Below, in pieces: positions 1 through 64,000 of a stretch of DNA of 64,000 nucleotides. Below the pieces are notes generated by a model. It saw only the letters and a list, made by a program, of their open reading frames with translations. It did not search any database and was not told the DNA's origin. Every line of letters begins with the position of its first letter. Position 1 is the stretch's first letter. The DNA comes from Trypanosoma brucei. Lineage: Eukaryota. The DNA lies in NCBI GenBank assembly GCA_000002445.1, contig CP000068.1, forward strand, positions 1,120,001 to 1,184,000, in the 5' to 3' direction. The translations under genes and the position numbers were made by a program.

Positions 1-371
1 AAATGAAAGTGAGACTGCTTGCTTTGGAGGCCGTAAAACGCGCCAAGAGAAATCAGTCTGCCGCTATATCTTTCCTATGCAAGCAAGTTGGTCCCTTAAT
101 TTACAAACTCCCTGATGCTGTAACGGCCCACCACATCTTTGTCGAATCTTTAGGTGCTGTAACTGGCGTTAATGGTTCTTGTTGGGAAGTTCCTTCACCC
201 TGCGCAATAGCGCGGGAGGTGAATGAGTCGCTGTTGGACAGCAGCGAACCGAGTGCACTTGACGTATTGCTGTCGTGGTCTGAGTTACAGCAAGCGGCGA
301 GGAGTGTGGAAAAAGAATTACATCATAAGTCAACTTTTCCCTTTCCGGTTATGGTGTCTGACAGAAGTTGA
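1..371 (+). CDS. 3' end of a protein-coding gene; the 5' end lies outside the window. Hypothetical protein.
   Basis: The open frame runs from the window start to a TGA at 369-371. Codon usage is coding-like and GC-balanced, unlike the flanking AT-rich sequence. No recognisable domain. Confidence 0.35.
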   Translation, partial: MKVRLLALEAVKRAKRNQSAAISFLCKQVGPLIYKLPDAVTAHHIFVESLGAVTGVNGSCWEVPSPCAIAREVNESLLDSSEPSALDVLLSWSELQQAARSVEKELHHKSTFPFPVMVSDRS

Positions 372-1624
372 CACGGGTACCGTCAACTTTTATGAGACTT
401 GGGAGGAATACCTGGGGTGGGAAACGAGAAGTAGCCTCCTCTTCCCCAAATTCTTTTTGTTTCATCTTAAACGTTTGCCAACGTGAGGAAATTTCTGTCA
501 CTCAAGCTAGCTTGGCGAGGCGGTTCTTGATTACTGTTGTTTGTGCCAGTACCGCGAGGTGTAGTTAGGTTAACGTGCAGGTAAGGGCCCCTGCATGTTA
601 TTCCTAGCTTTTATTTTTGTGCTTATTTCATGGAGGTAGCGCGTGTCTTCATACATTGGTTTATGTGAATGTTCTTTGTAAATTCATTTCCCTTTACCGC
701 CCTATTTATTCCTTTACCAATTTTGAGGATTAACCTACGACACGCGTGTTTGTTGATCATTCACTCTTTTTATTTGGCCTTTTCTTCTATCAGTTTTACT
801 GTTAGGTACTGCGTACACTCGATGTTTTTGTGTATGTGTGTGTGAAGCGAGTAGGCGTCATGACGGGTTGAGCGGGAAGATCAAATTTGAAACTTTCCGT
901 TGCTTTCCCATTTTGTCCAATTTCTTCGTGTTATTGCTCAACACACCAACTTGCTATTTCTTTGACTTGTCTTTTATCGCTTCGTGTTGCTTCTCGTGTA
1001 GTCTTAGATTGGGTTTAAGGCGGCAGAGTAGGTCCGAAGTTATGATTGCCGGCGGTGGTGAGTTTGTAGTGAGTGCATCTCCATGGTCCCCTCGCTAAAG
1101 AGCTGCATTTCGCCGAGAGTGAACAAAAAAAAACCAGTGTTTTCGCTCGTATAGAGCAGCTCCAGATTAAGTGAAGTGCGCGCCGTTATGGGTTCATTTG
1201 GGTAGGTTTTTCTGTTTTGAAGTTGATTCACCGACGCTGAATGAAAAGAATGCGCTTTCGCGTACCAAAGTGTTTCACGTTGACTTAAGCCCGGTGAACG
1301 TACGAAACTCGTCCTCCTTGGCTCGTTGACTTACTCTTCCTTTTTGTTTAAGCTGTAGTTTGACTGTTTTTTTTGTTTGCATTATATTTAACGTCAAAAA
1401 TTTTGTTTGTGCAATTGCTTGTTATTTGCTTTTTGTCCCTTTGTGAGTTGCATTGTTTTTTTTTTTTTGGTTTGAGTCGCGTTTTTCTCATTATTTCCAC
1501 AACACGAACTATTATCATTTGTTGCACTGGCTGTCAAAAGTGACCTACAGAGTAATAGTAGGAGACTAAATCAGAAGCACCCGTAGAGGAAGATAGCGTG
1601 TGTTGAAAAGTGAGCGCGGATCGT

Positions 1625-2182
1625 ATGGCAGAGGTGCATGTATGTAGGCATGGCCAGGACGAAGATAACCGCGATGGTTTATTAAATGGACGCCGTGACC
1701 GGCCTCTAACTGCTTTAGGCCGTGAGCAGGCCAGTGAAGTGGCTTTGAGACTCAAAAATGGTGGCGTCTCATATGACGTAATTTTGGCATCCCCCCTCCA
1801 ACGGGCTTACGAGACCGCGTGCGCCATTGGTAGAGCCCTCGATTTGGTTGTGGAGACGGACGAGGAACTTACTGAGCGAGACTTTGGTATTTTGGCCGGC
1901 AAACCGGTGGCTGATATCCGAAAGTACGCCGGAGAGAACGTTCTCCAAGGTGACAAAGTGTTGTATTTTCTTGAGGTGGAGGGTGCGGAGACATTTGATG
2001 AGTGCTTTAACCGGGCTGCACGCTTGTTGAAACGCGTGGATGAACGGTTCAGCGGGAAACGCGTCCTTTTGGTGTGCCACGGTGACATCGGGAAAATGGT
2101 GCAGGCGGTGCGGAAGAACATAACATGGCGAGATGCTCTTCTGCTTCCATACATGTCAAACACTGACATTGTGGAACTGTGA
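1625..2182 (+). CDS. Histidine phosphatase superfamily protein (phosphoglycerate mutase family)
   Basis: N-terminal RHG catalytic motif (VCRHGQDEDN). A second conserved His lies in LLVCHGDIGKM. Size of about 185 aa is typical. The ORF-track start at 1610 is a GTG, so I use the first ATG at 1625. Confidence 0.7.
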   Translation: MAEVHVCRHGQDEDNRDGLLNGRRDRPLTALGREQASEVALRLKNGGVSYDVILASPLQRAYETACAIGRALDLVVETDEELTERDFGILAGKPVADIRKYAGENVLQGDKVLYFLEVEGAETFDECFNRAARLLKRVDERFSGKRVLLVCHGDIGKMVQAVRKNITWRDALLLPYMSNTDIVEL

Positions 2183-2743
2183 TGAGGGCCGCAGGCATCA
2201 GGAATACGAGTTGTGGGAAAGCGTTGCGGATTGGGGAAGAGTCAAGGGTAGCCCGTATTCTGATGTTCGTAAGTATACGGGTAGTCGCTGTATGACTACA
2301 CAATGACGTTAGTTGAAAGCTACTTGAGGTGAACGGTACGCCTGGAGTATTTTTGCTCATCCGGGTTCGTTTATATCCCAATGAAAAACTATACAACACT
2401 CAACGATGGGCCAAACAACGGCTGATATGGGAGGGCGACGTACCATTATCATTGTCGTCATTTTCCCCCCTCCTGACTGCTTCCGTTATATTTACACTGT
2501 GGCGATGCAGTGTTTTTTTTCCCTCGTTTGTTGTGTCACCGTTGGAAAAAGAAGCCCAGTTTATCGTTCTCAACATAATTTCAGCACGCGTATCAGGGCT
2601 TCACTAGGAAGCTGGGGTTGGATGGGAGTGGAGATGCGTGACAGTGTGTTGCCTCAATATTTCTTGATGCTCGGAATCTACGTCAAAACTTACTATCTCT
2701 CAGCCTTGTTACTGCCGCAAAATAAATAAATAAAGTGGTAGCT

Positions 2744-4570
2744 ATGCCACCGAACCGTTGGGGTCGGCCACCGTCCCTCAGCCCCACTGAGGCTCACAAG
2801 GGGGAACTCATCCGCTACATAAAAAATGAAATTCACGACAATAACCATCTCGGCCTCCTTGGTGAAGAGTTGGACAATATGGCGAACATGTTGGCAACGT
2901 GTGGTTCGAAGCGTGAAGTATATGAGTGGTGCCAGACCCTCATGGTCGGAGAGGCGATGGCTGCCGAGGTCATAAAAAGGCGTACCAACCATGGGCCACG
3001 ATTCGAAGGTGAACCCACAGAGCAGAAAAACGCACCTGCATCTGCACCTGCCGTGAGCCGTATGCTAAATTTATCAAGAAATAAGGGTACGAAGAAAAAA
3101 GGTACTCCTGCTGCTAAAGGAGGCAACAGCAAAGCCACAGCTGCTTCCACGCTCAAGCCAGGGTTTTCCGAATGTGGTTGCTTTGCCACGGAACACAACT
3201 TACGTGGAAACTGTGCGAACTGTGGGCGCATCATATGTGAGCAAGAATCAGACGAAGCATGTTATAATTGTGGGTTATCACCATCAACGTGTGTTGCGTA
3301 TGAGATTAAAGTCCAAGAGGGCCGTTTAACCGAGGCGGCACAGGAAAGGGACCGGGCAACGTATGAGGCAGCTGTGTCCAGGCGTGATGAACTACTGAAG
3401 TATGCGGAAACTCGTGCCAAGCGCACTAAGGTTATTGACGATCAAACAGCTGTATTCTTTGCGCCAAAGAATGCGTGGATGACCGTCAAGGAGCGGGAAA
3501 AGGCCGAAAAGGATGAAGCACTCGCGGAGCGACAACGGAAGGTAGCAGCGATGCACCGCCACACCGGGGCGTATTCTGTGCACTTGGATATCATGAATCA
3601 GAACGTGTCGCTTGGGTGCCCGGCGCCGCCCGGGCCCGGTCAGTGTCTGAAATCGTCTTCTTCATCTACTTGTAGCTCGCAACTTTCCGACCCAAATTTT
3701 GACGAGTGTAACATTGAGGAAGTGGAAGAGGCACGTGCATTGCCTCTTCCAACGCTTATGCAAAAGATATGGTACAGTTTAGACGGCTCGACGGGGACTA
3801 CTTGCTTTGCTAATGCTAACGGTGCCACTGGTGTGCAAGATAGTAAACCGGAGGTTCATACCACTCATGAAGTTTCACGTCGTGTGCAACAGGACTACTA
3901 TGAGGACGACGCACAATTCTACCGTGATCTGCATCGTTTCCAACAAGAAGAATATGCCAGAACCCAGTCTGTTTGTGTGGTAGAAACTGATGACATTATC
4001 TGTGACGATACTGATGAAGCGGGGCAACAGTCTAAAGATAATTTTGTGTCGGGCGTCACGGAACCTACCGAAGCAACTTCGGAAGGTATTGTTCTTTCTG
4101 CATTAGTTCCAACACCTGTCATGCGCATGAATGACAATGGCACTTGTCTCTCCCTACACCAACCGTGGGCCGGGCTCCTTGTCGCTGGCATAAAGGTGCA
4201 TGAGGGCCGTGTGTGGAGCACAGACTATCGCGGCCGACTTTGGATTCACGCAGCCTCCTCACAGCCACACGACATCAGAGAAGTGGAGGAGAAATATGCT
4301 AAATTTATGGAACCCAATCAAAAGTTTCCCGAACATTACCCGACACGTGTATTACTGGGTTACGTGTTTCTCATGGACTGCATGGATCGGGAAAGGTATG
4401 AGGAGAATTATACGCCTGAACAACGACAAGAGGAGTCCCCCTTTTCATTTATATGTGCTGTCGGTAAAACACTTCCTTTCCCACTTCCGATGAGTGGTAA
4501 TCACAAGTTGTTTCGTTTAGACCGTAAATTGCATATAGCTGCCAGGAAGCAACTTATGGAGGTGAACTAA
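2744..4570 (+). CDS. Activating signal cointegrator 1 (ASC-1/TRIP4)-like protein: zf-C2HC5 zinc finger plus C-terminal ASCH domain
   Basis: Cys/His cluster CGCFATEHNLRGNCANCGRIICEQESDEACYNCG matches the C2HC5 finger. C-terminal LHQPWAGLLVAGIKVHEGRVWSTDYRGRLWIHAAS matches the ASCH beta-barrel signature. Start moved from GTG at 2735 to ATG at 2744. Confidence 0.7.
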   Translation: MPPNRWGRPPSLSPTEAHKGELIRYIKNEIHDNNHLGLLGEELDNMANMLATCGSKREVYEWCQTLMVGEAMAAEVIKRRTNHGPRFEGEPTEQKNAPASAPAVSRMLNLSRNKGTKKKGTPAAKGGNSKATAASTLKPGFSECGCFATEHNLRGNCANCGRIICEQESDEACYNCGLSPSTCVAYEIKVQEGRLTEAAQERDRATYEAAVSRRDELLKYAETRAKRTKVIDDQTAVFFAPKNAWMTVKEREKAEKDEALAERQRKVAAMHRHTGAYSVHLDIMNQNVSLGCPAPPGPGQCLKSSSSSTCSSQLSDPNFDECNIEEVEEARALPLPTLMQKIWYSLDGSTGTTCFANANGATGVQDSKPEVHTTHEVSRRVQQDYYEDDAQFYRDLHRFQQEEYARTQSVCVVETDDIICDDTDEAGQQSKDNFVSGVTEPTEATSEGIVLSALVPTPVMRMNDNGTCLSLHQPWAGLLVAGIKVHEGRVWSTDYRGRLWIHAASSQPHDIREVEEKYAKFMEPNQKFPEHYPTRVLLGYVFLMDCMDRERYEENYTPEQRQEESPFSFICAVGKTLPFPLPMSGNHKLFRLDRKLHIAARKQLMEVN

Positions 4571-5192
4571 ACATCTGCATTTTCTGGTCTAGGAACGAAC
4601 GAAAAGCTCTCTTTCGGTAACCGCTGTTGTGTTGGAGGAAGTACGAGGAAGATGACTGAGTGGATTCCCCTTGAGATTTGCCCCTCCTCGCTTACCTATT
4701 TCACATCCTTATTGGTTCGCTTATTCCTGGTTGTGGGCTTCAGCACTGAGGATTAGCGAGGGAGGGTTTTGTTTGGCTACTTTTCAAATTTTGGTCCGCG
4801 TACCCCTAACCCGCCATACTTGTTAATTCTGTGCTTACACTCACATCTGGTGTCTTCCATCTGTCGTACCCCTCAGTTTCTTCTTTACCCTGTGTCCTCT
4901 TTCTGCGTGTTCACGTTTACGTTCATACACGCACACGCCTGGTTTGTGAAAGGTTTCTCTCCGCTACGGCTTGTGCGCTCACTTGTGTTTTCTGCCTCAT
5001 TAACCATTTGTGCTGTCACTGTCGTGACGTGGAGCGAGTGACGACAATTGCTGTGGTACTTTGAATTATTATTATTATTATCACTCGCTTGAGTCGGTCA
5101 GAAGTGAGGAAGTAGGAAAGAAGAGGTCAAGTTGAGGGGTTACTTACCCAAAGGCTGTGTAAGGAAACCGAGCGGCTTTTGTATCTCTCAAC

Positions 5193-8039
5193 ATGCCTAA
5201 ACGTGAAAGGGAAGACAGTAAGGACAGCTGCAGCGGTGATACTAGTTGCTCAACCGATAGCAGCACGAGTGACTCGAGCTCTTCATGTTCGATTTTCTCT
5301 TCTTCTAGCGGCAGTGCGAAAAGAAGAAGCAAAAAGGCGTCTTTTGAAGTCCATAAGATCGACAACGGCAACAGCGGCGACACCACTAGTAAAAGCAACA
5401 CATCTCCTAGACCAAATGATGGTGCGGTCAAGTTGGATGTTAGTGCAGTGCTGCGTGCGGAGCTGCAACCCAAACTTACTGAAACGCTGGGGGATCATGC
5501 GTTAGAGCCCGTATATGGTATCAAAGATGAAAATAATGGTAACAGTGGCCGTGCTGTATACGAGGACGGTGGTGGCATGCAACATGAAGGATACGGTAAT
5601 ATATCAAGCGATAATGACTCTCTTGATGACAGGTTCGGAACATCCGCATCCACTTCGAGTACCGACGCTGATGACGAAGCCGTTGAAGACTTCCGGGAGA
5701 GACTTTTGGCGCACGCGCAGGTGACCAGTGCGGCCAAAAAAGAGCACAGCACATCAATTGAAAGTGAAGGTCTGCTAGGTAGCGGACTAAATCCCGCCCG
5801 AGCACTGGAGCACTTGCGAAAGGCATTGCTCAAGCCAGTTTCTTCCACGGCACTCGCAGTTGTAAGCGCCACTGATGAATCCCATGACCTCATGGATGCC
5901 GTGGTTTCAGCGAAACTCCCACCTCCACCTGCCGATGACGTAAAACGGTTGAGGAAACTTCATTATGTGGACCATAGCACTATTGAATATCCACCAATAC
6001 AGAAAGAGTTTTACGTTTCTCCACCTGATGTCAGGGGCCTCGACGCAGGGGAGCTAAAAGAGTTGCTGAAAGAACTTGACGGTGCCAAGGTACGTGGTCG
6101 TGATCCACCACGACCGATGCGTAGTTGGACGGGATCCGGTCTTGCGGACTCTGTACTTGAGGCGCTCGCGGAAGGGGGATTTCAGCAACCATTTGCCGTG
6201 CAATCGTTAGGTGCTCCTGTTCTTATGAGTGGCCGTGACCTGCTTGTTGTCGCCAAAACGGGATCCGGAAAAACGCTGTCGTATCTGCTCCCACTCATCC
6301 GGCATTGCATGGGTCAGAGAGCATGTAAAAAGGGAGAGGGCCCAATCACCCTTGTTTTGGTTCCTACGCACGAACTTGGTTGCCAGATTGTGAGGGTTGC
6401 GGAGAAGCTCTGCTCTGCAGCTCACCTACGACTCGTTGCTTCGTACGGATTGGTTCCCCTTTCTGATAACATAAAGCAGTGTCGTGCGGGTTGCGAGGTG
6501 ATGGTCTCAACACCGGGTCGTCTACTCGATCTTCTTACAGTTGGTGGCGGGGGTGTGCTTTCCCTCAGGTTTGTTTCTTTCGTTGTTGTGGATGAGGCTG
6601 ATCGCATGTTTGATAGTGGTTTTGCAGAGCATGTGGAAGCTTTTTTGAAGAATATCCGTCCGGACCGTCAACTGGCGATGTTTAGCGCCACCATGCCGAA
6701 AGAACTGAAAAAGGTAATTTGTCGCCATTTGCATGACCCAATAGAAATTACGGTGGGTGGAAAACCAACGCCGGCTTCTAATGTGGAGCAGCGTTTCTTT
6801 TTCTTCGACGAAGAGCTTTACGATGTGGACGTGGAAAGCCGCAGTGAAGACAAAAAGTTTTTGAAGCTTTTGCAAATTCTTGGTGAGGAGGGTGGAAACG
6901 GAGAACATCTTATTCTTATATTTACACAGCAGAAAAAGGAATGTGATGAACTATTCGCGCGACTCTCCGCCTGTGGTTACAACAAGCGCATTGCCGTATT
7001 ATACAGTGGCATGGATCCCATCGATCGTGAGTTTGCTCTCGAGTACTTTTCTCCTGGTAATCAGTTCATTCTGATAGCAACGGGTGTAGCTGAGCGTGGA
7101 CTGGACATACCTTACCTTGAACTAGTCATTAACTACACCCTTCCAGACCATTATGAGGCTTATGTTCACCGGATCGGTCGCACAGGTAGAGCAGGGAGGA
7201 AAGGTAAGGCTGTCAGTTTCTTCACACGAGGAAAAGATGATGAACTGGCGGCTGACCTCTGTGAAGGTCTTGAGCGGGCAGAACAACAGGTATCGGAAGA
7301 ACTCTACGAGCGGGCTACAAAGGTGCGTGAGTTACGCAAGGGTGGAACTGCACGACACAATGCTCTCTTTCACCGTGGTTATATGCGGGCGAAAAAGCAG
7401 CGGTTCACCAACCGTGACCAAAAGGAGCAGTTCAAAACGGCACTGCGTGCGGCAGGATTGGAGGACGATATGCCAACGGGGTCGGATTCGGACTCCGGTT
7501 TCAGTAGTGGTGATGATAGCGATGTGGGTGTTAAGATTAAGGCTGTCGAAGAGGACAACGCTGACGACAGTTGCGACGCCGAACTTTCCAGTGCACTGAC
7601 CATCCATAAAGGTGATGGTGCGCTCACCGTCAGCTCCGCTCAACTGCAAAAGCAGAAAGAGTCGTTGGAGGCGGCGTTGGCGTACGCCAGAAAGACAACG
7701 GAGATGGCCGTTAATCCAGCATCGAGGAACGTGCGCTTTGAGGCAGAATATCCTATCAATGACCTGCCAAATGTTGTGCGTTTGCGACTGCAGAACTCGG
7801 CAGTGCTGCGGTCGGTGGCGGAAGAAAGCAATTCAACAATAGTCCGTAAAGGTGTGTTCTATGATAAAAGTTTAAAGCACTCGCATCGCCTACGCGACGG
7901 TGTTCGGCCACTTTATCTTTTGATTATAGGCAAAACTGCTGAATCTGTGCGGGACACAGTGAAGAAGCTTAATAGCGTCAAGGAAGAGGCTCAAAGTCGT
8001 CTTCAGCAAAAAGTGTCGTCGGTTGGGGCACAGCTTTAG
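5193..8039 (+). CDS. DEAD-box ATP-dependent RNA helicase, Prp5/DDX46-like (spliceosomal)
   Basis: Motif I AKTGSGKT, Ia PTHELGCQ, Ib TPGRL, II VVDEAD, III SAT, VI HRIGRTGRAGRKGKAVSF. N-terminal Ser/Asp-rich acidic region. C-terminal EYPINDLPNVVRLRL...GVFYDKS...RPLYLLIIG resembles the DDX46/Prp5 C-terminal module. Confidence 0.85.
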   Translation: MPKREREDSKDSCSGDTSCSTDSSTSDSSSSCSIFSSSSGSAKRRSKKASFEVHKIDNGNSGDTTSKSNTSPRPNDGAVKLDVSAVLRAELQPKLTETLGDHALEPVYGIKDENNGNSGRAVYEDGGGMQHEGYGNISSDNDSLDDRFGTSASTSSTDADDEAVEDFRERLLAHAQVTSAAKKEHSTSIESEGLLGSGLNPARALEHLRKALLKPVSSTALAVVSATDESHDLMDAVVSAKLPPPPADDVKRLRKLHYVDHSTIEYPPIQKEFYVSPPDVRGLDAGELKELLKELDGAKVRGRDPPRPMRSWTGSGLADSVLEALAEGGFQQPFAVQSLGAPVLMSGRDLLVVAKTGSGKTLSYLLPLIRHCMGQRACKKGEGPITLVLVPTHELGCQIVRVAEKLCSAAHLRLVASYGLVPLSDNIKQCRAGCEVMVSTPGRLLDLLTVGGGGVLSLRFVSFVVVDEADRMFDSGFAEHVEAFLKNIRPDRQLAMFSATMPKELKKVICRHLHDPIEITVGGKPTPASNVEQRFFFFDEELYDVDVESRSEDKKFLKLLQILGEEGGNGEHLILIFTQQKKECDELFARLSACGYNKRIAVLYSGMDPIDREFALEYFSPGNQFILIATGVAERGLDIPYLELVINYTLPDHYEAYVHRIGRTGRAGRKGKAVSFFTRGKDDELAADLCEGLERAEQQVSEELYERATKVRELRKGGTARHNALFHRGYMRAKKQRFTNRDQKEQFKTALRAAGLEDDMPTGSDSDSGFSSGDDSDVGVKIKAVEEDNADDSCDAELSSALTIHKGDGALTVSSAQLQKQKESLEAALAYARKTTEMAVNPASRNVRFEAEYPINDLPNVVRLRLQNSAVLRSVAEESNSTIVRKGVFYDKSLKHSHRLRDGVRPLYLLIIGKTAESVRDTVKKLNSVKEEAQSRLQQKVSSVGAQL

Positions 8040-8665
8040 TTGTGACACTGCTACTGCACAACTGAAGGGATCACCATGGGTGGAGGGGGGGAAAGGGGAA
8101 ACGCTACAGGAGAAGATAATGTGGAACACTACGGCATGCTGTGCAACATGTTGTGGGGGAACACGCAACTTTTGGTGCAGTCTGTGCGGAATCGTCCATG
8201 AGTGTGCATTGGATTGAATCTCAATGAGCTTCGATCACACTCGGTTCTTATTCATTTACGAGCAGGCATGTGAAGACTGCCTCCGGCTGTTTTGGCACCT
8301 GCAGCATGTCTAACGGGAAACCAAATGATGACAATGGAGAACGGCTTGTGCATTTTTTTTTTTTTTGCTATTCATGCATGTGTGTCATCCTTATTGTTTG
8401 TCAGTGTAAGTGGTCTCCACCTTTCCCCTTTCTGACGCATGTCTTTTTTTTTTCTGTTTTCTTCCGTTGTGGCTTCGCGCGAAGCATACCTCCTCAACCA
8501 TAGTTGTTTGCAGCTCTCATAAAAGTCTCTCTGTGCATTTATATTAAGTGGTGCAACATAACTCGAAGCAAGTTTGTAAAGGTGTGGGGCAGGCATACGC
8601 AGGTTCACCATAATCGGGAATATAAAAGGCCCTGTATTCAATAATAAAAAGGGTTACGTGCCTAA

Positions 8666-11600
8666 ATGACGGATGCAACTAAGATGGCTGGCCAACTTCT
8701 GTTCCAGAACACGTTGGCAGAGGTAGTGCGTAAGTTGCGCTCCAGTAACGAGAGCGAAGCGGAGGTGATTGAGCAATGTATTGCCGACATCAAGAGTGAG
8801 GTCACTTCCACTGTTCAGAGCGTTAAGGTCACCGCAGTGTTGAAAGCCGTCTACTTTTCCATGCTCGGCTACAGTGCAACATATGCTGCTTTCAACATCA
8901 TTGAGGTTATGGCGGACAAGATGTTCGGATACAAACGTATCGGATATATGGCGGCATGTTTAACATTCACTCCGAAAACAGAGGTTCTCCCGTTGCTTAC
9001 AGCTCTGTTGAAACGCGATCTTTCCAGCACTAACCAGTACGAGGTGGGTTTTGCGCTTTACTGCATTTCCACTGTTTCCTCTCCGGACCTCGCTAGGGAC
9101 CTTGTAGTGGATGTGGTGAACTTATTGAGCCATCCGCGTAATTACGTTCGCAAAAAGGCGGTTCTTAGCCTCTACCGCATTTTTTTTGAGTACCCCGAAT
9201 CACTGAGACCAACCTACCCTCGGCTAAAGGAAAAGCTCGACAGTAGCAGTGAGCGGTGTGACAATGACCCGGCTGTGAGAGGTGCTCTGGTGTGCGTTTT
9301 GTGTGAACTGGCCAGACGTAATCCGGCCAGCTTCTTAGGTCTAGCGGTTCCTTTCTTTTCCATGTTGTCAACGATACAGAGCAATTGGACATTGATCAAG
9401 ATAATAAAGGTTTTTGGTTACTTCGCTCCTCTTGAGCCTCGGCTGGGGAAGAAGCTTGTGGATCCGATTATTCGTATTGTTCAGACAACAGGTGCAAAGT
9501 CTGTACGTTACGAGTGCATTCTTGCTGTGGCCAACGGAATGAGCAAAACACCCTCACTAACGAAGATAGTCGCAGAGGAGCTTAGAGTTTTTGTAGAGGA
9601 TAGCGATCAAAATTTGAAGTATTTGGGCCTTGACGCCATGTCTCGCATGGTTCGTGACAATGCAAAGCTGTTGGGCGGTCATCGTGATGTAGTTCTAGCA
9701 TGCCTTGATGACATTGACACAACTATCCGTCGTAAGGCCCTTGAGGTTCTGAGTGGCCTTGTGACAAAAAGAAACTTCGTGTCAACCATCAATAACATGA
9801 TGCATCGGTGTGTGCGGCTGCCTCCTGATGAGGAATGGTCTAACCGCGTATTAGCGACAGTAATCGAAGTTGCTCAAACTGACGATTATAGTTACGTGCA
9901 GGACTTTGAGTGGTACGTAAAGATCCTACTAGACATCAGCCTGGTGAACCTCTCCACCTACCAACACGGTGCCCTGGTACAGAAGGAACTTGTGACTGTA
10001 CTGACAAGAGTGAACGCGGTACGGCAGTTTGGTGTTAACGAGCTCTCTCAGCTACTGTCGAACACTAACTTACTTAAAAGTGATCCATCCCGTTCCTCGC
10101 AGTGGGAAGTGTTGAAGGCGGCGGCCTTTCTCTGTGGAGAGTATCCTTATTGGCTTCAAGACAAACGGCGCACATGCGAACTATTGTTGAGCGAGCGGAT
10201 TTCTTTACTAAAACCAGAAGTGCAAGTTGTTTGCGTCACTGCGGTGGGGAAGATTGTAGCATACATGCACAAGCCATGCCAGCGACACCTCGTTTTGGTG
10301 AATGGCGAGGAGGAGATACCATTACCAGAGGATTCCCTAACATTCGAGGAGTTGCGCGCTTCCATTCTCCAAACAGAAGCCATCACTGACAGCAACGGGA
10401 CGGCGAAGGTGGTTGGAGCCACCGGCTCCATCTCTAATCGGCACGATGTGGAAAGAAAAAATCTATTAGGCCTCCAGTTATTCCGTCACAGCGTCCATCC
10501 AGACGTTCAGGAGCGGGCAAGCATGATTTTGTATCAGCTCAATGTCGACCCCGATATTGGCCCTCTACTATATGAACAGGAACTCCTTCCGGTTGCCATC
10601 GGTGCACAGGAGGCCGTGGAGCCACCGGAAGGATTGAATCTTGATGAACCATTTTGCAGTCACTTACCAGCGGGGTTGTCTCCATCTGACAGCGAAGAAG
10701 ATGGAGCGGAAAATGATGAAGACCTTTACTATGTGGACGGCTATGATGCTATTGTTGCCCGCGAGCAGCGGCGGCGGGAAGAGGCCCGACGTGGCGAGGT
10801 TGCTCCGTTTTATATTAAAAATGATGCCTTATCACGGGATCAACTTTCAGAAGAGTTGCATTCCGCTGTCAGTGCTGCCCCGGCTCCAAAGACGTCAACG
10901 TCGTTTTACGTACCACAGAAATCTCAGGTAATCAATCGGTATCTGTCACGTCCCAAGAATTATGATGCTGCGGCTCATGGGCAGCGACGAATTCAGGATG
11001 AGGACGTGGATGAGGCAACGAAGAAGTTTCGAAACGTAGATGTCACACGGTCACTAGCACCAGATGAAAGATTGCCGGAGCCTATCCCGTATGGGAGGCT
11101 TCAACAAAGTGCTACCACCGAGGGTACTGCGGCGGCAGCGGCTGCTGCAGCTGCTTTGGATTTCATGGTTGACGAATCGTTTGATCCCCTCGTACTTTTG
11201 GAGGAAAAATACCTGCGCGTGACCGCATTTGTTCTTTCCTGTCGCGTGCGGAAGGCGGGCACCCAAATTACGATGGCCGTAGAGATATCAAACCTTGCAA
11301 GCAGCAGCAGCATGCGCAACGTTTCGCTGCGTTTCCAACCTAATAATGACAACTATACGACGGAGCGAGTGCGGCTGGAAGCAGACAAATCTCAAGAGGC
11401 CATCACAGGTGCTAATCGTCCAAAAACTGGTAGGGGTGACAATAAGAACGCTGTTGGTGAAGGTGGTGACGGTGACAAGGAAGTGGAGGAAAGTGACAGA
11501 AGCATATTCGTTTCAAAATGCATGAAGGGGACTACGACATTGCGGACGAAGATGCTTCTGACGTTCTCTGGATCACTTCCGCCTTCACTTACCGAACCCC

Positions 11601-12049
11601 TACTGTTTAGTTTGCTGTACACGCGAGAGAAGAAACCAACTGAGTCATTACTACCAATGCCCTTGAGTTATCGATACTTTGCCAAGTCCCATGTGGACAC
11701 GACTTCAGTAGAGTTTATGCAGACAATAATGGCAAGACATCTCTCTGAATCCCCTGTGCTTACGTGTTTTGTGGCTGTGGCCGCAAGTTGTGTTCCACTT
11801 GTACTTCCCGCTATACAACAACAACTGCGGTTGAGGCCAGTTGATATCTTTAAAGATGCGGCTTCCTTCTATAGTGTACTGCAATCCCGAAAATCCGCAG
11901 CTAACCACGCACATGTCGCCGTGGTGCTGCTAGAAGATGAGTTAGAGGGAGAAAAGGGCATCAGTATTGCTGTGAAGTCGGAACACACTTCTTTAGCGGA
12001 GCTTCTGGCCCAAGAAATCGCAAAACTCTTGATGACGGCCACGTCGTAG
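8666..12049 (+). CDS. AP-3 adaptor complex delta subunit (delta-adaptin)
   Basis: The N-terminal 300 aa align closely with the AP3D1 adaptin trunk: AAFNIIEVM, KRIGYMAA, RKKAVLSLYRIFFEYPESLRPTYPRLKEKL, NWTLIKIIKVFG, PLEPRLGKKL. A long acidic/disordered hinge and ear follow. An alternative start is Met at 8684. Confidence 0.9.
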   Translation: MTDATKMAGQLLFQNTLAEVVRKLRSSNESEAEVIEQCIADIKSEVTSTVQSVKVTAVLKAVYFSMLGYSATYAAFNIIEVMADKMFGYKRIGYMAACLTFTPKTEVLPLLTALLKRDLSSTNQYEVGFALYCISTVSSPDLARDLVVDVVNLLSHPRNYVRKKAVLSLYRIFFEYPESLRPTYPRLKEKLDSSSERCDNDPAVRGALVCVLCELARRNPASFLGLAVPFFSMLSTIQSNWTLIKIIKVFGYFAPLEPRLGKKLVDPIIRIVQTTGAKSVRYECILAVANGMSKTPSLTKIVAEELRVFVEDSDQNLKYLGLDAMSRMVRDNAKLLGGHRDVVLACLDDIDTTIRRKALEVLSGLVTKRNFVSTINNMMHRCVRLPPDEEWSNRVLATVIEVAQTDDYSYVQDFEWYVKILLDISLVNLSTYQHGALVQKELVTVLTRVNAVRQFGVNELSQLLSNTNLLKSDPSRSSQWEVLKAAAFLCGEYPYWLQDKRRTCELLLSERISLLKPEVQVVCVTAVGKIVAYMHKPCQRHLVLVNGEEEIPLPEDSLTFEELRASILQTEAITDSNGTAKVVGATGSISNRHDVERKNLLGLQLFRHSVHPDVQERASMILYQLNVDPDIGPLLYEQELLPVAIGAQEAVEPPEGLNLDEPFCSHLPAGLSPSDSEEDGAENDEDLYYVDGYDAIVAREQRRREEARRGEVAPFYIKNDALSRDQLSEELHSAVSAAPAPKTSTSFYVPQKSQVINRYLSRPKNYDAAAHGQRRIQDEDVDEATKKFRNVDVTRSLAPDERLPEPIPYGRLQQSATTEGTAAAAAAAAALDFMVDESFDPLVLLEEKYLRVTAFVLSCRVRKAGTQITMAVEISNLASSSSMRNVSLRFQPNNDNYTTERVRLEADKSQEAITGANRPKTGRGDNKNAVGEGGDGDKEVEESDRSIFVSKCMKGTTTLRTKMLLTFSGSLPPSLTEPLLFSLLYTREKKPTESLLPMPLSYRYFAKSHVDTTSVEFMQTIMARHLSESPVLTCFVAVAASCVPLVLPAIQQQLRLRPVDIFKDAASFYSVLQSRKSAANHAHVAVVLLEDELEGEKGISIAVKSEHTSLAELLAQEIAKLLMTATS

Positions 12050-13397
12050 TGGGTATTCCCACTCAAGCAAGACTTTGGTTGTTCCCTCTGATGGTGGCGG
12101 TGCTTATCTTTCTTGTTATTGGTGAAGTTGAAAAGAAAAATGGATGGAGGCATGTTGGCATGATTTTTTTTGTTTCTTGATATTACCCCGCTTGTGATAC
12201 TCGAGGTATTTGGTTTCAACTCCTCGTTCGCACACACCCTTTATTTTGCGATGGGAGTAACTGCTGTGTTTCTATCTTGGCTCATTCTTTTGTGTGTTTC
12301 TCCTTTTTCTGACGGATGGCCGCTGTAGTCATCTCATTACATCTTTTAACAAGTTTTTCATTATGTGTGGTGCTTGATTTGCTGATGCGTAAATTGTGAG
12401 TATTTTTTCTCGCATCGTTCCTTTTGGGTCTCACAAATAACGGCAAAAATCGATTGCACACGCAACAACAGCCGGTGTCTGATCCATTATTTGAGTTTCG
12501 AACCTCATCCGGCACCGGGCGTAACACTTAACGCTTTTTTGGTTGGTTGTTTGGTTGGTTCTGAGCGTGTCTGCGGAAGCGGAGGCGGGATGGTGAAATA
12601 TAAACCTCAAGTTCCCATGTGTGATACTGCTTCTTCCACTTACTCCCCGTTTATATTTGTTTTAATTTACCTTACTTTACCTTATGAATTCATTTCTTTT
12701 TTCTTTTTTTCCTTTGTTTCTTTTTTTTTTTAAAGCTTCATAGTGCTCTGAGGTGTGTACAGGAAGAAGACCCGTGAGGTTCTTCACACAATACGCCGAA
12801 AGTAATCCTTATTAATTTTTTTGTTTTGCCATTGCACTGTAGTTGCAACGGTGCTGAAAAGGCAGTAGGAGAGGAGCTATTCGGTGGTTTAGCCACTTTG
12901 ATTCTTCTACCATTTCCTTATACGGATTTTGCCCAGTGAAGAGGCGCGAAAACAAAGGGGGAAAAAAAGACAACAAGTAAAACGATTAGGAACGAAACGG
13001 TCCGTCAGGACGAAAGGAGAAAAGGAAATAAAAGTGAGAAAGAAATAGGGAAACAATTCAAGGAGAGTGTACGAAAGGAAACTCGCGGAAGAGTTTGTCA
13101 CCATTATATCTATTTTTATACAAAACAAACGAAGAAAGGGTGAAAATTCACCTGAAACGAAGGAAAACTGCAATTACAGGACAAGAAGAACTGTCCAGAA
13201 GTAGAGAGAAAGGAAAGGAAAAGGGGAAGTATCATATATATATCATTTCACAGCTTCTCTTCTTTTCCGTGAACCAACGGAAGTGAACGTTTGGGGAAAG
13301 CAAAAAAAAAAAAGAAGGGAGTGTAAGGGATCCCCCTTCAAAGAAAAAAAAAGGAAAAAAGAAAAGGGATCCAAAGTGTAGTGTTCACACATTTGTA

Positions 13398-14735
13398 ATG
13401 CAGTCGTCAAGTTTTGCTGGAACGGGGGTGTTTCCGCCCCCGCCAGCTTTCTTGCGAGGCAACAACTCCATTAGGACAGGAAAGCGAGTGGGGCGCCGTC
13501 ATCATCATTTCACTGATGAAAACGTTGTGGACCTTCGTAGTATTGAAACTGGAGTGGAATGCAGCACTCGTATGGGACACAGTCGCAGTAACACAGCAGC
13601 TGAAGATCCTCCATTGCGTGCGCGCCGTCGTATCCCACATGGCAGTAACCCACCAACAAAGATATTAGACTTTCTTTTCTTGGGTGGCGTTAGTGATGCA
13701 ACAAATCCTGAGTTCCTCCGACGTGAAAATATCGTGACCATTCTGAACGTCTCACGAGAAGAATATTGGTCTGTGGACAAGGGAATTACGATACATCCTT
13801 TTCCTCTAGAGGACAACGCGGAGGAAAACATCCGGAAGTTCTTCTCACACACCTACAGGCTGCTGGAGGCTGCGCGCAGTGCGTATTACAGCTCAAAAAG
13901 GCAATGCGAGCGGTCAACCTCAACAAATGACGCCGCCACCAATTCAAATCTCGATTACCACAACGGTAACGAGAACGGTAGCGGCTGTAGTGCAGGGACT
14001 AATGTTGTTAATGGTTACTGTGAGGGCAGTAACGGTGGTACTAGTAGTAATATTAACAACTCCATGAATGAAGCAACTGACAATTGTGCGATTAGTGCTT
14101 CTCCTGCCCGGCCGCCTTGTGTGCTCGTGCATTGCCGGTACGGCATCAGCCGCTCCGTAACGATTGTGCTTGCTTATCTCATGCGTCGTAACGGATGGTC
14201 CCTTAACGATGCTCTGCAATACGTCATGTGCCGACGACCGCATGTGGAACCCAACGTTGGTTTCATGAATGTTTTGCTTTCGTTTCAGCGGGATATGGAT
14301 CCACAGAAACGAGACATCCAACGAAACTTGCTTCCTATTGTAGTTCGGAACCTTCCCCCTAATACATCGTCGTCTGCCGTGCATAAATTCTTTGAAGACC
14401 GCGTTGGTTGTGTCCATAAAGTGGCCACTTTTCCATCTCGTGTTGCCGCAGGAAATTCGACTCGAGAAAATACTGATGGTAACAGCAAGGATATTAGTGA
14501 TGAGAGCAGCACCAGTGATTGTAATGATGAAATCAGTTCAGGTGCGATGTGGCTTGTGGTGTTTGCAACGCCGGACTCCGTACATTTGGCCCATCGTTTA
14601 TATCATAAGCAACCGGATTTCTTTGCGCCACTCGGTGTTAGTGAAGGGCGCCGCGTGAAATTAACAGCTCTGAGCAAACTTCATCGATCCCCACGTCCCA
14701 TCACTGGAGGGGAGTCGTTGGCTAATGAATCCTGA
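13398..14735 (+). CDS. Dual-specificity protein phosphatase with a low-complexity insert and a C-terminal RRM-like domain
   Basis: Active-site P-loop VHCRYGISRS (HCx5R-S/T). General-acid Asp in PFPLEDN. FLFLGG at the start of the catalytic domain. The C-terminal region has RNP2-like IVVRNLP and RNP1-like MWLVVFAT. Confidence 0.8.
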   Translation: MQSSSFAGTGVFPPPPAFLRGNNSIRTGKRVGRRHHHFTDENVVDLRSIETGVECSTRMGHSRSNTAAEDPPLRARRRIPHGSNPPTKILDFLFLGGVSDATNPEFLRRENIVTILNVSREEYWSVDKGITIHPFPLEDNAEENIRKFFSHTYRLLEAARSAYYSSKRQCERSTSTNDAATNSNLDYHNGNENGSGCSAGTNVVNGYCEGSNGGTSSNINNSMNEATDNCAISASPARPPCVLVHCRYGISRSVTIVLAYLMRRNGWSLNDALQYVMCRRPHVEPNVGFMNVLLSFQRDMDPQKRDIQRNLLPIVVRNLPPNTSSSAVHKFFEDRVGCVHKVATFPSRVAAGNSTRENTDGNSKDISDESSTSDCNDEISSGAMWLVVFATPDSVHLAHRLYHKQPDFFAPLGVSEGRRVKLTALSKLHRSPRPITGGESLANES

Positions 14736-15635
14736 ATTGGAAAAAAAAGAAAAAACTCGATACGAAACGAAAAGAGAAAGGAGGGAGGGGAAAAAAAAAA
14801 GAATATCACAAGGAAAGCGCTAACGGTGGAGTGGACGGTGATCACTGAATTTATAACATGATGCAAGCGGTGTATCACCCGCAAGCGGCAAAATTGACTG
14901 TGCGCTGAGAAAATCTTTCCTTTTCTTTTTCTTTTTCTTTTTTCGTATTTATTTCTGTTGTACTTCAACTCTAAGGGATATGGGGGTTATGTGTGTGTAT
15001 GTGTCTATGCGTGTGCGCGCGAAAATAGGGAAAAACTATAAAGGAGCAAATAGCATATGATCCACAGAAAAGAGGAAACGCGGGTTCAAAAGCGAGGAGA
15101 AGCGTGTGGGCAAGCAACCATTTGAAAGAAACAAAGTACGACAAGAAAAAATAAAAATAGAAACAAAATAAAATGGCCAAATAAGGGGGAGGAGGGAAAT
15201 CAGGGGAAATTAAATTTTATTTATCCCATGAAAAATTTGCGTGTCTATGAGACCGAAGTACATGCAAGTTGTTGTTGCTGTTGCTCTTTTTTTTTCTTTT
15301 TTTTGAAAACATGAGTGAATTATGAATGGAGAAAAGTAGGCGCAAGATGCGTGTGGCTGATTCGTGCCGACGTTTGTATTTTGTGTATCTTTACACCCGT
15401 TTCATATTTTAATGTTTGAAAATTAATTCTGTTTTCAGTTGATGAGGTGTCGTCTGTGTGGGCGTATATACCTTTCTCTTATCTGTTTTTCTTTTTTTTT
15501 TTTGAGAACAAAATGAAATGGAAAGATGAAACGAAAAAAAAAGAATTTTACAAACGGACGACAAAACAAACAACAGAACAACAATGGCAGCTGTTCACAA
15601 ACGCAAAAAAACACGATAAATAAACGGATGTTTAA

Positions 15636-15661
15636 GTGTGTGTGTGTGTGTGAGAGAGAGA
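15636..15661. repeat. (TG)n(AG)n compound microsatellite
   Basis: gtgtgtgtgtgtgtgtgtgagagagagag read directly. Confidence 0.9.
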
Positions 15662-17744
15662 GGTGGGGAAATGGAGAAAGTTAACGTGAGACGTAAAAAT
15701 GTAAATGGGGTGATGTCGAAGGGGATTATGAACGCCTCCATGCGTGGCTTTATTATTATTATTATTTATTTACTTATTTATTTTAGTTGTAATGACTGAG
15801 GGAATGGAGATAAATTTCACACCAGAGGATGATGGGAATATGAAGGAAAATAAATAAATAAATGAAAATATAAAGGGGGAAATGTGCAGCGGAATGGTTA
15901 ATTTGGATGGAAGAAATCGTAAAATGATAAAGAGAAAGAGAGAGAGAGAAAAGAAAACTTGATTAAAATAAATAAATGGAGCGAAACAAATAAATGATGT
16001 GCAATTCGAAATCCTCTACCTTCTCATTGTGTGAATTCCTTTTTCTCAACCATCTTCTTATTCACGTTTCTACCCCCTTTTTTTTTCATTGTTTTGTTTT
16101 TTCGTTTGTTCCTGTTCCTTTTTTGCCTTTTTTTTGTTTTCTGCTTTCTTGTATAAATGTCCGAAAGGCGGACAGGTGAGGGATGAGTAATGAAAACAAA
16201 AGGTAAACAAAACAACTTTATCATCATTACAATGTCATAAACACCAAAAATAAAATAAAATAAAAAAACACGCACAAACACAAATATTCAAGCGGGCAAT
16301 TAACCACGTGGAGTGATAAGGGCACATATAAAGATAGAAATATATATATATATATTTCTTTATTTATGTCTCTTTGTATTTGCGTGTGTGTGTTTTTTTT
16401 TGTTTTACTCGTGAGGTTTATATGCCCTTTCTTTTTTTTCTTTTCCGTCAGGTGATGGAAAACTCCTCCTGTGTTTATTATTGCTTCAATGTTGTGGTGT
16501 AAACATATTCGATATGTAAAAGCAAATACGTTCAGGTGTTTTCTTTTTCCCTCCTTCTTCTTTTTTCTTTCTGTCCATTTTCTTTTTTCTTCTTCTTCTT
16601 CTTTATATTTTTCTCATTTTTTTCATAGCAATGAAAATGATATGCGTGATGAAGAACATACAGTGCGAGAAGATGAAATAAGAAAAGAAAGGAAATGAAA
16701 AGAAAAGAAATGAGAGAAAATGTTCGGAAGTAAAAAAAAAACAACAAAAAATATTTTGTTTGTTTGTTTATTCCCCCACTCACAAACTGACGTTTGTCGG
16801 ACTTTCAATTTCCCCCATTTTTTCTTATTTTACGTGTGTTGCTGAACTCATATTTGTGATTTTTTATTATTACCATCACCATTACCATTTTTCTTTTATG
16901 TATGTTCGTTCCCGTATTTTATCCCCCATCTCCTTTCTTCTTTTTTCTTTTTTTCACTCCGTTGCGTTTTCTAATTTCTTTTTCTTTTTTAGGTCCGCTG
17001 CCGTCGGTGTTGTTTACTCGATGCTGCACCTCCGTTTCACAACACTTTTCTTCTTTCTGGGATGTCTCACCTTTTCCCTTTTTTTTTTATTTTAATAAAA
17101 AAAAAATAAAAATATCCCGCACTCCTTCCAATGGTTCCATTGATGTCTCGTTTATTTTTAAAGCGGGGCGTTTATTATTATTGTTATTATTATTATTATC
17201 TTTGATTTAAAAATTTTACTCATCTTTTTTGACAGCTTGGACTCCTCATTTACTCACACGTGCGTGTCCTTTTTGTTTTTTTTCTCCCTTCTTATTGTTC
17301 AATTTGATTTTTTCAATCTCTCTACGTTTTTGCTTTATTTTCCTTTTATTTTTATTTTACTGATCTTTGTTTTTCGGATTGTGTTGGTGGGAAGTGGTTT
17401 TTGTTTCTTTTTTTTTTTTTGTACGTCTGTTCTTGTAGTATTTCCCTCTCTTCTTCTTTTTTTTTCTTATTTGGTTTTACCATCAATTAATTATTTACTT
17501 CGGTCATTAATTCACTCCAACAATTATCCTTTCCTTCCTTCCTTCCTTCTTTGGTACCTTTTCTTTTTACCGTATTTTCATTTAATTGTGTTTTTTTTTT
17601 TGGAAAGGCCGAAGATTTTTTTTTTTTCCGCTCCCTCTTTTTTTTTTTTAGTTGGGTTTGTTCCGTGACAGAAATCTTTTTTTTTCTTTTTCTTCCCCTC
17701 CCCTTCTTTTGACCTAACAATAAAGAAAAGGAAAAAATAAAAAT

Positions 17745-17786
17745 TATATATATATTTATATATTTATATATTTATATATTTATATG
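17745..17786. repeat. tandem 8-mer (TATATTTA)n, about 5 copies
   Basis: tatatatttatatatttatatatttatatatttatatgg read directly. Confidence 0.85.
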
Positions 17787-20138
17787 GTAAAGATGAATAA
17801 AATAAAATGAAATGAAAACAAAAAAAAGCAGAATGAAAAGTGATTCCACCTTTTACTTTCTTTCCTCTACAACATTTTTTTTAAAAAAATGGTAAAATAG
17901 CATTGTAAAAACGATAACATTTGATATTATTAATGTTGTTATCACTTTTAACATTATTATTATTATTATTATTTTCATTAGTGATATGAAATGATAAAGT
18001 AATGATTAATGCCATTACAAATTATCAGTTGTTATTGTTTTTCAAAAAAAAAGTCTTTTTTTTTCCTTTCCCTCCTTTTTTTTAAAAAATAATTATTTCC
18101 ATACAAATAATATTGTTTTGTTGTTTATTTATTTATGTGCATGTGCGTGTTTGTGTGTATTAATATCATTTAATTTATGATGCACCAGGGGAGGGGAAAT
18201 AACGTTTTTTTTTTTTAGTTGGATTTGTGCTGCGCCTCTCTCGAATTCACGCCGCCGCTATCATTTAATGTACGGCAGAAAAAATATATAAATAAATATA
18301 TATGAATATATAATTATATACCAGAAAAGAGGGGGAAAATTTTAAAAAAATGTTTATGGGTGAATGAATCGTTAATCAAAAGCACACAAAAAACAAGGCA
18401 TGATTAAGAGAGATTATATATATAATATATATATAATCATCAGTACTTGGTCACTTTTCTTTTTTTCTTTTTTATTCATTATGATTAATATTGTTTAATA
18501 TCTGTTTGTTTTGTTGTTGTTTTTTTTTTTCTTGCGTGCGCGTATGTGCGGCAAATGAAGAAATTAAAATAACCATCGTGAGAGATGAGAATTAAAGAAG
18601 GACAAAAAGACGAAAGAAAGTAAAGGAAAAATACATTTGTTTTTTTTTTATTAACAAAGGAAAAAAAAATCCTCGCGTTCATTTATTATTTAGTACGTGA
18701 ATAAACTCAAAGGTACCAATTCTTCGTGATGTATTTCTATATTTATTTCCTCCTTTTTTTTTCTATGCCTTTTTGTTTTTTCCAAAACTTCACGTGACCT
18801 TCTTTTTGTTTTTTTTGCTCTCTTTTCTGTCTTTTTTTTTTTTTTTGAAAAAAAAAACTCCCTTTTATTTATTTCTTTGGAAATGAAATGAAGAAATAAA
18901 ATAAATACATCAACAAATAAATAAATTAAATTGTGGATTAAATTGCTCAAGAGTGTAAAAGCGTCGGGAGCGCAATTATGTGTGCAGCTGAACGCAAGCA
19001 GGTTTGAAATGGAAAAAAAAAGACAGAAAAGAGTAGTAAATAAAATAAATAATGAAACTGAAGTAAAAGTGAACTGAAGTGAAAATGAAATGAAATGATT
19101 AGCCATTGGAACTTATAAAGAGGAGAAAAAAGAAAAAAAGGAGGGAAAGAAGGAAAAGAAAAAAAAGAAGTTTCCATTATATTGAATTATGCGAGAATAA
19201 ACTTGCAATTTTTATTTATGTATTTAAGTGCGTGTGTTGGTGGATTTTAAAATGTACGGCTGCGAAGCGGGTGGAAAACGAGCGGAAAGCAATAAATATT
19301 AAAGAAAAGAAAAGAGAGAGAAAAAAGAAGAGAGCACCGATTTCTCAAATAAATAAATAAATAAATAAATATATATATGTTTACCAAAATATGCACGAGA
19401 GAAAAGACATTTATAAGCGATTCCCCCAATTTAAATAAAAAAGGAAAATAGAAGGAGAAACTATCAACACACACACACGCACAGAGAGAGAGAGAGAAAG
19501 AGAGAGCAACAAACAAAGAAAGAAAATGTATATAATATTATTACTGTCGTTAGGAATGGAAGGATACAATTTTTTTAAAAATTTTTTTGTAAGTCTTTAT
19601 GTGTTTTAATGTTCCATTACGTGTTCTTGTTTGTCATATTTCCCCCCCCTCTTCCTCTTCTTACTTTTGGATTATTCTTTTTTGTATGATGAAAGGAGTA
19701 AAATACAAGTAGGAAGAGAAAAAAAATAAAAAAAACAAATAGAAGAAGAGAGGAAGTGAAATAATGGAAGCAGTAAAAAAAGAAAAGAAAAGAAAAGAAA
19801 AAAATTAAAATTCTTTTTCTGTTACTGTTTTTCCCTTTTCCGTTTTTTTTTTAATATGGACTCTCTCATCATTATCGCCTTCCCTCCTTTCCTTCTATAT
19901 TGATTTTTTTTGTACAATTCTATTGTTCTTCGTCTTCCTAAATATATTCTTACTTTTCTTTACTTTTTTACTTTTATGTTGTTCCATGCTCTTTTTTTTC
20001 CCCCTTTTTTCGTTTCATTCCACTGTTTCATTGTGCCGTGTCATATCACTTTTGCAATTTATATAAATATATATGAAATGATGGTTGCACGAGGGGATCT
20101 GCAATGGTAGTAACAATAAGTGTTTTTTTGTTTTTTTT

Positions 20139-20182
20139 TAAATAAATAAATAAATAAATAAATATATATATATATATATATG
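20139..20182. repeat. (AAAT)n followed by (AT)n microsatellite
   Basis: aaataaataaataaataaataaatatatatatatatatatatg. A similar (AAAT)n(AT)n block occurs at about 19341-19378. Confidence 0.9.
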
Positions 20183-21450
20183 AAAGAATAAACTTGATGA
20201 AGGAAAAACTAGTTTTTTTTTGTGTGTGTGTGAGTGTGCGTGTTATGGTCAAATGAGTGTGAAAGGGAGGGGGAGGAGGAAATATTTTTAAATTACACTC
20301 GAGTGGATTTATAAATCAACAAATAAGTGGAGTTATTTGAAGAAGTGAACACTAAAAGAAAACGCGAGGATGTGGTGTGTATTGCGTCTTAACATAAATA
20401 TATGTGATTGCATGTTTTGTGTTTTTGTGTTTTTGTGTGTACATGTGTGTTTATATGCTTATCTCCTGTAAGCACAGAAAACAACGAATTGCAGAATGAT
20501 AAGTTTGTTCATTTATCTACTCGTTCATAACTGGGGGTCATGGCTACAAATATAAACATTTTATATTTTTGTTTGTTTGTATTTATACACATGTATGCAT
20601 TTTAGCGTAAATGTGTTTTGGCGCGTGCGCGTATCCATGAGGGGAAAATGTACACCAAAACATTTATAGTTAGAGCGAGTGAAAAGAAAAATTAGTAGAA
20701 AATTACAAAAATAAGGGAACATATATAAAAAAATAAAGATATATGTAGTAATAATAATTATTATTATTATATTGCTTTATCATTATATTATTTAATATTA
20801 TATTGTTATGAAGAGTAAAATCTTTTCAAATTATTTTTCTGAAGTGAAGAAGGGTCAAAAAGCAAACGATGCAACCCATTAAACACCATCGGGGAATTAA
20901 CCATTCCTTGTTTCTCTTTTTTTTGTTTTGTCTAGTAGGGAGTTGTTGGTGGTGAACGTTTCGAAACAAACCATATCTTTTTTTTTCTTTTTTTACTTTA
21001 TGTCCCACTTTACCTTTTTTTTTTGTTTTCTTCTCTCTGGTTTGTTACTCACCTGGCAATATGTGATGCACAGCTCAGCCGTGTTTTCACGCACAACTCC
21101 TTTTTTTTAAAAAAAAAAATGCATTCATTTGTATGAAGATCGCTGCTGATTTGTTGCTTCACTTTACGGGGGCATCAGCCTCATTTTATGTTACTCCTTT
21201 TTATTTTTTTTTTTATTATTCCAAATATGTCACATTGCTCTTCTTCCCTTTTTTTTTTTCTTCGTGTGTGTGTATGTTTGTTTCGAATTAAAATTTACCT
21301 TTTGTTACGTGTGACATTTCTCGTATTCTTCCAACTCTGGCGGAAGGAAGAGGAAACTGACGAAAAAAAAAAAAAGTGAAACCTCCCTCCCGTAGGTGCC
21401 TTATAGCGCTTGGGTGTGGAAATAGAAATACCGATAATTAGATTTTTAGA

Positions 21451-22686
21451 ATGGAAAAAGTAACGCCAACTTCCCTCGCCAACGCATTCCTCGCTACCGC
21501 TGGCATCAGTGCGCCGATGTCATCTTCTGGGATTCGTGGCTTGTCATTGAGGTCAGTTCGCGAAACTGTTCACTGCGCAACGACACAAACCACTTCAGCT
21601 CCACCTCCGCCTGCCAACTGCCAGCAACATCAGCTCCTTAACACAACGGAAGATAAATGCAACGCGATATTTGCAGAAGTGGAGCTCCTCAGCAAGTGGT
21701 TGCAACACGCCGTGGAGAGTCGAGCACATGTGGAACGTGAGGCCTACGCACTGCTGCAGCAGGCAGATGTAAAAATACAGCATTTGGAGGATACGGTACG
21801 TCAGAAAGAAATGGAATTGCTTTATATGAGGGGGGCAATGGAAAGTTTGAGGACGCGTGTGGAGTTTTATGAGTGCAGGGAAAGGAGAATTGAAGGTGAC
21901 GATGATGATGCTAATTTTCCTCTTCGACGTGAAGCAGATTTCAAGGGTGCTGCGGTGAGAAAGGTGGTTATAATGGGGGAGAATAACACAAACGATAGCT
22001 ATTGCAGCAACCGTATGGGTAGAGGAAATGGTGTAATGTCCCCTGCTGATTTTACCGTGGACTCGACGGAACAATTAAATGCAGGCAAATGCGTCGACTT
22101 GGGTACCACCGCCACAACTTGCAACAGTAACGGAGTTGATAATGCCAGTGTATCTTCTCCCGCAGAAACTGGAGTTGGAGGCCGGTCTCGTGTAGGTCAT
22201 AGCGCACTAAGTTGGGTGAGATATCTTTTAGAGCGCTGCGTTTCCAATAGCGGCAAAGACGGTGCGAGTGAAGGTGCGGCGTCGATGAAGAAGAAAGGAG
22301 AAGGAAATGACCAACTGGCCGATGCGCTAACGATGCTGACAACTTTACAGTGTCAGTATGCTGACCCTAACGGTGATCTTGTGATGATGAACTCCCTTTG
22401 CACAAAGTTCTCGAATTCCATCGTAGCCGTGGCAGAGGAGCTAAACACAGCGCTTCAGATACCGTTGAAGCGGGCCTCAAACACAACTGATTCTCTGCAA
22501 ATATCGCAAGCTGCTAAAGTTGTTGAACACCCCGAGTCCGCGGCAGAGGCGTTACCATCGTCGAATCAGGAGCCGATAATGCAATGTAGAAAATCAGTTG
22601 TGGAGGAAAATCTTCAGCTCCTGCAAAGTTTGATGGCAGTGGAATCATCATCACGGGAGGCGTGGAGTACCCTCCAGAAATATTGA
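21451..22686 (+). CDS. Hypothetical protein with N-terminal coiled-coil segment
   Basis: 411-aa ORF starting with ATG, with coding-like composition. A heptad-like region lies at LLSKWLQHAVESRAHVEREAYALLQQADVKIQHLEDTVRQKEMELLYMRGAMESLRTRVEFYE. No recognisable catalytic domain. Confidence 0.5.
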   Translation: MEKVTPTSLANAFLATAGISAPMSSSGIRGLSLRSVRETVHCATTQTTSAPPPPANCQQHQLLNTTEDKCNAIFAEVELLSKWLQHAVESRAHVEREAYALLQQADVKIQHLEDTVRQKEMELLYMRGAMESLRTRVEFYECRERRIEGDDDDANFPLRREADFKGAAVRKVVIMGENNTNDSYCSNRMGRGNGVMSPADFTVDSTEQLNAGKCVDLGTTATTCNSNGVDNASVSSPAETGVGGRSRVGHSALSWVRYLLERCVSNSGKDGASEGAASMKKKGEGNDQLADALTMLTTLQCQYADPNGDLVMMNSLCTKFSNSIVAVAEELNTALQIPLKRASNTTDSLQISQAAKVVEHPESAAEALPSSNQEPIMQCRKSVVEENLQLLQSLMAVESSSREAWSTLQKY

Positions 22687-23000
22687 AGCAAATGTGGAGA
22701 TGTGTTTGTCTCTAGTCGCTGGATTCATGGAGAAAGTTTCATGTGCCGCTTGTCGTCATTGCTTTTAGCAGTGATAATAAGGGGCAGGTGTTTGTTTGGG
22801 CATAGAGCTTGGGCACATGGCGTTTTCTGGGGTTTAACACCGTGAGAAAATGGCAAATGCGGCGGGTAATTTTGCTTTATTCTATTTTGCTTCACTTTTC
22901 GATACGTCGCGTGGAGGGCCCCCCCCCCTAACCGGTAGCCGTGTAAAACCAACAAGTAGCGATCCGCATCACCCAATACGCATTCACGCATATATGTATT

Positions 23001-23022
23001 TTTCATATATATATATATATAT
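23001..23022. repeat. (TA)n microsatellite
   Basis: atatatatatatatatatatat read directly. Confidence 0.9.
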
Positions 23023-23860
23023 ATATATGCAAAATGTGCGTGAGGAAAGAACTCGGAAGGTTTTGTCGATTTCATGTTTCCCTAGTAGCGCTCGCATTTT
23101 ACTTCTGCTACTAACATTTGAGAATATTTAAACAATATTTATCGCCCCTCACACTGTCCACCCGCTTGCTTCCCGTTAGTTTTGAAAGGTTTTGTCCGTT
23201 TGTGTAAGCAGGGGAATAGGGGTGGAGAGGGTTTTGCTCGAAAATTATCTATAGAGAACTGAGCGGACGTTACTGGTACTGACTTGCTATGTCCGGCAAA
23301 CTGCAATGCTGAGCTGTCGCCCGCAACATTGTTTGTGCATTCGTGTTTTCCTGCACCATCTTTCTTTCCCTTTTGTTTTAACACTTTTATTATTATTATT
23401 ACTATTGTTATTGTTTGTCACGTGGTTTCGGGGCTACCTTATACAGTACAAATCCTCGGTGTACATTTGCTTCGCTGCTTGATTGAAATGGACTTACTTG
23501 TGGGTCCTTTGTTTTGTTATAAGTGTTTTGCGCTTAATATTTGTTATTATTTCCTTCTGTTCGGCGGTGTTTTTTTTTTTATTCGTCACTGAGTTCAGAG
23601 AGTTTGGCAGACGACATATCTTGTTCAGCTGCCCCTCTCTCATTACGGTGGTTACTATCACATACAGCACTCCCCTCTGTTCTAAGCTTTGCTGCTTTTT
23701 GTGCTACTTTGTTGCGATTTATATTTACCCTTATCCTCTGTCATCATTTTTGTCGCAACGTCTCCGCATTTACTGCCTCACCATATAAAAGGTACGCTGC
23801 AGCAAAAAAAAAAAGACGTGGATCAGGAGGGGAAAACGAAGTGCGGTCTGAAGGCACTTC

Positions 23861-24673
23861 ATGTTTAGCGAATCTCTCTGTATTCTCTCAAGGCGTTTCC
23901 GCTACAACACCAAGTTTCCTGCCCTAGTTTCTTACAACAAACTTCCATGGGAGGTTGTTAATCATGAAACTCCGCAATTTCACATGCACGTAGCGCCACA
24001 TTACGAGCAATTGCTAACACTGGCAGCTTCATCGCCAGTCCCCCACATCATAAGTAGCAAACACATCGATGTGCCACGAGAACACCGGCTTCGACTTCTT
24101 CCTGGCATGCTTTATTTACTGGATGGTGACACCCTACCGGAGGAATTCACTATAAACCGCGTGCTGGATCCAACAGCTTTGCAATACTATGGGAGGTTAA
24201 GTAGCCAAATAGTCACCGTAGAGGCTGTCCGTATGCTGGTGTCAGATGATCTTCGCCTTCTTTGTAACTGCATAACATTTAAGGGTCCTCTTCACCTGCC
24301 CGTTGCCCCCTATGCCTCTCTCGCTTCCCTTAGAGGAGCGTCTCAAGGTGGGACCACTGGCAGTGAGACAGGTTCCAACTGCTTTACCTTGTATCACTTT
24401 GTTAGACCCAACCGCCCGCCAAAGGAGTTACAGCTTGAGAAATATTACATTCACGCCCCGTGTGTAGCACCGCTTTCAGAATTTGCTTCGAACAGTGATG
24501 AACGGGGAAACTGGAGGCCGCGGTTGCAAGCACCGAAGCGCACACAACGTGCCACACCACTTCCTGCTTATAGGCCCCCACAAAGTTATTTGATGGGACT
24601 TGCTGAGCGCCTTGCAGTAGTTCCAGGAGGTTGCTTTGGTCGAAGGTCCCTCATGTGGGGTCACTGGTTCTAA
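23861..24673 (+). CDS. Hypothetical protein
   Basis: 270-aa ATG-initiated ORF in the same orientation as its neighbours. Composition is coding-like. No recognisable domain. Internal Met codons could be the true start. Confidence 0.4.
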   Translation: MFSESLCILSRRFRYNTKFPALVSYNKLPWEVVNHETPQFHMHVAPHYEQLLTLAASSPVPHIISSKHIDVPREHRLRLLPGMLYLLDGDTLPEEFTINRVLDPTALQYYGRLSSQIVTVEAVRMLVSDDLRLLCNCITFKGPLHLPVAPYASLASLRGASQGGTTGSETGSNCFTLYHFVRPNRPPKELQLEKYYIHAPCVAPLSEFASNSDERGNWRPRLQAPKRTQRATPLPAYRPPQSYLMGLAERLAVVPGGCFGRRSLMWGHWF

Positions 24674-25232
24674 AGCACAATAGAGGCAATGAAAATAGTG
24701 GCGCGGGATGTGCACAAGTTGGCGAAGCATAAAGTGGTGAAACCATTGGGGAGGGAGGGAGGGAGAGGTTGGAGGAGAGAAAGAAAAGGGTTCAATGATT
24801 TCAGTGGTGCCGATACACGAAATCTGCTTTCGGGGTGGAATGATTTTTTTTCCCTCTGTGGCGGTGGGAGGCCGAAAGTTTTTGCCTCCTACAGGTTGGG
24901 TTCTTATGAAACGAGCGTACAAGGAAGGTGAGTAGCCACATCTCTTTCGGTGCTTTTCTACGCAACCGAAAGTTCATCGGGGACATTATCGCTTTTATAA
25001 AAGTTCCACTTTTTATGGATGGCGTACAGCACACATGCGCACACAAAAAAGTAACAGTAATAATATGCGGTGCACGCCTGTTTGTGAGTTCTGCCGGAAG
25101 AGTACCGTTCTCGTTAGCGAAGAGCCGATCTAAGCATTCTATTCTACCACTCTCATCTCTTTCCCTTTTATTGCATTTATACATTTCCATACTCTCCTTC
25201 GCAACTGCAGAAGTACTTTGCGTACTTCTAAT

Positions 25233-27647
25233 ATGCCGAGCGACCACCAGCTTAGTAAGTCCACCATGGCAGGTGCGAAACATATGGGACAACACCGCAG
25301 GGTATCGATTAAGGTTTGCCGGCAACCAAATACTCGCTTAGGATCTTCGAAGGGAATCGGCACCCCCCATGAGCGGCCAAGACCTTCGCGGGGGCAATCG
25401 CAGCGGTTGCGGTGCAGTTGCTGCTTGCAGGATTTACCTTCGCAAGTGGATGGAAACCTGTCTGATAATACATGCTGGCGTTGCGGTTATATGACTTGTA
25501 CTTCTTGCCGTAGTAATTTATCACCATCTGCCCATAGGTGGGTTTGCACTACATGCTCAAAGAAGATCAGTTTTACATGGTTGTTTCAAAAGACGGTCCA
25601 CGGCGCCGACCTGTTGCTTCGGGTCCTGGAGTTCTGTGAACCGCGTGTGCAGCCTCTTTTGAAGTGTGTATTTGCAACTGAGGACACTCAAAAAACGTCG
25701 CAATGCGAGAAAACACCAACAAATGGTAGGGGTGCGGTTTCCCAAGTGACGAGTTGTCAAAAGCCGAAGCACGTCGCAGTTACATCAAAGGGAGAGGAAA
25801 CAGAAGAAGATGCTAAATTGTTAGTGAAGGGTGCAACCCAGCGGCGTTCTGCCGCAAAGGCTACCCCGCGGAAGGGGAAAATATCATCAAAGTACGTGAC
25901 GAAGGCCCAATCTCCGGAGATGCAAGTGCGTTCACCACCTCCTTCGCCGTCTCGAACCCCTTTCAAGTTCCTGTCAAACTCTCCGTCTGGGAATAAGACT
26001 CCTTTAAAGCGCATCGAAAAGAATACAAATCTTTCCAGTAATGGTGCGAGCCCCACCGCAAAACCGGGAATAGCTCATACAACGATACCAAGTGACGGTG
26101 GTACCAGCACAATCGGAAAGAATGTGGGTGCTGGTACGATGGTGGGCGTCTCAGGTTCACGTGGTGGTGGGCATCGGCAGGATGAATTGGGAACGGAGGT
26201 AAAAAATGGCAATCAGTTTCTTCGTTGCGATGGGATGCATCCCGACCCCAAGTGTCTCGTTTTCTCGTACAGTAACGACACGCATGCCTCTTCGCAACTA
26301 AGTTTTGCAATATCAGGAGCTGATAGTCCACCTCCTCGCTTCCCTAATTTTTCAAAGTTTCTGGACGATCAAGAAGGTTTGCGTCGCGAGTTTGACGAGC
26401 CGCAGAATCGGAGGTTGCAGCACCTGTTTGCAGAAAAGGATGAACCTCAGAAGAACTATAGTGATTTGGTTACGGTGGAGACGTCAGAAGGTGTTAGTCC
26501 GCTTAAGGTGGTTGAGTGCGCGGAAGCCGATAACAATTTCCCCATTCCTCCAAAACTGGCGCTTAATTTTTGCAAATTGGGGTTGGTTTCAAACCATGTG
26601 ACTGATGCGGAACAAGAACCTTCAGCCGTCCACTCCTCTAATAACAAACTCATATGCAAGCCCACAGCACGTGTGAGCATCAATGCTGAAAGTGCCACAC
26701 AACGAGGTCCGAAGAAAAACAGTTGTGGATCAGGTGGACCCCACGGCTCCGAGCACGCTTGCACGAGTCGCCTGGTCCGCAGCAACACCATCAATGGTGA
26801 TTGTATCGATGCAGTTTTCAAGCGAATACAACCATGTTTGACGACAGTTGTGCATGACTCCAACGGTGCTTACACCGGTGGGCCGCAGAATGGCAATACG
26901 GCTGATGCTGGTACTGGTACTGGTACGAAACTCGGAGCGTCGAATAAAACTCATTCGCGTGCTCCCACCATTAAACCACCTAGCAAAACTCGAACAACGT
27001 CCAGCTCCCGTACCTTCAAAACACCGAGGGCTCTATTTAGCGACAGCCGGCTTTGTGGGAAGGATGCGGATTCCAATAGTCCGCACACTCGGAGGGGCTC
27101 CGCACGTTACCTGCTGGCAATAGAAAAAGATGGCGTGCATTCCCCTCGTCCAGCTCCAGTTCTTGCGGGTGTTAAGCCGAGGGGGCGAACTCCTTTAACC
27201 GCTCGTCCCCCTTCGTCAAGGTGTTCAGGGGAGTGTGGTGCACTTGCAAGGGGGAGTTCAATACTAACACGACAAGGGGTATCGGTACCACGTCAGCGCA
27301 CATGCGAGGGACAAGGAAGTAGGCATGCTCGCGTTAATACGCCTCTCCAGCGTATCCATTCTAGTCGTCTTGTTCCTGCAGAGGATAGCCAAGGCCGTTA
27401 CTTGCCATCACACGGTAATGCCGACGCAGTTAAGCCTCGGCTATCGATAAATTCTGGGCAAAGCGTTCAACTGGTTCCGCCTGCCCCCTTAACTGTTAAT
27501 CCTTCGCGGGGACGTGCCGTGGGCACCCTGAATGGGAAAGGTGCAACATCGACAGGAGGTAATTCACAAACGAATCTCAGCAGGGGAGGCGCGAATGGTG
27601 CTTCCACTTCTCGCTTCATAGCTCAGCGAACGTGGAATTTGTTGTGA
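25233..27647 (+). CDS. Hypothetical protein: N-terminal 4x CxxC zinc-binding module plus long Ser/Thr/Pro/Gly-rich disordered tail with RGG
   Basis: The ORF-track start at 25218 is TTG. The first ATG is 25233. Four CxxC pairs sit within about 50 aa (RCSCC...CWRC...CTSC...CTTC). The remainder is low-complexity (SRGGGHRQ, PPPSPSRTP). Confidence 0.5.
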   Translation: MPSDHQLSKSTMAGAKHMGQHRRVSIKVCRQPNTRLGSSKGIGTPHERPRPSRGQSQRLRCSCCLQDLPSQVDGNLSDNTCWRCGYMTCTSCRSNLSPSAHRWVCTTCSKKISFTWLFQKTVHGADLLLRVLEFCEPRVQPLLKCVFATEDTQKTSQCEKTPTNGRGAVSQVTSCQKPKHVAVTSKGEETEEDAKLLVKGATQRRSAAKATPRKGKISSKYVTKAQSPEMQVRSPPPSPSRTPFKFLSNSPSGNKTPLKRIEKNTNLSSNGASPTAKPGIAHTTIPSDGGTSTIGKNVGAGTMVGVSGSRGGGHRQDELGTEVKNGNQFLRCDGMHPDPKCLVFSYSNDTHASSQLSFAISGADSPPPRFPNFSKFLDDQEGLRREFDEPQNRRLQHLFAEKDEPQKNYSDLVTVETSEGVSPLKVVECAEADNNFPIPPKLALNFCKLGLVSNHVTDAEQEPSAVHSSNNKLICKPTARVSINAESATQRGPKKNSCGSGGPHGSEHACTSRLVRSNTINGDCIDAVFKRIQPCLTTVVHDSNGAYTGGPQNGNTADAGTGTGTKLGASNKTHSRAPTIKPPSKTRTTSSSRTFKTPRALFSDSRLCGKDADSNSPHTRRGSARYLLAIEKDGVHSPRPAPVLAGVKPRGRTPLTARPPSSRCSGECGALARGSSILTRQGVSVPRQRTCEGQGSRHARVNTPLQRIHSSRLVPAEDSQGRYLPSHGNADAVKPRLSINSGQSVQLVPPAPLTVNPSRGRAVGTLNGKGATSTGGNSQTNLSRGGANGASTSRFIAQRTWNLL

Positions 27648-28268
27648 CGGATGTAAATGTTGTATAATCCACTGAAAAGAATGAGTGTGTTGCCGTCTGC
27701 GTTTGTAACACTAGTGTGTGACGGCGGAGGTAATAGAGCGGTTTGAGGGAGAGAAGATAAGATCGATAAAATATTGAGTTAAGTTACACTGATTATTTTT
27801 CCATATTCCCGTCACATGCGCAGGAATTTGCGTAGGTGCTCGCGTACTTTAAGGGGTTGCTTGCTGCTTTAAGCTGCCACCATCTGTTTTAAAGACTGTT
27901 GTCGCCCTACCCTCGTCGTTGTTGCTGCAGGTGTTGTTGCGAACGGTGTTCTGCCCCGCTTCTTCCACTGTGCTTCATGCATCAGTTCGTTATTTCACTT
28001 TTGTTACCCTTTCGTTACTTATATTGATTTCCATGAACATGCGGGTGTTGAATTGCATGCATGCTTTTTTGACAGTGTCGTTTTGCCAATGGAAAGGAGA
28101 TGAAAGTTTAAGCGCTGCAGATTTTTCGCCCTCCATAACCCTTCTGTGTCCACGCACTTTAATCAGCAAAACCTACACGGTCACCTTCTGTTCTCCTCCT
28201 TTCGTTCCTGTGTAGGGTCCAGTTTTGGGGGTAGGGGGTTCCTGTCGTTTAGTTGAGCAAACATCTGG

Positions 28269-29759
28269 ATGAACGCAGCAGTTGTGACAAATGTTGGACT
28301 TATTGTCGACGTTGTCATCGTCGCTCGTTGTTTAGATGACGCGGAACTTGCGGGTGTAGAAGGGAGAGGAAGCTCCCTCGAGAGCACTACAGATGTCATC
28401 AAAGGGGCGTCCACTTCCTTCTCTGTTTTTAGTTCACGAAAGTCGTCTTCCCGGGGGGTTTATTTCATCACCGATGGGAATGCTTCGGTTACACACACCA
28501 ATATAGGGGATGGAACAGGAATGACATCATGTGACAGCAGCGACCTGTTGTCGATCCCGGTTGCGAGTTCCATCCTTAACGATGACGTGCATTACGAATG
28601 CCGCGCCGTGAAACGACCGCTGCCTCAGCGCATCTTTCATCATTTTGATGTTTTACCGTTTGGTGTCATAAGTCCATCTGCTGTGTTTGCTGTTCTTGGA
28701 CGACACACCAATAGGGGACTTGTTACAGCCATTACCACGGAAGGCTTATTTGTAGTTCGACGTTATGCCAGCGGTGCACCTCTCAAAATTACCCCACGCG
28801 GTTTGGACAGAAAGAGAGTAACAGAAGAGGATGTGGAGATTATATCTACATTTAGTAAATCAGATGCCGTGGATATGGATATCAAAACCTTTATGTCTAT
28901 TGCTAGACAATACAAGGAGCGGTACGATGAAAGCAATAGCGGGAACGCGGATAACTACAACCAGGACACGGGTAGAACTCTAGACAGCTCTAATGGCAGC
29001 GAGTGCCTGTTCAGCGATGAGAGTGAAAACGGTAAATGGCGCACACCTGAGGATATTGAGTACTGTGCTCTGAGGGAACTGCAGTTAGCGCCTTCACTTG
29101 CACTGCACGATCCTGTGCCACCTTTACGTGTTGGTTCGAGGGTAATTGCTAGACGAAGCTGCAGTGGCATTTCTCTGCACATTGCCCGTGTATGCAGAGT
29201 GAATTATGATGTGACGTACACGCTTGTCTACGAGTCGGACGGCGCCACAGAAACGGGTGTGTTGCACAATGATGTGCATCTGCTTGACGAGTCTGAGGCG
29301 GAACAGTGCAGCGTAAGAGACAACGTAACCGTAATTCTGCACAAGCAGAGGCCAGCCGTTATCATCGAGTGTTGTGGTGATGAAAACTACCGCGTCATTA
29401 TTGATCAGAACCGCAACCAAGCTGTATCCATAAAGGGTAGTAATATTGTGTTCGTTGCGCCACTTTTGAAGGAAGCGTTATACGCTGACCCGGTTATATT
29501 ACGGTGGTTCCGAGAACTTGATCGTACGCGGGCGGGTGTTGTCGAATGGAAGGATGTCAGACACCTCATACTTAGTTGGGAAGGTTACGATACGGAACGA
29601 ACATTTAGAAAAATAGGGGAAGCACAGAGAGATCTGTGTCTACGGCTTGGATGTATGGAACCACAATTGATGAAGAGAGTCCCCGTTCAGATGGATGAGA
29701 TGCAGTTGCGTTTCCCTGAGTTCGAGTACGTCATCCTTCGACTGAAAAATTTGTTTTGA
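28269..29759 (+). CDS. Hypothetical protein, possibly with tandem Tudor/chromo-barrel-like segments
   Basis: 496-aa ATG ORF. The segments VGSRVIARRSCSGISLHIARVCRVNYDVTYTLVYESDG and VTVILHKQRPAVIIECCGDENYRVIIDQNRNQAVSIKG look like short beta-barrel repeats. This is a weak assignment. Confidence 0.45.
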   Translation: MNAAVVTNVGLIVDVVIVARCLDDAELAGVEGRGSSLESTTDVIKGASTSFSVFSSRKSSSRGVYFITDGNASVTHTNIGDGTGMTSCDSSDLLSIPVASSILNDDVHYECRAVKRPLPQRIFHHFDVLPFGVISPSAVFAVLGRHTNRGLVTAITTEGLFVVRRYASGAPLKITPRGLDRKRVTEEDVEIISTFSKSDAVDMDIKTFMSIARQYKERYDESNSGNADNYNQDTGRTLDSSNGSECLFSDESENGKWRTPEDIEYCALRELQLAPSLALHDPVPPLRVGSRVIARRSCSGISLHIARVCRVNYDVTYTLVYESDGATETGVLHNDVHLLDESEAEQCSVRDNVTVILHKQRPAVIIECCGDENYRVIIDQNRNQAVSIKGSNIVFVAPLLKEALYADPVILRWFRELDRTRAGVVEWKDVRHLILSWEGYDTERTFRKIGEAQRDLCLRLGCMEPQLMKRVPVQMDEMQLRFPEFEYVILRLKNLF

Positions 29760-30751
29760 AATGCGGTTGTGTTTTATTTCCCTTCTTTATCCTTTGAATT
29801 GTGCTTTTTCTTCTTTTTGGTAAGAGCGCGCAACGAAACGACGTGCCTTTCATTGGTTCCTCTTTTTTTTTCTGTTATACCCCGGTGTGTTGTTTACTTT
29901 TGTTTTTAAAGAAGTAGGCTGATTTAATTTGCTCCTTGTGTGGAAACGGAGTTGGGGAGGAAGTGTTGTTGTACCCTTGAGGTATTTCATTCATCAGTGT
30001 GGTCGTAACACGTGTTCCATCTTCATGTCAGTGTATACGTGTTATTTCCCTAATTTATATGTATATCTATTTAAATTCGTTAAATTCCGTGGTAGGGACA
30101 GATGAGAAATTATAGGTACAATAAAGCACGTCACTCCTTGATGTGCTCCCATGTTCATGTGTAATGCGATCATTTAATCTTTTCTTTTCTTTTTTCCTTT
30201 TTTCCTCTCTTGATCCTCGTGTGTACTCTTATTTCCCCAAATACTGAAAAAAGTACGTGTATATGTTGCCATGTGGTATATACTCGTAACCGCCCTCTCT
30301 TTTTTTTTGCTTTTGTATGGTTTCCCATTCCTTTCCCCTTCATGGAGGAGGGGCCGCAGTTGAGGTATGGTTGTGGGTGTATTTCTCGTATGGATGTGGG
30401 TGGTGAGGGGCCTTTAAAACAAAAAAAAACCAAAAAGTTATATGACAAACGGGAGCAAGGGGGAATGGCACTCACATCACCACATATCCCCAAGGAGAAA
30501 TAAACAAATGTTTTTGTGGGTGGGTGGAAAATGATAATAGCGGTGATGGCCAATAAATGAAGGGGACCAATATAATCCATTACTTGACTCAATATTTTAA
30601 TTCTCTTTGTATGGATTGGTTTGTCTGGTGGCGCACTTTTCTTGTTTTCGTTTTTGTTGCTTTCTTTTAAAATGGATCTTCACGTACTGTGAGTAGTCTC
30701 ATTACTACCACACTTTCTCCCCATTCCTTACTTTAACTCTTACATAGCGCA

Positions 30752-33700
30752 ATGCCACAGACTGTTAGCAGCCGGATTGCAGAATGTTGCACTGCTGCCG
30801 ATAGCGATGGCGGGAGCGCGCAGTTATGCGTTGTGAGTATTGGCTTCGATATTGAGTGCATAACAGCCAATATTGTGCGCCGTGTGGTGGAAGCTTGCAA
30901 CCTACCGTCACCCAATGCATGTGTTTCATGTGTTGTTCTTCCTGACGGTACGGGGGATAGCGTCCTTCTACGAGTGGCAAGCACACTCACTCGCATTCTT
31001 TCTAATAATGATAGTACTGTTCGTAATGATAACTCGGTGGCAGTGGTGAATGTACACGCCGTGTTAGAGGGAACCATGCCGCGGCAACGTTGCACTTACT
31101 ACCAGAGTGGAGGTATTGTGGTGTTATGCAGCCGAGTATTGTGCGCTGATTTGCTGCATCGCCGCGTTGCGCGTGAGTTGATTGGGTGCGTTGTGGTGCT
31201 GTTGCGGAGGCAGCGGGTGGATGGCATCGCTCATACAGTGGGTTTTTGTGCCGAAATCCTTCTTCGAGGTGGAGGACCCCTCCTCCTTCCGACACACCGA
31301 AAGCATCCACCCTTCGTCCTTCTTTCTGATGATCCCTTTTTTGTGCGCTACGCCATTCAGCATCCGCGGGTTCGGCAGGAGCCCTTTCTAGTTCAGGTAC
31401 GCGTAGATAATGTGCTGCTGTTTCCACGCTTTCGCCTGGACATCATGCGACACTTTGAAAATGTGGCGTCTCAGCGACCACTAATAGTGGACCGCTTCAC
31501 CGTTAATATGGCTAGGACGACTTACATTCTTGATGACTTGCTCTGTAAGGTTATCATGGAGATTGTGACAGAACTTCATGAGGTGTGTAAACGTATGGGT
31601 CCTTCAGGCTGTTGCCGAAACCACAGCTGCTTTCCTAATTCTAATGACCAAGCACCCAGAAACGCGCATAAGAGAGGCGCGTCTAATACCCGTAGTGGTA
31701 TCGCTGACGGTGATGAACCGCACTCCCGACTGGACCCCTTATCGCAGCGTCAGAGGTTGGACCACTGTTCCGGAGGTCAACCCAACGGATCACCCCCCGG
31801 CTACAGCAGAAAACCGTGGGTGGTGTCTGCGAAGCGGGCTGTCATTAACTTTGCCGGTATTTTGTACGAGAACGCGATAAACATCAATGATCGAAGTTTG
31901 GATGATGATCTTCACTATGCATTAAGAACACATGACACAGGCTGGCCATACGGGAAACTGTGTGAAAGTCTTATCGACCTGAGAAAACTTCGGCGCATAG
32001 TGCGGTCCGGTTCTCCCTATGCGGCCGTGCTGGAGTTGGAAGAGCTACTGATGGAACGAACCCCTCGGTTTGCAGGTCCTAGTTTGAGAACAGGGTGGGC
32101 GACGGTTCAGCATCCGGATGCCCTTTGGACACTGTCTCAGCACTTTTCTTCCATTACGAAACTCTTCGTGTACCGTATAGGTGAGGTGAAGGAGGTGAGC
32201 AACACCACCCCACAATGTGGCGGTTGCACGTCTAGAACGTATATCAACGTGGACACTGCGACCCCAGCCAGTGTGGAGGATGAAGACTCCAGCAAGGTCA
32301 TTGTCATTGATGGTGATGATACCAACACCGACAGTGGCACTGACGATGATGATGATGACGACAACGATGATGTACTCTGTGTGTCAGAAGTTAGGCCCAA
32401 GCGCTTTCTTGTTCCCCGGGTTGACGAGGTGGATCCATGCATGGAGCTTACAAATCGGCTCACAATGAACTGGGGGAGAGATGCACATCGCAAACAAGTG
32501 ATTGGGGCATCTGCTTTGTCTTCAGACGATCCGCTGAAGGTAAAACCACGGGTTTTGATGGTTGTTGTGTTTGGTCGTATGGCTTTCCAGCGGTACTCCT
32601 GTCGGCTTGCTTATTCACTGGCCGACTTCCAGGCGTTGGACTTGGATTGTTTTGTGACGATGTACCAAGGAAGGCACGGTGCAAAACAGCAGCGGTACAC
32701 ACAGAATCCAACACCAGAGGCTTCCGATGCGGCGAAGCTGCGTACATGGTTTTTTCATCACAAAGTAGAAAGTGTGGATGATGATGTCGAGCACAAAGCA
32801 GGTGAGGGTGCCGACGACGATACCGAGAAGCAGGGTGGCTTGGATAATTCCACTACTTTCTCAAAAGACCCCAGCTTCCTTTTTTCAGATAAATGTAGTG
32901 TCTTGGGAGGGCCTCGCGGGAGTGACAACGTCGGTTTGAGCACATCCACAGATGGTACATCGCATTTAAATGAAAGTGGTCGCAACTGCGGCCATAACGG
33001 CGTATCCTTGCATCGCTTGATTATGAAACAAGGCCAATCACTGTCGTCCATGCATCGCTCACAAGGAGGTTTGCGGAATGGGAGCGATGGACTAACGGAC
33101 GCCGTAACAGCTTCGGCGGCGCCTGGATCGAGCACTTGCATCTTGAAGTTTGACTATGCTCGGGACAGTGTTGCACGGCTGACTTTCCATTCGTGTGAAG
33201 GTGACTCTTCACCATCGGCACTGCCACTGCACGTGGCTGTGGTGGATGGGAACAAATTGTGTGTGTCAAGTCTCGTTGAGTTCATAAAGGGGACACACAG
33301 TGCACTCACTCCTGATAGCACCGATGACGACGGGGCGCCTGCTGATTCATTGAGGGTAGTCAGGATTATTGTCGTTGAGCAGCAGCTGCGTTTCATGCGT
33401 ATGCTTGAGATGGCACAAGATGTGTTATCACCTCAACATTTGAAAAATCTTCGCGTTCAGGTTTTGGTGGAGCGATCGCCTGCGTCATCGTCTGCACCTT
33501 CATCGCAAACTGGCGGCGGTACTCTTCCTGAGGATCCTGTGGTGGCTGAGGAGCAAGAAGCTTTTGCCGCGCTCGCGCATGCGAAGGCAACCCTTCCGGC
33601 AACGCTAATCGCTGATCGAAATGCCGTTCGTTTAGTGGAGGAGCGTCTCGATTCTGCCGTACTCGACGAGGGGCGAGTCCGCAGGGGGCGCCGCCCTTCC

Positions 33701-34480
33701 CGGAATGGTTTGACTTTGCTCGTTGAAGATGAAAATACCAACGGTATTTCAGCAAAGGGTGGCAGTGGAGGAGCTCCCCTTGTTGTGTTTGATGAGCGTG
33801 AATTTCGGTCTAGACTGCCTTATGAACTGTACTGCCGTGGAATTGACTTAGTCCCACTAACTCTTTTGACCGGAGACTATGTTCTTTCTCCAACTTACGC
33901 GCTTGAGCGCAAGAGTTTGCTAGACTTCATTCACTCACTTCACACTGGACGTGTTAATTCCCAGCTTTCACGTCTTTCCCGGTCTTATGATCACCCTATG
34001 CTACTTATTGAGTTTGACCGCAGCACTCCCTTCCGACTCTCCTTTGGACTCGCTGGCAGTGTGGGAGAACATAGTGAGACCGGTTTGTTTTCTCGAATCG
34101 CTCGGATCTTCACTTCCTTCCCGCGGGTACACGTAATCTGGACTCGTGATGCAACACAGTCCGCAAGTTTCATTCATTCTATGAAACGCACATGCGCTAG
34201 TGAGTCGATTGATCCGAGTGCCCCATATTTGACTTGCGCAACTGTTGATTACTATTGCCCAGCGGGGGCAAAGGAATCTTCGCATTACGCCACTCGCGTG
34301 CTTTCCTGCTTTCCGGGGGTTACACCAAAAAATTTGCAGCGTGTCATGGCACTTTGTGGTTCGCTAGCCGGCTTGGGAACCGTTGAAGAAGAGGCCCTTG
34401 CAGGTGTAATGGGGAGCGCTGCTGCCAGGGAACTTTATGCCTTTATACATGGGGAATCTGTGCCACCTACTCAGACATAA
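30752..34480 (+). CDS. ERCC4: DNA repair endonuclease XPF/ERCC4 (Rad1 family)
   Basis: Nuclease domain VVFDEREFRSRLPYELYCRGIDLVPLTLLTGDYVLSPTYALERKSLLDFIHSL carries the GDXnERKX3D signature. C-terminal tandem HhH LQRVMALCGSLAGLGTVEEEALAGVMGS..ARELYAFIHG. The N-terminal helicase-like region has YYQSGGIVVLCSRVLCADLL, matching XPF YTQGGVIFATSRILVVDFL. Confidence 0.85.
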   Translation: MPQTVSSRIAECCTAADSDGGSAQLCVVSIGFDIECITANIVRRVVEACNLPSPNACVSCVVLPDGTGDSVLLRVASTLTRILSNNDSTVRNDNSVAVVNVHAVLEGTMPRQRCTYYQSGGIVVLCSRVLCADLLHRRVARELIGCVVVLLRRQRVDGIAHTVGFCAEILLRGGGPLLLPTHRKHPPFVLLSDDPFFVRYAIQHPRVRQEPFLVQVRVDNVLLFPRFRLDIMRHFENVASQRPLIVDRFTVNMARTTYILDDLLCKVIMEIVTELHEVCKRMGPSGCCRNHSCFPNSNDQAPRNAHKRGASNTRSGIADGDEPHSRLDPLSQRQRLDHCSGGQPNGSPPGYSRKPWVVSAKRAVINFAGILYENAININDRSLDDDLHYALRTHDTGWPYGKLCESLIDLRKLRRIVRSGSPYAAVLELEELLMERTPRFAGPSLRTGWATVQHPDALWTLSQHFSSITKLFVYRIGEVKEVSNTTPQCGGCTSRTYINVDTATPASVEDEDSSKVIVIDGDDTNTDSGTDDDDDDDNDDVLCVSEVRPKRFLVPRVDEVDPCMELTNRLTMNWGRDAHRKQVIGASALSSDDPLKVKPRVLMVVVFGRMAFQRYSCRLAYSLADFQALDLDCFVTMYQGRHGAKQQRYTQNPTPEASDAAKLRTWFFHHKVESVDDDVEHKAGEGADDDTEKQGGLDNSTTFSKDPSFLFSDKCSVLGGPRGSDNVGLSTSTDGTSHLNESGRNCGHNGVSLHRLIMKQGQSLSSMHRSQGGLRNGSDGLTDAVTASAAPGSSTCILKFDYARDSVARLTFHSCEGDSSPSALPLHVAVVDGNKLCVSSLVEFIKGTHSALTPDSTDDDGAPADSLRVVRIIVVEQQLRFMRMLEMAQDVLSPQHLKNLRVQVLVERSPASSSAPSSQTGGGTLPEDPVVAEEQEAFAALAHAKATLPATLIADRNAVRLVEERLDSAVLDEGRVRRGRRPSRNGLTLLVEDENTNGISAKGGSGGAPLVVFDEREFRSRLPYELYCRGIDLVPLTLLTGDYVLSPTYALERKSLLDFIHSLHTGRVNSQLSRLSRSYDHPMLLIEFDRSTPFRLSFGLAGSVGEHSETGLFSRIARIFTSFPRVHVIWTRDATQSASFIHSMKRTCASESIDPSAPYLTCATVDYYCPAGAKESSHYATRVLSCFPGVTPKNLQRVMALCGSLAGLGTVEEEALAGVMGSAAARELYAFIHGESVPPTQT

Positions 34481-34911
34481 ACTTGTGTTTGGTTGTGTTA
34501 GACCCAATATGTAGCAGTTGCTGGAGGAACCGAAGCGTCCTGGCTGTGTCCTGGTTGTACTAAATCTTGAATTAACCCAATGAGAATACATGACATGGTT
34601 TCACATTACCTTAATCACTTCCCTCTGCAATGCGGGCTAGGAACTTGGCTGCAGGGGTTACTGATAAAGGACCTACAAAACTGATTGTCCTCGGCGTTTC
34701 ATTGTCATCTCAGCTATTATTTTCAACCATCTTTTTAGCCAGCGGTTTGAATACATTTTCGGCAGTGCTCGTTCGTATCGCTGTACACTCCTCTCTCTTT
34801 CCCTCTAGATATATGTCCAAACTGTTAGGAGGGAGCAGTCTATCAAGAGATGGAGGAGTGAAGGAGGTTTTGATGTGGTGCAAAAGGTGGAGAGAAATGA
34901 GAAACTATTCC

Positions 34912-34966
34912 AACTATCCTCTTTCCTTTTTTCTTTTCTTTCTTTCTTTTTTTTGCCTTCTCTGAG
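34912..34966 (+). promoter_or_regulatory. Polypyrimidine tract plus AG: putative spliced-leader trans-splice acceptor region for the downstream gene
   Basis: ctttccttttttcttttctttctttcttttttttgccttctctgAG lies about 60 nt upstream of the first ATG of the 35023 ORF. Confidence 0.4.
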
Positions 34967-35022
34967 TGGAGGTATGAATCGTTTACTTTGGTTGCTTTGA
35001 ACTTTTCTCCATTTGAAGGAGT

Positions 35023-36084
35023 ATGTTACTCAAAGTGTCGCATCTCTACACTTTCACAAATTGTATACATATTCTCTCTCTTTTCTTGAAAACTTCTGTC
35101 CATGAATTAACTGTGATTCCTCTTATAGCGTTTTTACGCGTAAAGGAACCATTGTTCCCTTCAAGTGCACCACAGATAATAGCACAGTGGCGCCAACAAC
35201 CAGCTGCACGTGAAGTATCGCTTAGTTGCATATTTTATTGGTTAGGTTTCTTGCATATTTCACCTGTTCCTTTCCGCTATACTTTGTGGTCAGTGTATGG
35301 GTACCGGGTTTTTATGGCGCCGCCGATATCGCTGCCGTCATTGCGATCTGTGGACCGCTCTTCCACTAAAGTGTTAGTTGCGGGGCACATTTCTGCCGTC
35401 AATACCGTACTCGATGTGTTTCAGATGGACTACAGTGAATCGGTACGAATGTACCGCGTTTGCAGGCGAGGTAAAAATGGGTTTGCAAAAATATTTCCCT
35501 TCTTGCGACCTGTTTATGCTAATATAGCATTATTGATTATTGTTGTGGGATGTCTAGTAGGCTCGCAAGCGGGGCTTAGAGGCGTTTTGCCAAATATTCC
35601 GCAAAGCTGGGTTTCATGGTCCAAGTGGACTGGTAGTGGTACCGCCGAGCATGTTGTTATGTGGCAACTATCGTGTTTTCACATTTTTATTTTGGGTTGT
35701 CTTTTTTTGCTGATTCTACAGTTTGTGAGGAACTTGTTTTTTGTGCATGTTGATGAAGTGACTGCGATACGTGGCCTTGGGTTGCAGTTGAACAGTTATA
35801 ATGCGCTCGGTAGGTTGTGTTTCCAGCGATTTGTTGATATAAGACTTATACGCTCACTTGTTATCCACGACGCCTTCTTTCGCACACAGGTTCTCTTCTT
35901 CCTGTCCGCCACAGTGGAGAATGAAGCAAGCCGACTCGTGCTATTTGAAGAAACGCTGCCTCGATTGGATGTGCTTCAACCCGTGTTGTGCGGGTTGCGG
36001 CATGTACTTTTCGGGGAGCCCGAAGATGTTGTGACGGAGGACAGCTTTGAGTGTCAAACGGCTACACAAAACGTTCTCAACTGA
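35023..36084 (+). CDS. Hypothetical protein, possibly membrane-associated; uncertain gene
   Basis: 353-aa ATG ORF that begins right after the polyY/AG signal. Hydrophobic stretches ALLIIVVGCLVGS and IFILGCLFLLILQFV. No recognisable domain. Codon usage is only moderately coding-like. Confidence 0.35.
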   Translation: MLLKVSHLYTFTNCIHILSLFLKTSVHELTVIPLIAFLRVKEPLFPSSAPQIIAQWRQQPAAREVSLSCIFYWLGFLHISPVPFRYTLWSVYGYRVFMAPPISLPSLRSVDRSSTKVLVAGHISAVNTVLDVFQMDYSESVRMYRVCRRGKNGFAKIFPFLRPVYANIALLIIVVGCLVGSQAGLRGVLPNIPQSWVSWSKWTGSGTAEHVVMWQLSCFHIFILGCLFLLILQFVRNLFFVHVDEVTAIRGLGLQLNSYNALGRLCFQRFVDIRLIRSLVIHDAFFRTQVLFFLSATVENEASRLVLFEETLPRLDVLQPVLCGLRHVLFGEPEDVVTEDSFECQTATQNVLN

Positions 36085-36092
36085 ATATGTGT

Positions 36093-36093
<1 letters not shown>

Positions 36094-36128
<35 letters not shown>
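36094..36128. repeat. (TA)n(TG)n compound microsatellite immediately after the stop codon of the upstream ORF
   Basis: atatatatatatatgtgtgtgtgtgtgtgtgtgtgtgtg. Confidence 0.9.
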
Positions 36129-36677
36129 CGTATGTGCCGATGCTCTGAAACGAGACATCACGAAGCCCGGTTAGGGACCAATGTGGTAGATCGTTTTGCT
36201 CTGCAGCAATGGAAAGAGTAAATGGCACAACAACATACTGGAAAGGAAGGGGAATGTCCTTGGACTAACTTCTTATAGATTCACATTCTAGTAAATATTT
36301 CTTCACTTCTCGTATACTCTGTCGCTGGATGAGCATGGGCGCTGGGGTACGGTTGGTCCAACAATATCGCGACTGCGGTGGCGATTTTTCCTCAGGGGAG
36401 TTAGAGAAAACTTTGAGAAGCAATCGTATTTTCCCCTCCACAGTAGCCGTAAGGAAGGCGGCTATATTTAAGAGCCCCATGTTGACCCTGCCGTTTAAGT
36501 ACTCGTACTAATATCTTACAGCAGCACCTTGTTATATGTTGGGTGGGGTGAGTTCCCATTTAGTTCCAGCTGTTTTTTTTCTTTTTTTCACATCAGGATA
36601 TGTGTGTGCATTTATACCCTTTTGTTTTCTCTCATATGTAAATTGCCGTACACGTGACTCTGAGAGGCGAAGCCGCG

Positions 36678-37355
36678 ATGTTCGTAAGGTTGCCGACCCC
36701 AGGAAAAACTTGTGTTTCGCGACTTCTCATCTCGCGCCGTTTCACTTCGGCAAAACAACATGTAACGCGCAGAAACATTTCCTCACACAACGGCGGTGCA
36801 ACCACTGGCCAAAAGTCTGTCGGAGGGAAGAACTTCGCCAAGCGACCTGAGGATATTGCGCCGCATTCATCAAAAGGGTCGGCAGCAGGTCCAACCATGC
36901 GGAGGAGTCGTTTTTATCGGATTGCTCTCGATCATGGGTTTGGTTTCGCCGTCTATTTTTATATTCTAGGTGAGTCCATGACTCTATCCGTACTGTACGC
37001 TTTACATTCTAATGCCTTAGGAACGGGTGACACATTCGCTTGGATGAACGCTGTGGGTGCAGAACGTTTCGTAAACCTGGATAGATGGGCGCATGCCGGT
37101 CCCACTGTTGTGGGAGTAACCCTCTCATTCCGGCTTCTTCTTAACTATCTTGCTGCCAATGCAATTATGTACCCGATGTATGGGATGCAAATGCGCTTTT
37201 GCGTTGCCACCTTCGGTGTACTTGGTAAAGGATTCAACCCTTTACGGCGGCTTCGGGCCCTTGGCAGAAATGTTACTTCATCGGGTGCTAAACGAACGGT
37301 TCCGCGCGCCCCTTCAGCCACAGCACCTAAAAATAAGGTGAACAGGCTGCCATAA
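36678..37355 (+). CDS. Mitochondrial membrane protein, FAM210/DUF1279-like (tentative)
   Basis: The ORF-track start at 36654 is GTG. The first ATG at 36678 gives the N-terminus MFVRLPTPGKTCVSRLLISRRF, which looks like a presequence. The hydrophobic core RFYRIALDHGFGFAVYFYILGESMTLSVLYALHS resembles the DUF1279 fold. Confidence 0.45.
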   Translation: MFVRLPTPGKTCVSRLLISRRFTSAKQHVTRRNISSHNGGATTGQKSVGGKNFAKRPEDIAPHSSKGSAAGPTMRRSRFYRIALDHGFGFAVYFYILGESMTLSVLYALHSNALGTGDTFAWMNAVGAERFVNLDRWAHAGPTVVGVTLSFRLLLNYLAANAIMYPMYGMQMRFCVATFGVLGKGFNPLRRLRALGRNVTSSGAKRTVPRAPSATAPKNKVNRLP

Positions 37356-37407
37356 TATCTAGCTTCTGCAATGAACTGTTCAGGAAGACTTCGAGGTATT
37401 ATCATTG

Positions 37408-37429
37408 ATATATATATATATATATATAT
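37408..37429. repeat. (TA)n microsatellite
   Basis: atatatatatatatatatatat. Confidence 0.9.
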
Positions 37430-38295
37430 TAAATGTTATCATTGTTGGATGCGCATGTCTTTCATTTGGTGATTTGCAAGCACTCATCCAAGCATATTTT
37501 ATAAGACATGTTGGGTCACAACCCGGGGCTTCGAGGCATGAAGGTTGTTCAGCCAACGAGAAGGCTCAAACTTTACTACTGCTGTTAGTAATCAGAGGGG
37601 TGGCCACGACATGTTTGATAAAGATATCAATCGAAAAGAAAGAGTATTGAGGTGGAGGTAACATGTTCGCCTTCAGCAAGCATCCTTTTAAACGTGTGAG
37701 GGGAGCTGAGAAGTGACGGATTAGTCGCCTCCTCGATTTTGTATTCTTTATGTTGAAAATAGGGGTGTGAGAAGAGTTGTGTGTAGGACATGTGCTGATT
37801 TTGGAACCCCATGAGGAGTTGTGTTTGCTCCGAATAATGGCCATTTATCGTTTAGTGGGGGAGCGTACGTGTCGTTGGTTGTGTGAGTGTCTGGGAAGTT
37901 TGTGTGTGTGTGGGGGGGGGGGACTTTACTGAGGTTTTGTGAAGGGGAATATCGCTTAGATGCGTTTTACTGATTTAAATTCTCATCCACAGCTCTTTCC
38001 TAAAGCTGATGTGGTGTGGCACTGCGTCCTCTGATTACTCGCGAACCTTTTTATTTTTTTTGTTTCCTAAACTTACAAACATCAAGGTGCTCCCAAAACC
38101 TGTAACGTGGAGGGCGCTTCCTCAACTTACTGTCACAGTGTTTGATTTTGTATTAGTAGACCTCGTTTCGGTACTGCGTGTACTTTGTGCTAAACTGCCG
38201 ATGCCCATGTTTCGCGCCGGCCCACTAATCTTCTCATATTCGTTCACCAAACAGGGAGGAGTGGACAAGTGCATACGTGTGTGATCATGTATTTT

Positions 38296-38363
38296 CTGAT
38301 CCTGTTATTTATTATTATTATTACTATTTATTATTTTTTTTCTTTTGGTTTTTGCCACAACAG
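38296..38363 (+). promoter_or_regulatory. Long polypyrimidine tract plus AG: putative trans-splice acceptor for the gamma-CA-like gene
   Basis: ctgttatttattattattattactatttattatttttttttcttttggtttttgccacaacAG lies 11 nt upstream of ATG 38374. The ORF-track N-terminal extension (MYFLILLFIII...) is the translated polyY tract. Confidence 0.5.
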
Positions 38364-38373
38364 GTATATTACC

Positions 38374-39252
38374 ATGCCCGCAACTATTGTGTCCGGCGTC
38401 GCACCGTATTTTGCCTTTATGCTAAAAGATATCGGTGCAAGGCTTGCCATCATGTCGCATTATTTGAAGACAAAGCGTCATATGTACCCCGTAACGCGCC
38501 ATCAAAATGTACGTGCCTACCGCGGCATGCTGCCGTGGACACAAGACAGTGCTTTCATTGCCCCAACGGCTTTTGTGAGTGGTAATGTTTCGCTTGGCCA
38601 TGACACCTGCATATTTTATCACACTGTAATCCGAAACTACAACATTCGTGATGAAACGGCAATTGGTGATCACACCGTTGTAATGGACCGTGTCTCGTTT
38701 CTTGGTCAAGTTCGCGTAGGTGGTGGCGTTTATATTGGTCCCGGCAGCACGTTGGATTGCTGCACCGTTGGCGACAACGCGTATATTGGTGCTGGTGCTT
38801 CCATTGCATTGGGTGCAGTGGTTGAAAATAATGCCATCATCGCCGCGGGTTCTCATGTACCAAAGGATACACATGTATATGCCTATGAGTTGTGGGCAGG
38901 CAACCCGGCACAGAAGGTAGAGGAAGTGAGTCCAGATCAGGTTGCGGAGGTAGCGAGCATCGTACACGATCAAATAGCGGTAGGGAAAGCTCACGCACAT
39001 GCTATTCATGAGCATATGCATCACACGGCAGAACTAGACGCGGAATGGCTCCATCACGCGCTGGAAGCAATGGAGAAGCAACAGCAGCAAATCGCACTCA
39101 AGTTGCCAGTTGACATCCCACTGGAGGCGAAGAGGTTTCTCACTCCACGTGTTCATATGCGTCGACCTGAGATGCACATGCGCATGTCTTATCCGGTTAA
39201 TCGCATTGCTCCATGGATGCCGAAAGTTGCTGATCAAACTGCTAATGCTTAA
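38374..39252 (+). CDS. Gamma-carbonic-anhydrase-like protein (left-handed beta-helix / hexapeptide repeat), probably a non-catalytic CAL-type mitochondrial complex I subunit
   Basis: Hexapeptide-repeat run VSGNVSLGHDTCIFYHTVIRNYNIRDETAIGDHTVVMDRV...VRVGGGVYIGPGSTLDCCTVGDNAYIGAGASIALGAVVENNAIIAAGSHV...ELWAGNPAQKV aligns with gamma-CA. The positions of two of the three Zn-ligand His appear substituted (IGPGSTLDCC where gamma-CA has IGHSAVLHGC). Confidence 0.7.
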   Translation: MPATIVSGVAPYFAFMLKDIGARLAIMSHYLKTKRHMYPVTRHQNVRAYRGMLPWTQDSAFIAPTAFVSGNVSLGHDTCIFYHTVIRNYNIRDETAIGDHTVVMDRVSFLGQVRVGGGVYIGPGSTLDCCTVGDNAYIGAGASIALGAVVENNAIIAAGSHVPKDTHVYAYELWAGNPAQKVEEVSPDQVAEVASIVHDQIAVGKAHAHAIHEHMHHTAELDAEWLHHALEAMEKQQQQIALKLPVDIPLEAKRFLTPRVHMRRPEMHMRMSYPVNRIAPWMPKVADQTANA

Positions 39253-40482
39253 GTTCATTTTTTATTTGTTGTTGGTTACACGACCACGCATAGGTGTAGG
39301 TTTAATACCTCTGGTTTTGAGTCGCTTCCCGCAGTTGTTGTGGGGGGTTATACGTAGGATTCAGTGTGCTGTTTGCTTTTCTAAACCCCAACCTGCTACA
39401 CATTTAATCATTACATGAGGACGATACTTTCTCATCAATGGCGATGTGTTCGACTGTTGCCTCAAACAGTTACTTGAAAGTGTTGAGATGGGGAGCGTTT
39501 TCCCATGATGCATATGATTGATGTGTGTCTTCCAAGTAGAATACGACAGGTTAGGACGTGTGCAAGGAGAGGTAGGGGGTGAGAGGAAAGAAAAAAAAGG
39601 TAGTTTAGTAAATACGAGAGCAGCAGTGGGGAAAAGCAGGACTGTGTGCAGCAGCGCGCAGAACATGCAAAGCCTTAGGTACGTACATAAGTGAGTGGAA
39701 GGTGGGGTATGCTGACCCCACAATAAGGATTTTAGGTAACTTTTGGCGCAGGTTTCGACCCAGATTAGGGGGACAGGGGATGCGTGAAATCATTTAGTTT
39801 CTTTTTTAGCGTACGCACACATGACGGTAAATTCTAGTAATTACTCCCCCTCTTTTCATCTTGCGAGGCGATGTAAGTGCGGTGAATTAATTAACTTCCG
39901 TCTGGCACTTTTTAGGAGTGGCGCTATAGATATGGTGGATTCACCCGCGACTGGTCGTCATTCTTATCCTCGGATGCATATATCCACATTTACTGTGTGT
40001 ATGCCTTTGTGTGTTTCTTCAGTGAGAAATAGCGTTTGGGCTGTTCTCGTTAAGGTTCTTAAAGACGCTGCCCGTTTTTTTTTGTATGTCTCCCAGCTGT
40101 GAAGAAGAAGGGAACAATTTCGACTCCACCGGTAGTTCCGTCATTGACCCTTACCGATTGTTGCGGTTTCCATTTATGATCGAAAATTTGTTTTTCTTTG
40201 TTTTCCTATCCCTCAAACTACTGTGTGTAACATGATATTAACAGTTACGCATACTTCTCTTTCTAAATTTATTTTTTTCTCTTTTTTCCCCCTTGCAATT
40301 TTTTCCGCTTTTGCAATGACTTGATTTTTTCCCTTTCCCTTTAGTGCCGCGGGCCACTCGCTGAACCTCCGCATTTGCAGACACTAGCAAAGAGATCGAT
40401 TGTGCGAAAAGGATATAATTGAAGCGAAAGTTTGCGGCCATCAATAAAATTTGCCCTGCTTCCCACTGAATTAAACTCAAAA

Positions 40483-42225
40483 ATGGCTGCGGAGATAACT
40501 GTTCTAACTTTTAACCTCTGGGGTATCTTTAACTCCAAGCACCGTCCTGAACGCATGGCACACTTCGCCAGCAAAGTAGAGGATTATGATATCATTTTAC
40601 TTCAGGAGCAGTTCTCAGAGTCTGACTTCGATATCATTATCCAAAATATGCCAGAGGAGGTTCGACGCACGCGTTACTTCAAACGGTACCCGACTGCATT
40701 TTACGGCTCAGGTATTGCGGTCATATCGCGGTTTCCTGTCAAGTCCGGTGTGTTCTTCACTTTTCCGCTTCAGGGATTTCCGGAGCAAGTGCTGCATGGC
40801 GACTACTACGCAAATAAGGGAGCAGCGATGCTCTGTGTCAGTGTCCCGTGTAACAATGACGTGGAGGTGAGTGGTGGCAGTGTGATGCACCGTGATGTAC
40901 TGGTGTACAGTACACATCTTGTAGCCGTGTATCAGGTGCCCTCTCAACTGCGTGACTGGCGCGATGAAGTATACCTCGCCGTTCGGTTGAGCCAGGCGAT
41001 TTCGTTTGCCAACTTCATCATAGCAACATCAAATCCCACTGATCATATCATCATTGGTGGAGACTTTAACTCGGAACTCACTTCAATGGAGATACGTACC
41101 ATGCTGATATTGCTCCGGGGGCACGGCTACTGCCTCCGCTCCGTACTTCCAGTTGCAAAAAGACCAGAAGAAGGCATGAGCAAGCATGAATGTATTGAAA
41201 ATCTTGCGCGAATGACTTTTTCCCACGAAAATAAGTTCACATGTACAGACGGGAAAATAATTACTCACGGTGCTTATTCGCCTGTGCAAATCGATCATAT
41301 ATTCATATCGTTCAACACGTTACAGCTATGCTCTTACGAGGATTGTCCAGGTGCCGATGCCAAGTATCCCTTTAAGCAGATTATGGATGGACAGGAGTTA
41401 CCCGCTGGTGTGGTAGTCTTCAGACGAAACGACGAGGTGTTCTTGGGTTCACAATCGAGACCTGGGTCATCGCCAAGGGGTACAGCTGGCGTGAGGCCCG
41501 TACCTTCAGGAGAGCAGGAGGCGAAGGAAATGAGTTGCCCACTTTCAGACCACTACGGTGTCGCAGCTCGGCTGAGGTTGCTTACGGAGGAGGAGAAAAA
41601 TGGGGGTTCTGGTAAGGTCTCTTCCAGAGCAACGGCCTCCAAATTGACAGAAGAGGATGAGGCGTCTCTATGTGAAGCTGTCAGCTTCCTCGAGCACTCT
41701 GTAAAGCGCCTGAAGAGGGAAAGCCGCAAGTATATCATGTTGAGCATTGTTTTTGCAGTTATTATGATGTTATGTATTATTTATATGGTTGCCCGCCCCT
41801 ATTTGCAGATGCACCCAACGCGATCAACGCTAAAGAACATCATATCGTTGTGCCATCACAATGAGCATCCCAACCTGAAGGGAATAGGTGATACTTCACA
41901 ACAGAGGGGGGGAACTGTACGCCGAATTGAACAATTTTTGAAAGACACATTTTCGTTGAATCTGGAAGGTTCGAGAGGTAAGACCCAGGCGGTTGAGTTA
42001 CGTGAACAAGACTACGAAGCAGTCGCTTCAGTGCTTCATGGTGCTGGTCTTCACAACATCTTCTTTCCTCTTGTTGCTGTTGTTGCTTCTATAATGAGCT
42101 TCTGCTGCCTCGTCATCGCACTTCTAAACAGAAAAAGCTACGCCAAAATTATTTCTGATCAGATAACTGAGCTTGGAAATAGCTTTCTGCGGCATGAAAT
42201 GCATAAAGGTAATGGTTGTAAATGA
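40483..42225 (+). CDS. Neutral sphingomyelinase (ISC1/nSMase family; endonuclease-exonuclease-phosphatase fold) with C-terminal transmembrane anchors
   Basis: The ORF-track start at 40432 is TTG. The first ATG is 40483 (MAAEITVLTFNLWGI). EEP signature LTFNLWGI...DYDIILLQEQFSESDF...GSGIAVISRFPV...IGGDFN...DHYGVAARL matches nSMase. Two C-terminal hydrophobic helices are IMLSIVFAVIMMLCIIYMV and IFFPLVAVVASIMSFCCLVIALL. Confidence 0.85.
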   Translation: MAAEITVLTFNLWGIFNSKHRPERMAHFASKVEDYDIILLQEQFSESDFDIIIQNMPEEVRRTRYFKRYPTAFYGSGIAVISRFPVKSGVFFTFPLQGFPEQVLHGDYYANKGAAMLCVSVPCNNDVEVSGGSVMHRDVLVYSTHLVAVYQVPSQLRDWRDEVYLAVRLSQAISFANFIIATSNPTDHIIIGGDFNSELTSMEIRTMLILLRGHGYCLRSVLPVAKRPEEGMSKHECIENLARMTFSHENKFTCTDGKIITHGAYSPVQIDHIFISFNTLQLCSYEDCPGADAKYPFKQIMDGQELPAGVVVFRRNDEVFLGSQSRPGSSPRGTAGVRPVPSGEQEAKEMSCPLSDHYGVAARLRLLTEEEKNGGSGKVSSRATASKLTEEDEASLCEAVSFLEHSVKRLKRESRKYIMLSIVFAVIMMLCIIYMVARPYLQMHPTRSTLKNIISLCHHNEHPNLKGIGDTSQQRGGTVRRIEQFLKDTFSLNLEGSRGKTQAVELREQDYEAVASVLHGAGLHNIFFPLVAVVASIMSFCCLVIALLNRKSYAKIISDQITELGNSFLRHEMHKGNGCK

Positions 42226-42775
42226 AGAGGATTGCTTCATCAGTTGTTACTTCTCTTTTGTTTTCTCTTGTCAGCTCTCGGTGAAGCACCGTCGCGATCT
42301 CTCATGCACCCTCTTTGCGTATTTTTGTCCTGCACTTTGTGCTTAAGGTTGTCGTCGTTAAACGGTTTGGGTTGCTGTTTATGCGCCCCTATACATGCTC
42401 TTTCTTACATGCTCTTCAAAAATATTTGTGTTGTTCGTTGGCAAGAACAGCAGCTTTGTAGTGGAAAGCTGAATTGACTCAATGAATTCATATGTTTATT
42501 TTACCACTACGCAGAGGGGAGGGGGTATGAGTTATGTGTTCGTTGCTTGAACTGTTTGACTGCCAGTAATACCACATTCGTTTTCCACACTTGTGCGTTA
42601 GGCAGCCAACTTGAATGGTCACTTTTTTCTTTTTGAATCACTTCACGTAGAGGTGGACTTCTGTATACATTTTTTCTTCCCCCCTTTTTTTACCCCCTCT
42701 GTCATCTTTTTATCTCTCCTATCTTTCCTTGCTTAACTATCACTCTACATGTATGTATATGTATGTTTATGTATG

Positions 42776-42782
<7 letters not shown>

Positions 42783-42808
<26 letters not shown>
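42783..42808. repeat. (TA)13 microsatellite preceded by degenerate (TATG)n
   Basis: gtatgtatatgtatgtttatgtatgtatatgtatatatatatatatatatatatatatat. Confidence 0.9.
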
Positions 42809-42846
42809 GAAGTGTGGTGGAACGTGGTGGTATTGTGAGGCTGAAT

Positions 42847-43485
42847 ATGCCAAAGCGGTCCAGGTCGGTATTACATGCGTACGTACTTCCTCCCAAACGC
42901 TTCAAAGTTATCGATGGGGACGGCACCACACAGAGAGCAGAAGGAGCTCTGCATTACGCTGAGCGTGCCGATGGTGGTGTTCATCAGGGGCGCATTACTG
43001 CAGGAATCTGCGGAGGTGCGCGTAATGTTGCAGCCGCAGCTTTTGGAAGTAATGTTATGAGGGAAGATGATGCTTCCGTATCGGCTGCTCCCTCTTCGTG
43101 CGTGGAGTGGCAAGATTGGAATCAGCGAAACCATTTTGATGTTGACAACTATGAAGTGGAGGAGGAAGGAGCTGCTTGTATTTTAATGGAGTGCGAGGGA
43201 AACGAAGTTGTCTCCCCGCTACCATCTTATCAGGTGGTGCAACAACATCCTAATTGGTTGGAACGCGCCGTCATGCTTGCGCGCCATAGCATTAAAGGTG
43301 CAGCAGCTCAACGCAGGAAGGGCGTTTGTGGTGGTGTTTGCATTGCCACACTTCCAGATCCTTCCTGTGTTTGTCTTGACGCAATCAGTGAAGAGGAACA
43401 GAAATGTTCGTCCGCTGTTGCAACAATTGCCGCTGCTTTTTACGGAATGCCACAAGAAACAAGTTCGGATCGCTTTGTCTTGTGA
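42847..43485 (+). CDS. Hypothetical protein
   Basis: The ORF-track start at 42814 is GTG within the (TA)n flank. The first ATG at 42847 gives MPKRSRSVLHAY.... 213 aa, coding-like, no recognisable domain. Confidence 0.4.
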   Translation: MPKRSRSVLHAYVLPPKRFKVIDGDGTTQRAEGALHYAERADGGVHQGRITAGICGGARNVAAAAFGSNVMREDDASVSAAPSSCVEWQDWNQRNHFDVDNYEVEEEGAACILMECEGNEVVSPLPSYQVVQQHPNWLERAVMLARHSIKGAAAQRRKGVCGGVCIATLPDPSCVCLDAISEEEQKCSSAVATIAAAFYGMPQETSSDRFVL

Positions 43486-44435
43486 TTGTTTTTCATCCTT
43501 TGCGCGCTAACCTCCCGGTGTGTGCGCGCACTTCACAGTTCTATTGAGGTTTCAACAGTGTTGAAGCGCATCACATTTCTTTTTATTCGTTTTGAATTTG
43601 TATATACATCTCAAGTACACATGTACGTGGGTGTATATGGGTAAGTTTGGGTGGGACTTTTTTTGAAAAACTTTTCTCCCCTATATTGCAACAACCAGAG
43701 GTGGTGGCAAAGGGAATTTTGCCGCCTGATATTTTTTTGCTGATTACACTAAATTTCGTTCATTGCATTGAAAACTTTTTTCTTTGTTATGGTATGCCTT
43801 TCTTTTCTCGAGTGTTTTTCACTTTAGTGTTACAGCTACGAGTTACAATAACTCACAGACATTTTTTTTATTCATTTCACGGGGTCAGGGAGCCGAATAC
43901 AGGGATTTTCACCGCACTGTCGTTTCAGCTGCTCTGTTTGAAGTTACGCGGGTACACGCAGTGGGACGAATGATGCTTTTCATGGTTTTGTGAGTGGCTA
44001 ATTTTTATTTTATTTTTGTTGTCATGTGTTCTCTTCGAGGGTACGCGCATGTTTTGTTTTTAATTTTTTTTTTTTTACATCATTTGTTACGCTCTCTCTC
44101 CTCGCGTTTGTGTGCGTGTGTGTATGGATGTGGGTACTGATGTCGGTTGGAAGTTTCCTTTGCTCAGATTATCTTTTTATCTTGCTCTTCTTTTATAACT
44201 AATGACGATATTAGTGGCTGTGGCTTTATCACAGCCGTACGTAACGGGAACACAAGGAAAACAACTCCATATACATACAACAATTATTATTATTAATTTT
44301 TGTTTTTACAAATAGACTAAAGATATTACATAGAAGCTATTCTGTCCATAGAGGGGCTGCACCCATAGAACGTAAACGTTGTGTACACAGGTACTAACGG
44401 GAGAAAAAAGCAATTGGATTGACGCGTCCAAAGCC

Positions 44436-46169
44436 ATGGCGGCCCTTGTGGAAGACATGGAGTCGCTTCGTAAGCGGCTGCAGCTGAGCGAGGAATGGAA
44501 CTTGCGACTTCAGAGCCAAATACAGGAATTGTTACAACTCCCACATAATGAGGTGGAGACGCTTAGAAGTAGGATGTATAACCCCGACATTGCCATCCCT
44601 CTTCTACAGTGTTATGATGCCACCATTCTAGAGAAACAAGATGAAAATGAAAAGCTCCAGCAGGAAAACCACCGGCTGAGGAGCCGTTTGCAAGAGATGA
44701 CTACCAACGTGGCCGAAATGCAGGAAGCGGTGCAAACCGCGGAAGATTTGATGAAGGAGAAAGAGGTGGAGTCACAACGCCAGCAGCGTTGCATCGACGA
44801 TGTACGACTGCAAGCTGAGCACGAGTGCGCGAAAGCACGCCAAGATTTGTCAAGAGCACTGGAAACGGAGGGAAATATGAAACGGGAGGTGAAGCAGATG
44901 CAACGGCAGCTCGCCGCCGCCCAAGAAGAAGTGGTTCAGCGTCAGCGCGAGGTTGCAACACTGGAAGAGACATTGAGACTCACGCAGAGCCGACTAAAGT
45001 TGGCTTCGAGCGAAAAGGAAGAGACACAGCAACAGCACGAGGTTCAGCGCATACAACTGCAGTTGCTCAGCAAGGAGAATGAGGACAAGATGCAAGAACT
45101 GGAGCGGTTACGGAGCAGAATGGTGCAATCTCTTCGGCAGGCCGCTGAAAACCACGCAGCGCACATGCGGATCGTAGAGGAGAAACACCGTGAAGCACTT
45201 GAGGGGCTTCGAATGCAACTGACCACTCAGGAACTCGAAACCCAAAAGTTACGTGCTCAGCTTGCACGTGTGGATACCAGTGGTGGGGGAAGCAAGTATG
45301 AAATTGCTACACGGACAACCACGGAACTTCTAGAGTCGCAAGCGCGGCAGGCGCAGGAGATTGAATTAAAGCGCCTTTACGCCGAACTCTCGGCTGTTCA
45401 AATTCAAAGAGATGACGCCCAGCTACGTTATGAGCAACTATCCAGTAACCTACGGAGAGAGGAAGCAGAGCGTACGAGTGAGATGCAGAGGGGAATGCAG
45501 CAGCTACGGAGCAAGTTACGTGAACTTGAGCAGCAGCATGAACAACTTGAGAAGGAACACGCGCGTGTGAAGGAAGAGGTACGTGTGCTACGAGAGAAAA
45601 GCAAGAGCCATGCGGGTGATCTCCAGCGTGCACGGCAGGAAAGGGATCAATCAACAAAAAGGGCAGAGGAACTACGGCGTGCGCTCTCGTCAGCCGAGGA
45701 GGCGTGTGAGACAGCAAAGCGTGAAGGAAAAGAAGGGGTTGCACGGGAACGGCAGCGTATGGAGGAGCAGTCACGGCGCAGTGAAGAAGTGTTACGTGAG
45801 TTGCAGATGTCAAAAGAACGGACGGTTGCGGCGATGAACGCGGTAGAACTGCAACGTGACGATGAGAGGCATAAGCTTGTAGCGGCAAACGAGCGACTAG
45901 AGGCGTTGCAGTTACGTCTGGATGCTCGTGAGCGTGAGACGGAAGTGCTGAACTCAAAATTAAGCCACATGCAGGAGGCGGTGCGGTTGAATCAGCAACA
46001 GGCGGTTGCGTGCGATGAGCGGGTTCAGCAGCTATTGGCACAGGATGAAGAGAAATCGAAGCAGTTAAGAGAGTTAAAGTTGTTGGTAGAGCGCCTCAAA
46101 TTGGAAAGCGCTCGCGCAACGCGTGCACATGACCGACTCCTGGAAGAAGTGAATGTCCGACTCCATTAG
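44436..46169 (+). CDS. Long coiled-coil protein (Q/E/R/L-rich), hypothetical
   Basis: The ORF-track start at 44379 is TTG. The first ATG is 44436. The protein is almost entirely heptad-compatible (e.g. LRSRLQEMTTNVAEMQEAVQTAEDLMKEKEVESQRQQRCIDDVRLQAEHE) with no catalytic motifs. Confidence 0.55.
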   Translation: MAALVEDMESLRKRLQLSEEWNLRLQSQIQELLQLPHNEVETLRSRMYNPDIAIPLLQCYDATILEKQDENEKLQQENHRLRSRLQEMTTNVAEMQEAVQTAEDLMKEKEVESQRQQRCIDDVRLQAEHECAKARQDLSRALETEGNMKREVKQMQRQLAAAQEEVVQRQREVATLEETLRLTQSRLKLASSEKEETQQQHEVQRIQLQLLSKENEDKMQELERLRSRMVQSLRQAAENHAAHMRIVEEKHREALEGLRMQLTTQELETQKLRAQLARVDTSGGGSKYEIATRTTTELLESQARQAQEIELKRLYAELSAVQIQRDDAQLRYEQLSSNLRREEAERTSEMQRGMQQLRSKLRELEQQHEQLEKEHARVKEEVRVLREKSKSHAGDLQRARQERDQSTKRAEELRRALSSAEEACETAKREGKEGVARERQRMEEQSRRSEEVLRELQMSKERTVAAMNAVELQRDDERHKLVAANERLEALQLRLDARERETEVLNSKLSHMQEAVRLNQQQAVACDERVQQLLAQDEEKSKQLRELKLLVERLKLESARATRAHDRLLEEVNVRLH

Positions 46170-46190
46170 TACTTTAGAAGTTAGTTTGAC

Positions 46191-46216
46191 ATATATATAT
46201 ATATATATATATATAT
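46191..46216. repeat. (TA)n microsatellite about 20 nt after a stop codon
   Basis: atatatatatatatatatatatatat. Confidence 0.9.
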
Positions 46217-46423
46217 ACGTATGTGTATGCGCATTTGATGTTGCTTGTTTGGGGAAGTGTTTGTTGTCCCCCATCATTATTTTTTCAAAAGTTTTATTTT
46301 TGCGTGTTTGCTGGTGTTTTGTGCGTGCACTGGGTCCAAGAAGACGATATGTTGTTATTTTGTTTGTGTTTGTGAACCTCCTCTTGCCAGACTACTGTTA
46401 CGCCTAGAGAAAATTCATCAAAA

Positions 46424-46903
46424 ATGGAGGATTCCTCAGTGAGTTCTTCACTGGGTTTAGGTTCTGTAGATGGTGGATGCGTGGGGGCATCTCCGGAATG
46501 CCGTATAACCGCAAAGCAGTGGAATGCGGTGGCGGTGTGGTCCTGGAATGCTCAAATGGATGCATGTCCCATTTGTAAGGGTCCTGTTGCAGATATGTGT
46601 ATTGAATGCCGAGGCAACGCAGGCAGTGCAAGGCGTCAAAATGCGGTTAGCCAGAACTACAACAACGATGAGGATGAAAACCGTAATAACAAACGAAGTG
46701 AATTTGGTACCAGTAAAGTTCAGCAACCGCCGTCGTCGTCTTCATGCAGTGATAACGCAGCGGATGAGTGCCTTGTCGTGTGGGGCGCATGCGGGCACGT
46801 GTTTCATCATCACTGCATTTCAAGGTGGGCGCAGCAACGGCCGCTGTGTCCCATTTGTGGTTGTAAGTGGGCGGTGTCCAAAACCGCAAAGAATGATTAC
46901 TAA
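46424..46903 (+). CDS. RBX1: RING-box protein RBX1/ROC1-like (RING-H2) with a roughly 40-aa insertion
   Basis: WNAVAVWSWNAQMDACPICKGPVADMCIECRGN...DECLVVWGACGHVFHHHCISRWAQQRPLCPICGCKW. This is colinear with Rbx1 [33 protein letters not shown]...[36 protein letters not shown]. An Asn/Asp/Ser-rich insert sits between the CxxC pair and the WG..C.H core. Confidence 0.75.
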   Translation: MEDSSVSSSLGLGSVDGGCVGASPECRITAKQWNAVAVWSWNAQMDACPICKGPVADMCIECRGNAGSARRQNAVSQNYNNDEDENRNNKRSEFGTSKVQQPPSSSSCSDNAADECLVVWGACGHVFHHHCISRWAQQRPLCPICGCKWAVSKTAKNDY

Positions 46904-47367
46904 GCATCTTGTTGCTGTACACATGTGATGTGTCGCATAATAAGTTAGTGGTGTCATTAACATTGGCTATATACCCTGGTATATCATAAATTTTTACTCT
47001 GTTTCCACCATCACTTTACGGTTGCGTGTGTTTGGGCTTGCGACACCACCTACATATACTGATCAAGTGTTTTCGCTTCGGTTCTTTCAATTTTATTGTT
47101 AATGTACGTTAATTTCTCTTGGCAGCGTCAGCAAAGAAACAGATAGCGACCGCGGTAAGGCTTTCGAAAGTGTCGGTCAAGGTTAGTTAAGCACCACTGT
47201 ATCGTTCAGTTGACGGTGTGTATTACATTATTTGGGCTTTGCTACAACCTGTCAGGTGCATAGCGCCTTTCTTTGTGTCGAAGCGAAGTTCCTTTTACAA
47301 CCAGGATACGTGTGTGCGTGAAAGCGCGTTATTTATTTATTAATTTTTTATTTCTTTTAGGAGGCTA

Positions 47368-47688
47368 ATGAGTAATACAAATTCGTCTGGGTGCATGGAT
47401 GTAAGCATTCCTGTCACACTGAGGGGAGCCGCTCTTTTTTGCACGCACGAACATTCAGAACTGCAATCAATATTGTGCCTCATTTGCAGGGCTCATCTCG
47501 CTGATCACTGCGTCCATTGTTCCACATCTTCTGGTTTCTCGCTTCCTACCTCAGACTGCCTGGTTGTGAAAGGGGAGTGCGGGCATAAATTTCACGCTCA
47601 TTGTATAGGGGACTGGGGCGAGCAACATCAAGTTTGCCCAGCATGCCGTAAGCAATGGGTCGCTGCTGAACGTATTGCACGTTCGTAA
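47368..47688 (+). CDS. Second RING-H2 RING-box-like protein (APC11-like or divergent Rbx paralogue)
   Basis: CLICRAHLADHCVHCSTSSGFSLPTSDCLVVKGECGHKFHAHCIGDWGEQHQVCPACRKQW fits the C.IC...C..C....C....G.C.H.FH..CI..W...CP.CR..W pattern. It lacks the N-terminal WxxWxW strand. The conserved WG is KG here. Confidence 0.6.
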   Translation: MSNTNSSGCMDVSIPVTLRGAALFCTHEHSELQSILCLICRAHLADHCVHCSTSSGFSLPTSDCLVVKGECGHKFHAHCIGDWGEQHQVCPACRKQWVAAERIARS

Positions 47689-47943
47689 TCGACTCCTCTT
47701 TCAAATCCACGCCAGTTCTTTCCATGTCTTTCGGCAATAGTCACTGTAGAATGTAATTTGCTGGTGATGTTTCCCTCTTTTTTTTTTCTCGTTAAGCTGC
47801 TCTATTTCTTTGCAATCTCAATGAATTTGTTTCTTCCTTTTGTATTTGCATTAGTCGAGTAATATGTTTCTCTTCTCTCGCTCTCTTGAGGAGTTTGGTT
47901 TGTGCTGGAAGCCCATTCGACACACTTTGTTCTCTTTGCTATG

Positions 47944-47946
<3 letters not shown>

Positions 47947-47976
<30 letters not shown>
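47947..47976. repeat. (TG)15 microsatellite
   Basis: gtgtgtgtgtgtgtgtgtgtgtgtgtgtgt. Confidence 0.9.
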
Positions 47977-47977
<1 letters not shown>

Positions 47978-48253
47978 AACCAAAAAAAATCATGAAAGTC
48001 TACGTTCGAGTGGATAGCAGTGGAAATGGTGTGGGAAAATTCACCAAAAAGAAAAGAGCGAGGGAATGCAAAAGTTTCTGAGGGGGATTTTTTTTTAAAA
48101 AAAAGGGCACGCAATTGTCTTCACTGTAACTGTTGCAACATTTGTACCGTAAGTGGTGATTGGACAAAATGCTCTTCACGTTCTTTTCCTTCTCGCTCTT
48201 TCAAAAAAAAAAATTGGTCGCTTTGTGTTGCTTCGCCTAAAGTGTTATAATCA

Positions 48254-49816
48254 ATGCCAAGTTCGTCGTTGTCGAGTCCCCATCCTCTCGTTACTGCAGC
48301 AATTCTTCTTGAAACGTCTCTGGGAGAACTTGTAGTTGATTTGTATGGCGCAGATTGTCCCGTAGCCACGGCGGAGCTCGTGAACTTGTGCCGCTGCAAG
48401 TACTTCAACGGCTGCATAGCTACCGAAGTAGTACCAGATAATGTCATGATATTGGCCCACCCAGTTGAGGAATTACGGCGGCAGACATTTGCTTCGCTTC
48501 TTGAAGCGAGTGGTCAATGTCATCAACTAGGGGGCGATACGGCATCAGATGGGCGTGCGGTGAAACAATTAATATATAATGAATGGAAACGGATGCGAAG
48601 GCACACCGCACAGTTAAGGCGCAACAGTGGTGCTAGCGGAAAAGCTGAAGCGGGCCGTTTGGAGTTTGTCCCCCAGTCAGCCTCGAATGCCGTTGGGGCG
48701 ATACGCCGTAGTGGACTTTTATTACTGGAGGTTCCAAAAGTGGACGGTGGAGGCAGTAATGATGAAGTTTCTCCAAAGATGCAACTACTTATTACCCTCA
48801 GCAACCGTCACCAAGACTATTTCGAAGATAACTTTATGGTGTTAGGTGAAGTGCGTGAAGGAAATAATGTCGTGGAGAAGATGCGTGTAGCACCACACAG
48901 ACGGTTGACATCTGTGTCCGGAATCACGACCCGGCCGTCTCGACTTATACGAATTAGGCACATGACCGTCTTGCCCACGGCTGGGACTGATGCTTTTGCT
49001 GATATCTCGCACCGGGACAGGAGGAAGACAATGGAAGAAAATAATCTCTCTTCCCGTCTGGCACAGGTTGGTTGCTTTCGTCATTGGGCAACGCTGGGGG
49101 CAGTGCAGGCAGCAAACAAAGGCCTCGTTTCGTTACTTAAAAGAGAAGCTTCCAAAAGCACTGCCCGTAAAGGTAGGAAGGGTTCCAGCGATGAAACGGA
49201 GTCATTCAGTGGGTGTGAGTTTCTTGTTATTCCCGAAGACTCTGCACAAGGGGGCGCCCGCAATTTTCCCAACCATGATACGAACAATGGGGATGATTAC
49301 GACATTTTGTCGGTGAAGTATAATTCACATTTTCATGGCGACTATCTTAGTTCTGACGATGATACTGACGGGGATGGCAATTTTGGGTCCCGTAAGGAGC
49401 GTGAGAAACGACAGCAGGAAAAAATGCGCCTCCATCAGGACAAGCTTAACGAAACTCGTGCACTCACGCTGAACCTACTTGATGGTATTGGGGATGCATC
49501 CGGTGAGCTGAAGCCGGAGGGAAACGTACTGTTTGTGTGCAGACTAAATCCACTAACAACGAGTGAAGGTTTGGAAATGTGTTTTTCTCAGTTTGGTAAG
49601 GTTAAGTCGGTGCAGGTGATACGGGACTCCAAGACGGGGGATTCATTATGCTATGGGTTCGTTGAATTTGCTGATGAAGAGACATGCTATAGAGCACATC
49701 AGAAGATGGACAACGCACTCATTGACGATCGGCGCATTCATGTGGATTTCTCTCAATCCGTTTCAAAACTATGGATGGAGAAGCAACGTGAATTGCGCAA
49801 GAGGGTGCGCCAATAA
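48254..49816 (+). CDS. Cyclophilin-type peptidyl-prolyl isomerase with C-terminal RRM (PPIL4-like)
   Basis: N-terminal ILLETSLGELVVDLYGADCPVATAELVNLCRCKYFNGC matches PPIL4 VLLETTLGDVVIDLY...CLNFLKLCKIKYYN. RRM NVLFVCRLNPLTTSEGLEMCFSQFGKVKSVQVIRDSKTGDSLCYGFVEFADEE has RNP2 and RNP1. Confidence 0.85.
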   Translation: MPSSSLSSPHPLVTAAILLETSLGELVVDLYGADCPVATAELVNLCRCKYFNGCIATEVVPDNVMILAHPVEELRRQTFASLLEASGQCHQLGGDTASDGRAVKQLIYNEWKRMRRHTAQLRRNSGASGKAEAGRLEFVPQSASNAVGAIRRSGLLLLEVPKVDGGGSNDEVSPKMQLLITLSNRHQDYFEDNFMVLGEVREGNNVVEKMRVAPHRRLTSVSGITTRPSRLIRIRHMTVLPTAGTDAFADISHRDRRKTMEENNLSSRLAQVGCFRHWATLGAVQAANKGLVSLLKREASKSTARKGRKGSSDETESFSGCEFLVIPEDSAQGGARNFPNHDTNNGDDYDILSVKYNSHFHGDYLSSDDDTDGDGNFGSRKEREKRQQEKMRLHQDKLNETRALTLNLLDGIGDASGELKPEGNVLFVCRLNPLTTSEGLEMCFSQFGKVKSVQVIRDSKTGDSLCYGFVEFADEETCYRAHQKMDNALIDDRRIHVDFSQSVSKLWMEKQRELRKRVRQ

Positions 49817-49990
49817 AGTTAAAATGATTCTCTTCCGTTAACTCATACCTTTGCAGCTGAATGAAAATGACCAGTGAGAGAAGAGTAGCTTTGTTGCACT
49901 CGTTGCATATCCCATTCCCTTCATCGCGGTATTGTGATCATGATCGTTGTCCACGCTGGCATTTTCAAGGATGTGACTTCATTCAGTCAA

Positions 49991-50034
49991 TTTATTTCGT
50001 GCTCTCTCTTTCCTCCTCATTATGGTTGTAGTAG
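49991..50034 (+). promoter_or_regulatory. Polypyrimidine tract plus AG: putative trans-splice acceptor upstream of SPO11
   Basis: tttatttcgtgctctctctttcctcctcattatggttgtAGtAG lies about 40 nt upstream of ATG 50071. Confidence 0.4.
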
Positions 50035-50070
50035 GGCACGTTTTCTCCCCTTCCCCTTCACGAATAAAAC

Positions 50071-51555
50071 ATGCACAGAGCCGCGTATGCACTGGGGGAC
50101 TCATGTGCCAAAGAAACGGCTGCGGGTGCGGCAGGTGGTACCACCGCATTCAGCCGCAAGTCCCAGCGACGCCAAGTTTTAAAGGCACCTGCATTCGTAA
50201 GCAGCGATAACATCAGAACTAGCACATCAATCAGCCTTAGAGACGAAGCAGTGCGTCGCATGGAATCGTTTGTGTTGAACGTTATTTATGAAATTGTGAC
50301 TTATCAAGGGATGAAATATGAGAGACAGCGAAAGGGAGATGCGCAACATCCAGCTGATGCCGCACTCCGATCCGAAGATGGGGACGATGCATGCGAGTTG
50401 AGATCCCCGGAGCGACAACCATCCGGTCCCAACCTCCTGACGGTATCGTCACAGCAACAACAATTGCCCCGACTGCGGCTATTACGTCAACAGCTATTGG
50501 TTCTTCGTCACCTCTATGCTAATGTTCAACTTGGTGTTATATGCACGCAGCGGGACGTTTATTACCGGCTGGTTCGGTTTTTTCCGGATCAGGGCTGTGT
50601 CAACCGTGTCATTCAACAACTAGTCCAACAACTCGGTTTGCCTCGACAGCTGTTGGGTGTTGTTCCGGGAACACGCGGTTGTGTAGGCGGTTCATTAAGC
50701 TTCCACGGAATTGATTTACGGCGGTACTCGTCTGAGGGTCTTCCATTACCTGTTCTACGGGAGGAACTAAGTGTTGTGTGGCGCCCGAAACATGAATGTG
50801 AGTCAATACCCGTCCATTCCCCTGATGATATTGAAGGATTTGAACTTCACAACGACATACGCTACATTATTGTTGTGGAAAAGCATGCAGTGTTTTTTCG
50901 GCTGATGGAAGAAAAAATATTTGATCGGGTTTCGTGCGTTTTATTAACCTCCCATGGGTTTCCCACCGCTGCAGCTTTGACGCTGCTTTCAAATTTGCAT
51001 CGGACGGCAACAGATGTTGGTGTACCTGTCGTCGCACTGGTTGACTATAACCCCAGTGGGCTTTCAATTCTCCAACAGTACAAACATGACACGGGACGGA
51101 TTCAAGAAAACCGTTATGCTTCCGTTCACTCACTACGATGGTTAGGTTTGCGTGGATGCCACGTTTTGCATGATGGGAGTACTGAAGTAGCGGATTCTCA
51201 ATGTTTGTCATCAGGAATTCATGCGGGTGATGCGGTGGGTCATATACCGCGTGTTGCTCGCCTACCATTCCAGCCGTTTACTCAACGCGATGATGTTATG
51301 ATTTCAAACATTATTGCAAGATGGGCCGCTATTTGGAAGGGATGTGACGATGGCGAAGATGCGCAGCGTGTGTGGTTTAGAGAAGCCCAAATAATGCAGA
51401 CGTCACGTGTTAAGGTGGAGTTGGAGGCGATCTATGAGTGTAGTGCAAGTGGCCCATACGAACCTACGCAAAAAGGATTTTCCTCACAATCTTTACATAA
51501 AGGCAGCTTCTCTACGTGGGTGTGTAGGGGATTATTTAGGCGGGACTACATTTAG
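50071..51555 (+). CDS. SPO11: SPO11 / topoisomerase VI subunit A homologue (meiotic DSB-forming transesterase)
   Basis: 5Y-CAP catalytic Tyr motif ICTQRDVYYR (nt 50551-50565). TOPRIM Glu in IIVVEKHAVFFRLME. TOPRIM acidic motif region VVALVDYNPSGLSILQQYK (nt 51043-51051 read D-Y-N). An alternative in-frame start lies at 50260 (MESFVLNVIYEIV). Confidence 0.85.
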   Translation: MHRAAYALGDSCAKETAAGAAGGTTAFSRKSQRRQVLKAPAFVSSDNIRTSTSISLRDEAVRRMESFVLNVIYEIVTYQGMKYERQRKGDAQHPADAALRSEDGDDACELRSPERQPSGPNLLTVSSQQQQLPRLRLLRQQLLVLRHLYANVQLGVICTQRDVYYRLVRFFPDQGCVNRVIQQLVQQLGLPRQLLGVVPGTRGCVGGSLSFHGIDLRRYSSEGLPLPVLREELSVVWRPKHECESIPVHSPDDIEGFELHNDIRYIIVVEKHAVFFRLMEEKIFDRVSCVLLTSHGFPTAAALTLLSNLHRTATDVGVPVVALVDYNPSGLSILQQYKHDTGRIQENRYASVHSLRWLGLRGCHVLHDGSTEVADSQCLSSGIHAGDAVGHIPRVARLPFQPFTQRDDVMISNIIARWAAIWKGCDDGEDAQRVWFREAQIMQTSRVKVELEAIYECSASGPYEPTQKGFSSQSLHKGSFSTWVCRGLFRRDYI

Positions 51556-51573
51556 CTCTGAGGAAATAAAATA

Positions 51574-51598
51574 ATATATATATATATATATATATATA
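51574..51598. repeat. (TA)n microsatellite about 20 nt after the SPO11 stop
   Basis: aatatatatatatatatatatatatatatac. Confidence 0.9.
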
Positions 51599-53294
51599 CG
51601 CATCACCTCTTGGACACGGTGGAAGCTAAATGTTTTTCCCCTCCCACTCCTCCTTGCTGAGAATGCTTCTGTTGGAACCGTGTGGGCCATAGGGAACGGC
51701 CTGTGACGCTTTGCGTCCACCTCTTTTTTTTAAAAAAAAACATAGCTTGTATTGTTGTTCTCGTTTATTTATTTATTGTGTTTTATTTCGTTTGCTGTTC
51801 CTGCATGTGTGCAGTTTGTTCGTTACGTGTTTGGTTGCTTTATGACTCTCTAATATAGTTTTTTTGCGCATGAATATATTTTATTGTTCTTCTTTAGTAA
51901 GTAAATGCATATTCATATGCGTGTAAATAATTCACATGATTTATCTGACGTGTTGGTTTCAAGGCATTGTTGTCCCTTTCCGCCGTCGGTTCGCTCAATC
52001 TGTGCGACTCTTGTTCTGGTTATTATTTTTATTGTTATTATTATTATTAATATTATTTTTTACGGTGGTGTGAATATTTTTCCTTATACTCGATACTTCG
52101 TTGCCCTCATGTGATGAGTTGTTGGCAGTGCTGCATCGGAAATTATTTTTATAGTGAGCATGTTCTCATTCCTTATGGGCTTTCATAGTGATTAAAAAAA
52201 TAAAACGACAACTTAATGCCAGGAAGCGGCTGCATGTGATGTCAAAGGACTTCAAAGTTTTTGATGGAACTACGGAAATAACTTTAAAACAGAACATATA
52301 AAATAATTATATTGTCACTGGTTGGCTGAAATCGGAGTAGTGTAACCGTCATTTTGCCTTCGAACCCTTTCGTTACTTTATCAACCTCCCAATTCAGTAT
52401 ACGAAATTGATGTTTTTTATTGCAACACATGACGTGATGTGTGATATGCACGGTGACAAACTTGCCGCGAAGTTAAACTTTGGCCATTTCACATGCACAG
52501 CCTGCGATTGCCTTGGAATTGTGATTGATACATATATATATATATATTTATTTACTTATGTATGTGGAAGGCATCGTGTTGTTTCGCTGGAGTGTTGTGG
52601 TTTTTGGTGCAGGTTGTGTTTCTCCTCCTCGGCACTAAAGTCGCCACCTTTTTTTTCTTGTGTTTCTCTGCTTTATTTTTTTTTGTATGAAGATATGGAG
52701 CTAAAACCTCTTAAGGAGTTACGATTATCACAGGGACAGTGTAAAATGAAGGTGTCGTTTGCTTTCCATTTATTAAACAGAAGAAATTATGTTTCCCGCC
52801 CCCTTTCACCCATATCATGGAGATACCGAATAATGAATATTTCTCATTGACAAACCAGTGTAGCTCATACAAACAAAAAAAAATGTGCCTTTCCTCAACA
52901 GACATTCGCGACTGAAATCACTAATGTACAATTTGTTTATCCTTTTACAATTAGCAGAACAGCAGAAGACTTACAATGGGAAAAAGAAGAGATTTAGAGA
53001 AAAAGTATATATATCACTTAGAGTTACACTGAGATTTTCTTGAAGGTGTTGCAACAATATTAGCACTAGGGACCAGTTAAAAGTTCCTTTCTCGTTGAAC
53101 CCTTTCGCTCTTAAATGCTAACATTATTATCTTCTCTCTTTTTTCTATTTTTTAAATTTTTGTTAGTTGCGTTGAGCTTAGTAGGAGTTCGTCGTTACAC
53201 GGAGAGACGTGCGTTGCCATTTTTGTTTTGAAGAAATATAATTATTAACAAAAAAAAACTCGGGCACCTTTTGAAACAAACATCCGTTGGTACA

Positions 53295-54440
53295 ATGAGA
53301 CGGTTTGCACCACACCACATGCTGGTTACACGGAGTTTATGGCACTCTGCTGTCTTTTTTCGAGGACGGAGAGAAATGTTAAAACCCCTGGCGATGTCAT
53401 CAGAAACTCCCGCATGTGCTGTTGAGGAAGTTGCAACACATCCTCAAGTTTCAATTAATGAAAGTATTTGCAACTCACTTGACAACCTGCTCGGTGAAAC
53501 CGCTTCCCAGCGTGCTGCGGTTACGAGGGTCGGATCTCTACCATCATACTACAAACCGATGAACCTTCGTGGTGTATTGTATGAAGGCGATGTGGCACAA
53601 CAACTTGCGAATGCAGCGGAGTTACGAGGTTTCCGATCGCCTGTTTGGGCTACAAATGCATCATATATACGAGGGGGTTACACGGTGCTGGAATGTGAGG
53701 TTGGGGTTGAAGTGAGCACCTCGATGTTTAACGTGGTTCTTTACAACCTGCAGCAAACGAACTCTCCGGAGGCTGATTCATGCGTTGCGCTTGCGTCGGT
53801 GAAGGCCATGCCACTCTGCGCAACGGGGCGACCCTTCTCTCGAAGACTGCGGCTGGTGCTTATGAGTCACCCCTTCTATACACGATTCAAGTCACAATAT
53901 TGGGTAACTGAAGAGGAAGCTGCAGCACTTGGAACAATGGTGATGACAAGTGAGCGGGGGCGTTGTGTTCCCGTGCCCTGTCCTCCTACAGTGACTGAAA
54001 TGTCTTCCTCCACAAGCCGTGATCCTCGTGTTGAGGACAGCGATACTCCTCCAGGGGAATCTGCTGTTCCTTTGATGTTGTATAATGCGGAGCAATTGGA
54101 GAACCCCAATGCAGCAAGCAGTGAGACTTGTCCTCGAGTTGAATGCGTAAATGCCAATGGGAGGCGTTATAGCACTCTCTTGACTATTCACATGCGGCGG
54201 TATTGCCAACTGCACCAGTTGTGCACAGATCCCTTTGCAACATTTGTCACATGTGCCCGTCTCCGCTCTCTTGGAGGTGATATTGTACCTGGTGCCAGTG
54301 TTCCTCTTACTTTGGTTGTGAGAGATGAATTATTGACACTTTATCATGTGGATCAAACAACGATATCTAACACGTTATTTCAGCATGCCTTGTCTGGCCA
54401 GCGGAAGTGTATGGACCGGGTTTCTGTGATTCAAGTTTAG
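53295..54440 (+). CDS. Hypothetical protein with mitochondrial-presequence-like N-terminus
   Basis: The ORF-track start at 53271 is TTG. The first ATG at 53295 gives MRRFAPHHMLVTRSLWHSAVFFRGRR, which is Arg-rich, amphipathic and lacks acidic residues. 381 aa. No recognisable domain. Confidence 0.45.
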   Translation: MRRFAPHHMLVTRSLWHSAVFFRGRREMLKPLAMSSETPACAVEEVATHPQVSINESICNSLDNLLGETASQRAAVTRVGSLPSYYKPMNLRGVLYEGDVAQQLANAAELRGFRSPVWATNASYIRGGYTVLECEVGVEVSTSMFNVVLYNLQQTNSPEADSCVALASVKAMPLCATGRPFSRRLRLVLMSHPFYTRFKSQYWVTEEEAAALGTMVMTSERGRCVPVPCPPTVTEMSSSTSRDPRVEDSDTPPGESAVPLMLYNAEQLENPNAASSETCPRVECVNANGRRYSTLLTIHMRRYCQLHQLCTDPFATFVTCARLRSLGGDIVPGASVPLTLVVRDELLTLYHVDQTTISNTLFQHALSGQRKCMDRVSVIQV

Positions 54441-55491
54441 AGTTTGCACTTGGGTGTGCTATTTTTTTTTGCCACCGTTACATGATCATTTCTTGCGGCA
54501 AACGTTTTCGGATATGTCATCCTTTTTTTTTGTCCCTTAATTTGGAATGGTTAGGACGGAAACAGCATATGGTTATAATTTATCACAGGTAATGTGTTTG
54601 TAACTTTGATGTCGCAGGCTGTCACAATATGATACACAATTTCTTGTATTCGTATTTGTATGTGTTTTCGTGTTTCTTTCTTTCTTTGTTTGTGTGTTAA
54701 GGTGGTAAGTTGCCATGCAGCATTTGTGCGGCTCAACAATTTTAGTTTCATATTTACTTTCTTTCGACTGGGTGTTGTTACCTATTGATTAGAGTTGTTT
54801 TTTAATTTTTTGCTTTTTGTTGATTGCAATACTACTTTACATACTTTTTTTTTTTAATTATCTGCATCTTCTTATTTTTGTGCTATTTTTTTTTTTGTTC
54901 CGCGCTTTTATGTTTATTCTGAGTGATGTATTTTTTTTGTTACTTCTTTTGCACTGTTTATTTTCTGTAACCTGTGCGGGTTGTGCTCCTTCACTGAAGT
55001 GGGCCTTACGTATGCACATTCTTATGGACATTTGCACTTGGGTTTGGCTATGAAGGCGGCTTGCTCTTACCTTATATTTTGATGAGTCTGAGAGCATTTT
55101 TTTTACTCTTGGAGGGACTATCATTTTATTTGCAGTTTTATGTAGTGGTGTTATTATAAATGGTGAGTTTTCTTTTTTTTTAAAAAAAACTATTCTTGTC
55201 GAAATATTTCTTATTTTGTATCTTTTTTTTTTGTTATAAGAGGATTTATAATATAATTCTATTTTGGGAGTGTAAAAAAAAAAAAATGGGGTTATTTGTG
55301 TATGTTATTTATTTATTATTTATATTTGCAAGCTTTTCTCTTTGTTCACACCTTTCAATGCTGTTGTTACTATTCCCCTTTTTTAAAGTTTATTTTTTCT
55401 TTCTTTCTTTTTCTTTTTTCTTTTTCTTTTTTATTTTGTTTTAGTGAGTGAAGTGGCCTTTTGACAGGACATACACTTTTTTTTTTTTGTC

Positions 55492-56745
55492 ATGAGTGTA
55501 TCTCGGGCACAAGTTGTGCTCATCGGTGTTTCGGGGTGCAGCGCATCGGGAAAATCGCTTGTATCGTCACGATTAGCTGCCATGTTGGGTTCTCCATTAT
55601 TTCCCGTTGCTATGGATTCGTTCTTTGATGAGGATGAATGTGAGCGATTGGGTGTATGGGAAGATCCCCGTTGCCTACGAGCTGCGGAATATACTCAATG
55701 CGTTGCTACAATTCGTGCATTAATTGAGCAATATGGCGTGGCAGCCGCACCACTGCATACCGTAAAGGATGCCGCACAGTTCCTTCGGTTTGAAGCAAGC
55801 TCAGCTGTGTCCCATCCTCCCATGCGCGAAAGCGCGGTCAGTTACACGGTTAAGTCCTATGGGGAGGCGTCGAAAAAGTGTGTTAGCGAAGCTAATAATA
55901 TAGTCCTCTCTTCCCTCTGCATGAATGACGCATGCGTCGCTGGTAACGCTGCAGATGGGACAGATGTGGCGTTGGAAAAGGTGTTTATTGTGTGTGAAGG
56001 GTTTTTAATTTTCGGTTATCCCGAATTATGCAACATGTTTGACTTCTTCGTTTTTGTTCACAGCGATAATGAAACAGCTTGCTTGCGTCGTTTCTTCCGC
56101 GGTTCGCGGCGGAAAAAGCGAAAACCACAAGGTGGCAATTGTGACCGCATCTTGCGCATGCGCACGTCCCGTGTTAACGCGGAACTCTGGAGTAGTGAAG
56201 GAGCTGCGGCAAATAAGACGCTTTCCCCTTCATTTTCATCCGTACTTCCGCATCTTAAATATATGCCACCGCAACCATCGTCTCCAAATGATTACCAGGG
56301 TTTCTGGCTTCAGAGCGAATACAAGGAATTACCGCCGCCGATGCCCTTTGGAATGAGTGGCTTAAAGGCTCCACCATATGACTGGCTGGAGGTGAAGGAC
56401 TTGCAGTATGTTAAACAAATGCTTCATCAATGGGCAAATGCGTCCTGCGTGGATGATGTCGAGGGTGTCCTCGGGCGTTATTTCGAATTTCGGTACTGGT
56501 TCTACTACGAAGTATTGTTTTATCACTATCAGTTGCGTGGGATTAGTGAAGAAAATGTGACAACGGCTTGCCAGGCGAAAGGTACCACAAAAACCTCCCC
56601 ATCCCAATCTGTGCTTCATATTAAAAATGACGCGAGCGTTTCGTGTGTTATGCTTGACAGTCAACTTTTAGCTTTAGCACAACAGGTTTCGGGAGATCTT
56701 ATTAATGGGGAAGGAGAGGTAAGATTACTTTTGGGGTGGAATTAA
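55492..56745 (+). CDS. P-loop nucleoside kinase of the uridine-kinase/nicotinamide-riboside-kinase family, with a roughly 200-aa C-terminal extension
   Basis: Walker A VVLIGVSGCSASGKSL. The FDEDE region and KVFIVCEGFLIFGYPELCNMFDFFVFVHSDNETACLRRFFR parallel NRK1 [39 protein letters not shown]. Confidence 0.6.
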   Translation: MSVSRAQVVLIGVSGCSASGKSLVSSRLAAMLGSPLFPVAMDSFFDEDECERLGVWEDPRCLRAAEYTQCVATIRALIEQYGVAAAPLHTVKDAAQFLRFEASSAVSHPPMRESAVSYTVKSYGEASKKCVSEANNIVLSSLCMNDACVAGNAADGTDVALEKVFIVCEGFLIFGYPELCNMFDFFVFVHSDNETACLRRFFRGSRRKKRKPQGGNCDRILRMRTSRVNAELWSSEGAAANKTLSPSFSSVLPHLKYMPPQPSSPNDYQGFWLQSEYKELPPPMPFGMSGLKAPPYDWLEVKDLQYVKQMLHQWANASCVDDVEGVLGRYFEFRYWFYYEVLFYHYQLRGISEENVTTACQAKGTTKTSPSQSVLHIKNDASVSCVMLDSQLLALAQQVSGDLINGEGEVRLLLGWN

Positions 56746-58513
56746 GAAGAGGGAATACATGAGCGCATAAATGAGCGAATATTTATTTCTATATATATGT
56801 GACTTAATCAGTCATTAAAGTAGGAAACGGAATAGATGAAAGCAAAACTAGAGGGAAGGTGTAGCAGAAAAACGAAAAAAAAGAATAGGGGAAAACATTT
56901 TTTTTTCTTTAGGAAAGGTTTATTTTCGTTTTCCTTGATTCCATTTTCTGTTTTTTTTTTCTTTCCTGCTTCCTTCAGTTTAGTGCTGTTAAACGACCCA
57001 AGAAGTGAAGAAGAGGAAGGGGAGGCGGATGGGTGGTAACACCTGACTTTATGTGTAAAGCTACTGTCGTGTACGATTTAGCGAAGCGAGATGTGGGTAA
57101 CACATTCATTTAATGTGATGCTTCGCTTTTACTCGATTTCTCAAGTTTGTGCCTCTCTTCTCCCTTCTCTTCCCTTTACGTTCTTCTAATTCCTCTTTTT
57201 TCTTCTTCTTTTTTGAATATTCGCCTTCAAACGTGTTTTTTGAGGCGCTCTTTCTTCTTCCTTTTCTTGTCGCTAGCGGTTTCTCTTGTTCAACGTTCCC
57301 CCATAGTGTTCGTCTGTATTTTTCTCCCGCATGTACGTGTTTATTTCGTGTTGTATTCATCAATCAGTGGGGCAGTTTATATTTCGTGTTACTCACTGAT
57401 TTTTATTGTCATTTCTTTTTAGAGGAGCAGCGCAAGTGTAAGCACGTAGTTCTTTATGTCTTTCATTATCCCTTTCTTTTATGTTTTTTTTTCACTCTTT
57501 CTTTGTTTCGATTTTACGTCGTTGCGGCTGCGTTGTAAGTTGAGGGGTTAGGAGGAGATTAGGAAAGCTGTGTCCACTTTTACGGTATAATCTTGCCGTT
57601 GAATTTTCTTTTTTATTGTTGTTCTCTTCTTCTTCTACTCAGAAACTAAGGTTATATGAAATTCTTCTCGATGTAGTTCCCTTTACATTTCATTTTTTTT
57701 ACTATTATTACTATTATTACCATTTATTTATTTCACTTCTCGGAGTTGTTATTGTTGGGTGCCTTTTTTGTTTTTTTGTTTTTGCAGCGGTGCTCAGATT
57801 CGGCATGAAAGAAGCATGTGGTGTGAAGAGGTGAAATGAACCGGAAGCTTAAAGGAAAAAAAGAAAAGAAAAAGAAATATCAGCATCTTGGTGAGAAGTA
57901 TTTGTGTGTGCGTTTGTTTGCTTCTTTGTTTTCTTTTTTTCTTTCTTTTTTTTTTTGTTTCACCAGCCTTCGTTTCTGTGCTTGAAGTTTTTTTTTGTTA
58001 TATCCGACGAAGGTAAAGTAGTGTCACTGATGCACATTTCCTTTGCTGATTTCTCTTCGGTTGCTCACAGCTTTCGCAAGGGTTCGGATGAATTCCTACC
58101 TGTTTATTTTTATTACGCCCTCTCTTTGAATTACACACTTTTTCGCTAATGCTCGCATTTTTCCAAATGAGGCGTCACAAATTTTACTCATGATCTTTTT
58201 TTTTTCGTTATTTCCTAAACCTCTCGTCACACCTTCTCTCCGTTTCTCTATTCTTCTTTTTTTAAAAAAAAAAATAATGTCTTTACGTTATTGCACCATT
58301 GAGTTTAGCGCGTTAGTTTCTGTTGTTGTTTTTTCGTTGCTCCGCGGCTGTTTGCTCCCGCCTCTTTTTCACTTCCTTCACAACGTGTTGGAAACGCGGG
58401 AAGTCATTAAATTTAAAAAATAATCCTATCGCACGAGGTTTTGGTTGTCGGTGAGGCTTCCATTATTCTCTTAGGCTTCGTTTCACACATAAGAAAGCAC
58501 AGAAGCAAATATT

Positions 58514-58540
58514 ATATATATATATATATATATATATTAT
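58514..58540. repeat. (TA)n microsatellite
   Basis: tatatatatatatatatatatatatat. Confidence 0.9.
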
Positions 58541-58643
58541 ATTTATTTATAAATACTGATCGATATTCCAATCCAAAGAGGAAGGAAAATATTACTCGCA
58601 TCGAAAAGGTTGAAATAGAAAGGCACATAAATAAACACAAACG

Positions 58644-59435
58644 ATGAAAGTAGAATCACCTCATTCGAACTATCAGCCACTTAACAGCGAGGAAGGAAGG
58701 TGGTTTCACCGGATACGAAACTTTATTATGGGAATAAACGTGTTTTTAATGGCATTTGCAGTTAGTGGACTTGTCGTTGGTTTCATAGAACTCGATGAAA
58801 TCGACTCTGCCATCAGGGAAATATGTTCTTCTTGTCAACACGCTCACGTCATTTACATGTCGAGTTTTGGTGCCCTTTTGTTATTATCTTTTCTGGGATT
58901 TGTTGCCCTTCATACGCGTAAGAGATGTTTGAGGATCTTGAACACTACGTGTTTGGTACTGGTGTTTATTCCATTAGTTTTCGGTTCAGTTTTATATGTT
59001 TTAATGAGCACGGAGCACATTAACATGCAATACGGGTGGAATTTGGTGGTTGCTGAGCGCAGTGACGACATGTGCAAGTTGGAGTTGCAATGGAAATGTT
59101 CTGGATGGAATAAACTATGTGCAACTCATTCCACTATTGGTTTGATAGATTTAAAACCGCTGGAGGGGACCGAAAAGGAAAATATCATTAATAACTTAAG
59201 TGTCGTTACGAATACCACGTCGTACTGCTCGGGGGCTGATGAAATATGTGCTTGTCCAATATGCACTGAAGATGACCAGAAATATATTGATAAGTTTGAC
59301 CAAACGTGTGAAATGGTTGTTATGGGTGCACTGCGATCACACTTGATTGTATTTCTTTTTGTGTCGCTTTGCGTAGTAGTTTTAACCGGCGCCGGTATTG
59401 TGGTGTCTGTTGCATATCCTCATGCAGAGTCGTGA
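58644..59435 (+). CDS. Four-pass membrane protein with Cys-rich large extracellular loop, tetraspanin-like (tentative)
   Basis: Four hydrophobic helices (INVFLMAFAVSGLVVGFIEL; SSFGALLLLSFLGFVAL; TTCLVLVFIPLVFGSVLYVLM; LIVFLFVSLCVVVLTGAGIVVSVAY). A roughly 110-aa loop between helix 3 and helix 4 contains 8 Cys, including KCSGW where tetraspanins have the CCG motif, plus CACPIC. Confidence 0.45.
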   Translation: MKVESPHSNYQPLNSEEGRWFHRIRNFIMGINVFLMAFAVSGLVVGFIELDEIDSAIREICSSCQHAHVIYMSSFGALLLLSFLGFVALHTRKRCLRILNTTCLVLVFIPLVFGSVLYVLMSTEHINMQYGWNLVVAERSDDMCKLELQWKCSGWNKLCATHSTIGLIDLKPLEGTEKENIINNLSVVTNTTSYCSGADEICACPICTEDDQKYIDKFDQTCEMVVMGALRSHLIVFLFVSLCVVVLTGAGIVVSVAYPHAES

Positions 59436-61781
59436 ACCCTGAGAGTTCTCATCGCCAAAGCAGGATGGAAATTGGCGAGATTGTTTCGAGAGGCAGCAAG
59501 AAGGAAACAGCAATGTAAATGTGCACAATATTTATGCACACGCTTACTTTTCTTTTTTTCTTTTTTTTTCTCTTTGTTGATGTTTTTGTTCTCAGGCTCA
59601 ATTGTCCTGCCCTTTTCCTCTCTAGTATCACTCTCCAAATTTATTTCTCCCTCCCCTCCCCCTTCCACCCCGTATTAGTCGCATGCTTCTAACTTGTTAT
59701 TAACGTGCGTGCACATGTGTGTCTCATGCAGATATGCGTATATGAGTAAATATTGGTCTGCACACATCCACATGTATTTGATCTTATGCATAATTATATC
59801 TAATTAGAAGTCATATAATTATATATAATTATGTGGGCGTGTCACACGTGTGCTTGTTGTTTTTCACATGTAATGGCTGTGTGGACGCAACCGAACATAG
59901 CATTTGAGGCTATATATTTTATTTTTATTTTTATTTTTGCAGAGTTAGAAAAGTCATCGAGTGTGTCTGGCAAGCGACTGTGGAAAAGGTACACATATGA
60001 GGGAGTAAAGAAAGAAGAAAGAGCGATCTTACTTTAAGCAGCAGTATTCTGAAAGGGGGAAAAATTTAAAGGGATTTATTATGTTTTGTTTGTTTTCGAT
60101 TTTGTTTTTTTTTTAAACTTTTTGGGTGTTACTTCCGCTCCTTCGAGATGTGTAAAAGCGAAGGAAGCGGGGGAAAAAAAGGTGGTGGTGGCGATATTCA
60201 TTTGAAGCAAAAGGTGGAAGAAAATGTTTTGTTTTTGCACATTTTAAAAAGAATAATGGATGTAAGTTAGAAATGATGGGATCGTATAAAATGGAAATTT
60301 AAAAAAATCCATACGGAGTTAAACCTAATTAGCCCTCTATACGCACAAATAAACGAAGAATAAAAAAAAACAAAACAAAACAAGCAGATGCATATAGTAT
60401 ATGTATACAAATAGTATTTTTGATATATTGCGTGTAATTTGGTATGGATTCTGTATTCCATTGGTTTGGTATAAGCACATGTCAGTAGAAAAAATAACTG
60501 ACTACTGAAATCTCGTCTCTCGTATCTCTTTCCCCCTTCCTTCCTTCCTTCCTTTTTCTCCGCGGGATTTTCTTTTTGTTCTTTCCGTAATTTTTTCTTC
60601 TCATTATCCCTTTCGGTCGTACAGATAATGTCTTTTGTTATTGTTATTGTTATTATTATTATTGTTCGCTATTTGTGTTTGTGTCCCCACTTGTACTTAT
60701 TTCTTCCTTTGATCTCGTGTCATGCACTCATCATTTCTATTTTTTTTTTTATCTCCACCTTATTTATTATTACTCCCTTACTCTTCCTTTTATTCCTTTT
60801 TGTTACTAAGGCTCAAGCAATCGCTTATTACAGGGGAATAAACGAAAGGGAAGTGCCGCGAAGGGAAAACAAAAGTAAATTCTTTTTTTTTTAAAGAAGA
60901 AAAAGGGAATAAAAGTGAGAAGTTAAAAAAAAAAAAGGAGGCACGTTGGGTTGCGAAGGAATAATAAGTGTAGGTAATATATATTTACTTCTGTAAGTAC
61001 ATAAGTTTTCATTTTTGTTTTTTTTGTTGTTGTTGGTATCTGTGTGTTTGCGTGTTCTCTCTAAGTTTGTTTACACGACTTCTTTCCGAGTAAGAAACAT
61101 ATCATACCTATACACACCTACGCTAAGAAGTAAAGAAAGAAGGGAAAAAAAAAAAGTAAAAAGTAAACAAAAGGGGAAAGTCGAAGACACGGGACTGGAG
61201 AAGGTTTTCACCGTCATTATTGCGTAAGGAAAACGAAGTCGAATACAGAACAAGAAAAAAAAACAAAAGAGAAAAGTAGAGATTTTTTCTTTTGTTTTCT
61301 TGATTTCCGTATATCGGCAAGTAGACAACAGGAAGCACATTACAAAGAAGTAAGTGAATAGGGTGAATAAATAAAGTCAAGTTCGAAGAGCGCGTTCGTC
61401 TACACCCCAGTTCCGATACTATTTTCCCCTAAGCAATCACACATTTTGTAAACCTTTTTTTTCCCTCCTTGAGTGGAATCCAAAAAAAAAAAAAGCACAA
61501 GTGGGAGGCACCAGGCCGAGAGGAAACACGCAAGGAATCGAACGAGTGACACAAAAAGTTGTTGTTGTTTTGGTCCACCGCACGCGTGACTAAACCCTCA
61601 TCGCAACCCTGAGGGTGTCGGCATTTCCCGTGAGTTCAAGGCGTTTTTTTGGGTGTTGTACAGTTACACTCACTGTAGTAAGTTCAGCATTACTGACACA
61701 ATATAATCACTAATAATATTATCAGCGACAGAAGAAACCCATTAGTGCGGCGGAACACTCCTCCGACACCACATAACAGAG

Positions 61782-64000
61782 ATGAAAATAGGAACAAAAG
61801 CTGAGCTCATTTTGCACGGGGGCGAATGTTTTAGCGGAGTTTCATTTGGTTATGAAGAAAGCGTTGCGGGAGAGGTTGTTTTTACCACAGGAATGGTTGG
61901 TTATCCTGAAAGTCTTACGGACCCTTCGTATCACGGTCAGATATTAGTGCTTACCGCACCCATGGTCGGAAATTATGGAATCCCTCCACTGGAGACGGAT
62001 CCTTTTGGAGTAACAAAATACTTCGAGAGCATGAATGGGGAGATTCGTGTGAGTGCGCTCGTCGTTTGCGAATGTTGTGAAGAACCTTCGCATTGGCAGA
62101 TGTATGAGACACTTGGTGCATGGCTAAAGCGAAATAAGGTACCAGGAATCATGATGGTGGACACTCGCAGTGTTGTACTGAGACTTCGGGAAATGGGTAC
62201 AGCTCTGGGAAAGGTTGTTATCAACGGCGCTGATGTGCCTTTTGTGGATCCTAATACACGCAACTTGGTAGAAGAAGTGAGCACAATAGCCCCTCAGTCC
62301 TATGGGCATGGTACATTGAGGATCCTCGTTATTGATATGGGTGTAAAATTAAATTCGTTGAGGTGCTTACTGCGGTATGATGTCACACTTACTGTTGTGC
62401 CACATGATTGGGATATAACGAAGGAAACATATGATGGTTTATTCATTTCTAACGGGCCAGGTAATCCTCAACTGTGTACCAAAACGATTGAAAATGTGCG
62501 ATGGGCTCTCACTCAAGAAAAACCGATATTCGGTGTTTGCATGGGTAATCACATGTTGGCCCTCGCAGCAGGAGGAACGACGTACAAGATGAAGTTTGGT
62601 CACCGAGGTCAGAACCAGCCATCGACATCCAATCAAGATGGACGTGTAGTAATTACAACGCAAAATCACGGGTTTGCCGTAGATTTCAAATCGTTGCCGC
62701 AGGGTGATTGGGAAGAGTACTTCTTTAACCCCAATGATCAATGTAATGAAGGGTTACGGCACCGCACGAAGCCCTTTTCATCAGTTCAGTTTCACCCTGA
62801 GGGTTGCTGTGGTCCACAGGACACCGAGTACCTTTTCGGAGAGTTTATTGACCAGGTGAAGCGTTCAAAAACGAAGTTGGCAGCACAGTTTAAACCCCGC
62901 AAGGTTTTGGTATTGGGTGCTGGCGGCATTGTTATTGCCCAAGCTGGCGAATTCGACTACAGCGGCTCCCAGTGCTTAAAGGCTCTGAGAGAGGAAGGTG
63001 TGAAGTCTATATTGGTTAATCCCAACATTGCCACTGTGCAGACAGATGATGAAATGGCTGACCAAGTGTATTTTGTACCCGTCACTCCTGAAGCTGTGGA
63101 ACGAGTGATTGAGAAGGAGCGTCCAGATGGTATTATGCTCGGATGGGGCGGGCAAACAGCACTCAACTGTGGGTTGCAGTTGGACAAACTTGGTGTCCTC
63201 AAAAAGTACAATGTGCAGGTTCTTGGAACAGCTATATCTACAATCACTGTGACCGAGGATAGGGAGCTCTTCCGCAACGCGCTTTTGCAGATAAATGAGC
63301 CTGTGGCAAAGTCCGTAGCAGTGACCAGTGTGGCGGAGGCATTAAAAGCAGCGGCAGACATCGGATTTCCAATGATGGTGCGAGCGGCTTTTTGCCTCGG
63401 TGGTCAAGGTAGCGGCATTGTAAATAGTGAAGAGGAACTGAGTAATAAAGTTGAGGTTGCCCTTACTGTGGCACCTCAAGTCTTACTTGAGGAAAGCGTT
63501 GCTGGTTGGAAGGAGATCGAGTACGAAATTGTCCGTGATATCCATGATAATTGCATTACGGTGTGCAACATGGAGAATTTTGACCCCATGGGCGTCCACA
63601 CAGGGGAGTCCATTGTTGTGGCCCCGTCTCAAACTTTGACAAACGAGGAATATCACATGTTGCGTACCGCAGCGATCAAAATCATCCGTCACCTTGGCGT
63701 GGTGGGCGAGTGCAACATTCAATACGGTTTGGAACCCCACTCGCGTCGTTACGTTGTTATTGAGGTAAACGCCCGCCTCTCACGTTCCTCCGCACTTGCG
63801 TCTAAGGCCACGGGTTATCCACTCGCACACGTTGCAACCAAAATAGCCCTTGGTAAGGGTCTGTTTGAAATTAAGAATGGTGTTACAAAAACAACGATGG
63901 CTTGCTTTGAACCCAGTCTTGATTACGTCACCGTCAAGGCTCCCCGTTGGGATGTGGCAAAGTTCAATATGGTGAGTCAAGAGATCGGGTCCATGATGAA
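61782..64000 (+). CDS. pyr1: Glutamine-dependent carbamoyl-phosphate synthetase (CPSII), fused GATase small-subunit-like domain plus N-terminal part of the synthetase; 3' end beyond the window
   Basis: MKIGTKAELILHGGECFSGVSFGYEESVAGEVVFTTGMVGYPESLTDPSYHGQILVLT matches the CPSase small-chain N-domain. Glutaminase catalytic region PIFGVCMGNHMLALAAGG and FHPE are present. Then KVLVLGAGGIVIAQAGEFDYSGSQCLKALREEG matches the CPSase large-chain ATP-grasp start. The frame stays open to the window end. Confidence 0.9.
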   Translation, partial: MKIGTKAELILHGGECFSGVSFGYEESVAGEVVFTTGMVGYPESLTDPSYHGQILVLTAPMVGNYGIPPLETDPFGVTKYFESMNGEIRVSALVVCECCEEPSHWQMYETLGAWLKRNKVPGIMMVDTRSVVLRLREMGTALGKVVINGADVPFVDPNTRNLVEEVSTIAPQSYGHGTLRILVIDMGVKLNSLRCLLRYDVTLTVVPHDWDITKETYDGLFISNGPGNPQLCTKTIENVRWALTQEKPIFGVCMGNHMLALAAGGTTYKMKFGHRGQNQPSTSNQDGRVVITTQNHGFAVDFKSLPQGDWEEYFFNPNDQCNEGLRHRTKPFSSVQFHPEGCCGPQDTEYLFGEFIDQVKRSKTKLAAQFKPRKVLVLGAGGIVIAQAGEFDYSGSQCLKALREEGVKSILVNPNIATVQTDDEMADQVYFVPVTPEAVERVIEKERPDGIMLGWGGQTALNCGLQLDKLGVLKKYNVQVLGTAISTITVTEDRELFRNALLQINEPVAKSVAVTSVAEALKAAADIGFPMMVRAAFCLGGQGSGIVNSEEELSNKVEVALTVAPQVLLEESVAGWKEIEYEIVRDIHDNCITVCNMENFDPMGVHTGESIVVAPSQTLTNEEYHMLRTAAIKIIRHLGVVGECNIQYGLEPHSRRYVVIEVNARLSRSSALASKATGYPLAHVATKIALGKGLFEIKNGVTKTTMACFEPSLDYVTVKAPRWDVAKFNMVSQEIGSMM

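What the first reader, a model, noticed from the sequence alone, without database searches (positions are those of the whole stretch)
13398..14735. Dual-specificity phosphatase fused to an RRM-like C-terminal module, with a long low-complexity insert in the catalytic domain
The catalytic signature is intact (VHCRYGISRS; Asp in PLEDN). Between the general-acid loop and the P-loop there is a roughly 90-aa Asn/Ser/Gly-rich insert (STNDAATNSNLDYHNGNENGSGCSAGTNVVNGYCEGSNGGTSSNINNSMNEATDN). After the phosphatase domain there is a region with RNP2-like (IVVRNLPP) and RNP1-like (MWLVVFATP) strands about 90 residues apart, the spacing expected for an RRM. A phosphatase coupled to an RNA-recognition-like fold is not a standard DUSP architecture. 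It would be of interest in organisms that regulate genes post-transcriptionally.
Basis: inference. Interest (0 to 1): 0.5.

Follow-up and report, generated by a model that had tools for sequence, protein, structure and literature searches.

The report
Trypanosome phosphatase fused to RRM domain
This Trypanosoma brucei gene (Tb927.5.3620) encodes an apparently active MAP-kinase-phosphatase-like enzyme joined to a divergent RNA-recognition-motif (RRM) fold; the pairing is conserved in every relative found, named or unnamed, and was absent from the literature I could search, but whether the RRM binds RNA is untested.

The parts
13398..14735 (+). [quoted passage not shown]
13398..13655 (+). N-terminal region, aa 1-86. 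It is basic (net +6) and predicted disordered
   Evidence: pLDDT below 50 for aa 1-82; composition
13521..13544 (+). Conserved linear motif NVVDLRSI (aa 42-49), downstream of the basic cluster GKRVGRRHHHF. Candidate docking motif (inference)
   Evidence: V44, D45 and L46 at least 90% conserved in 19 orthologues; a strict pattern is found in 24 of 37 family members
13656..13877 (+). DSP catalytic domain, first part (aa 87-160), including the general-acid loop
   Evidence: Aligns to DUSP10 residues 5-80; Pfam DSPc
13812..13814 (+). Codon of D139, the general-acid Asp (PLEDN)
   Evidence: Aligned to the Asp of DUSP10 'PATDS'; invariant in 19 orthologues
13878..14120 (+). Lineage-specific Asn/Ser/Gly-rich insert (aa 161-241), between the helix after the acid loop and the P-loop strand
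   Evidence: It is long in T. brucei, T. congolense and T. vivax, shorter in the T. theileri group, and absent in T. cruzi and Leishmania
14121..14300 (+). DSP catalytic domain, second part (aa 242-301)
   Evidence: Aligns to DUSP10 residues 86-145
14130..14156 (+). P-loop HCRYGISRS (aa 245-253), with catalytic C246 and R252
14301..14330 (+). Short conserved helix joining the DSP domain to the RRM (aa 302-311; R305 conserved in 36 of 37)
   Evidence: Helix 302-309, then b1 from 312; conservation
14331..14432 (+). RRM b1-a1-b2 (aa 312-345). The RNP2 position is IVVRNL (314-319)
   Evidence: F332, G337, V339 and V342 are conserved in 37 of 37
14433..14540 (+). Disordered acidic Ser-rich insertion in the b2-b3 loop (aa 346-381, net charge -5). 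Its length varies from about 25 to about 125 aa between species
14541..14681 (+). RRM b3-a2-b4 plus a short helix (aa 382-428). The RNP1 position is GAMWLVVF (382-389). Conserved G417-[KR]418-x-[ILV]420-[KR]421 and K427
14682..14735 (+). C-terminal disordered tail (aa 429-445) and stop codon

Best explanation
Tb927.5.3620 is a two-domain enzyme. The first domain is a catalytically competent, MKP-like cysteine-based dual-specificity protein phosphatase (nucleophile C246, R252, general acid D139). A short conserved helix, with almost no flexible linker, joins it to a divergent RRM-fold domain. I propose that the RRM is the targeting module. It would dock the phosphatase onto ribonucleoprotein particles, either by binding single-stranded RNA through a non-aromatic, hydrophobic-plus-basic sheet surface of the kind I recall for PTB RRMs, or by binding a protein of the RNP. 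The catalytic domain would then dephosphorylate RNP-associated phosphoproteins such as RNA-binding proteins, translation factors or RNP-associated kinases. The N-terminal basic cluster with the VVDLR motif may be a second docking element. The Asn/Ser/Gly insert and the acidic b2-b3 loop are disordered, lineage-variable spacers. What is shown: the domain identities, catalytic residue conservation, RRM fold and homology, and co-inheritance of the two domains. What is inferred: catalytic activity, RNP targeting and the substrate class. My confidence in the structural part is about 0.9. My confidence in the RNP-targeting mechanism is about 0.4.
Against: The three classical RNA-stacking positions are V315, M384 and L386 in T. 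brucei, and they are aliphatic in most of the family. No member reaches Pfam's RRM_1 gathering score; the best is 19.5 bits against 20.7. The b2-b3 loop next to the putative RNA face is acidic in T. brucei, net -5. There is no experimental evidence of RNA association: the gene is absent from the supplements of the tethering screen, and I could not reach the T. brucei mRNA-bound proteome tables. The inter-domain geometry could not be inspected, because the tools return no coordinates or PAE.
Confidence: 0.42

Rival explanations
1. The RRM fold is a pure protein-protein module (a pseudo-RRM). It would either recruit the substrate, for example a MAP kinase, taking the place of the rhodanese/CH2 docking domain that this MKP-like enzyme lacks, or pack on the catalytic domain as an intramolecular regulator. 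RNA would not be involved.
For: The aromatic RNP residues are missing in most of the family, and the sheet face is conserved as aliphatic hydrophobic residues (L384, L386, F/Y388), which would normally be buried in an interface. The connection to the DSP domain is short and conserved, suggesting a fixed composite unit. The catalytic domain is MKP-like but has no rhodanese domain: Pfam finds none and the N-terminus is disordered. From general knowledge, many RRMs with degenerate RNP motifs bind proteins (Y14-Mago, UHMs, eIF3b).
Against: Conserved basic residues surround the sheet and the core is net basic. Leishmaniinae have aromatic residues at two RNP positions. From general knowledge, PTB-type RRMs bind RNA without RNP aromatics, and PTBP2 is among the profile hits. 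The UHM hallmark, an R-x-F motif in the a2-b4 loop, is absent; the loop reads G-[KR]-x-[ILV], as in canonical RRMs.
Confidence: 0.35
2. The enzyme acts on RNA itself. It would be a DUSP11/PIR1-like or capping-enzyme-like cysteine phosphatase that removes 5' phosphates from RNA held by the RRM.
For: From general knowledge, some cysteine phosphatases of the DSP superfamily are RNA 5'-tri/diphosphatases (DUSP11/PIR1, baculovirus BVP, metazoan capping enzyme). A covalently linked RRM would be a natural substrate-binding domain.
Against: The general-acid Asp is invariant. From general knowledge, the RNA-triphosphatase branch lacks this residue. The P-loop and the extended motif VLVHCxxGxSRSxTIVLAYLM are of the MKP/DSP protein-phosphatase type. 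The best sequence and structure matches are MKPs, and no DUSP11 or capping enzyme appears among the 60 listed sequence hits or the 50 listed structure hits.
Confidence: 0.07
3. The C-terminal region is not an RRM relative at all. It would be a generic ferredoxin-like fold or a prediction artefact, and the RNP-like strings would be chance.
For: Single-sequence searches are not significant. Foldseek E-values for the module are only 0.01-0.08 and include other ferredoxin-like enzymes. The alignment depth for AlphaFold2 was only 18 sequences.
Confidence: 0.03

Closest known systems
MAP kinase phosphatase-type DUSPs (DUSP10/MKP5, DUSP7, DUSP5, DUSP9, DUSP4, DUSP1)
   Same: The catalytic domain fold and sequence match: PDB phmmer E=2.5e-21 to DUSP10 and Foldseek TM of about 0.8. 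Also shared are the HCxxGxSRS P-loop, the extended xTIVxAYLM motif and a general-acid Asp about 107 residues upstream (about 30 once the insert is discounted).
   Different: There is no N-terminal rhodanese/CH2 docking domain. An 81-aa disordered insert precedes the P-loop strand. A C-terminal RRM is present. MAPK substrates are not shown.
Kinetoplastid atypical or kinetoplastid-specific DSPs (LRR-DSP, kinatase, ANK-DSP, kDSP class; Brenchley et al. 2007, PMC2175518)
   Same: The gene is listed there as a kDSP (Tb927.5.3620; L. major LmjF08.0100). The paper stresses unusual accessory domains in this group.
   Different: The paper lists only IPR000340 and IPR000387 for this gene and does not mention an RRM anywhere: 0 occurrences in the text and no IPR000504 in the tables.
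RRMs without RNP aromatics that still bind RNA (PTB/PTBP2 RRMs), and protein-binding pseudo-RRMs (UHM, xRRM)
   Different: The b2-b3 loop carries a 25-125-aa disordered insert. There is no UHM R-x-F motif. Membership of any of these subtypes was not established.
Yvh1/DUSP12 (a DSP with a C-terminal zinc-binding domain that docks on the pre-60S ribosome)
   Same: The logic is the same: an N-terminal DSP domain plus a C-terminal module that takes it to an RNP. Yvh1 is a moderate sequence hit (E=1.1e-13, chain 6n8m_Y in a pre-60S structure). JGI's automatic name for two family members is 'dual specificity phosphatase 12'.
   Different: The C-terminal domain here is an RRM fold, not a Cys/His zinc-binding domain. 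The label is an automatic name, not orthology.
DUSP11/PIR1 (a DSP-family RNA 5'-phosphatase that associates with RNPs) - from general knowledge
   Same: It is a cysteine phosphatase linked to RNA biology.
   Different: As I recall it (not checked here), DUSP11 has no RRM and belongs to the RNA-triphosphatase branch. The present enzyme keeps the general acid and resembles MKPs.

Membership tests
Cysteine-based dual-specificity phosphatases (Pfam DSPc, PF00782) | Match to the family model above the curated threshold | tested here: met
   94.2 bits against a cut-off of 33.5, E=7.4e-27, in two stretches because of the insert
Cysteine-based dual-specificity phosphatases (Pfam DSPc, PF00782) | HCX5R(S/T) P-loop with the catalytic Cys and Arg | tested here: met
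   HCRYGISRS at aa 245-253; the motif is present in all 37 family members
Cysteine-based dual-specificity phosphatases (Pfam DSPc, PF00782) | General-acid Asp on the loop upstream of the P-loop | tested here: met
   D139 aligns with the Asp of DUSP10 'PATDS' and is invariant in 19 orthologues
Cysteine-based dual-specificity phosphatases (Pfam DSPc, PF00782) | Phosphatase activity on phospho-Ser/Thr/Tyr | not testable with these tools
   Needs an enzyme assay
MAP kinase phosphatases (MKP subfamily) | Catalytic domain closest to MKPs | tested here: met
   The top PDB sequence and structure hits are DUSP10, DUSP7, DUSP5, DUSP9, DUSP4 and DUSP1
MAP kinase phosphatases (MKP subfamily) | N-terminal rhodanese/CH2 domain carrying the kinase-interaction motif | tested here: not met
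   There is no Rhodanese match and aa 1-82 are predicted disordered. Only a short conserved basic-plus-VVDLR motif is present
MAP kinase phosphatases (MKP subfamily) | Dephosphorylates the TxY loop of MAP kinases | not testable with these tools
   Needs biochemistry or substrate trapping
RNA recognition motif (RRM; Pfam RRM_1 and clan) | b1-a1-b2-b3-a2-b4 topology with a four-stranded sheet packed on two helices | tested here: met
   AlphaFold2 strands at aa 312-319, 339-345, 383-389 and 421-424, with helices at 325-335 and 392-412; core pLDDT 78-95
RNA recognition motif (RRM; Pfam RRM_1 and clan) | Closest structural neighbours are RRMs | tested here: met
RNA recognition motif (RRM; Pfam RRM_1 and clan) | Sequence match to the family model above the curated threshold | tested here: not met
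   RRM_1 scores 12-14 bits for T. brucei. The best orthologue scores 19.5 bits against a cut-off of 20.7. Eight of 18 orthologues give weak hits
RNA recognition motif (RRM; Pfam RRM_1 and clan) | Significant profile-level homology to bona fide RRMs | tested here: met
   hhalign 96.0%, E=4e-9, 69 columns, against 10 RRMs that all pass Pfam RRM_1. Family profile against the PDB: nucleolin 3.8e-7, SPEN 2.9e-4, PTBP2 1.5e-3
RNA recognition motif (RRM; Pfam RRM_1 and clan) | Aromatic residues at RNP2 position 2 and RNP1 positions 3 and 5 | tested here: not met
   T. brucei has V315, M384 and L386. Most of the family is aliphatic at these positions. Only Leishmaniinae have Phe at RNP2-2 and RNP1-5
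RNA recognition motif (RRM; Pfam RRM_1 and clan) | Binds RNA | not testable with these tools
   No experimental data were found
U2AF homology motif (UHM, protein-binding RRM) | R-x-F motif in the a2-b4 loop and an acidic helix a1 | tested here: not met
   The loop reads G417-[KR]418-x-[ILV]420 and contains no R-x-F; a1 is not markedly acidic
DUSP11/capping-enzyme-type RNA 5'-phosphatases | Cysteine phosphatase lacking the general-acid Asp, with closest relatives among RNA triphosphatases | tested here: not met
   The Asp is invariant. None of the listed best hits is DUSP11 or a capping enzyme. Activity on RNA was not tested

The most novel reading that the evidence does not exclude
A family found in every kinetoplastid sampled here in which an active MKP-like phosphatase is hard-wired to a divergent RRM. 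The RRM would place the enzyme on mRNAs or mRNPs, directly coupling phospho-signalling to post-transcriptional gene control in organisms that lack gene-specific transcriptional regulation. This would be a phosphatase architecture with no described counterpart in other eukaryotes.
Probability: 0.3. Interest if true: 0.7.

Novelty: new variant of a known kind. Interest (0 to 1): 0.5.

Why it matters
Trypanosomatids control nearly all protein-coding gene expression after transcription, through RNA-binding proteins that are heavily phosphorylated. Very few of the phosphatases acting on them are known. A phosphatase that carries its own RRM is an obvious candidate for writing or erasing phospho-marks directly on mRNPs. 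It has no equivalent in the host, and its catalytic domain belongs to the MKP class, for which the PDB already holds MKP5 complexes with allosteric inhibitors. The result also shows that a conserved domain has escaped annotation, because a long disordered loop insertion keeps it under Pfam's threshold. Other 'kinetoplastid-specific' extensions may hide known folds in the same way.

Tried and rejected
1. Identity with the quorum-sensing 'DsPhos' of Mony et al. (Tb927.7.7160) is rejected. The window gene is Tb927.5.3620, a different kDSP.
2. A single-sequence search of the C-terminal 145 aa against PDB sequences gave nothing meaningful. The first orthologue-only profiles gave only marginal RRM hits, E=0.02-0.06. 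Significance came only after adding divergent family members.
One hit, the FLYWCH zinc-finger protein P0054, is probably a low-complexity artefact of those loop columns.
I therefore could not ask whether DSP+RRM exists outside kinetoplastids in AFDB, or how UniProt annotates the orthologues.
5. Literature: Tb927.5.3620 appears in the main text of only one paper, as a microarray row. LmjF08.0100 appears only in a list. It is absent from the supplements of the tethering screen and of the TbDYRK phosphoproteome. The ZC3H28 paper has no supplements held. The Lueong 2016 mRNA-bound proteome paper was not in the library.
6. The UHM reading is rejected because there is no R-x-F motif. The Yvh1/DUSP12 reading, an automatic JGI name, is rejected because the C-terminal domain is an RRM fold and not a zinc-binding domain.
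7. Rfam and tRNA scans of the whole window found nothing.
8. Inter-domain packing could not be assessed, because the prediction tool returns no coordinates or PAE.

Full report
**1. What is in the sequence**

Window 13398..14735 (+) is a clean ATG-to-stop ORF of 445 aa. All ORFs of at least 180 aa that have support lie on the + strand. The only two minus-strand ORFs of that size sit inside larger + strand ORFs. This layout fits a kinetoplastid polycistron. The protein is identical to T. brucei brucei TREU927 XP_845032.1 / Q57UA4. It differs at two residues each from the T. b. gambiense and T. equiperdum proteins. Table S1 of the TriTryp phosphatome paper gives its gene ID as Tb927.5.3620, class "kDSP", with only the phosphatase InterPro entries IPR000340 and IPR000387. 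It is not the quorum-sensing DsPhos, which is Tb927.7.7160.

**2. The phosphatase domain**

- Pfam DSPc matches at E=7.4e-27, 94 bits against a cut-off of 33.5.
- The best solved relatives by sequence are MKP catalytic domains. DUSP10 scores 2.5e-21, followed by DUSP7, DUSP16, DUSP6, DUSP5 and DUSP9.
- A Foldseek search with the full-length AlphaFold2 model also returns DUSP5, DUSP10, DUSP7, DUSP9, DUSP4 and DUSP1, with TM of about 0.8 normalised by target. No alignment exceeds 221 columns, so no solved structure spans both domains.
- Residues 87-160 align with DUSP10 residues 5-80, and residues 242-301 align with DUSP10 residues 86-145. D139 of PLEDN falls on the DUSP10 general-acid Asp.
- H245, C246, G249, S251, R252, S253 and D139 are invariant in 19 orthologues. 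All 37 family members examined have HCxxGxSRS.

The enzyme therefore looks catalytically competent and of the protein-phosphatase (MKP) type. It has no rhodanese domain, and residues 1-82 are predicted disordered.

**3. The insert**

Residues 161-241 (81 aa) replace a 5-residue connection in DUSP10. Asn and Ser each make up 17% of the insert, and Gly 10%. AlphaFold2 extends the preceding helix to residue 181 and gives pLDDT below 50 for 186-234. The insert is long in T. brucei, T. congolense and T. vivax, shorter in the T. theileri group, and absent in T. cruzi and Leishmania. Several distant family members have independent insertions at the same site, seen as split or partial DSPc matches. 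It is a tolerated, lineage-variable surface loop. I found no evidence of a specific function.

**4. The C-terminal module is an RRM fold**

Single-sequence evidence is weak. RRM_PARP14_3 scores E=0.006-0.024 and RRM_1 scores E=0.05-0.19, and both cover only b1-a1. Nothing meaningful comes from PDB sequences. Four stronger lines of evidence follow.

- **Conservation.** The module is conserved from Trypanosoma to Leishmania as two blocks separated by a loop of variable length.
- **Predicted structure.** AlphaFold2 on the 18-sequence module alignment gives b1 (314-319 region), a1, b2, a disordered loop, b3, a2 and b4. Core pLDDT is 89-95. The full-length model gives the same elements.
- **Profile homology.** I excised the loop and compared the profile with ten canonical RRMs, all verified as RRM_1. 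hhalign gave 92%, E=5e-7. With a broader 25-sequence family profile it gave 96%, E=4e-9, over 69 columns from b1 to b4. That profile hits 44 PDB sequences at E≤1, all RRM/RNA-binding proteins except a Euglena ribosomal protein, eSEug1, whose alignment looks RRM-like but whose fold I did not check. The best are nucleolin at 3.8e-7, SPEN at 2.9e-4, PTBP2 at 1.5e-3 and NONO at 5e-3.

No member reaches Pfam's RRM_1 gathering score; the best is 19.5 bits against 20.7. This may explain why the precomputed Pfam annotations list only PF00782.

**5. Register of the RNP motifs**

The hhalign and AlphaFold2 registers agree.

- RNP2 is I314-V-V-R-N-L319.
- RNP1 is G382-A-M-W-L-V-V-F389.
- The three positions that normally stack on RNA bases are therefore V315, M384 and L386.

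Across 37 family members:

| Position | Residues |
|---|---|
| RNP2-2 | V/A/I/L; Phe only in Leishmaniinae |
| RNP1-3 | Leu in 31 |
| RNP1-5 | Leu in 21, Phe in 11 (Leishmaniinae) |
| RNP1-7 | Phe/Tyr in 31 |

Conserved basic residues lie on and around the sheet: R317 (R/K in 36 of 37), K418 (33 of 37), K421 (33 of 37) and K427 (30 of 37). The core has net charge +6. The T. brucei b2-b3 loop has net charge -5.

The canonical distance is about 40. The 36-aa loop insert accounts for the difference.

**6. Distribution and linkage**

A profile search of 1.84 billion representative proteins found 29 proteins at E≤0.001.

- Every full-length hit with the module has DSPc directly upstream.
- The exceptions are two fragments, two multi-RRM proteins (11 and 6 RRM_1 domains) and one FLYWCH zinc-finger protein that is probably a low-complexity artefact.
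- Named members come from Trypanosoma, Leishmania, Novymonas, Leptomonas, Phytomonas and Angomonas.
- More divergent members come from metagenomes and read-archive assemblies. Their organisms are unnamed.
- The gene order His_Phos_1, ASCH/zf-C2HC5, DEAD-box helicase, Adaptin_N, DSP-RRM is the same in the window and in an environmental contig. That contig has one extra unannotated 322-aa gene. The order from ASCH onward also holds in a second contig. These are therefore positional orthologues in kinetoplastid-like genomes.
- The DSP domain's last helix (287-299) is followed by a conserved helix at 302-309 (R305 in 36 of 37) and then immediately by b1. The two domains probably form one unit. This is an inference.

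**7. Mechanism**

Shown: an intact MKP-like catalytic centre, an RRM-fold domain homologous to RRMs, and obligatory co-occurrence of the two.

Inferred, at about 0.4: the RRM targets the phosphatase to RNPs, where it dephosphorylates RNP-associated proteins. RNA contact would be non-canonical, through aliphatic and basic residues as I recall for PTB RRMs. Alternatively the contact could be through an RNP protein.

Rivals:
- At about 0.35, the RRM is a protein-docking or regulatory module that stands in for the missing MKP rhodanese domain.
- At about 0.07, the enzyme is a DUSP11-like RNA 5'-phosphatase. The invariant general acid and the MKP-type motif argue against this.
- At about 0.03, the resemblance to RRMs is chance.

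**8. Comparison with what is known, and novelty**

The gene itself is known and annotated as a putative kDSP. I found no functional study of it or of LmjF08.0100. The phosphatome paper never mentions an RRM. No paper in the library combines "dual specificity phosphatase", "RRM domain" and "domain architecture". I could not check InterPro, AFDB or TriTrypDB, so a superfamily-level annotation may already exist there.

I rate it a new variant of a known kind: a DSP with an accessory domain type not previously described for DSPs, and an RRM variant with a long loop insert and non-aromatic RNP positions. Interest is 0.5. The architecture is real, ancient and suggestive in organisms that depend on post-transcriptional control. 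Function and RNA binding remain untested.

Noticed in passing
window 14736-21450: A 6.7-kb stretch directly downstream of the gene has no ORF of 180 aa or more and only 30.5% GC. It contains only short low-complexity tandem repeats and gives no Rfam or tRNA hit. The same gap is about 600 bp in the syntenic environmental contig L003 and about 2.2 kb in L002. It is therefore an expansion relative to those two contigs, possibly a very long 3'UTR or intergenic region.
   Followed up: partly
window 1610-14735; L003 37-11356; L002 1-9467: The gene order His_Phos_1, ASCH/zf-C2HC5, DEAD-box helicase with a KH domain, Adaptin_N (1127 aa), DSP-RRM is the same in the window and in divergent kinetoplastid-like contigs. 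L003 has one extra unannotated 322-aa gene, and L002 begins at the ASCH gene. A EukProt gene model (P0051, 1943 aa) wrongly merges the adaptin and the DSP-RRM through translated intergenic sequence.
   Followed up: yes
window 13521-13544 (aa 42-49): A conserved short linear motif, NVVDLRSI, sits in the otherwise disordered N-terminus after the basic cluster GKRVGRRHHHF. A strict pattern finds it in 24 of 37 family members. It resembles a basic-plus-hydrophobic docking (D-motif-like) site, but this was not tested.
   Followed up: partly
window 13878-14120, and the equivalent site in P0044, P0046, P0048, P0050, P0055, P0058 and P0061: The connection between the helix after the general-acid loop and the P-loop strand is an insertion hot spot. 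Unrelated low-complexity insertions of different lengths occur there in several lineages.
   Followed up: partly
Leishmaniinae orthologues (P0010-P0019, P0040): Only this clade has Phe at RNP2 position 2 (WFMRNL) and at RNP1 position 5 (LCFVFF). The RRM may therefore bind RNA differently, or bind it only, in Leishmania and its relatives.
   Followed up: partly
window 30752-34480, 35023-36084, 21451-29759: Other genes in the window include an ERCC4-domain nuclease (1242 aa) and a PIG-H GPI-GlcNAc transferase subunit. Four ORFs of 270-809 aa gave no Pfam match at E≤1e-4.
   Followed up: no
literature on Tb927.5.3620: Its mRNA was reported 1.9-fold down after 1 h of DTT treatment (PMC2443814). 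A supplementary table of the RBP10 paper (PMC5568443, file 11) lists it with ratios of 1.67 and 1.82. I did not check what those columns mean.
   Followed up: no

What the first reader, a model, noticed from the sequence alone, without database searches (positions are those of the whole stretch)
50071..51555. SPO11 homologue with the TOPRIM DxD motif reading D-Y-N
Assignment to the Spo11/Top6A family is well supported: catalytic Tyr motif RDVYY, the VEKhAvF TOPRIM glutamate, and overall colinearity. In the TOPRIM acidic motif, other Spo11/Top6A proteins have D-x-D-P-x-G (yeast FLTDADPYGI, mouse LVDADPHGI). This protein reads VALVDYNPSGL at nt 51043-51051, so the second Mg-coordinating Asp is Asn. 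If the alignment is correct, this would alter metal-dependent DNA cleavage chemistry in a meiosis gene of an organism whose meiosis is still poorly characterised. Alternatively, a nearby acidic residue may substitute. The same motif in orthologues would tell whether this is lineage-specific.
Basis: partly seen in the sequence, partly recalled or inferred. Interest (0 to 1): 0.55.

Follow-up and report, generated by a model that had tools for sequence, protein, structure and literature searches.

The report
Trypanosome SPO11 with normal SPO11-2-type D-x-N motif
The gene is the Trypanosoma brucei SPO11 meiotic DNA-breaking enzyme, and its Asp-to-Asn change in the metal-binding motif is real but is the usual, already described hallmark of the SPO11-2 branch of this family, at a position where yeast tolerates the same change.

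Summary
ORF 50071-51555 (+) encodes a 494-aa Spo11/Top6A protein, and codons 51043-51051 read GAC TAT AAC (D325-Y326-N327). Four alignments to solved structures place N327 on the second Asp of the TOPRIM DxD motif.

It is not a sequencing error. N327 is invariant in all 19 kinetoplastid-type homologues, in seven T. brucei-group variants and in an independent T. b. gambiense assembly.

It is not kinetoplastid-specific. Among the 161 nearest family representatives, 128 read D-x-N. In a tree built without that column, they separate from all D-x-D sequences (animal, fungal, archaeal) and include plant and green-algal SPO11-2.

The literature already covers it. Allen et al. 2024 describe DxN as the hallmark of SPO11-2. 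Yu et al. 2024 report that the equivalent yeast residue (D290) binds only the non-catalytic metal B, and that D290N has little effect.

The catalytic residues R161, Y165, E270 and D325 are intact, and no compensating acidic residue was found. The Leishmania orthologue is required in vivo through its catalytic Tyr.

Verdict: a real, ordinary member of a known variant, of low interest. Side observation: the T. b. gambiense DAL972 SPO11 carries a 1-nt frameshift.

The parts
50071..51555 (+). SPO11 coding sequence (494 aa plus stop), T. brucei Tb927.5.3760-type gene
   Evidence: ORF. Pfam PF04406 and PF21180. Cluster members are named 'meiotic recombination protein SPO11' from T. b. brucei TREU927, T. 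equiperdum and T. b. equiperdum. The gene ID is from PMC5601477.
50260..51555 (+). Shorter 431-aa model starting at Met64, as annotated for TREU927 (XP_845046.1)
   Evidence: P0192 is 100% identical to window aa 64-494. Residues 40-63 are conserved among orthologues, and the Met64 position is V, I or L in T. grayi, Angomonas and others. The 494-aa start at 50071 is therefore better supported.
50488..50661 (+). 5Y-CAP / winged-helix region (aa 140-197) carrying the catalytic tyrosine
   Evidence: PF04406 TP6A_N at 3.3e-12. AF2 model pLDDT is 79-94 in this region.
50551..50565 (+). R161-D-V-Y-Y165 catalytic motif. Y165 (TAC 50563-50565) aligns with yeast Y135.
   Evidence: DNA read. Alignment to 8urq 'vRDifY'. 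R161 and Y165 are invariant in 163-165 sequences.
50863..51153 (+). TOPRIM domain (aa 265-361)
   Evidence: PF21180 at 9.4e-21. pLDDT 86-94. Foldseek hits to 1d3y at 6.8e-14 and 8urq at 1.2e-11.
50878..50883 (+). TOPRIM glutamate E270 and K271 (V-E-K), the metal site A ligand
   Evidence: E270 and K271 are invariant in both the DxN and DxD clades.
51043..51051 (+). D325-Y326-N327 (GAC TAT AAC), the DxN form of the TOPRIM DxD motif. D325 corresponds to the site A/B ligand and N327 to the site B position.
   Evidence: The same codons occur in T. b. gambiense DAL972.

Best explanation
The ORF is the Trypanosoma brucei SPO11 gene. It belongs to the SPO11-2 lineage of the Spo11/Top6A (type IIB topoisomerase A-subunit) family.

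D-Y-N-P is the ancestral, strictly conserved form of the TOPRIM acidic motif in that lineage (consensus D-[YWFC]-N-P-x-G). It is not a mutation particular to this organism.

The residues needed for cleavage chemistry are intact: Arg161 and Tyr165 in the winged-helix domain, and Glu270 and Asp325 in TOPRIM. By homology with yeast E233 and D288, Glu270 and Asp325 hold the catalytic Mg2+ of site A.

Asn327 occupies the position of yeast D290, which ligates only the second, structural metal (site B).

The protein therefore most likely still makes meiotic double-strand breaks. It would act as a dimer, with itself or with the second kinetoplastid SPO11 paralogue, together with a TopoVIB-like subunit. 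Tyr165 of one subunit would attack DNA at the metal pocket of the other subunit. Site B would be neutral and probably weaker.

Shown here: identity, conservation, clade placement, and an intact catalytic set.

Taken from the literature: the metal-site roles, tolerance of D290N in yeast, and the in vivo requirement for the Leishmania orthologue and its catalytic Tyr.

Inferred: retained activity in T. brucei, and the effect on site B.
For: - Family and fold.
- Identity with TREU927 SPO11.
- N327 is invariant in 19/19 homologues and in 128 of the 161 nearest representatives out of 1.84e9 proteins.
- In an NJ tree built without the motif column, the most recent common ancestor of the window protein and a plant DxN protein spans 79 taxa, all DxN, with no DxD anchor inside (139/200 bootstraps).
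- One split separates all 128 DxN sequences from all 37 DxD sequences.
- The window protein has the DxN-clade state at every strongly discriminating column: Q160, L167, N178, Q182, G196 and an aromatic at 326.
- Green algae, which are reported to have only SPO11-2 (PMC9665070), are DxN.
- Literature: DxN is 'always' found in plant SPO11-2 and sometimes in protist SPO11-2 (PMC11302465). Yeast D290 is a site B ligand only, D290N has little effect, and E233/D288 are essential (PMC11746154). D290A gives near-wild-type spore viability (PMC3728922).
- The L. tropica paralogue with catalytic Y160, which matches the Tyr position of the Leishmania orthologues P0026 and P0012, is required for hybrid formation in sand flies, and Y160F does not rescue (PMC13143177).
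Against: - The tree is only neighbour-joining, with moderate bootstrap support (56-70%).
- The 161 sequences are those nearest to the query, so the sample is biased.
- The SPO11-2 anchors are inferred from taxon plus the literature rule. The sources do not label them 'SPO11-2'.
- No biochemical data exist for any DxN-type SPO11.
- A YFP-tagged T. brucei SPO11 was reportedly not detected in any tsetse stage (Peacock 2011, as cited in PMC13143177).
- L. tropica spo11 nulls still form hybrids in vitro (PMC10630298).
- The Leishmania authors call the orthologue 'SPO11-1', which conflicts with my clade placement. My mapping rests on Tyr numbering and on which gene was studied first.
Confidence: 0.85

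Rival explanations
1. The AAC codon is a sequencing or assembly error for GAC, and the protein really has a canonical DxD motif.
For: None found.
Against: N is invariant in 19 homologues from at least 10 named trypanosomatid species. It is also unchanged in 7 T. brucei-group variants from separate assemblies. The identical 30-nt stretch occurs in the DAL972 assembly.
Confidence: 0.01
2. The alignment is wrong. A different Asp/Glu pair forms the metal site, or a nearby acidic residue has taken over the role of the second Asp.
For: D407, E438 and E452 are invariant within the kinetoplastid set, so conserved acidic residues do exist elsewhere in the protein.
Against: Four pairwise alignments to solved structures and the Pfam model all place D325-x-N327-P328-x-G330 on D-x-D-P-x-G. 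D325, P328 and G330 are invariant across both clades. A column-by-column contrast found no position where the DxN clade gains an acidic residue relative to the DxD clade; it has instead lost several (167, 178, 182, 332).
Confidence: 0.04
3. The DxN protein is a catalytically impaired or dead subunit (a pseudo-enzyme partner). It only scaffolds a DxD-type paralogue that does the cutting.
For: Kinetoplastids are reported to have two SPO11 paralogues (PMC13143177). In plants, DxN SPO11-2 works with DxD SPO11-1 (PMC11302465). Mutating the second Asp in E. coli topo I reduces DNA binding (as cited).
Against: R161, Y165, E270 and D325 are all invariant. The Leishmania orthologue needs its catalytic Tyr in vivo. 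Both Arabidopsis tyrosines are required (Hartung 2007, as cited). Mamiellales algae have only a DxN SPO11-2. Yeast D290N is nearly wild type.
Confidence: 0.08
4. DxN is a kinetoplastid-specific innovation that changes the cleavage chemistry of an unusual meiosis.
For: It is conserved throughout trypanosomatids.
Against: The same substitution is present in 128 of the 161 nearest representatives, including plant and green-algal proteins. These form one clade. The feature was described earlier for plants and protists.
Confidence: 0.02

Closest known systems
SPO11-2 (plants such as Arabidopsis AtSPO11-2, green algae, various protists)
   Same: D-x-N-P-x-G in place of D-x-D-P-x-G. T-Q-R-[DE]-x-[YF]-Y around the catalytic Tyr. 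Shared signature residues at 160, 167, 178, 182 and 196. It clusters with them in the NJ tree.
   Different: The kinetoplastid protein has long low-complexity insertions (aa 92-130, 241-252, 368-395; pLDDT below 50) and a longer N-terminus. It is labelled simply 'SPO11', or 'SPO11-1' in Leishmania, in the kinetoplastid literature. Whether it pairs with a DxD partner, as in plants, is unknown.
S. cerevisiae Spo11 (PDB 8urq/8uru) and mouse SPO11 (SPO11-1 type)
   Same: The same two-domain architecture, catalytic Arg/Tyr, and TOPRIM Glu plus first Asp. Foldseek E 1.2e-11; phmmer 1.1e-7.
   Different: They have D-A-D (yeast D288/D290). The yeast D290N mutant, which mimics the trypanosome state, has little effect on recombination.
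Archaeal topoisomerase VI A subunit (1d3y, 2zbk, 2q2e, 9o0g)
   Same: Best structural and sequence match among solved structures. Same metal-binding triad positions.
   Different: Top6A has D-x-D, forms stable dimers with an ATPase B subunit, and religates DNA. In the tree, the archaeal sequences lie on the DxD side.
Leishmania tropica 'SPO11-1' (catalytic Y160; Catta-Preta et al. 2026)
   Same: Probable orthologue. Leishmania homologues of the window protein have the catalytic Tyr at 159/160 and D-Y-N-P. It is genetically required for hybridisation in sand flies, and the requirement depends on the Tyr.
   Different: It is about 650 aa because of extra insertions. The name 'SPO11-1' does not match the SPO11-2-type signature found here.

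Membership tests
Spo11/Top6A (type IIB topoisomerase A subunit) | Winged-helix/5Y-CAP domain with an invariant Arg and the catalytic Tyr (R-x-x-x-Y) | tested here: met
   PF04406 at 3.3e-12. R161 and Y165 align to yeast R131/Y135 and are invariant in 165 sequences.
Spo11/Top6A (type IIB topoisomerase A subunit) | TOPRIM domain with the conserved Glu (metal site A ligand) | tested here: met
   PF21180 at 9.4e-21. E270 lies in V-E-K and is invariant.
Spo11/Top6A (type IIB topoisomerase A subunit) | First Asp of the D-x-D-P-x-G motif | tested here: met
   D325, P328 and G330 are invariant.
Spo11/Top6A (type IIB topoisomerase A subunit) | Second Asp of the D-x-D motif (metal site B ligand) | tested here: not met
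   The residue is N327. [quoted passage not shown] It is therefore not decisive for membership.
Spo11/Top6A (type IIB topoisomerase A subunit) | Top6A-like three-dimensional fold | tested here: met
   AF2 core pLDDT is 86-94. The top ten Foldseek hits are all Top6A/Spo11, with E from 6.8e-14 to 1.7e-8.
Spo11/Top6A (type IIB topoisomerase A subunit) | Mg2+-dependent DNA cleavage with a covalent 5'-phosphotyrosyl link | not testable with these tools
   This needs biochemistry. The only indirect evidence is the Tyr-dependent genetics of the Leishmania orthologue.
SPO11-2 clade | D-x-N in place of D-x-D (published hallmark of plant SPO11-2, absent from SPO11-1 and SPO11-3) | tested here: met
   N327. 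The published rule is in PMC11302465.
SPO11-2 clade | Phylogenetic grouping with plant and green-algal SPO11-2, apart from SPO11-1 and Top6A | tested here: met
   NJ tree built without the motif column. The clade spanning the window protein and the plant DxN protein excludes all DxD anchors in 139/200 bootstraps. A single split separates 128 DxN from 37 DxD sequences. Support is moderate, and no maximum-likelihood tree was possible.
SPO11-2 clade | Clade signature residues other than the Asn | tested here: met
   Q160, L167, N178, Q182, G196 and aromatic 326 all show the DxN-clade state. The DxD clade has K, D, D, D/E, N and A at these positions.
SPO11-2 clade | Works as a heterodimer with a SPO11-1 partner (plant paradigm) | not testable with these tools
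   The second kinetoplastid paralogue could not be retrieved. Leishmania genetics shows that both paralogues are needed.
SPO11-1 clade (animals, fungi, plant SPO11-1) | Canonical D-x-D and the T-K-R-D motif before the catalytic Tyr | tested here: not met
   The window protein has D-Y-N and T-Q-R-D and falls on the other side of the DxN/DxD split.

The most novel reading that the evidence does not exclude
DxN may be a functional adaptation of the SPO11-2 lineage rather than a neutral quirk. Replacing the site B carboxylate with an amide could weaken or retune the structural metal. That would make one or both half-sites of the SPO11 dimer cut asymmetrically or religate poorly.

Kinetoplastids would then be a natural test case for a break-forming machine in which the best-known SPO11 subunit (and possibly both paralogues) lacks the canonical site B ligand.

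My data show absolute conservation of Asn (128/128, never Asp, Ser or Ala). That pattern argues for selection on the amide itself rather than mere tolerance. Its function is not addressed by anything I could run.
Probability: 0.2. Interest if true: 0.45.

Novelty: new member of a known kind. Interest (0 to 1): 0.2.

Why it matters
For the finding as posed, it matters little. The gene is the annotated T. brucei SPO11. The substitution is the published hallmark of SPO11-2. The same change in yeast is nearly silent, so it does not suggest that trypanosome meiosis uses unusual cleavage chemistry.

Two modest points may be useful to specialists:
1. The kinetoplastid gene known as SPO11, and called 'SPO11-1' in the 2026 Leishmania study, carries the sequence signature of the SPO11-2 lineage. 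The paralogue names in kinetoplastids may therefore not reflect orthology with plant SPO11-1 and SPO11-2.
2. The Asn is conserved without exception across the clade, and nobody has yet explained that biochemically.

Tried and rejected
- **Second kinetoplastid paralogue.** I looked for the equivalent of L. tropica 'SPO11-2' (catalytic Y100) to see whether it is DxD or DxN. Short DxN proteins with the Tyr at 95-101 (P0015, P0028, P0029, P0033) looked promising. They are unnamed metagenome or Logan sequences whose nearest named relatives are green algae. I dropped them as candidates.
- **Profile search.** A profile search with a mixed 38-sequence alignment only re-found the orthologues.
- **Malik 2007 and Peacock 2011.** Neither paper is held, so I could not read how Malik et al. 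classified the kinetoplastid gene.
- **Supplement of PMC13143177.** The primer table is not held.
- **Side-chain geometry.** The structure tools return no coordinates, so I could not measure which side chains face the metal site. I relied on sequence and structure alignments plus the published yeast and archaeal structures.
- **Maximum-likelihood tree.** No ML program is installed, so I used NJ with bootstraps.
- **Compensating acidic residue.** Tested and rejected.
- **Sequencing error.** Tested and rejected.

Full report
**1. Observation.**
The window holds an ORF at 50071..51555 on the + strand, encoding 494 aa. Reading the DNA directly gives:
- CGG GAC GTT TAT TAC (R161-D-V-Y-Y165) at 50551-50565;
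- GAA AAG (E270-K271, inside IIVVEKHAVFF) at 50878-50883;
- GAC TAT AAC (D325-Y326-N327, inside VALVDYNPSGL) at 51043-51051.

Pfam finds the two domains that define the family: TP6A_N (PF04406, 3.3e-12, aa 140-197) and TOP6A-Spo11_Toprim (PF21180, 9.4e-21, aa 265-361).

phmmer against all PDB sequences returns only Top6A/Spo11 chains. In each of the four printed alignments, 'lvDyNPsg' lies on 'DgDPyg' or 'DaDPyg': M. jannaschii 1d3y, yeast Spo11 8urq, S. shibatae 2zbk and M. mazei 2q2e/9o0g.

An AlphaFold2 model built on 19 homologues has low confidence in four insertions but pLDDT 86-94 across the TOPRIM core. Its ten best Foldseek matches in the PDB are all Top6A/Spo11, with E from 6.8e-14 to 1.7e-8. 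The observation and the alignment are confirmed.

**2. Identity of the gene.**
The 90%-identity cluster of this protein contains 'meiotic recombination protein SPO11' from T. b. brucei TREU927 (XP_845046.1, 431 aa), T. equiperdum and T. b. equiperdum (494 aa). The TREU927 protein is 100% identical to window aa 64-494, while the other strains differ at 2-8 positions. The window is therefore T. brucei TREU927-like DNA, and the gene is the one cited in the literature as Tb927.5.3760 (PMC5601477).

All 21 ORFs of at least 220 aa except one antisense ORF are on the + strand. This fits a trypanosomatid polycistronic unit. The neighbours are unrelated housekeeping genes.

**3. Error or real?**
A search of 5.8 billion proteins found 18 homologues. 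Named hits include T. congolense, T. vivax, T. grayi, T. rangeli, T. cruzi, T. melophagium, T. conorhini, Angomonas and Leishmania, alongside unnamed metagenome sequences. In the alignment, D325 and N327 are invariant in all 19 sequences as D-[YF]-N-P. Seven T. brucei-group variants keep both residues. The independently sequenced T. b. gambiense DAL972 chromosome has the identical 30-nt stretch, including AAC. A sequencing error is excluded.

**4. Lineage-specific or not?**
An exhaustive phmmer scan of 1.84 billion cluster representatives gave 1475 hits with E up to 1e-3. I aligned the best 150, together with the earlier hits, to the family HMM and read the motif column. The counts were D-x-N 128, D-x-D 31 and D-x-G 2.

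The DxN set is not confined to kinetoplastids:
- a 383-aa plant protein from Cuscuta, with motif L-V-D-W-N-P-A-G;
- green-algal proteins from Volvox, Chlamydomonas and Sanguina;
- many protist sequences.

The DxD set contains fungal (Baudoinia), oxymonad (Streblomastix), mollusc and archaeal Top6A sequences.

I built a neighbour-joining tree on 217 well-occupied core columns, with the motif column itself removed, and rooted it on archaeal Top6A. The clade spanning the window protein and the plant DxN protein has 79 members, all DxN. It excludes every DxD anchor in 139 of 200 bootstraps. One split of the tree separates all 128 DxN sequences (plus the two DxG) from all 37 DxD sequences.

A column-by-column contrast shows further clade signatures, and the window protein has the DxN-clade state at each one:

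| Position | DxN clade | DxD clade |
|---|---|---|
| 160 (just before the invariant Arg) | Q | K |
| 167 | L | D |
| 178 | N | D |
| 182 | Q | D/E |
| 196 | G | N |
| 326 | aromatic | A |

**5. What is known about this variant.**
Allen et al. [quoted passage not shown] They add that it is absent from other paralogues and that it was first noted for Arabidopsis SPO11-2. They also point out that Mamiellales algae have only a DxN SPO11-2, so one or two DxN pockets per complex are tolerated.

Brinkmeier et al. 2022 (PMC9665070) summarise Malik et al. 2007. SPO11-1 and SPO11-2 are ancient paralogues, green algae keep only SPO11-2, and some excavates keep both. My census, tree and signature residues therefore place the T. 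brucei gene in the SPO11-2 lineage, where DxN is the norm.

**6. Mechanistic meaning of D to N.**
Yu et al. 2024 (PMC11746154) solved the yeast Spo11 core complex.
- The single Mg2+ they see is held by D288 and D290 (site B, structural).
- In archaeal Top6A the ion sits between E197 and D249 (site A, catalytic).
- E233 and D288 are invariant and essential.
[quoted passage not shown] Independent data agree. Untagged spo11-D290A gives near-wild-type spore viability, with a 30-50% local drop in breaks (PMC3728922).

In the trypanosome protein the equivalents of the essential set (R161, Y165, E270, D325) are intact and invariant across 165 sequences. I tested this, and no column gains D or E in the DxN clade. 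The clade has instead lost acidic residues at 167, 178, 182 and 332.

The most likely picture is an active enzyme. Site A would be canonical, and site B would be lined by Asp325 plus an amide. The Asn is invariant in 128/128 sequences (never Asp, Ser or Ala). This suggests that the amide is selected for, but its role is unknown.

**7. Functional evidence from relatives.**
Catta-Preta et al. 2026 (PMC13143177) report two SPO11 paralogues in Leishmania. Deleting either one in both parents abolishes hybrid formation in sand flies, and Tyr-to-Phe alleles (SPO11-1 Y160F, SPO11-2 Y100F) do not rescue.

Leishmania orthologues of the window protein have the catalytic Tyr at 159/160 and the motif D-Y-N-P. 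They therefore correspond to the paper's 'SPO11-1'. A DxN-type protein is thus genetically required, and required through its catalytic Tyr.

Caveats:
- The same nulls still make hybrids in vitro (PMC10630298).
- A T. brucei SPO11 reporter was not detected in tsetse stages (cited).
- The label 'SPO11-1' conflicts with the SPO11-2-type signature I find.
- I could not retrieve the second paralogue to see whether it is DxD or DxN.

**8. Verdict.**
The substitution is neither an error nor a peculiarity of kinetoplastids. It is the already described hallmark of the SPO11-2 lineage, at a position shown in yeast to be non-essential and tolerant of exactly this change.

The finding is a new, or at least not explicitly discussed, member of a known variant, and interest is low. 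What remains open is why the Asn is so strictly conserved, and whether the kinetoplastid complex contains any canonical DxD pocket.

**9. Side observations.**
(a) The T. b. gambiense DAL972 SPO11 model (448 aa) differs from the window protein over aa 216-278. Its residues 216-232 are the +1-frame translation of the same DNA. The DAL972 locus shows a single-T deletion in GATTTAC (window T-run 50714-50716), which leads to a TAA 17 codons later. The gene model skips to Met279, which would remove the TOPRIM Glu. Weir et al. 2016 describe meiosis genes of this asexual lineage as intact. This is either an assembly error or an unreported inactivation.

(b) The TREU927 annotation starts at Met64. Conservation upstream of that position, together with non-Met residues at that position in other species, favours the 494-aa start at 50071.

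Noticed in passing
L001:2080-2390 (T. b. gambiense DAL972, FN554968.1:1114535-1119018), equivalent to window 50650-50960: The DAL972 SPO11 has a single-T deletion in GATTTAC (window T-run 50714-50716). This shifts the frame to a TAA 17 codons later. The deposited 448-aa model reads the shifted frame and then resumes at Met279, so it lacks the TOPRIM glutamate block. The rest of the gene is about 99% identical to the window. T. b. gambiense Group 1 is asexual, and Weir et al. 2016 state that its meiosis genes are intact. This is therefore either an assembly error or an unreported SPO11 inactivation.
   Followed up: partly
window 50071-50262: The TREU927 protein record (431 aa) starts at Met64 (50260). 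Residues 40-63 are conserved among trypanosomatid orthologues, and the Met64 position is V, I or L in T. grayi, Angomonas and others. The predicted N-terminal helix begins at aa 53 and, in Top6A/Spo11, contacts the B subunit. The upstream ATG at 50071, used in the T. equiperdum models, is therefore the better start.
   Followed up: partly
Leishmania orthologues P0012, P0026 versus PMC13143177: The Leishmania paralogue called 'SPO11-1' (catalytic Y160) appears to be the orthologue of this gene. It carries the D-Y-N-P motif and other signatures of the SPO11-2 lineage. The kinetoplastid paralogue names may therefore not match plant SPO11-1/SPO11-2 orthology. The other paralogue (Y100) could not be retrieved.
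   Followed up: partly
P0062 and P0130: Two family members inside the DxN clade read D-G-G-P and D-H-G-P, with Gly at the second position. They have no side chain at all at the site B position.
   Followed up: no
window 30752-34480 (+): A 1242-aa ORF with a C-terminal ERCC4 nuclease domain (9.2e-26), i.e. an XPF/Rad1/Mei9-type repair nuclease, lies in the same transcription unit about 16 kb upstream of SPO11. This is probably a coincidence of polycistronic gene order.
   Followed up: no
window 53271-54440 (+): An ORF with two Tc-38 (p38) domains and a weak match to the N-terminal domain of the anti-restriction factor ArdC (2e-7), about 1.7 kb downstream of SPO11.
   Followed up: no
window 51571-51600: A perfect (TA)n microsatellite of about 26 bases begins 16 nt after the SPO11 stop codon, in the presumed 3' UTR.
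   Followed up: no
window 48254-49816 (+): The upstream neighbour encodes a cyclophilin-type PPIase domain fused to an RRM (PPIL4-like). Its cyclophilin domain is interrupted by insertions: the match spans aa 18-239 for a 159-position profile.
   Followed up: no
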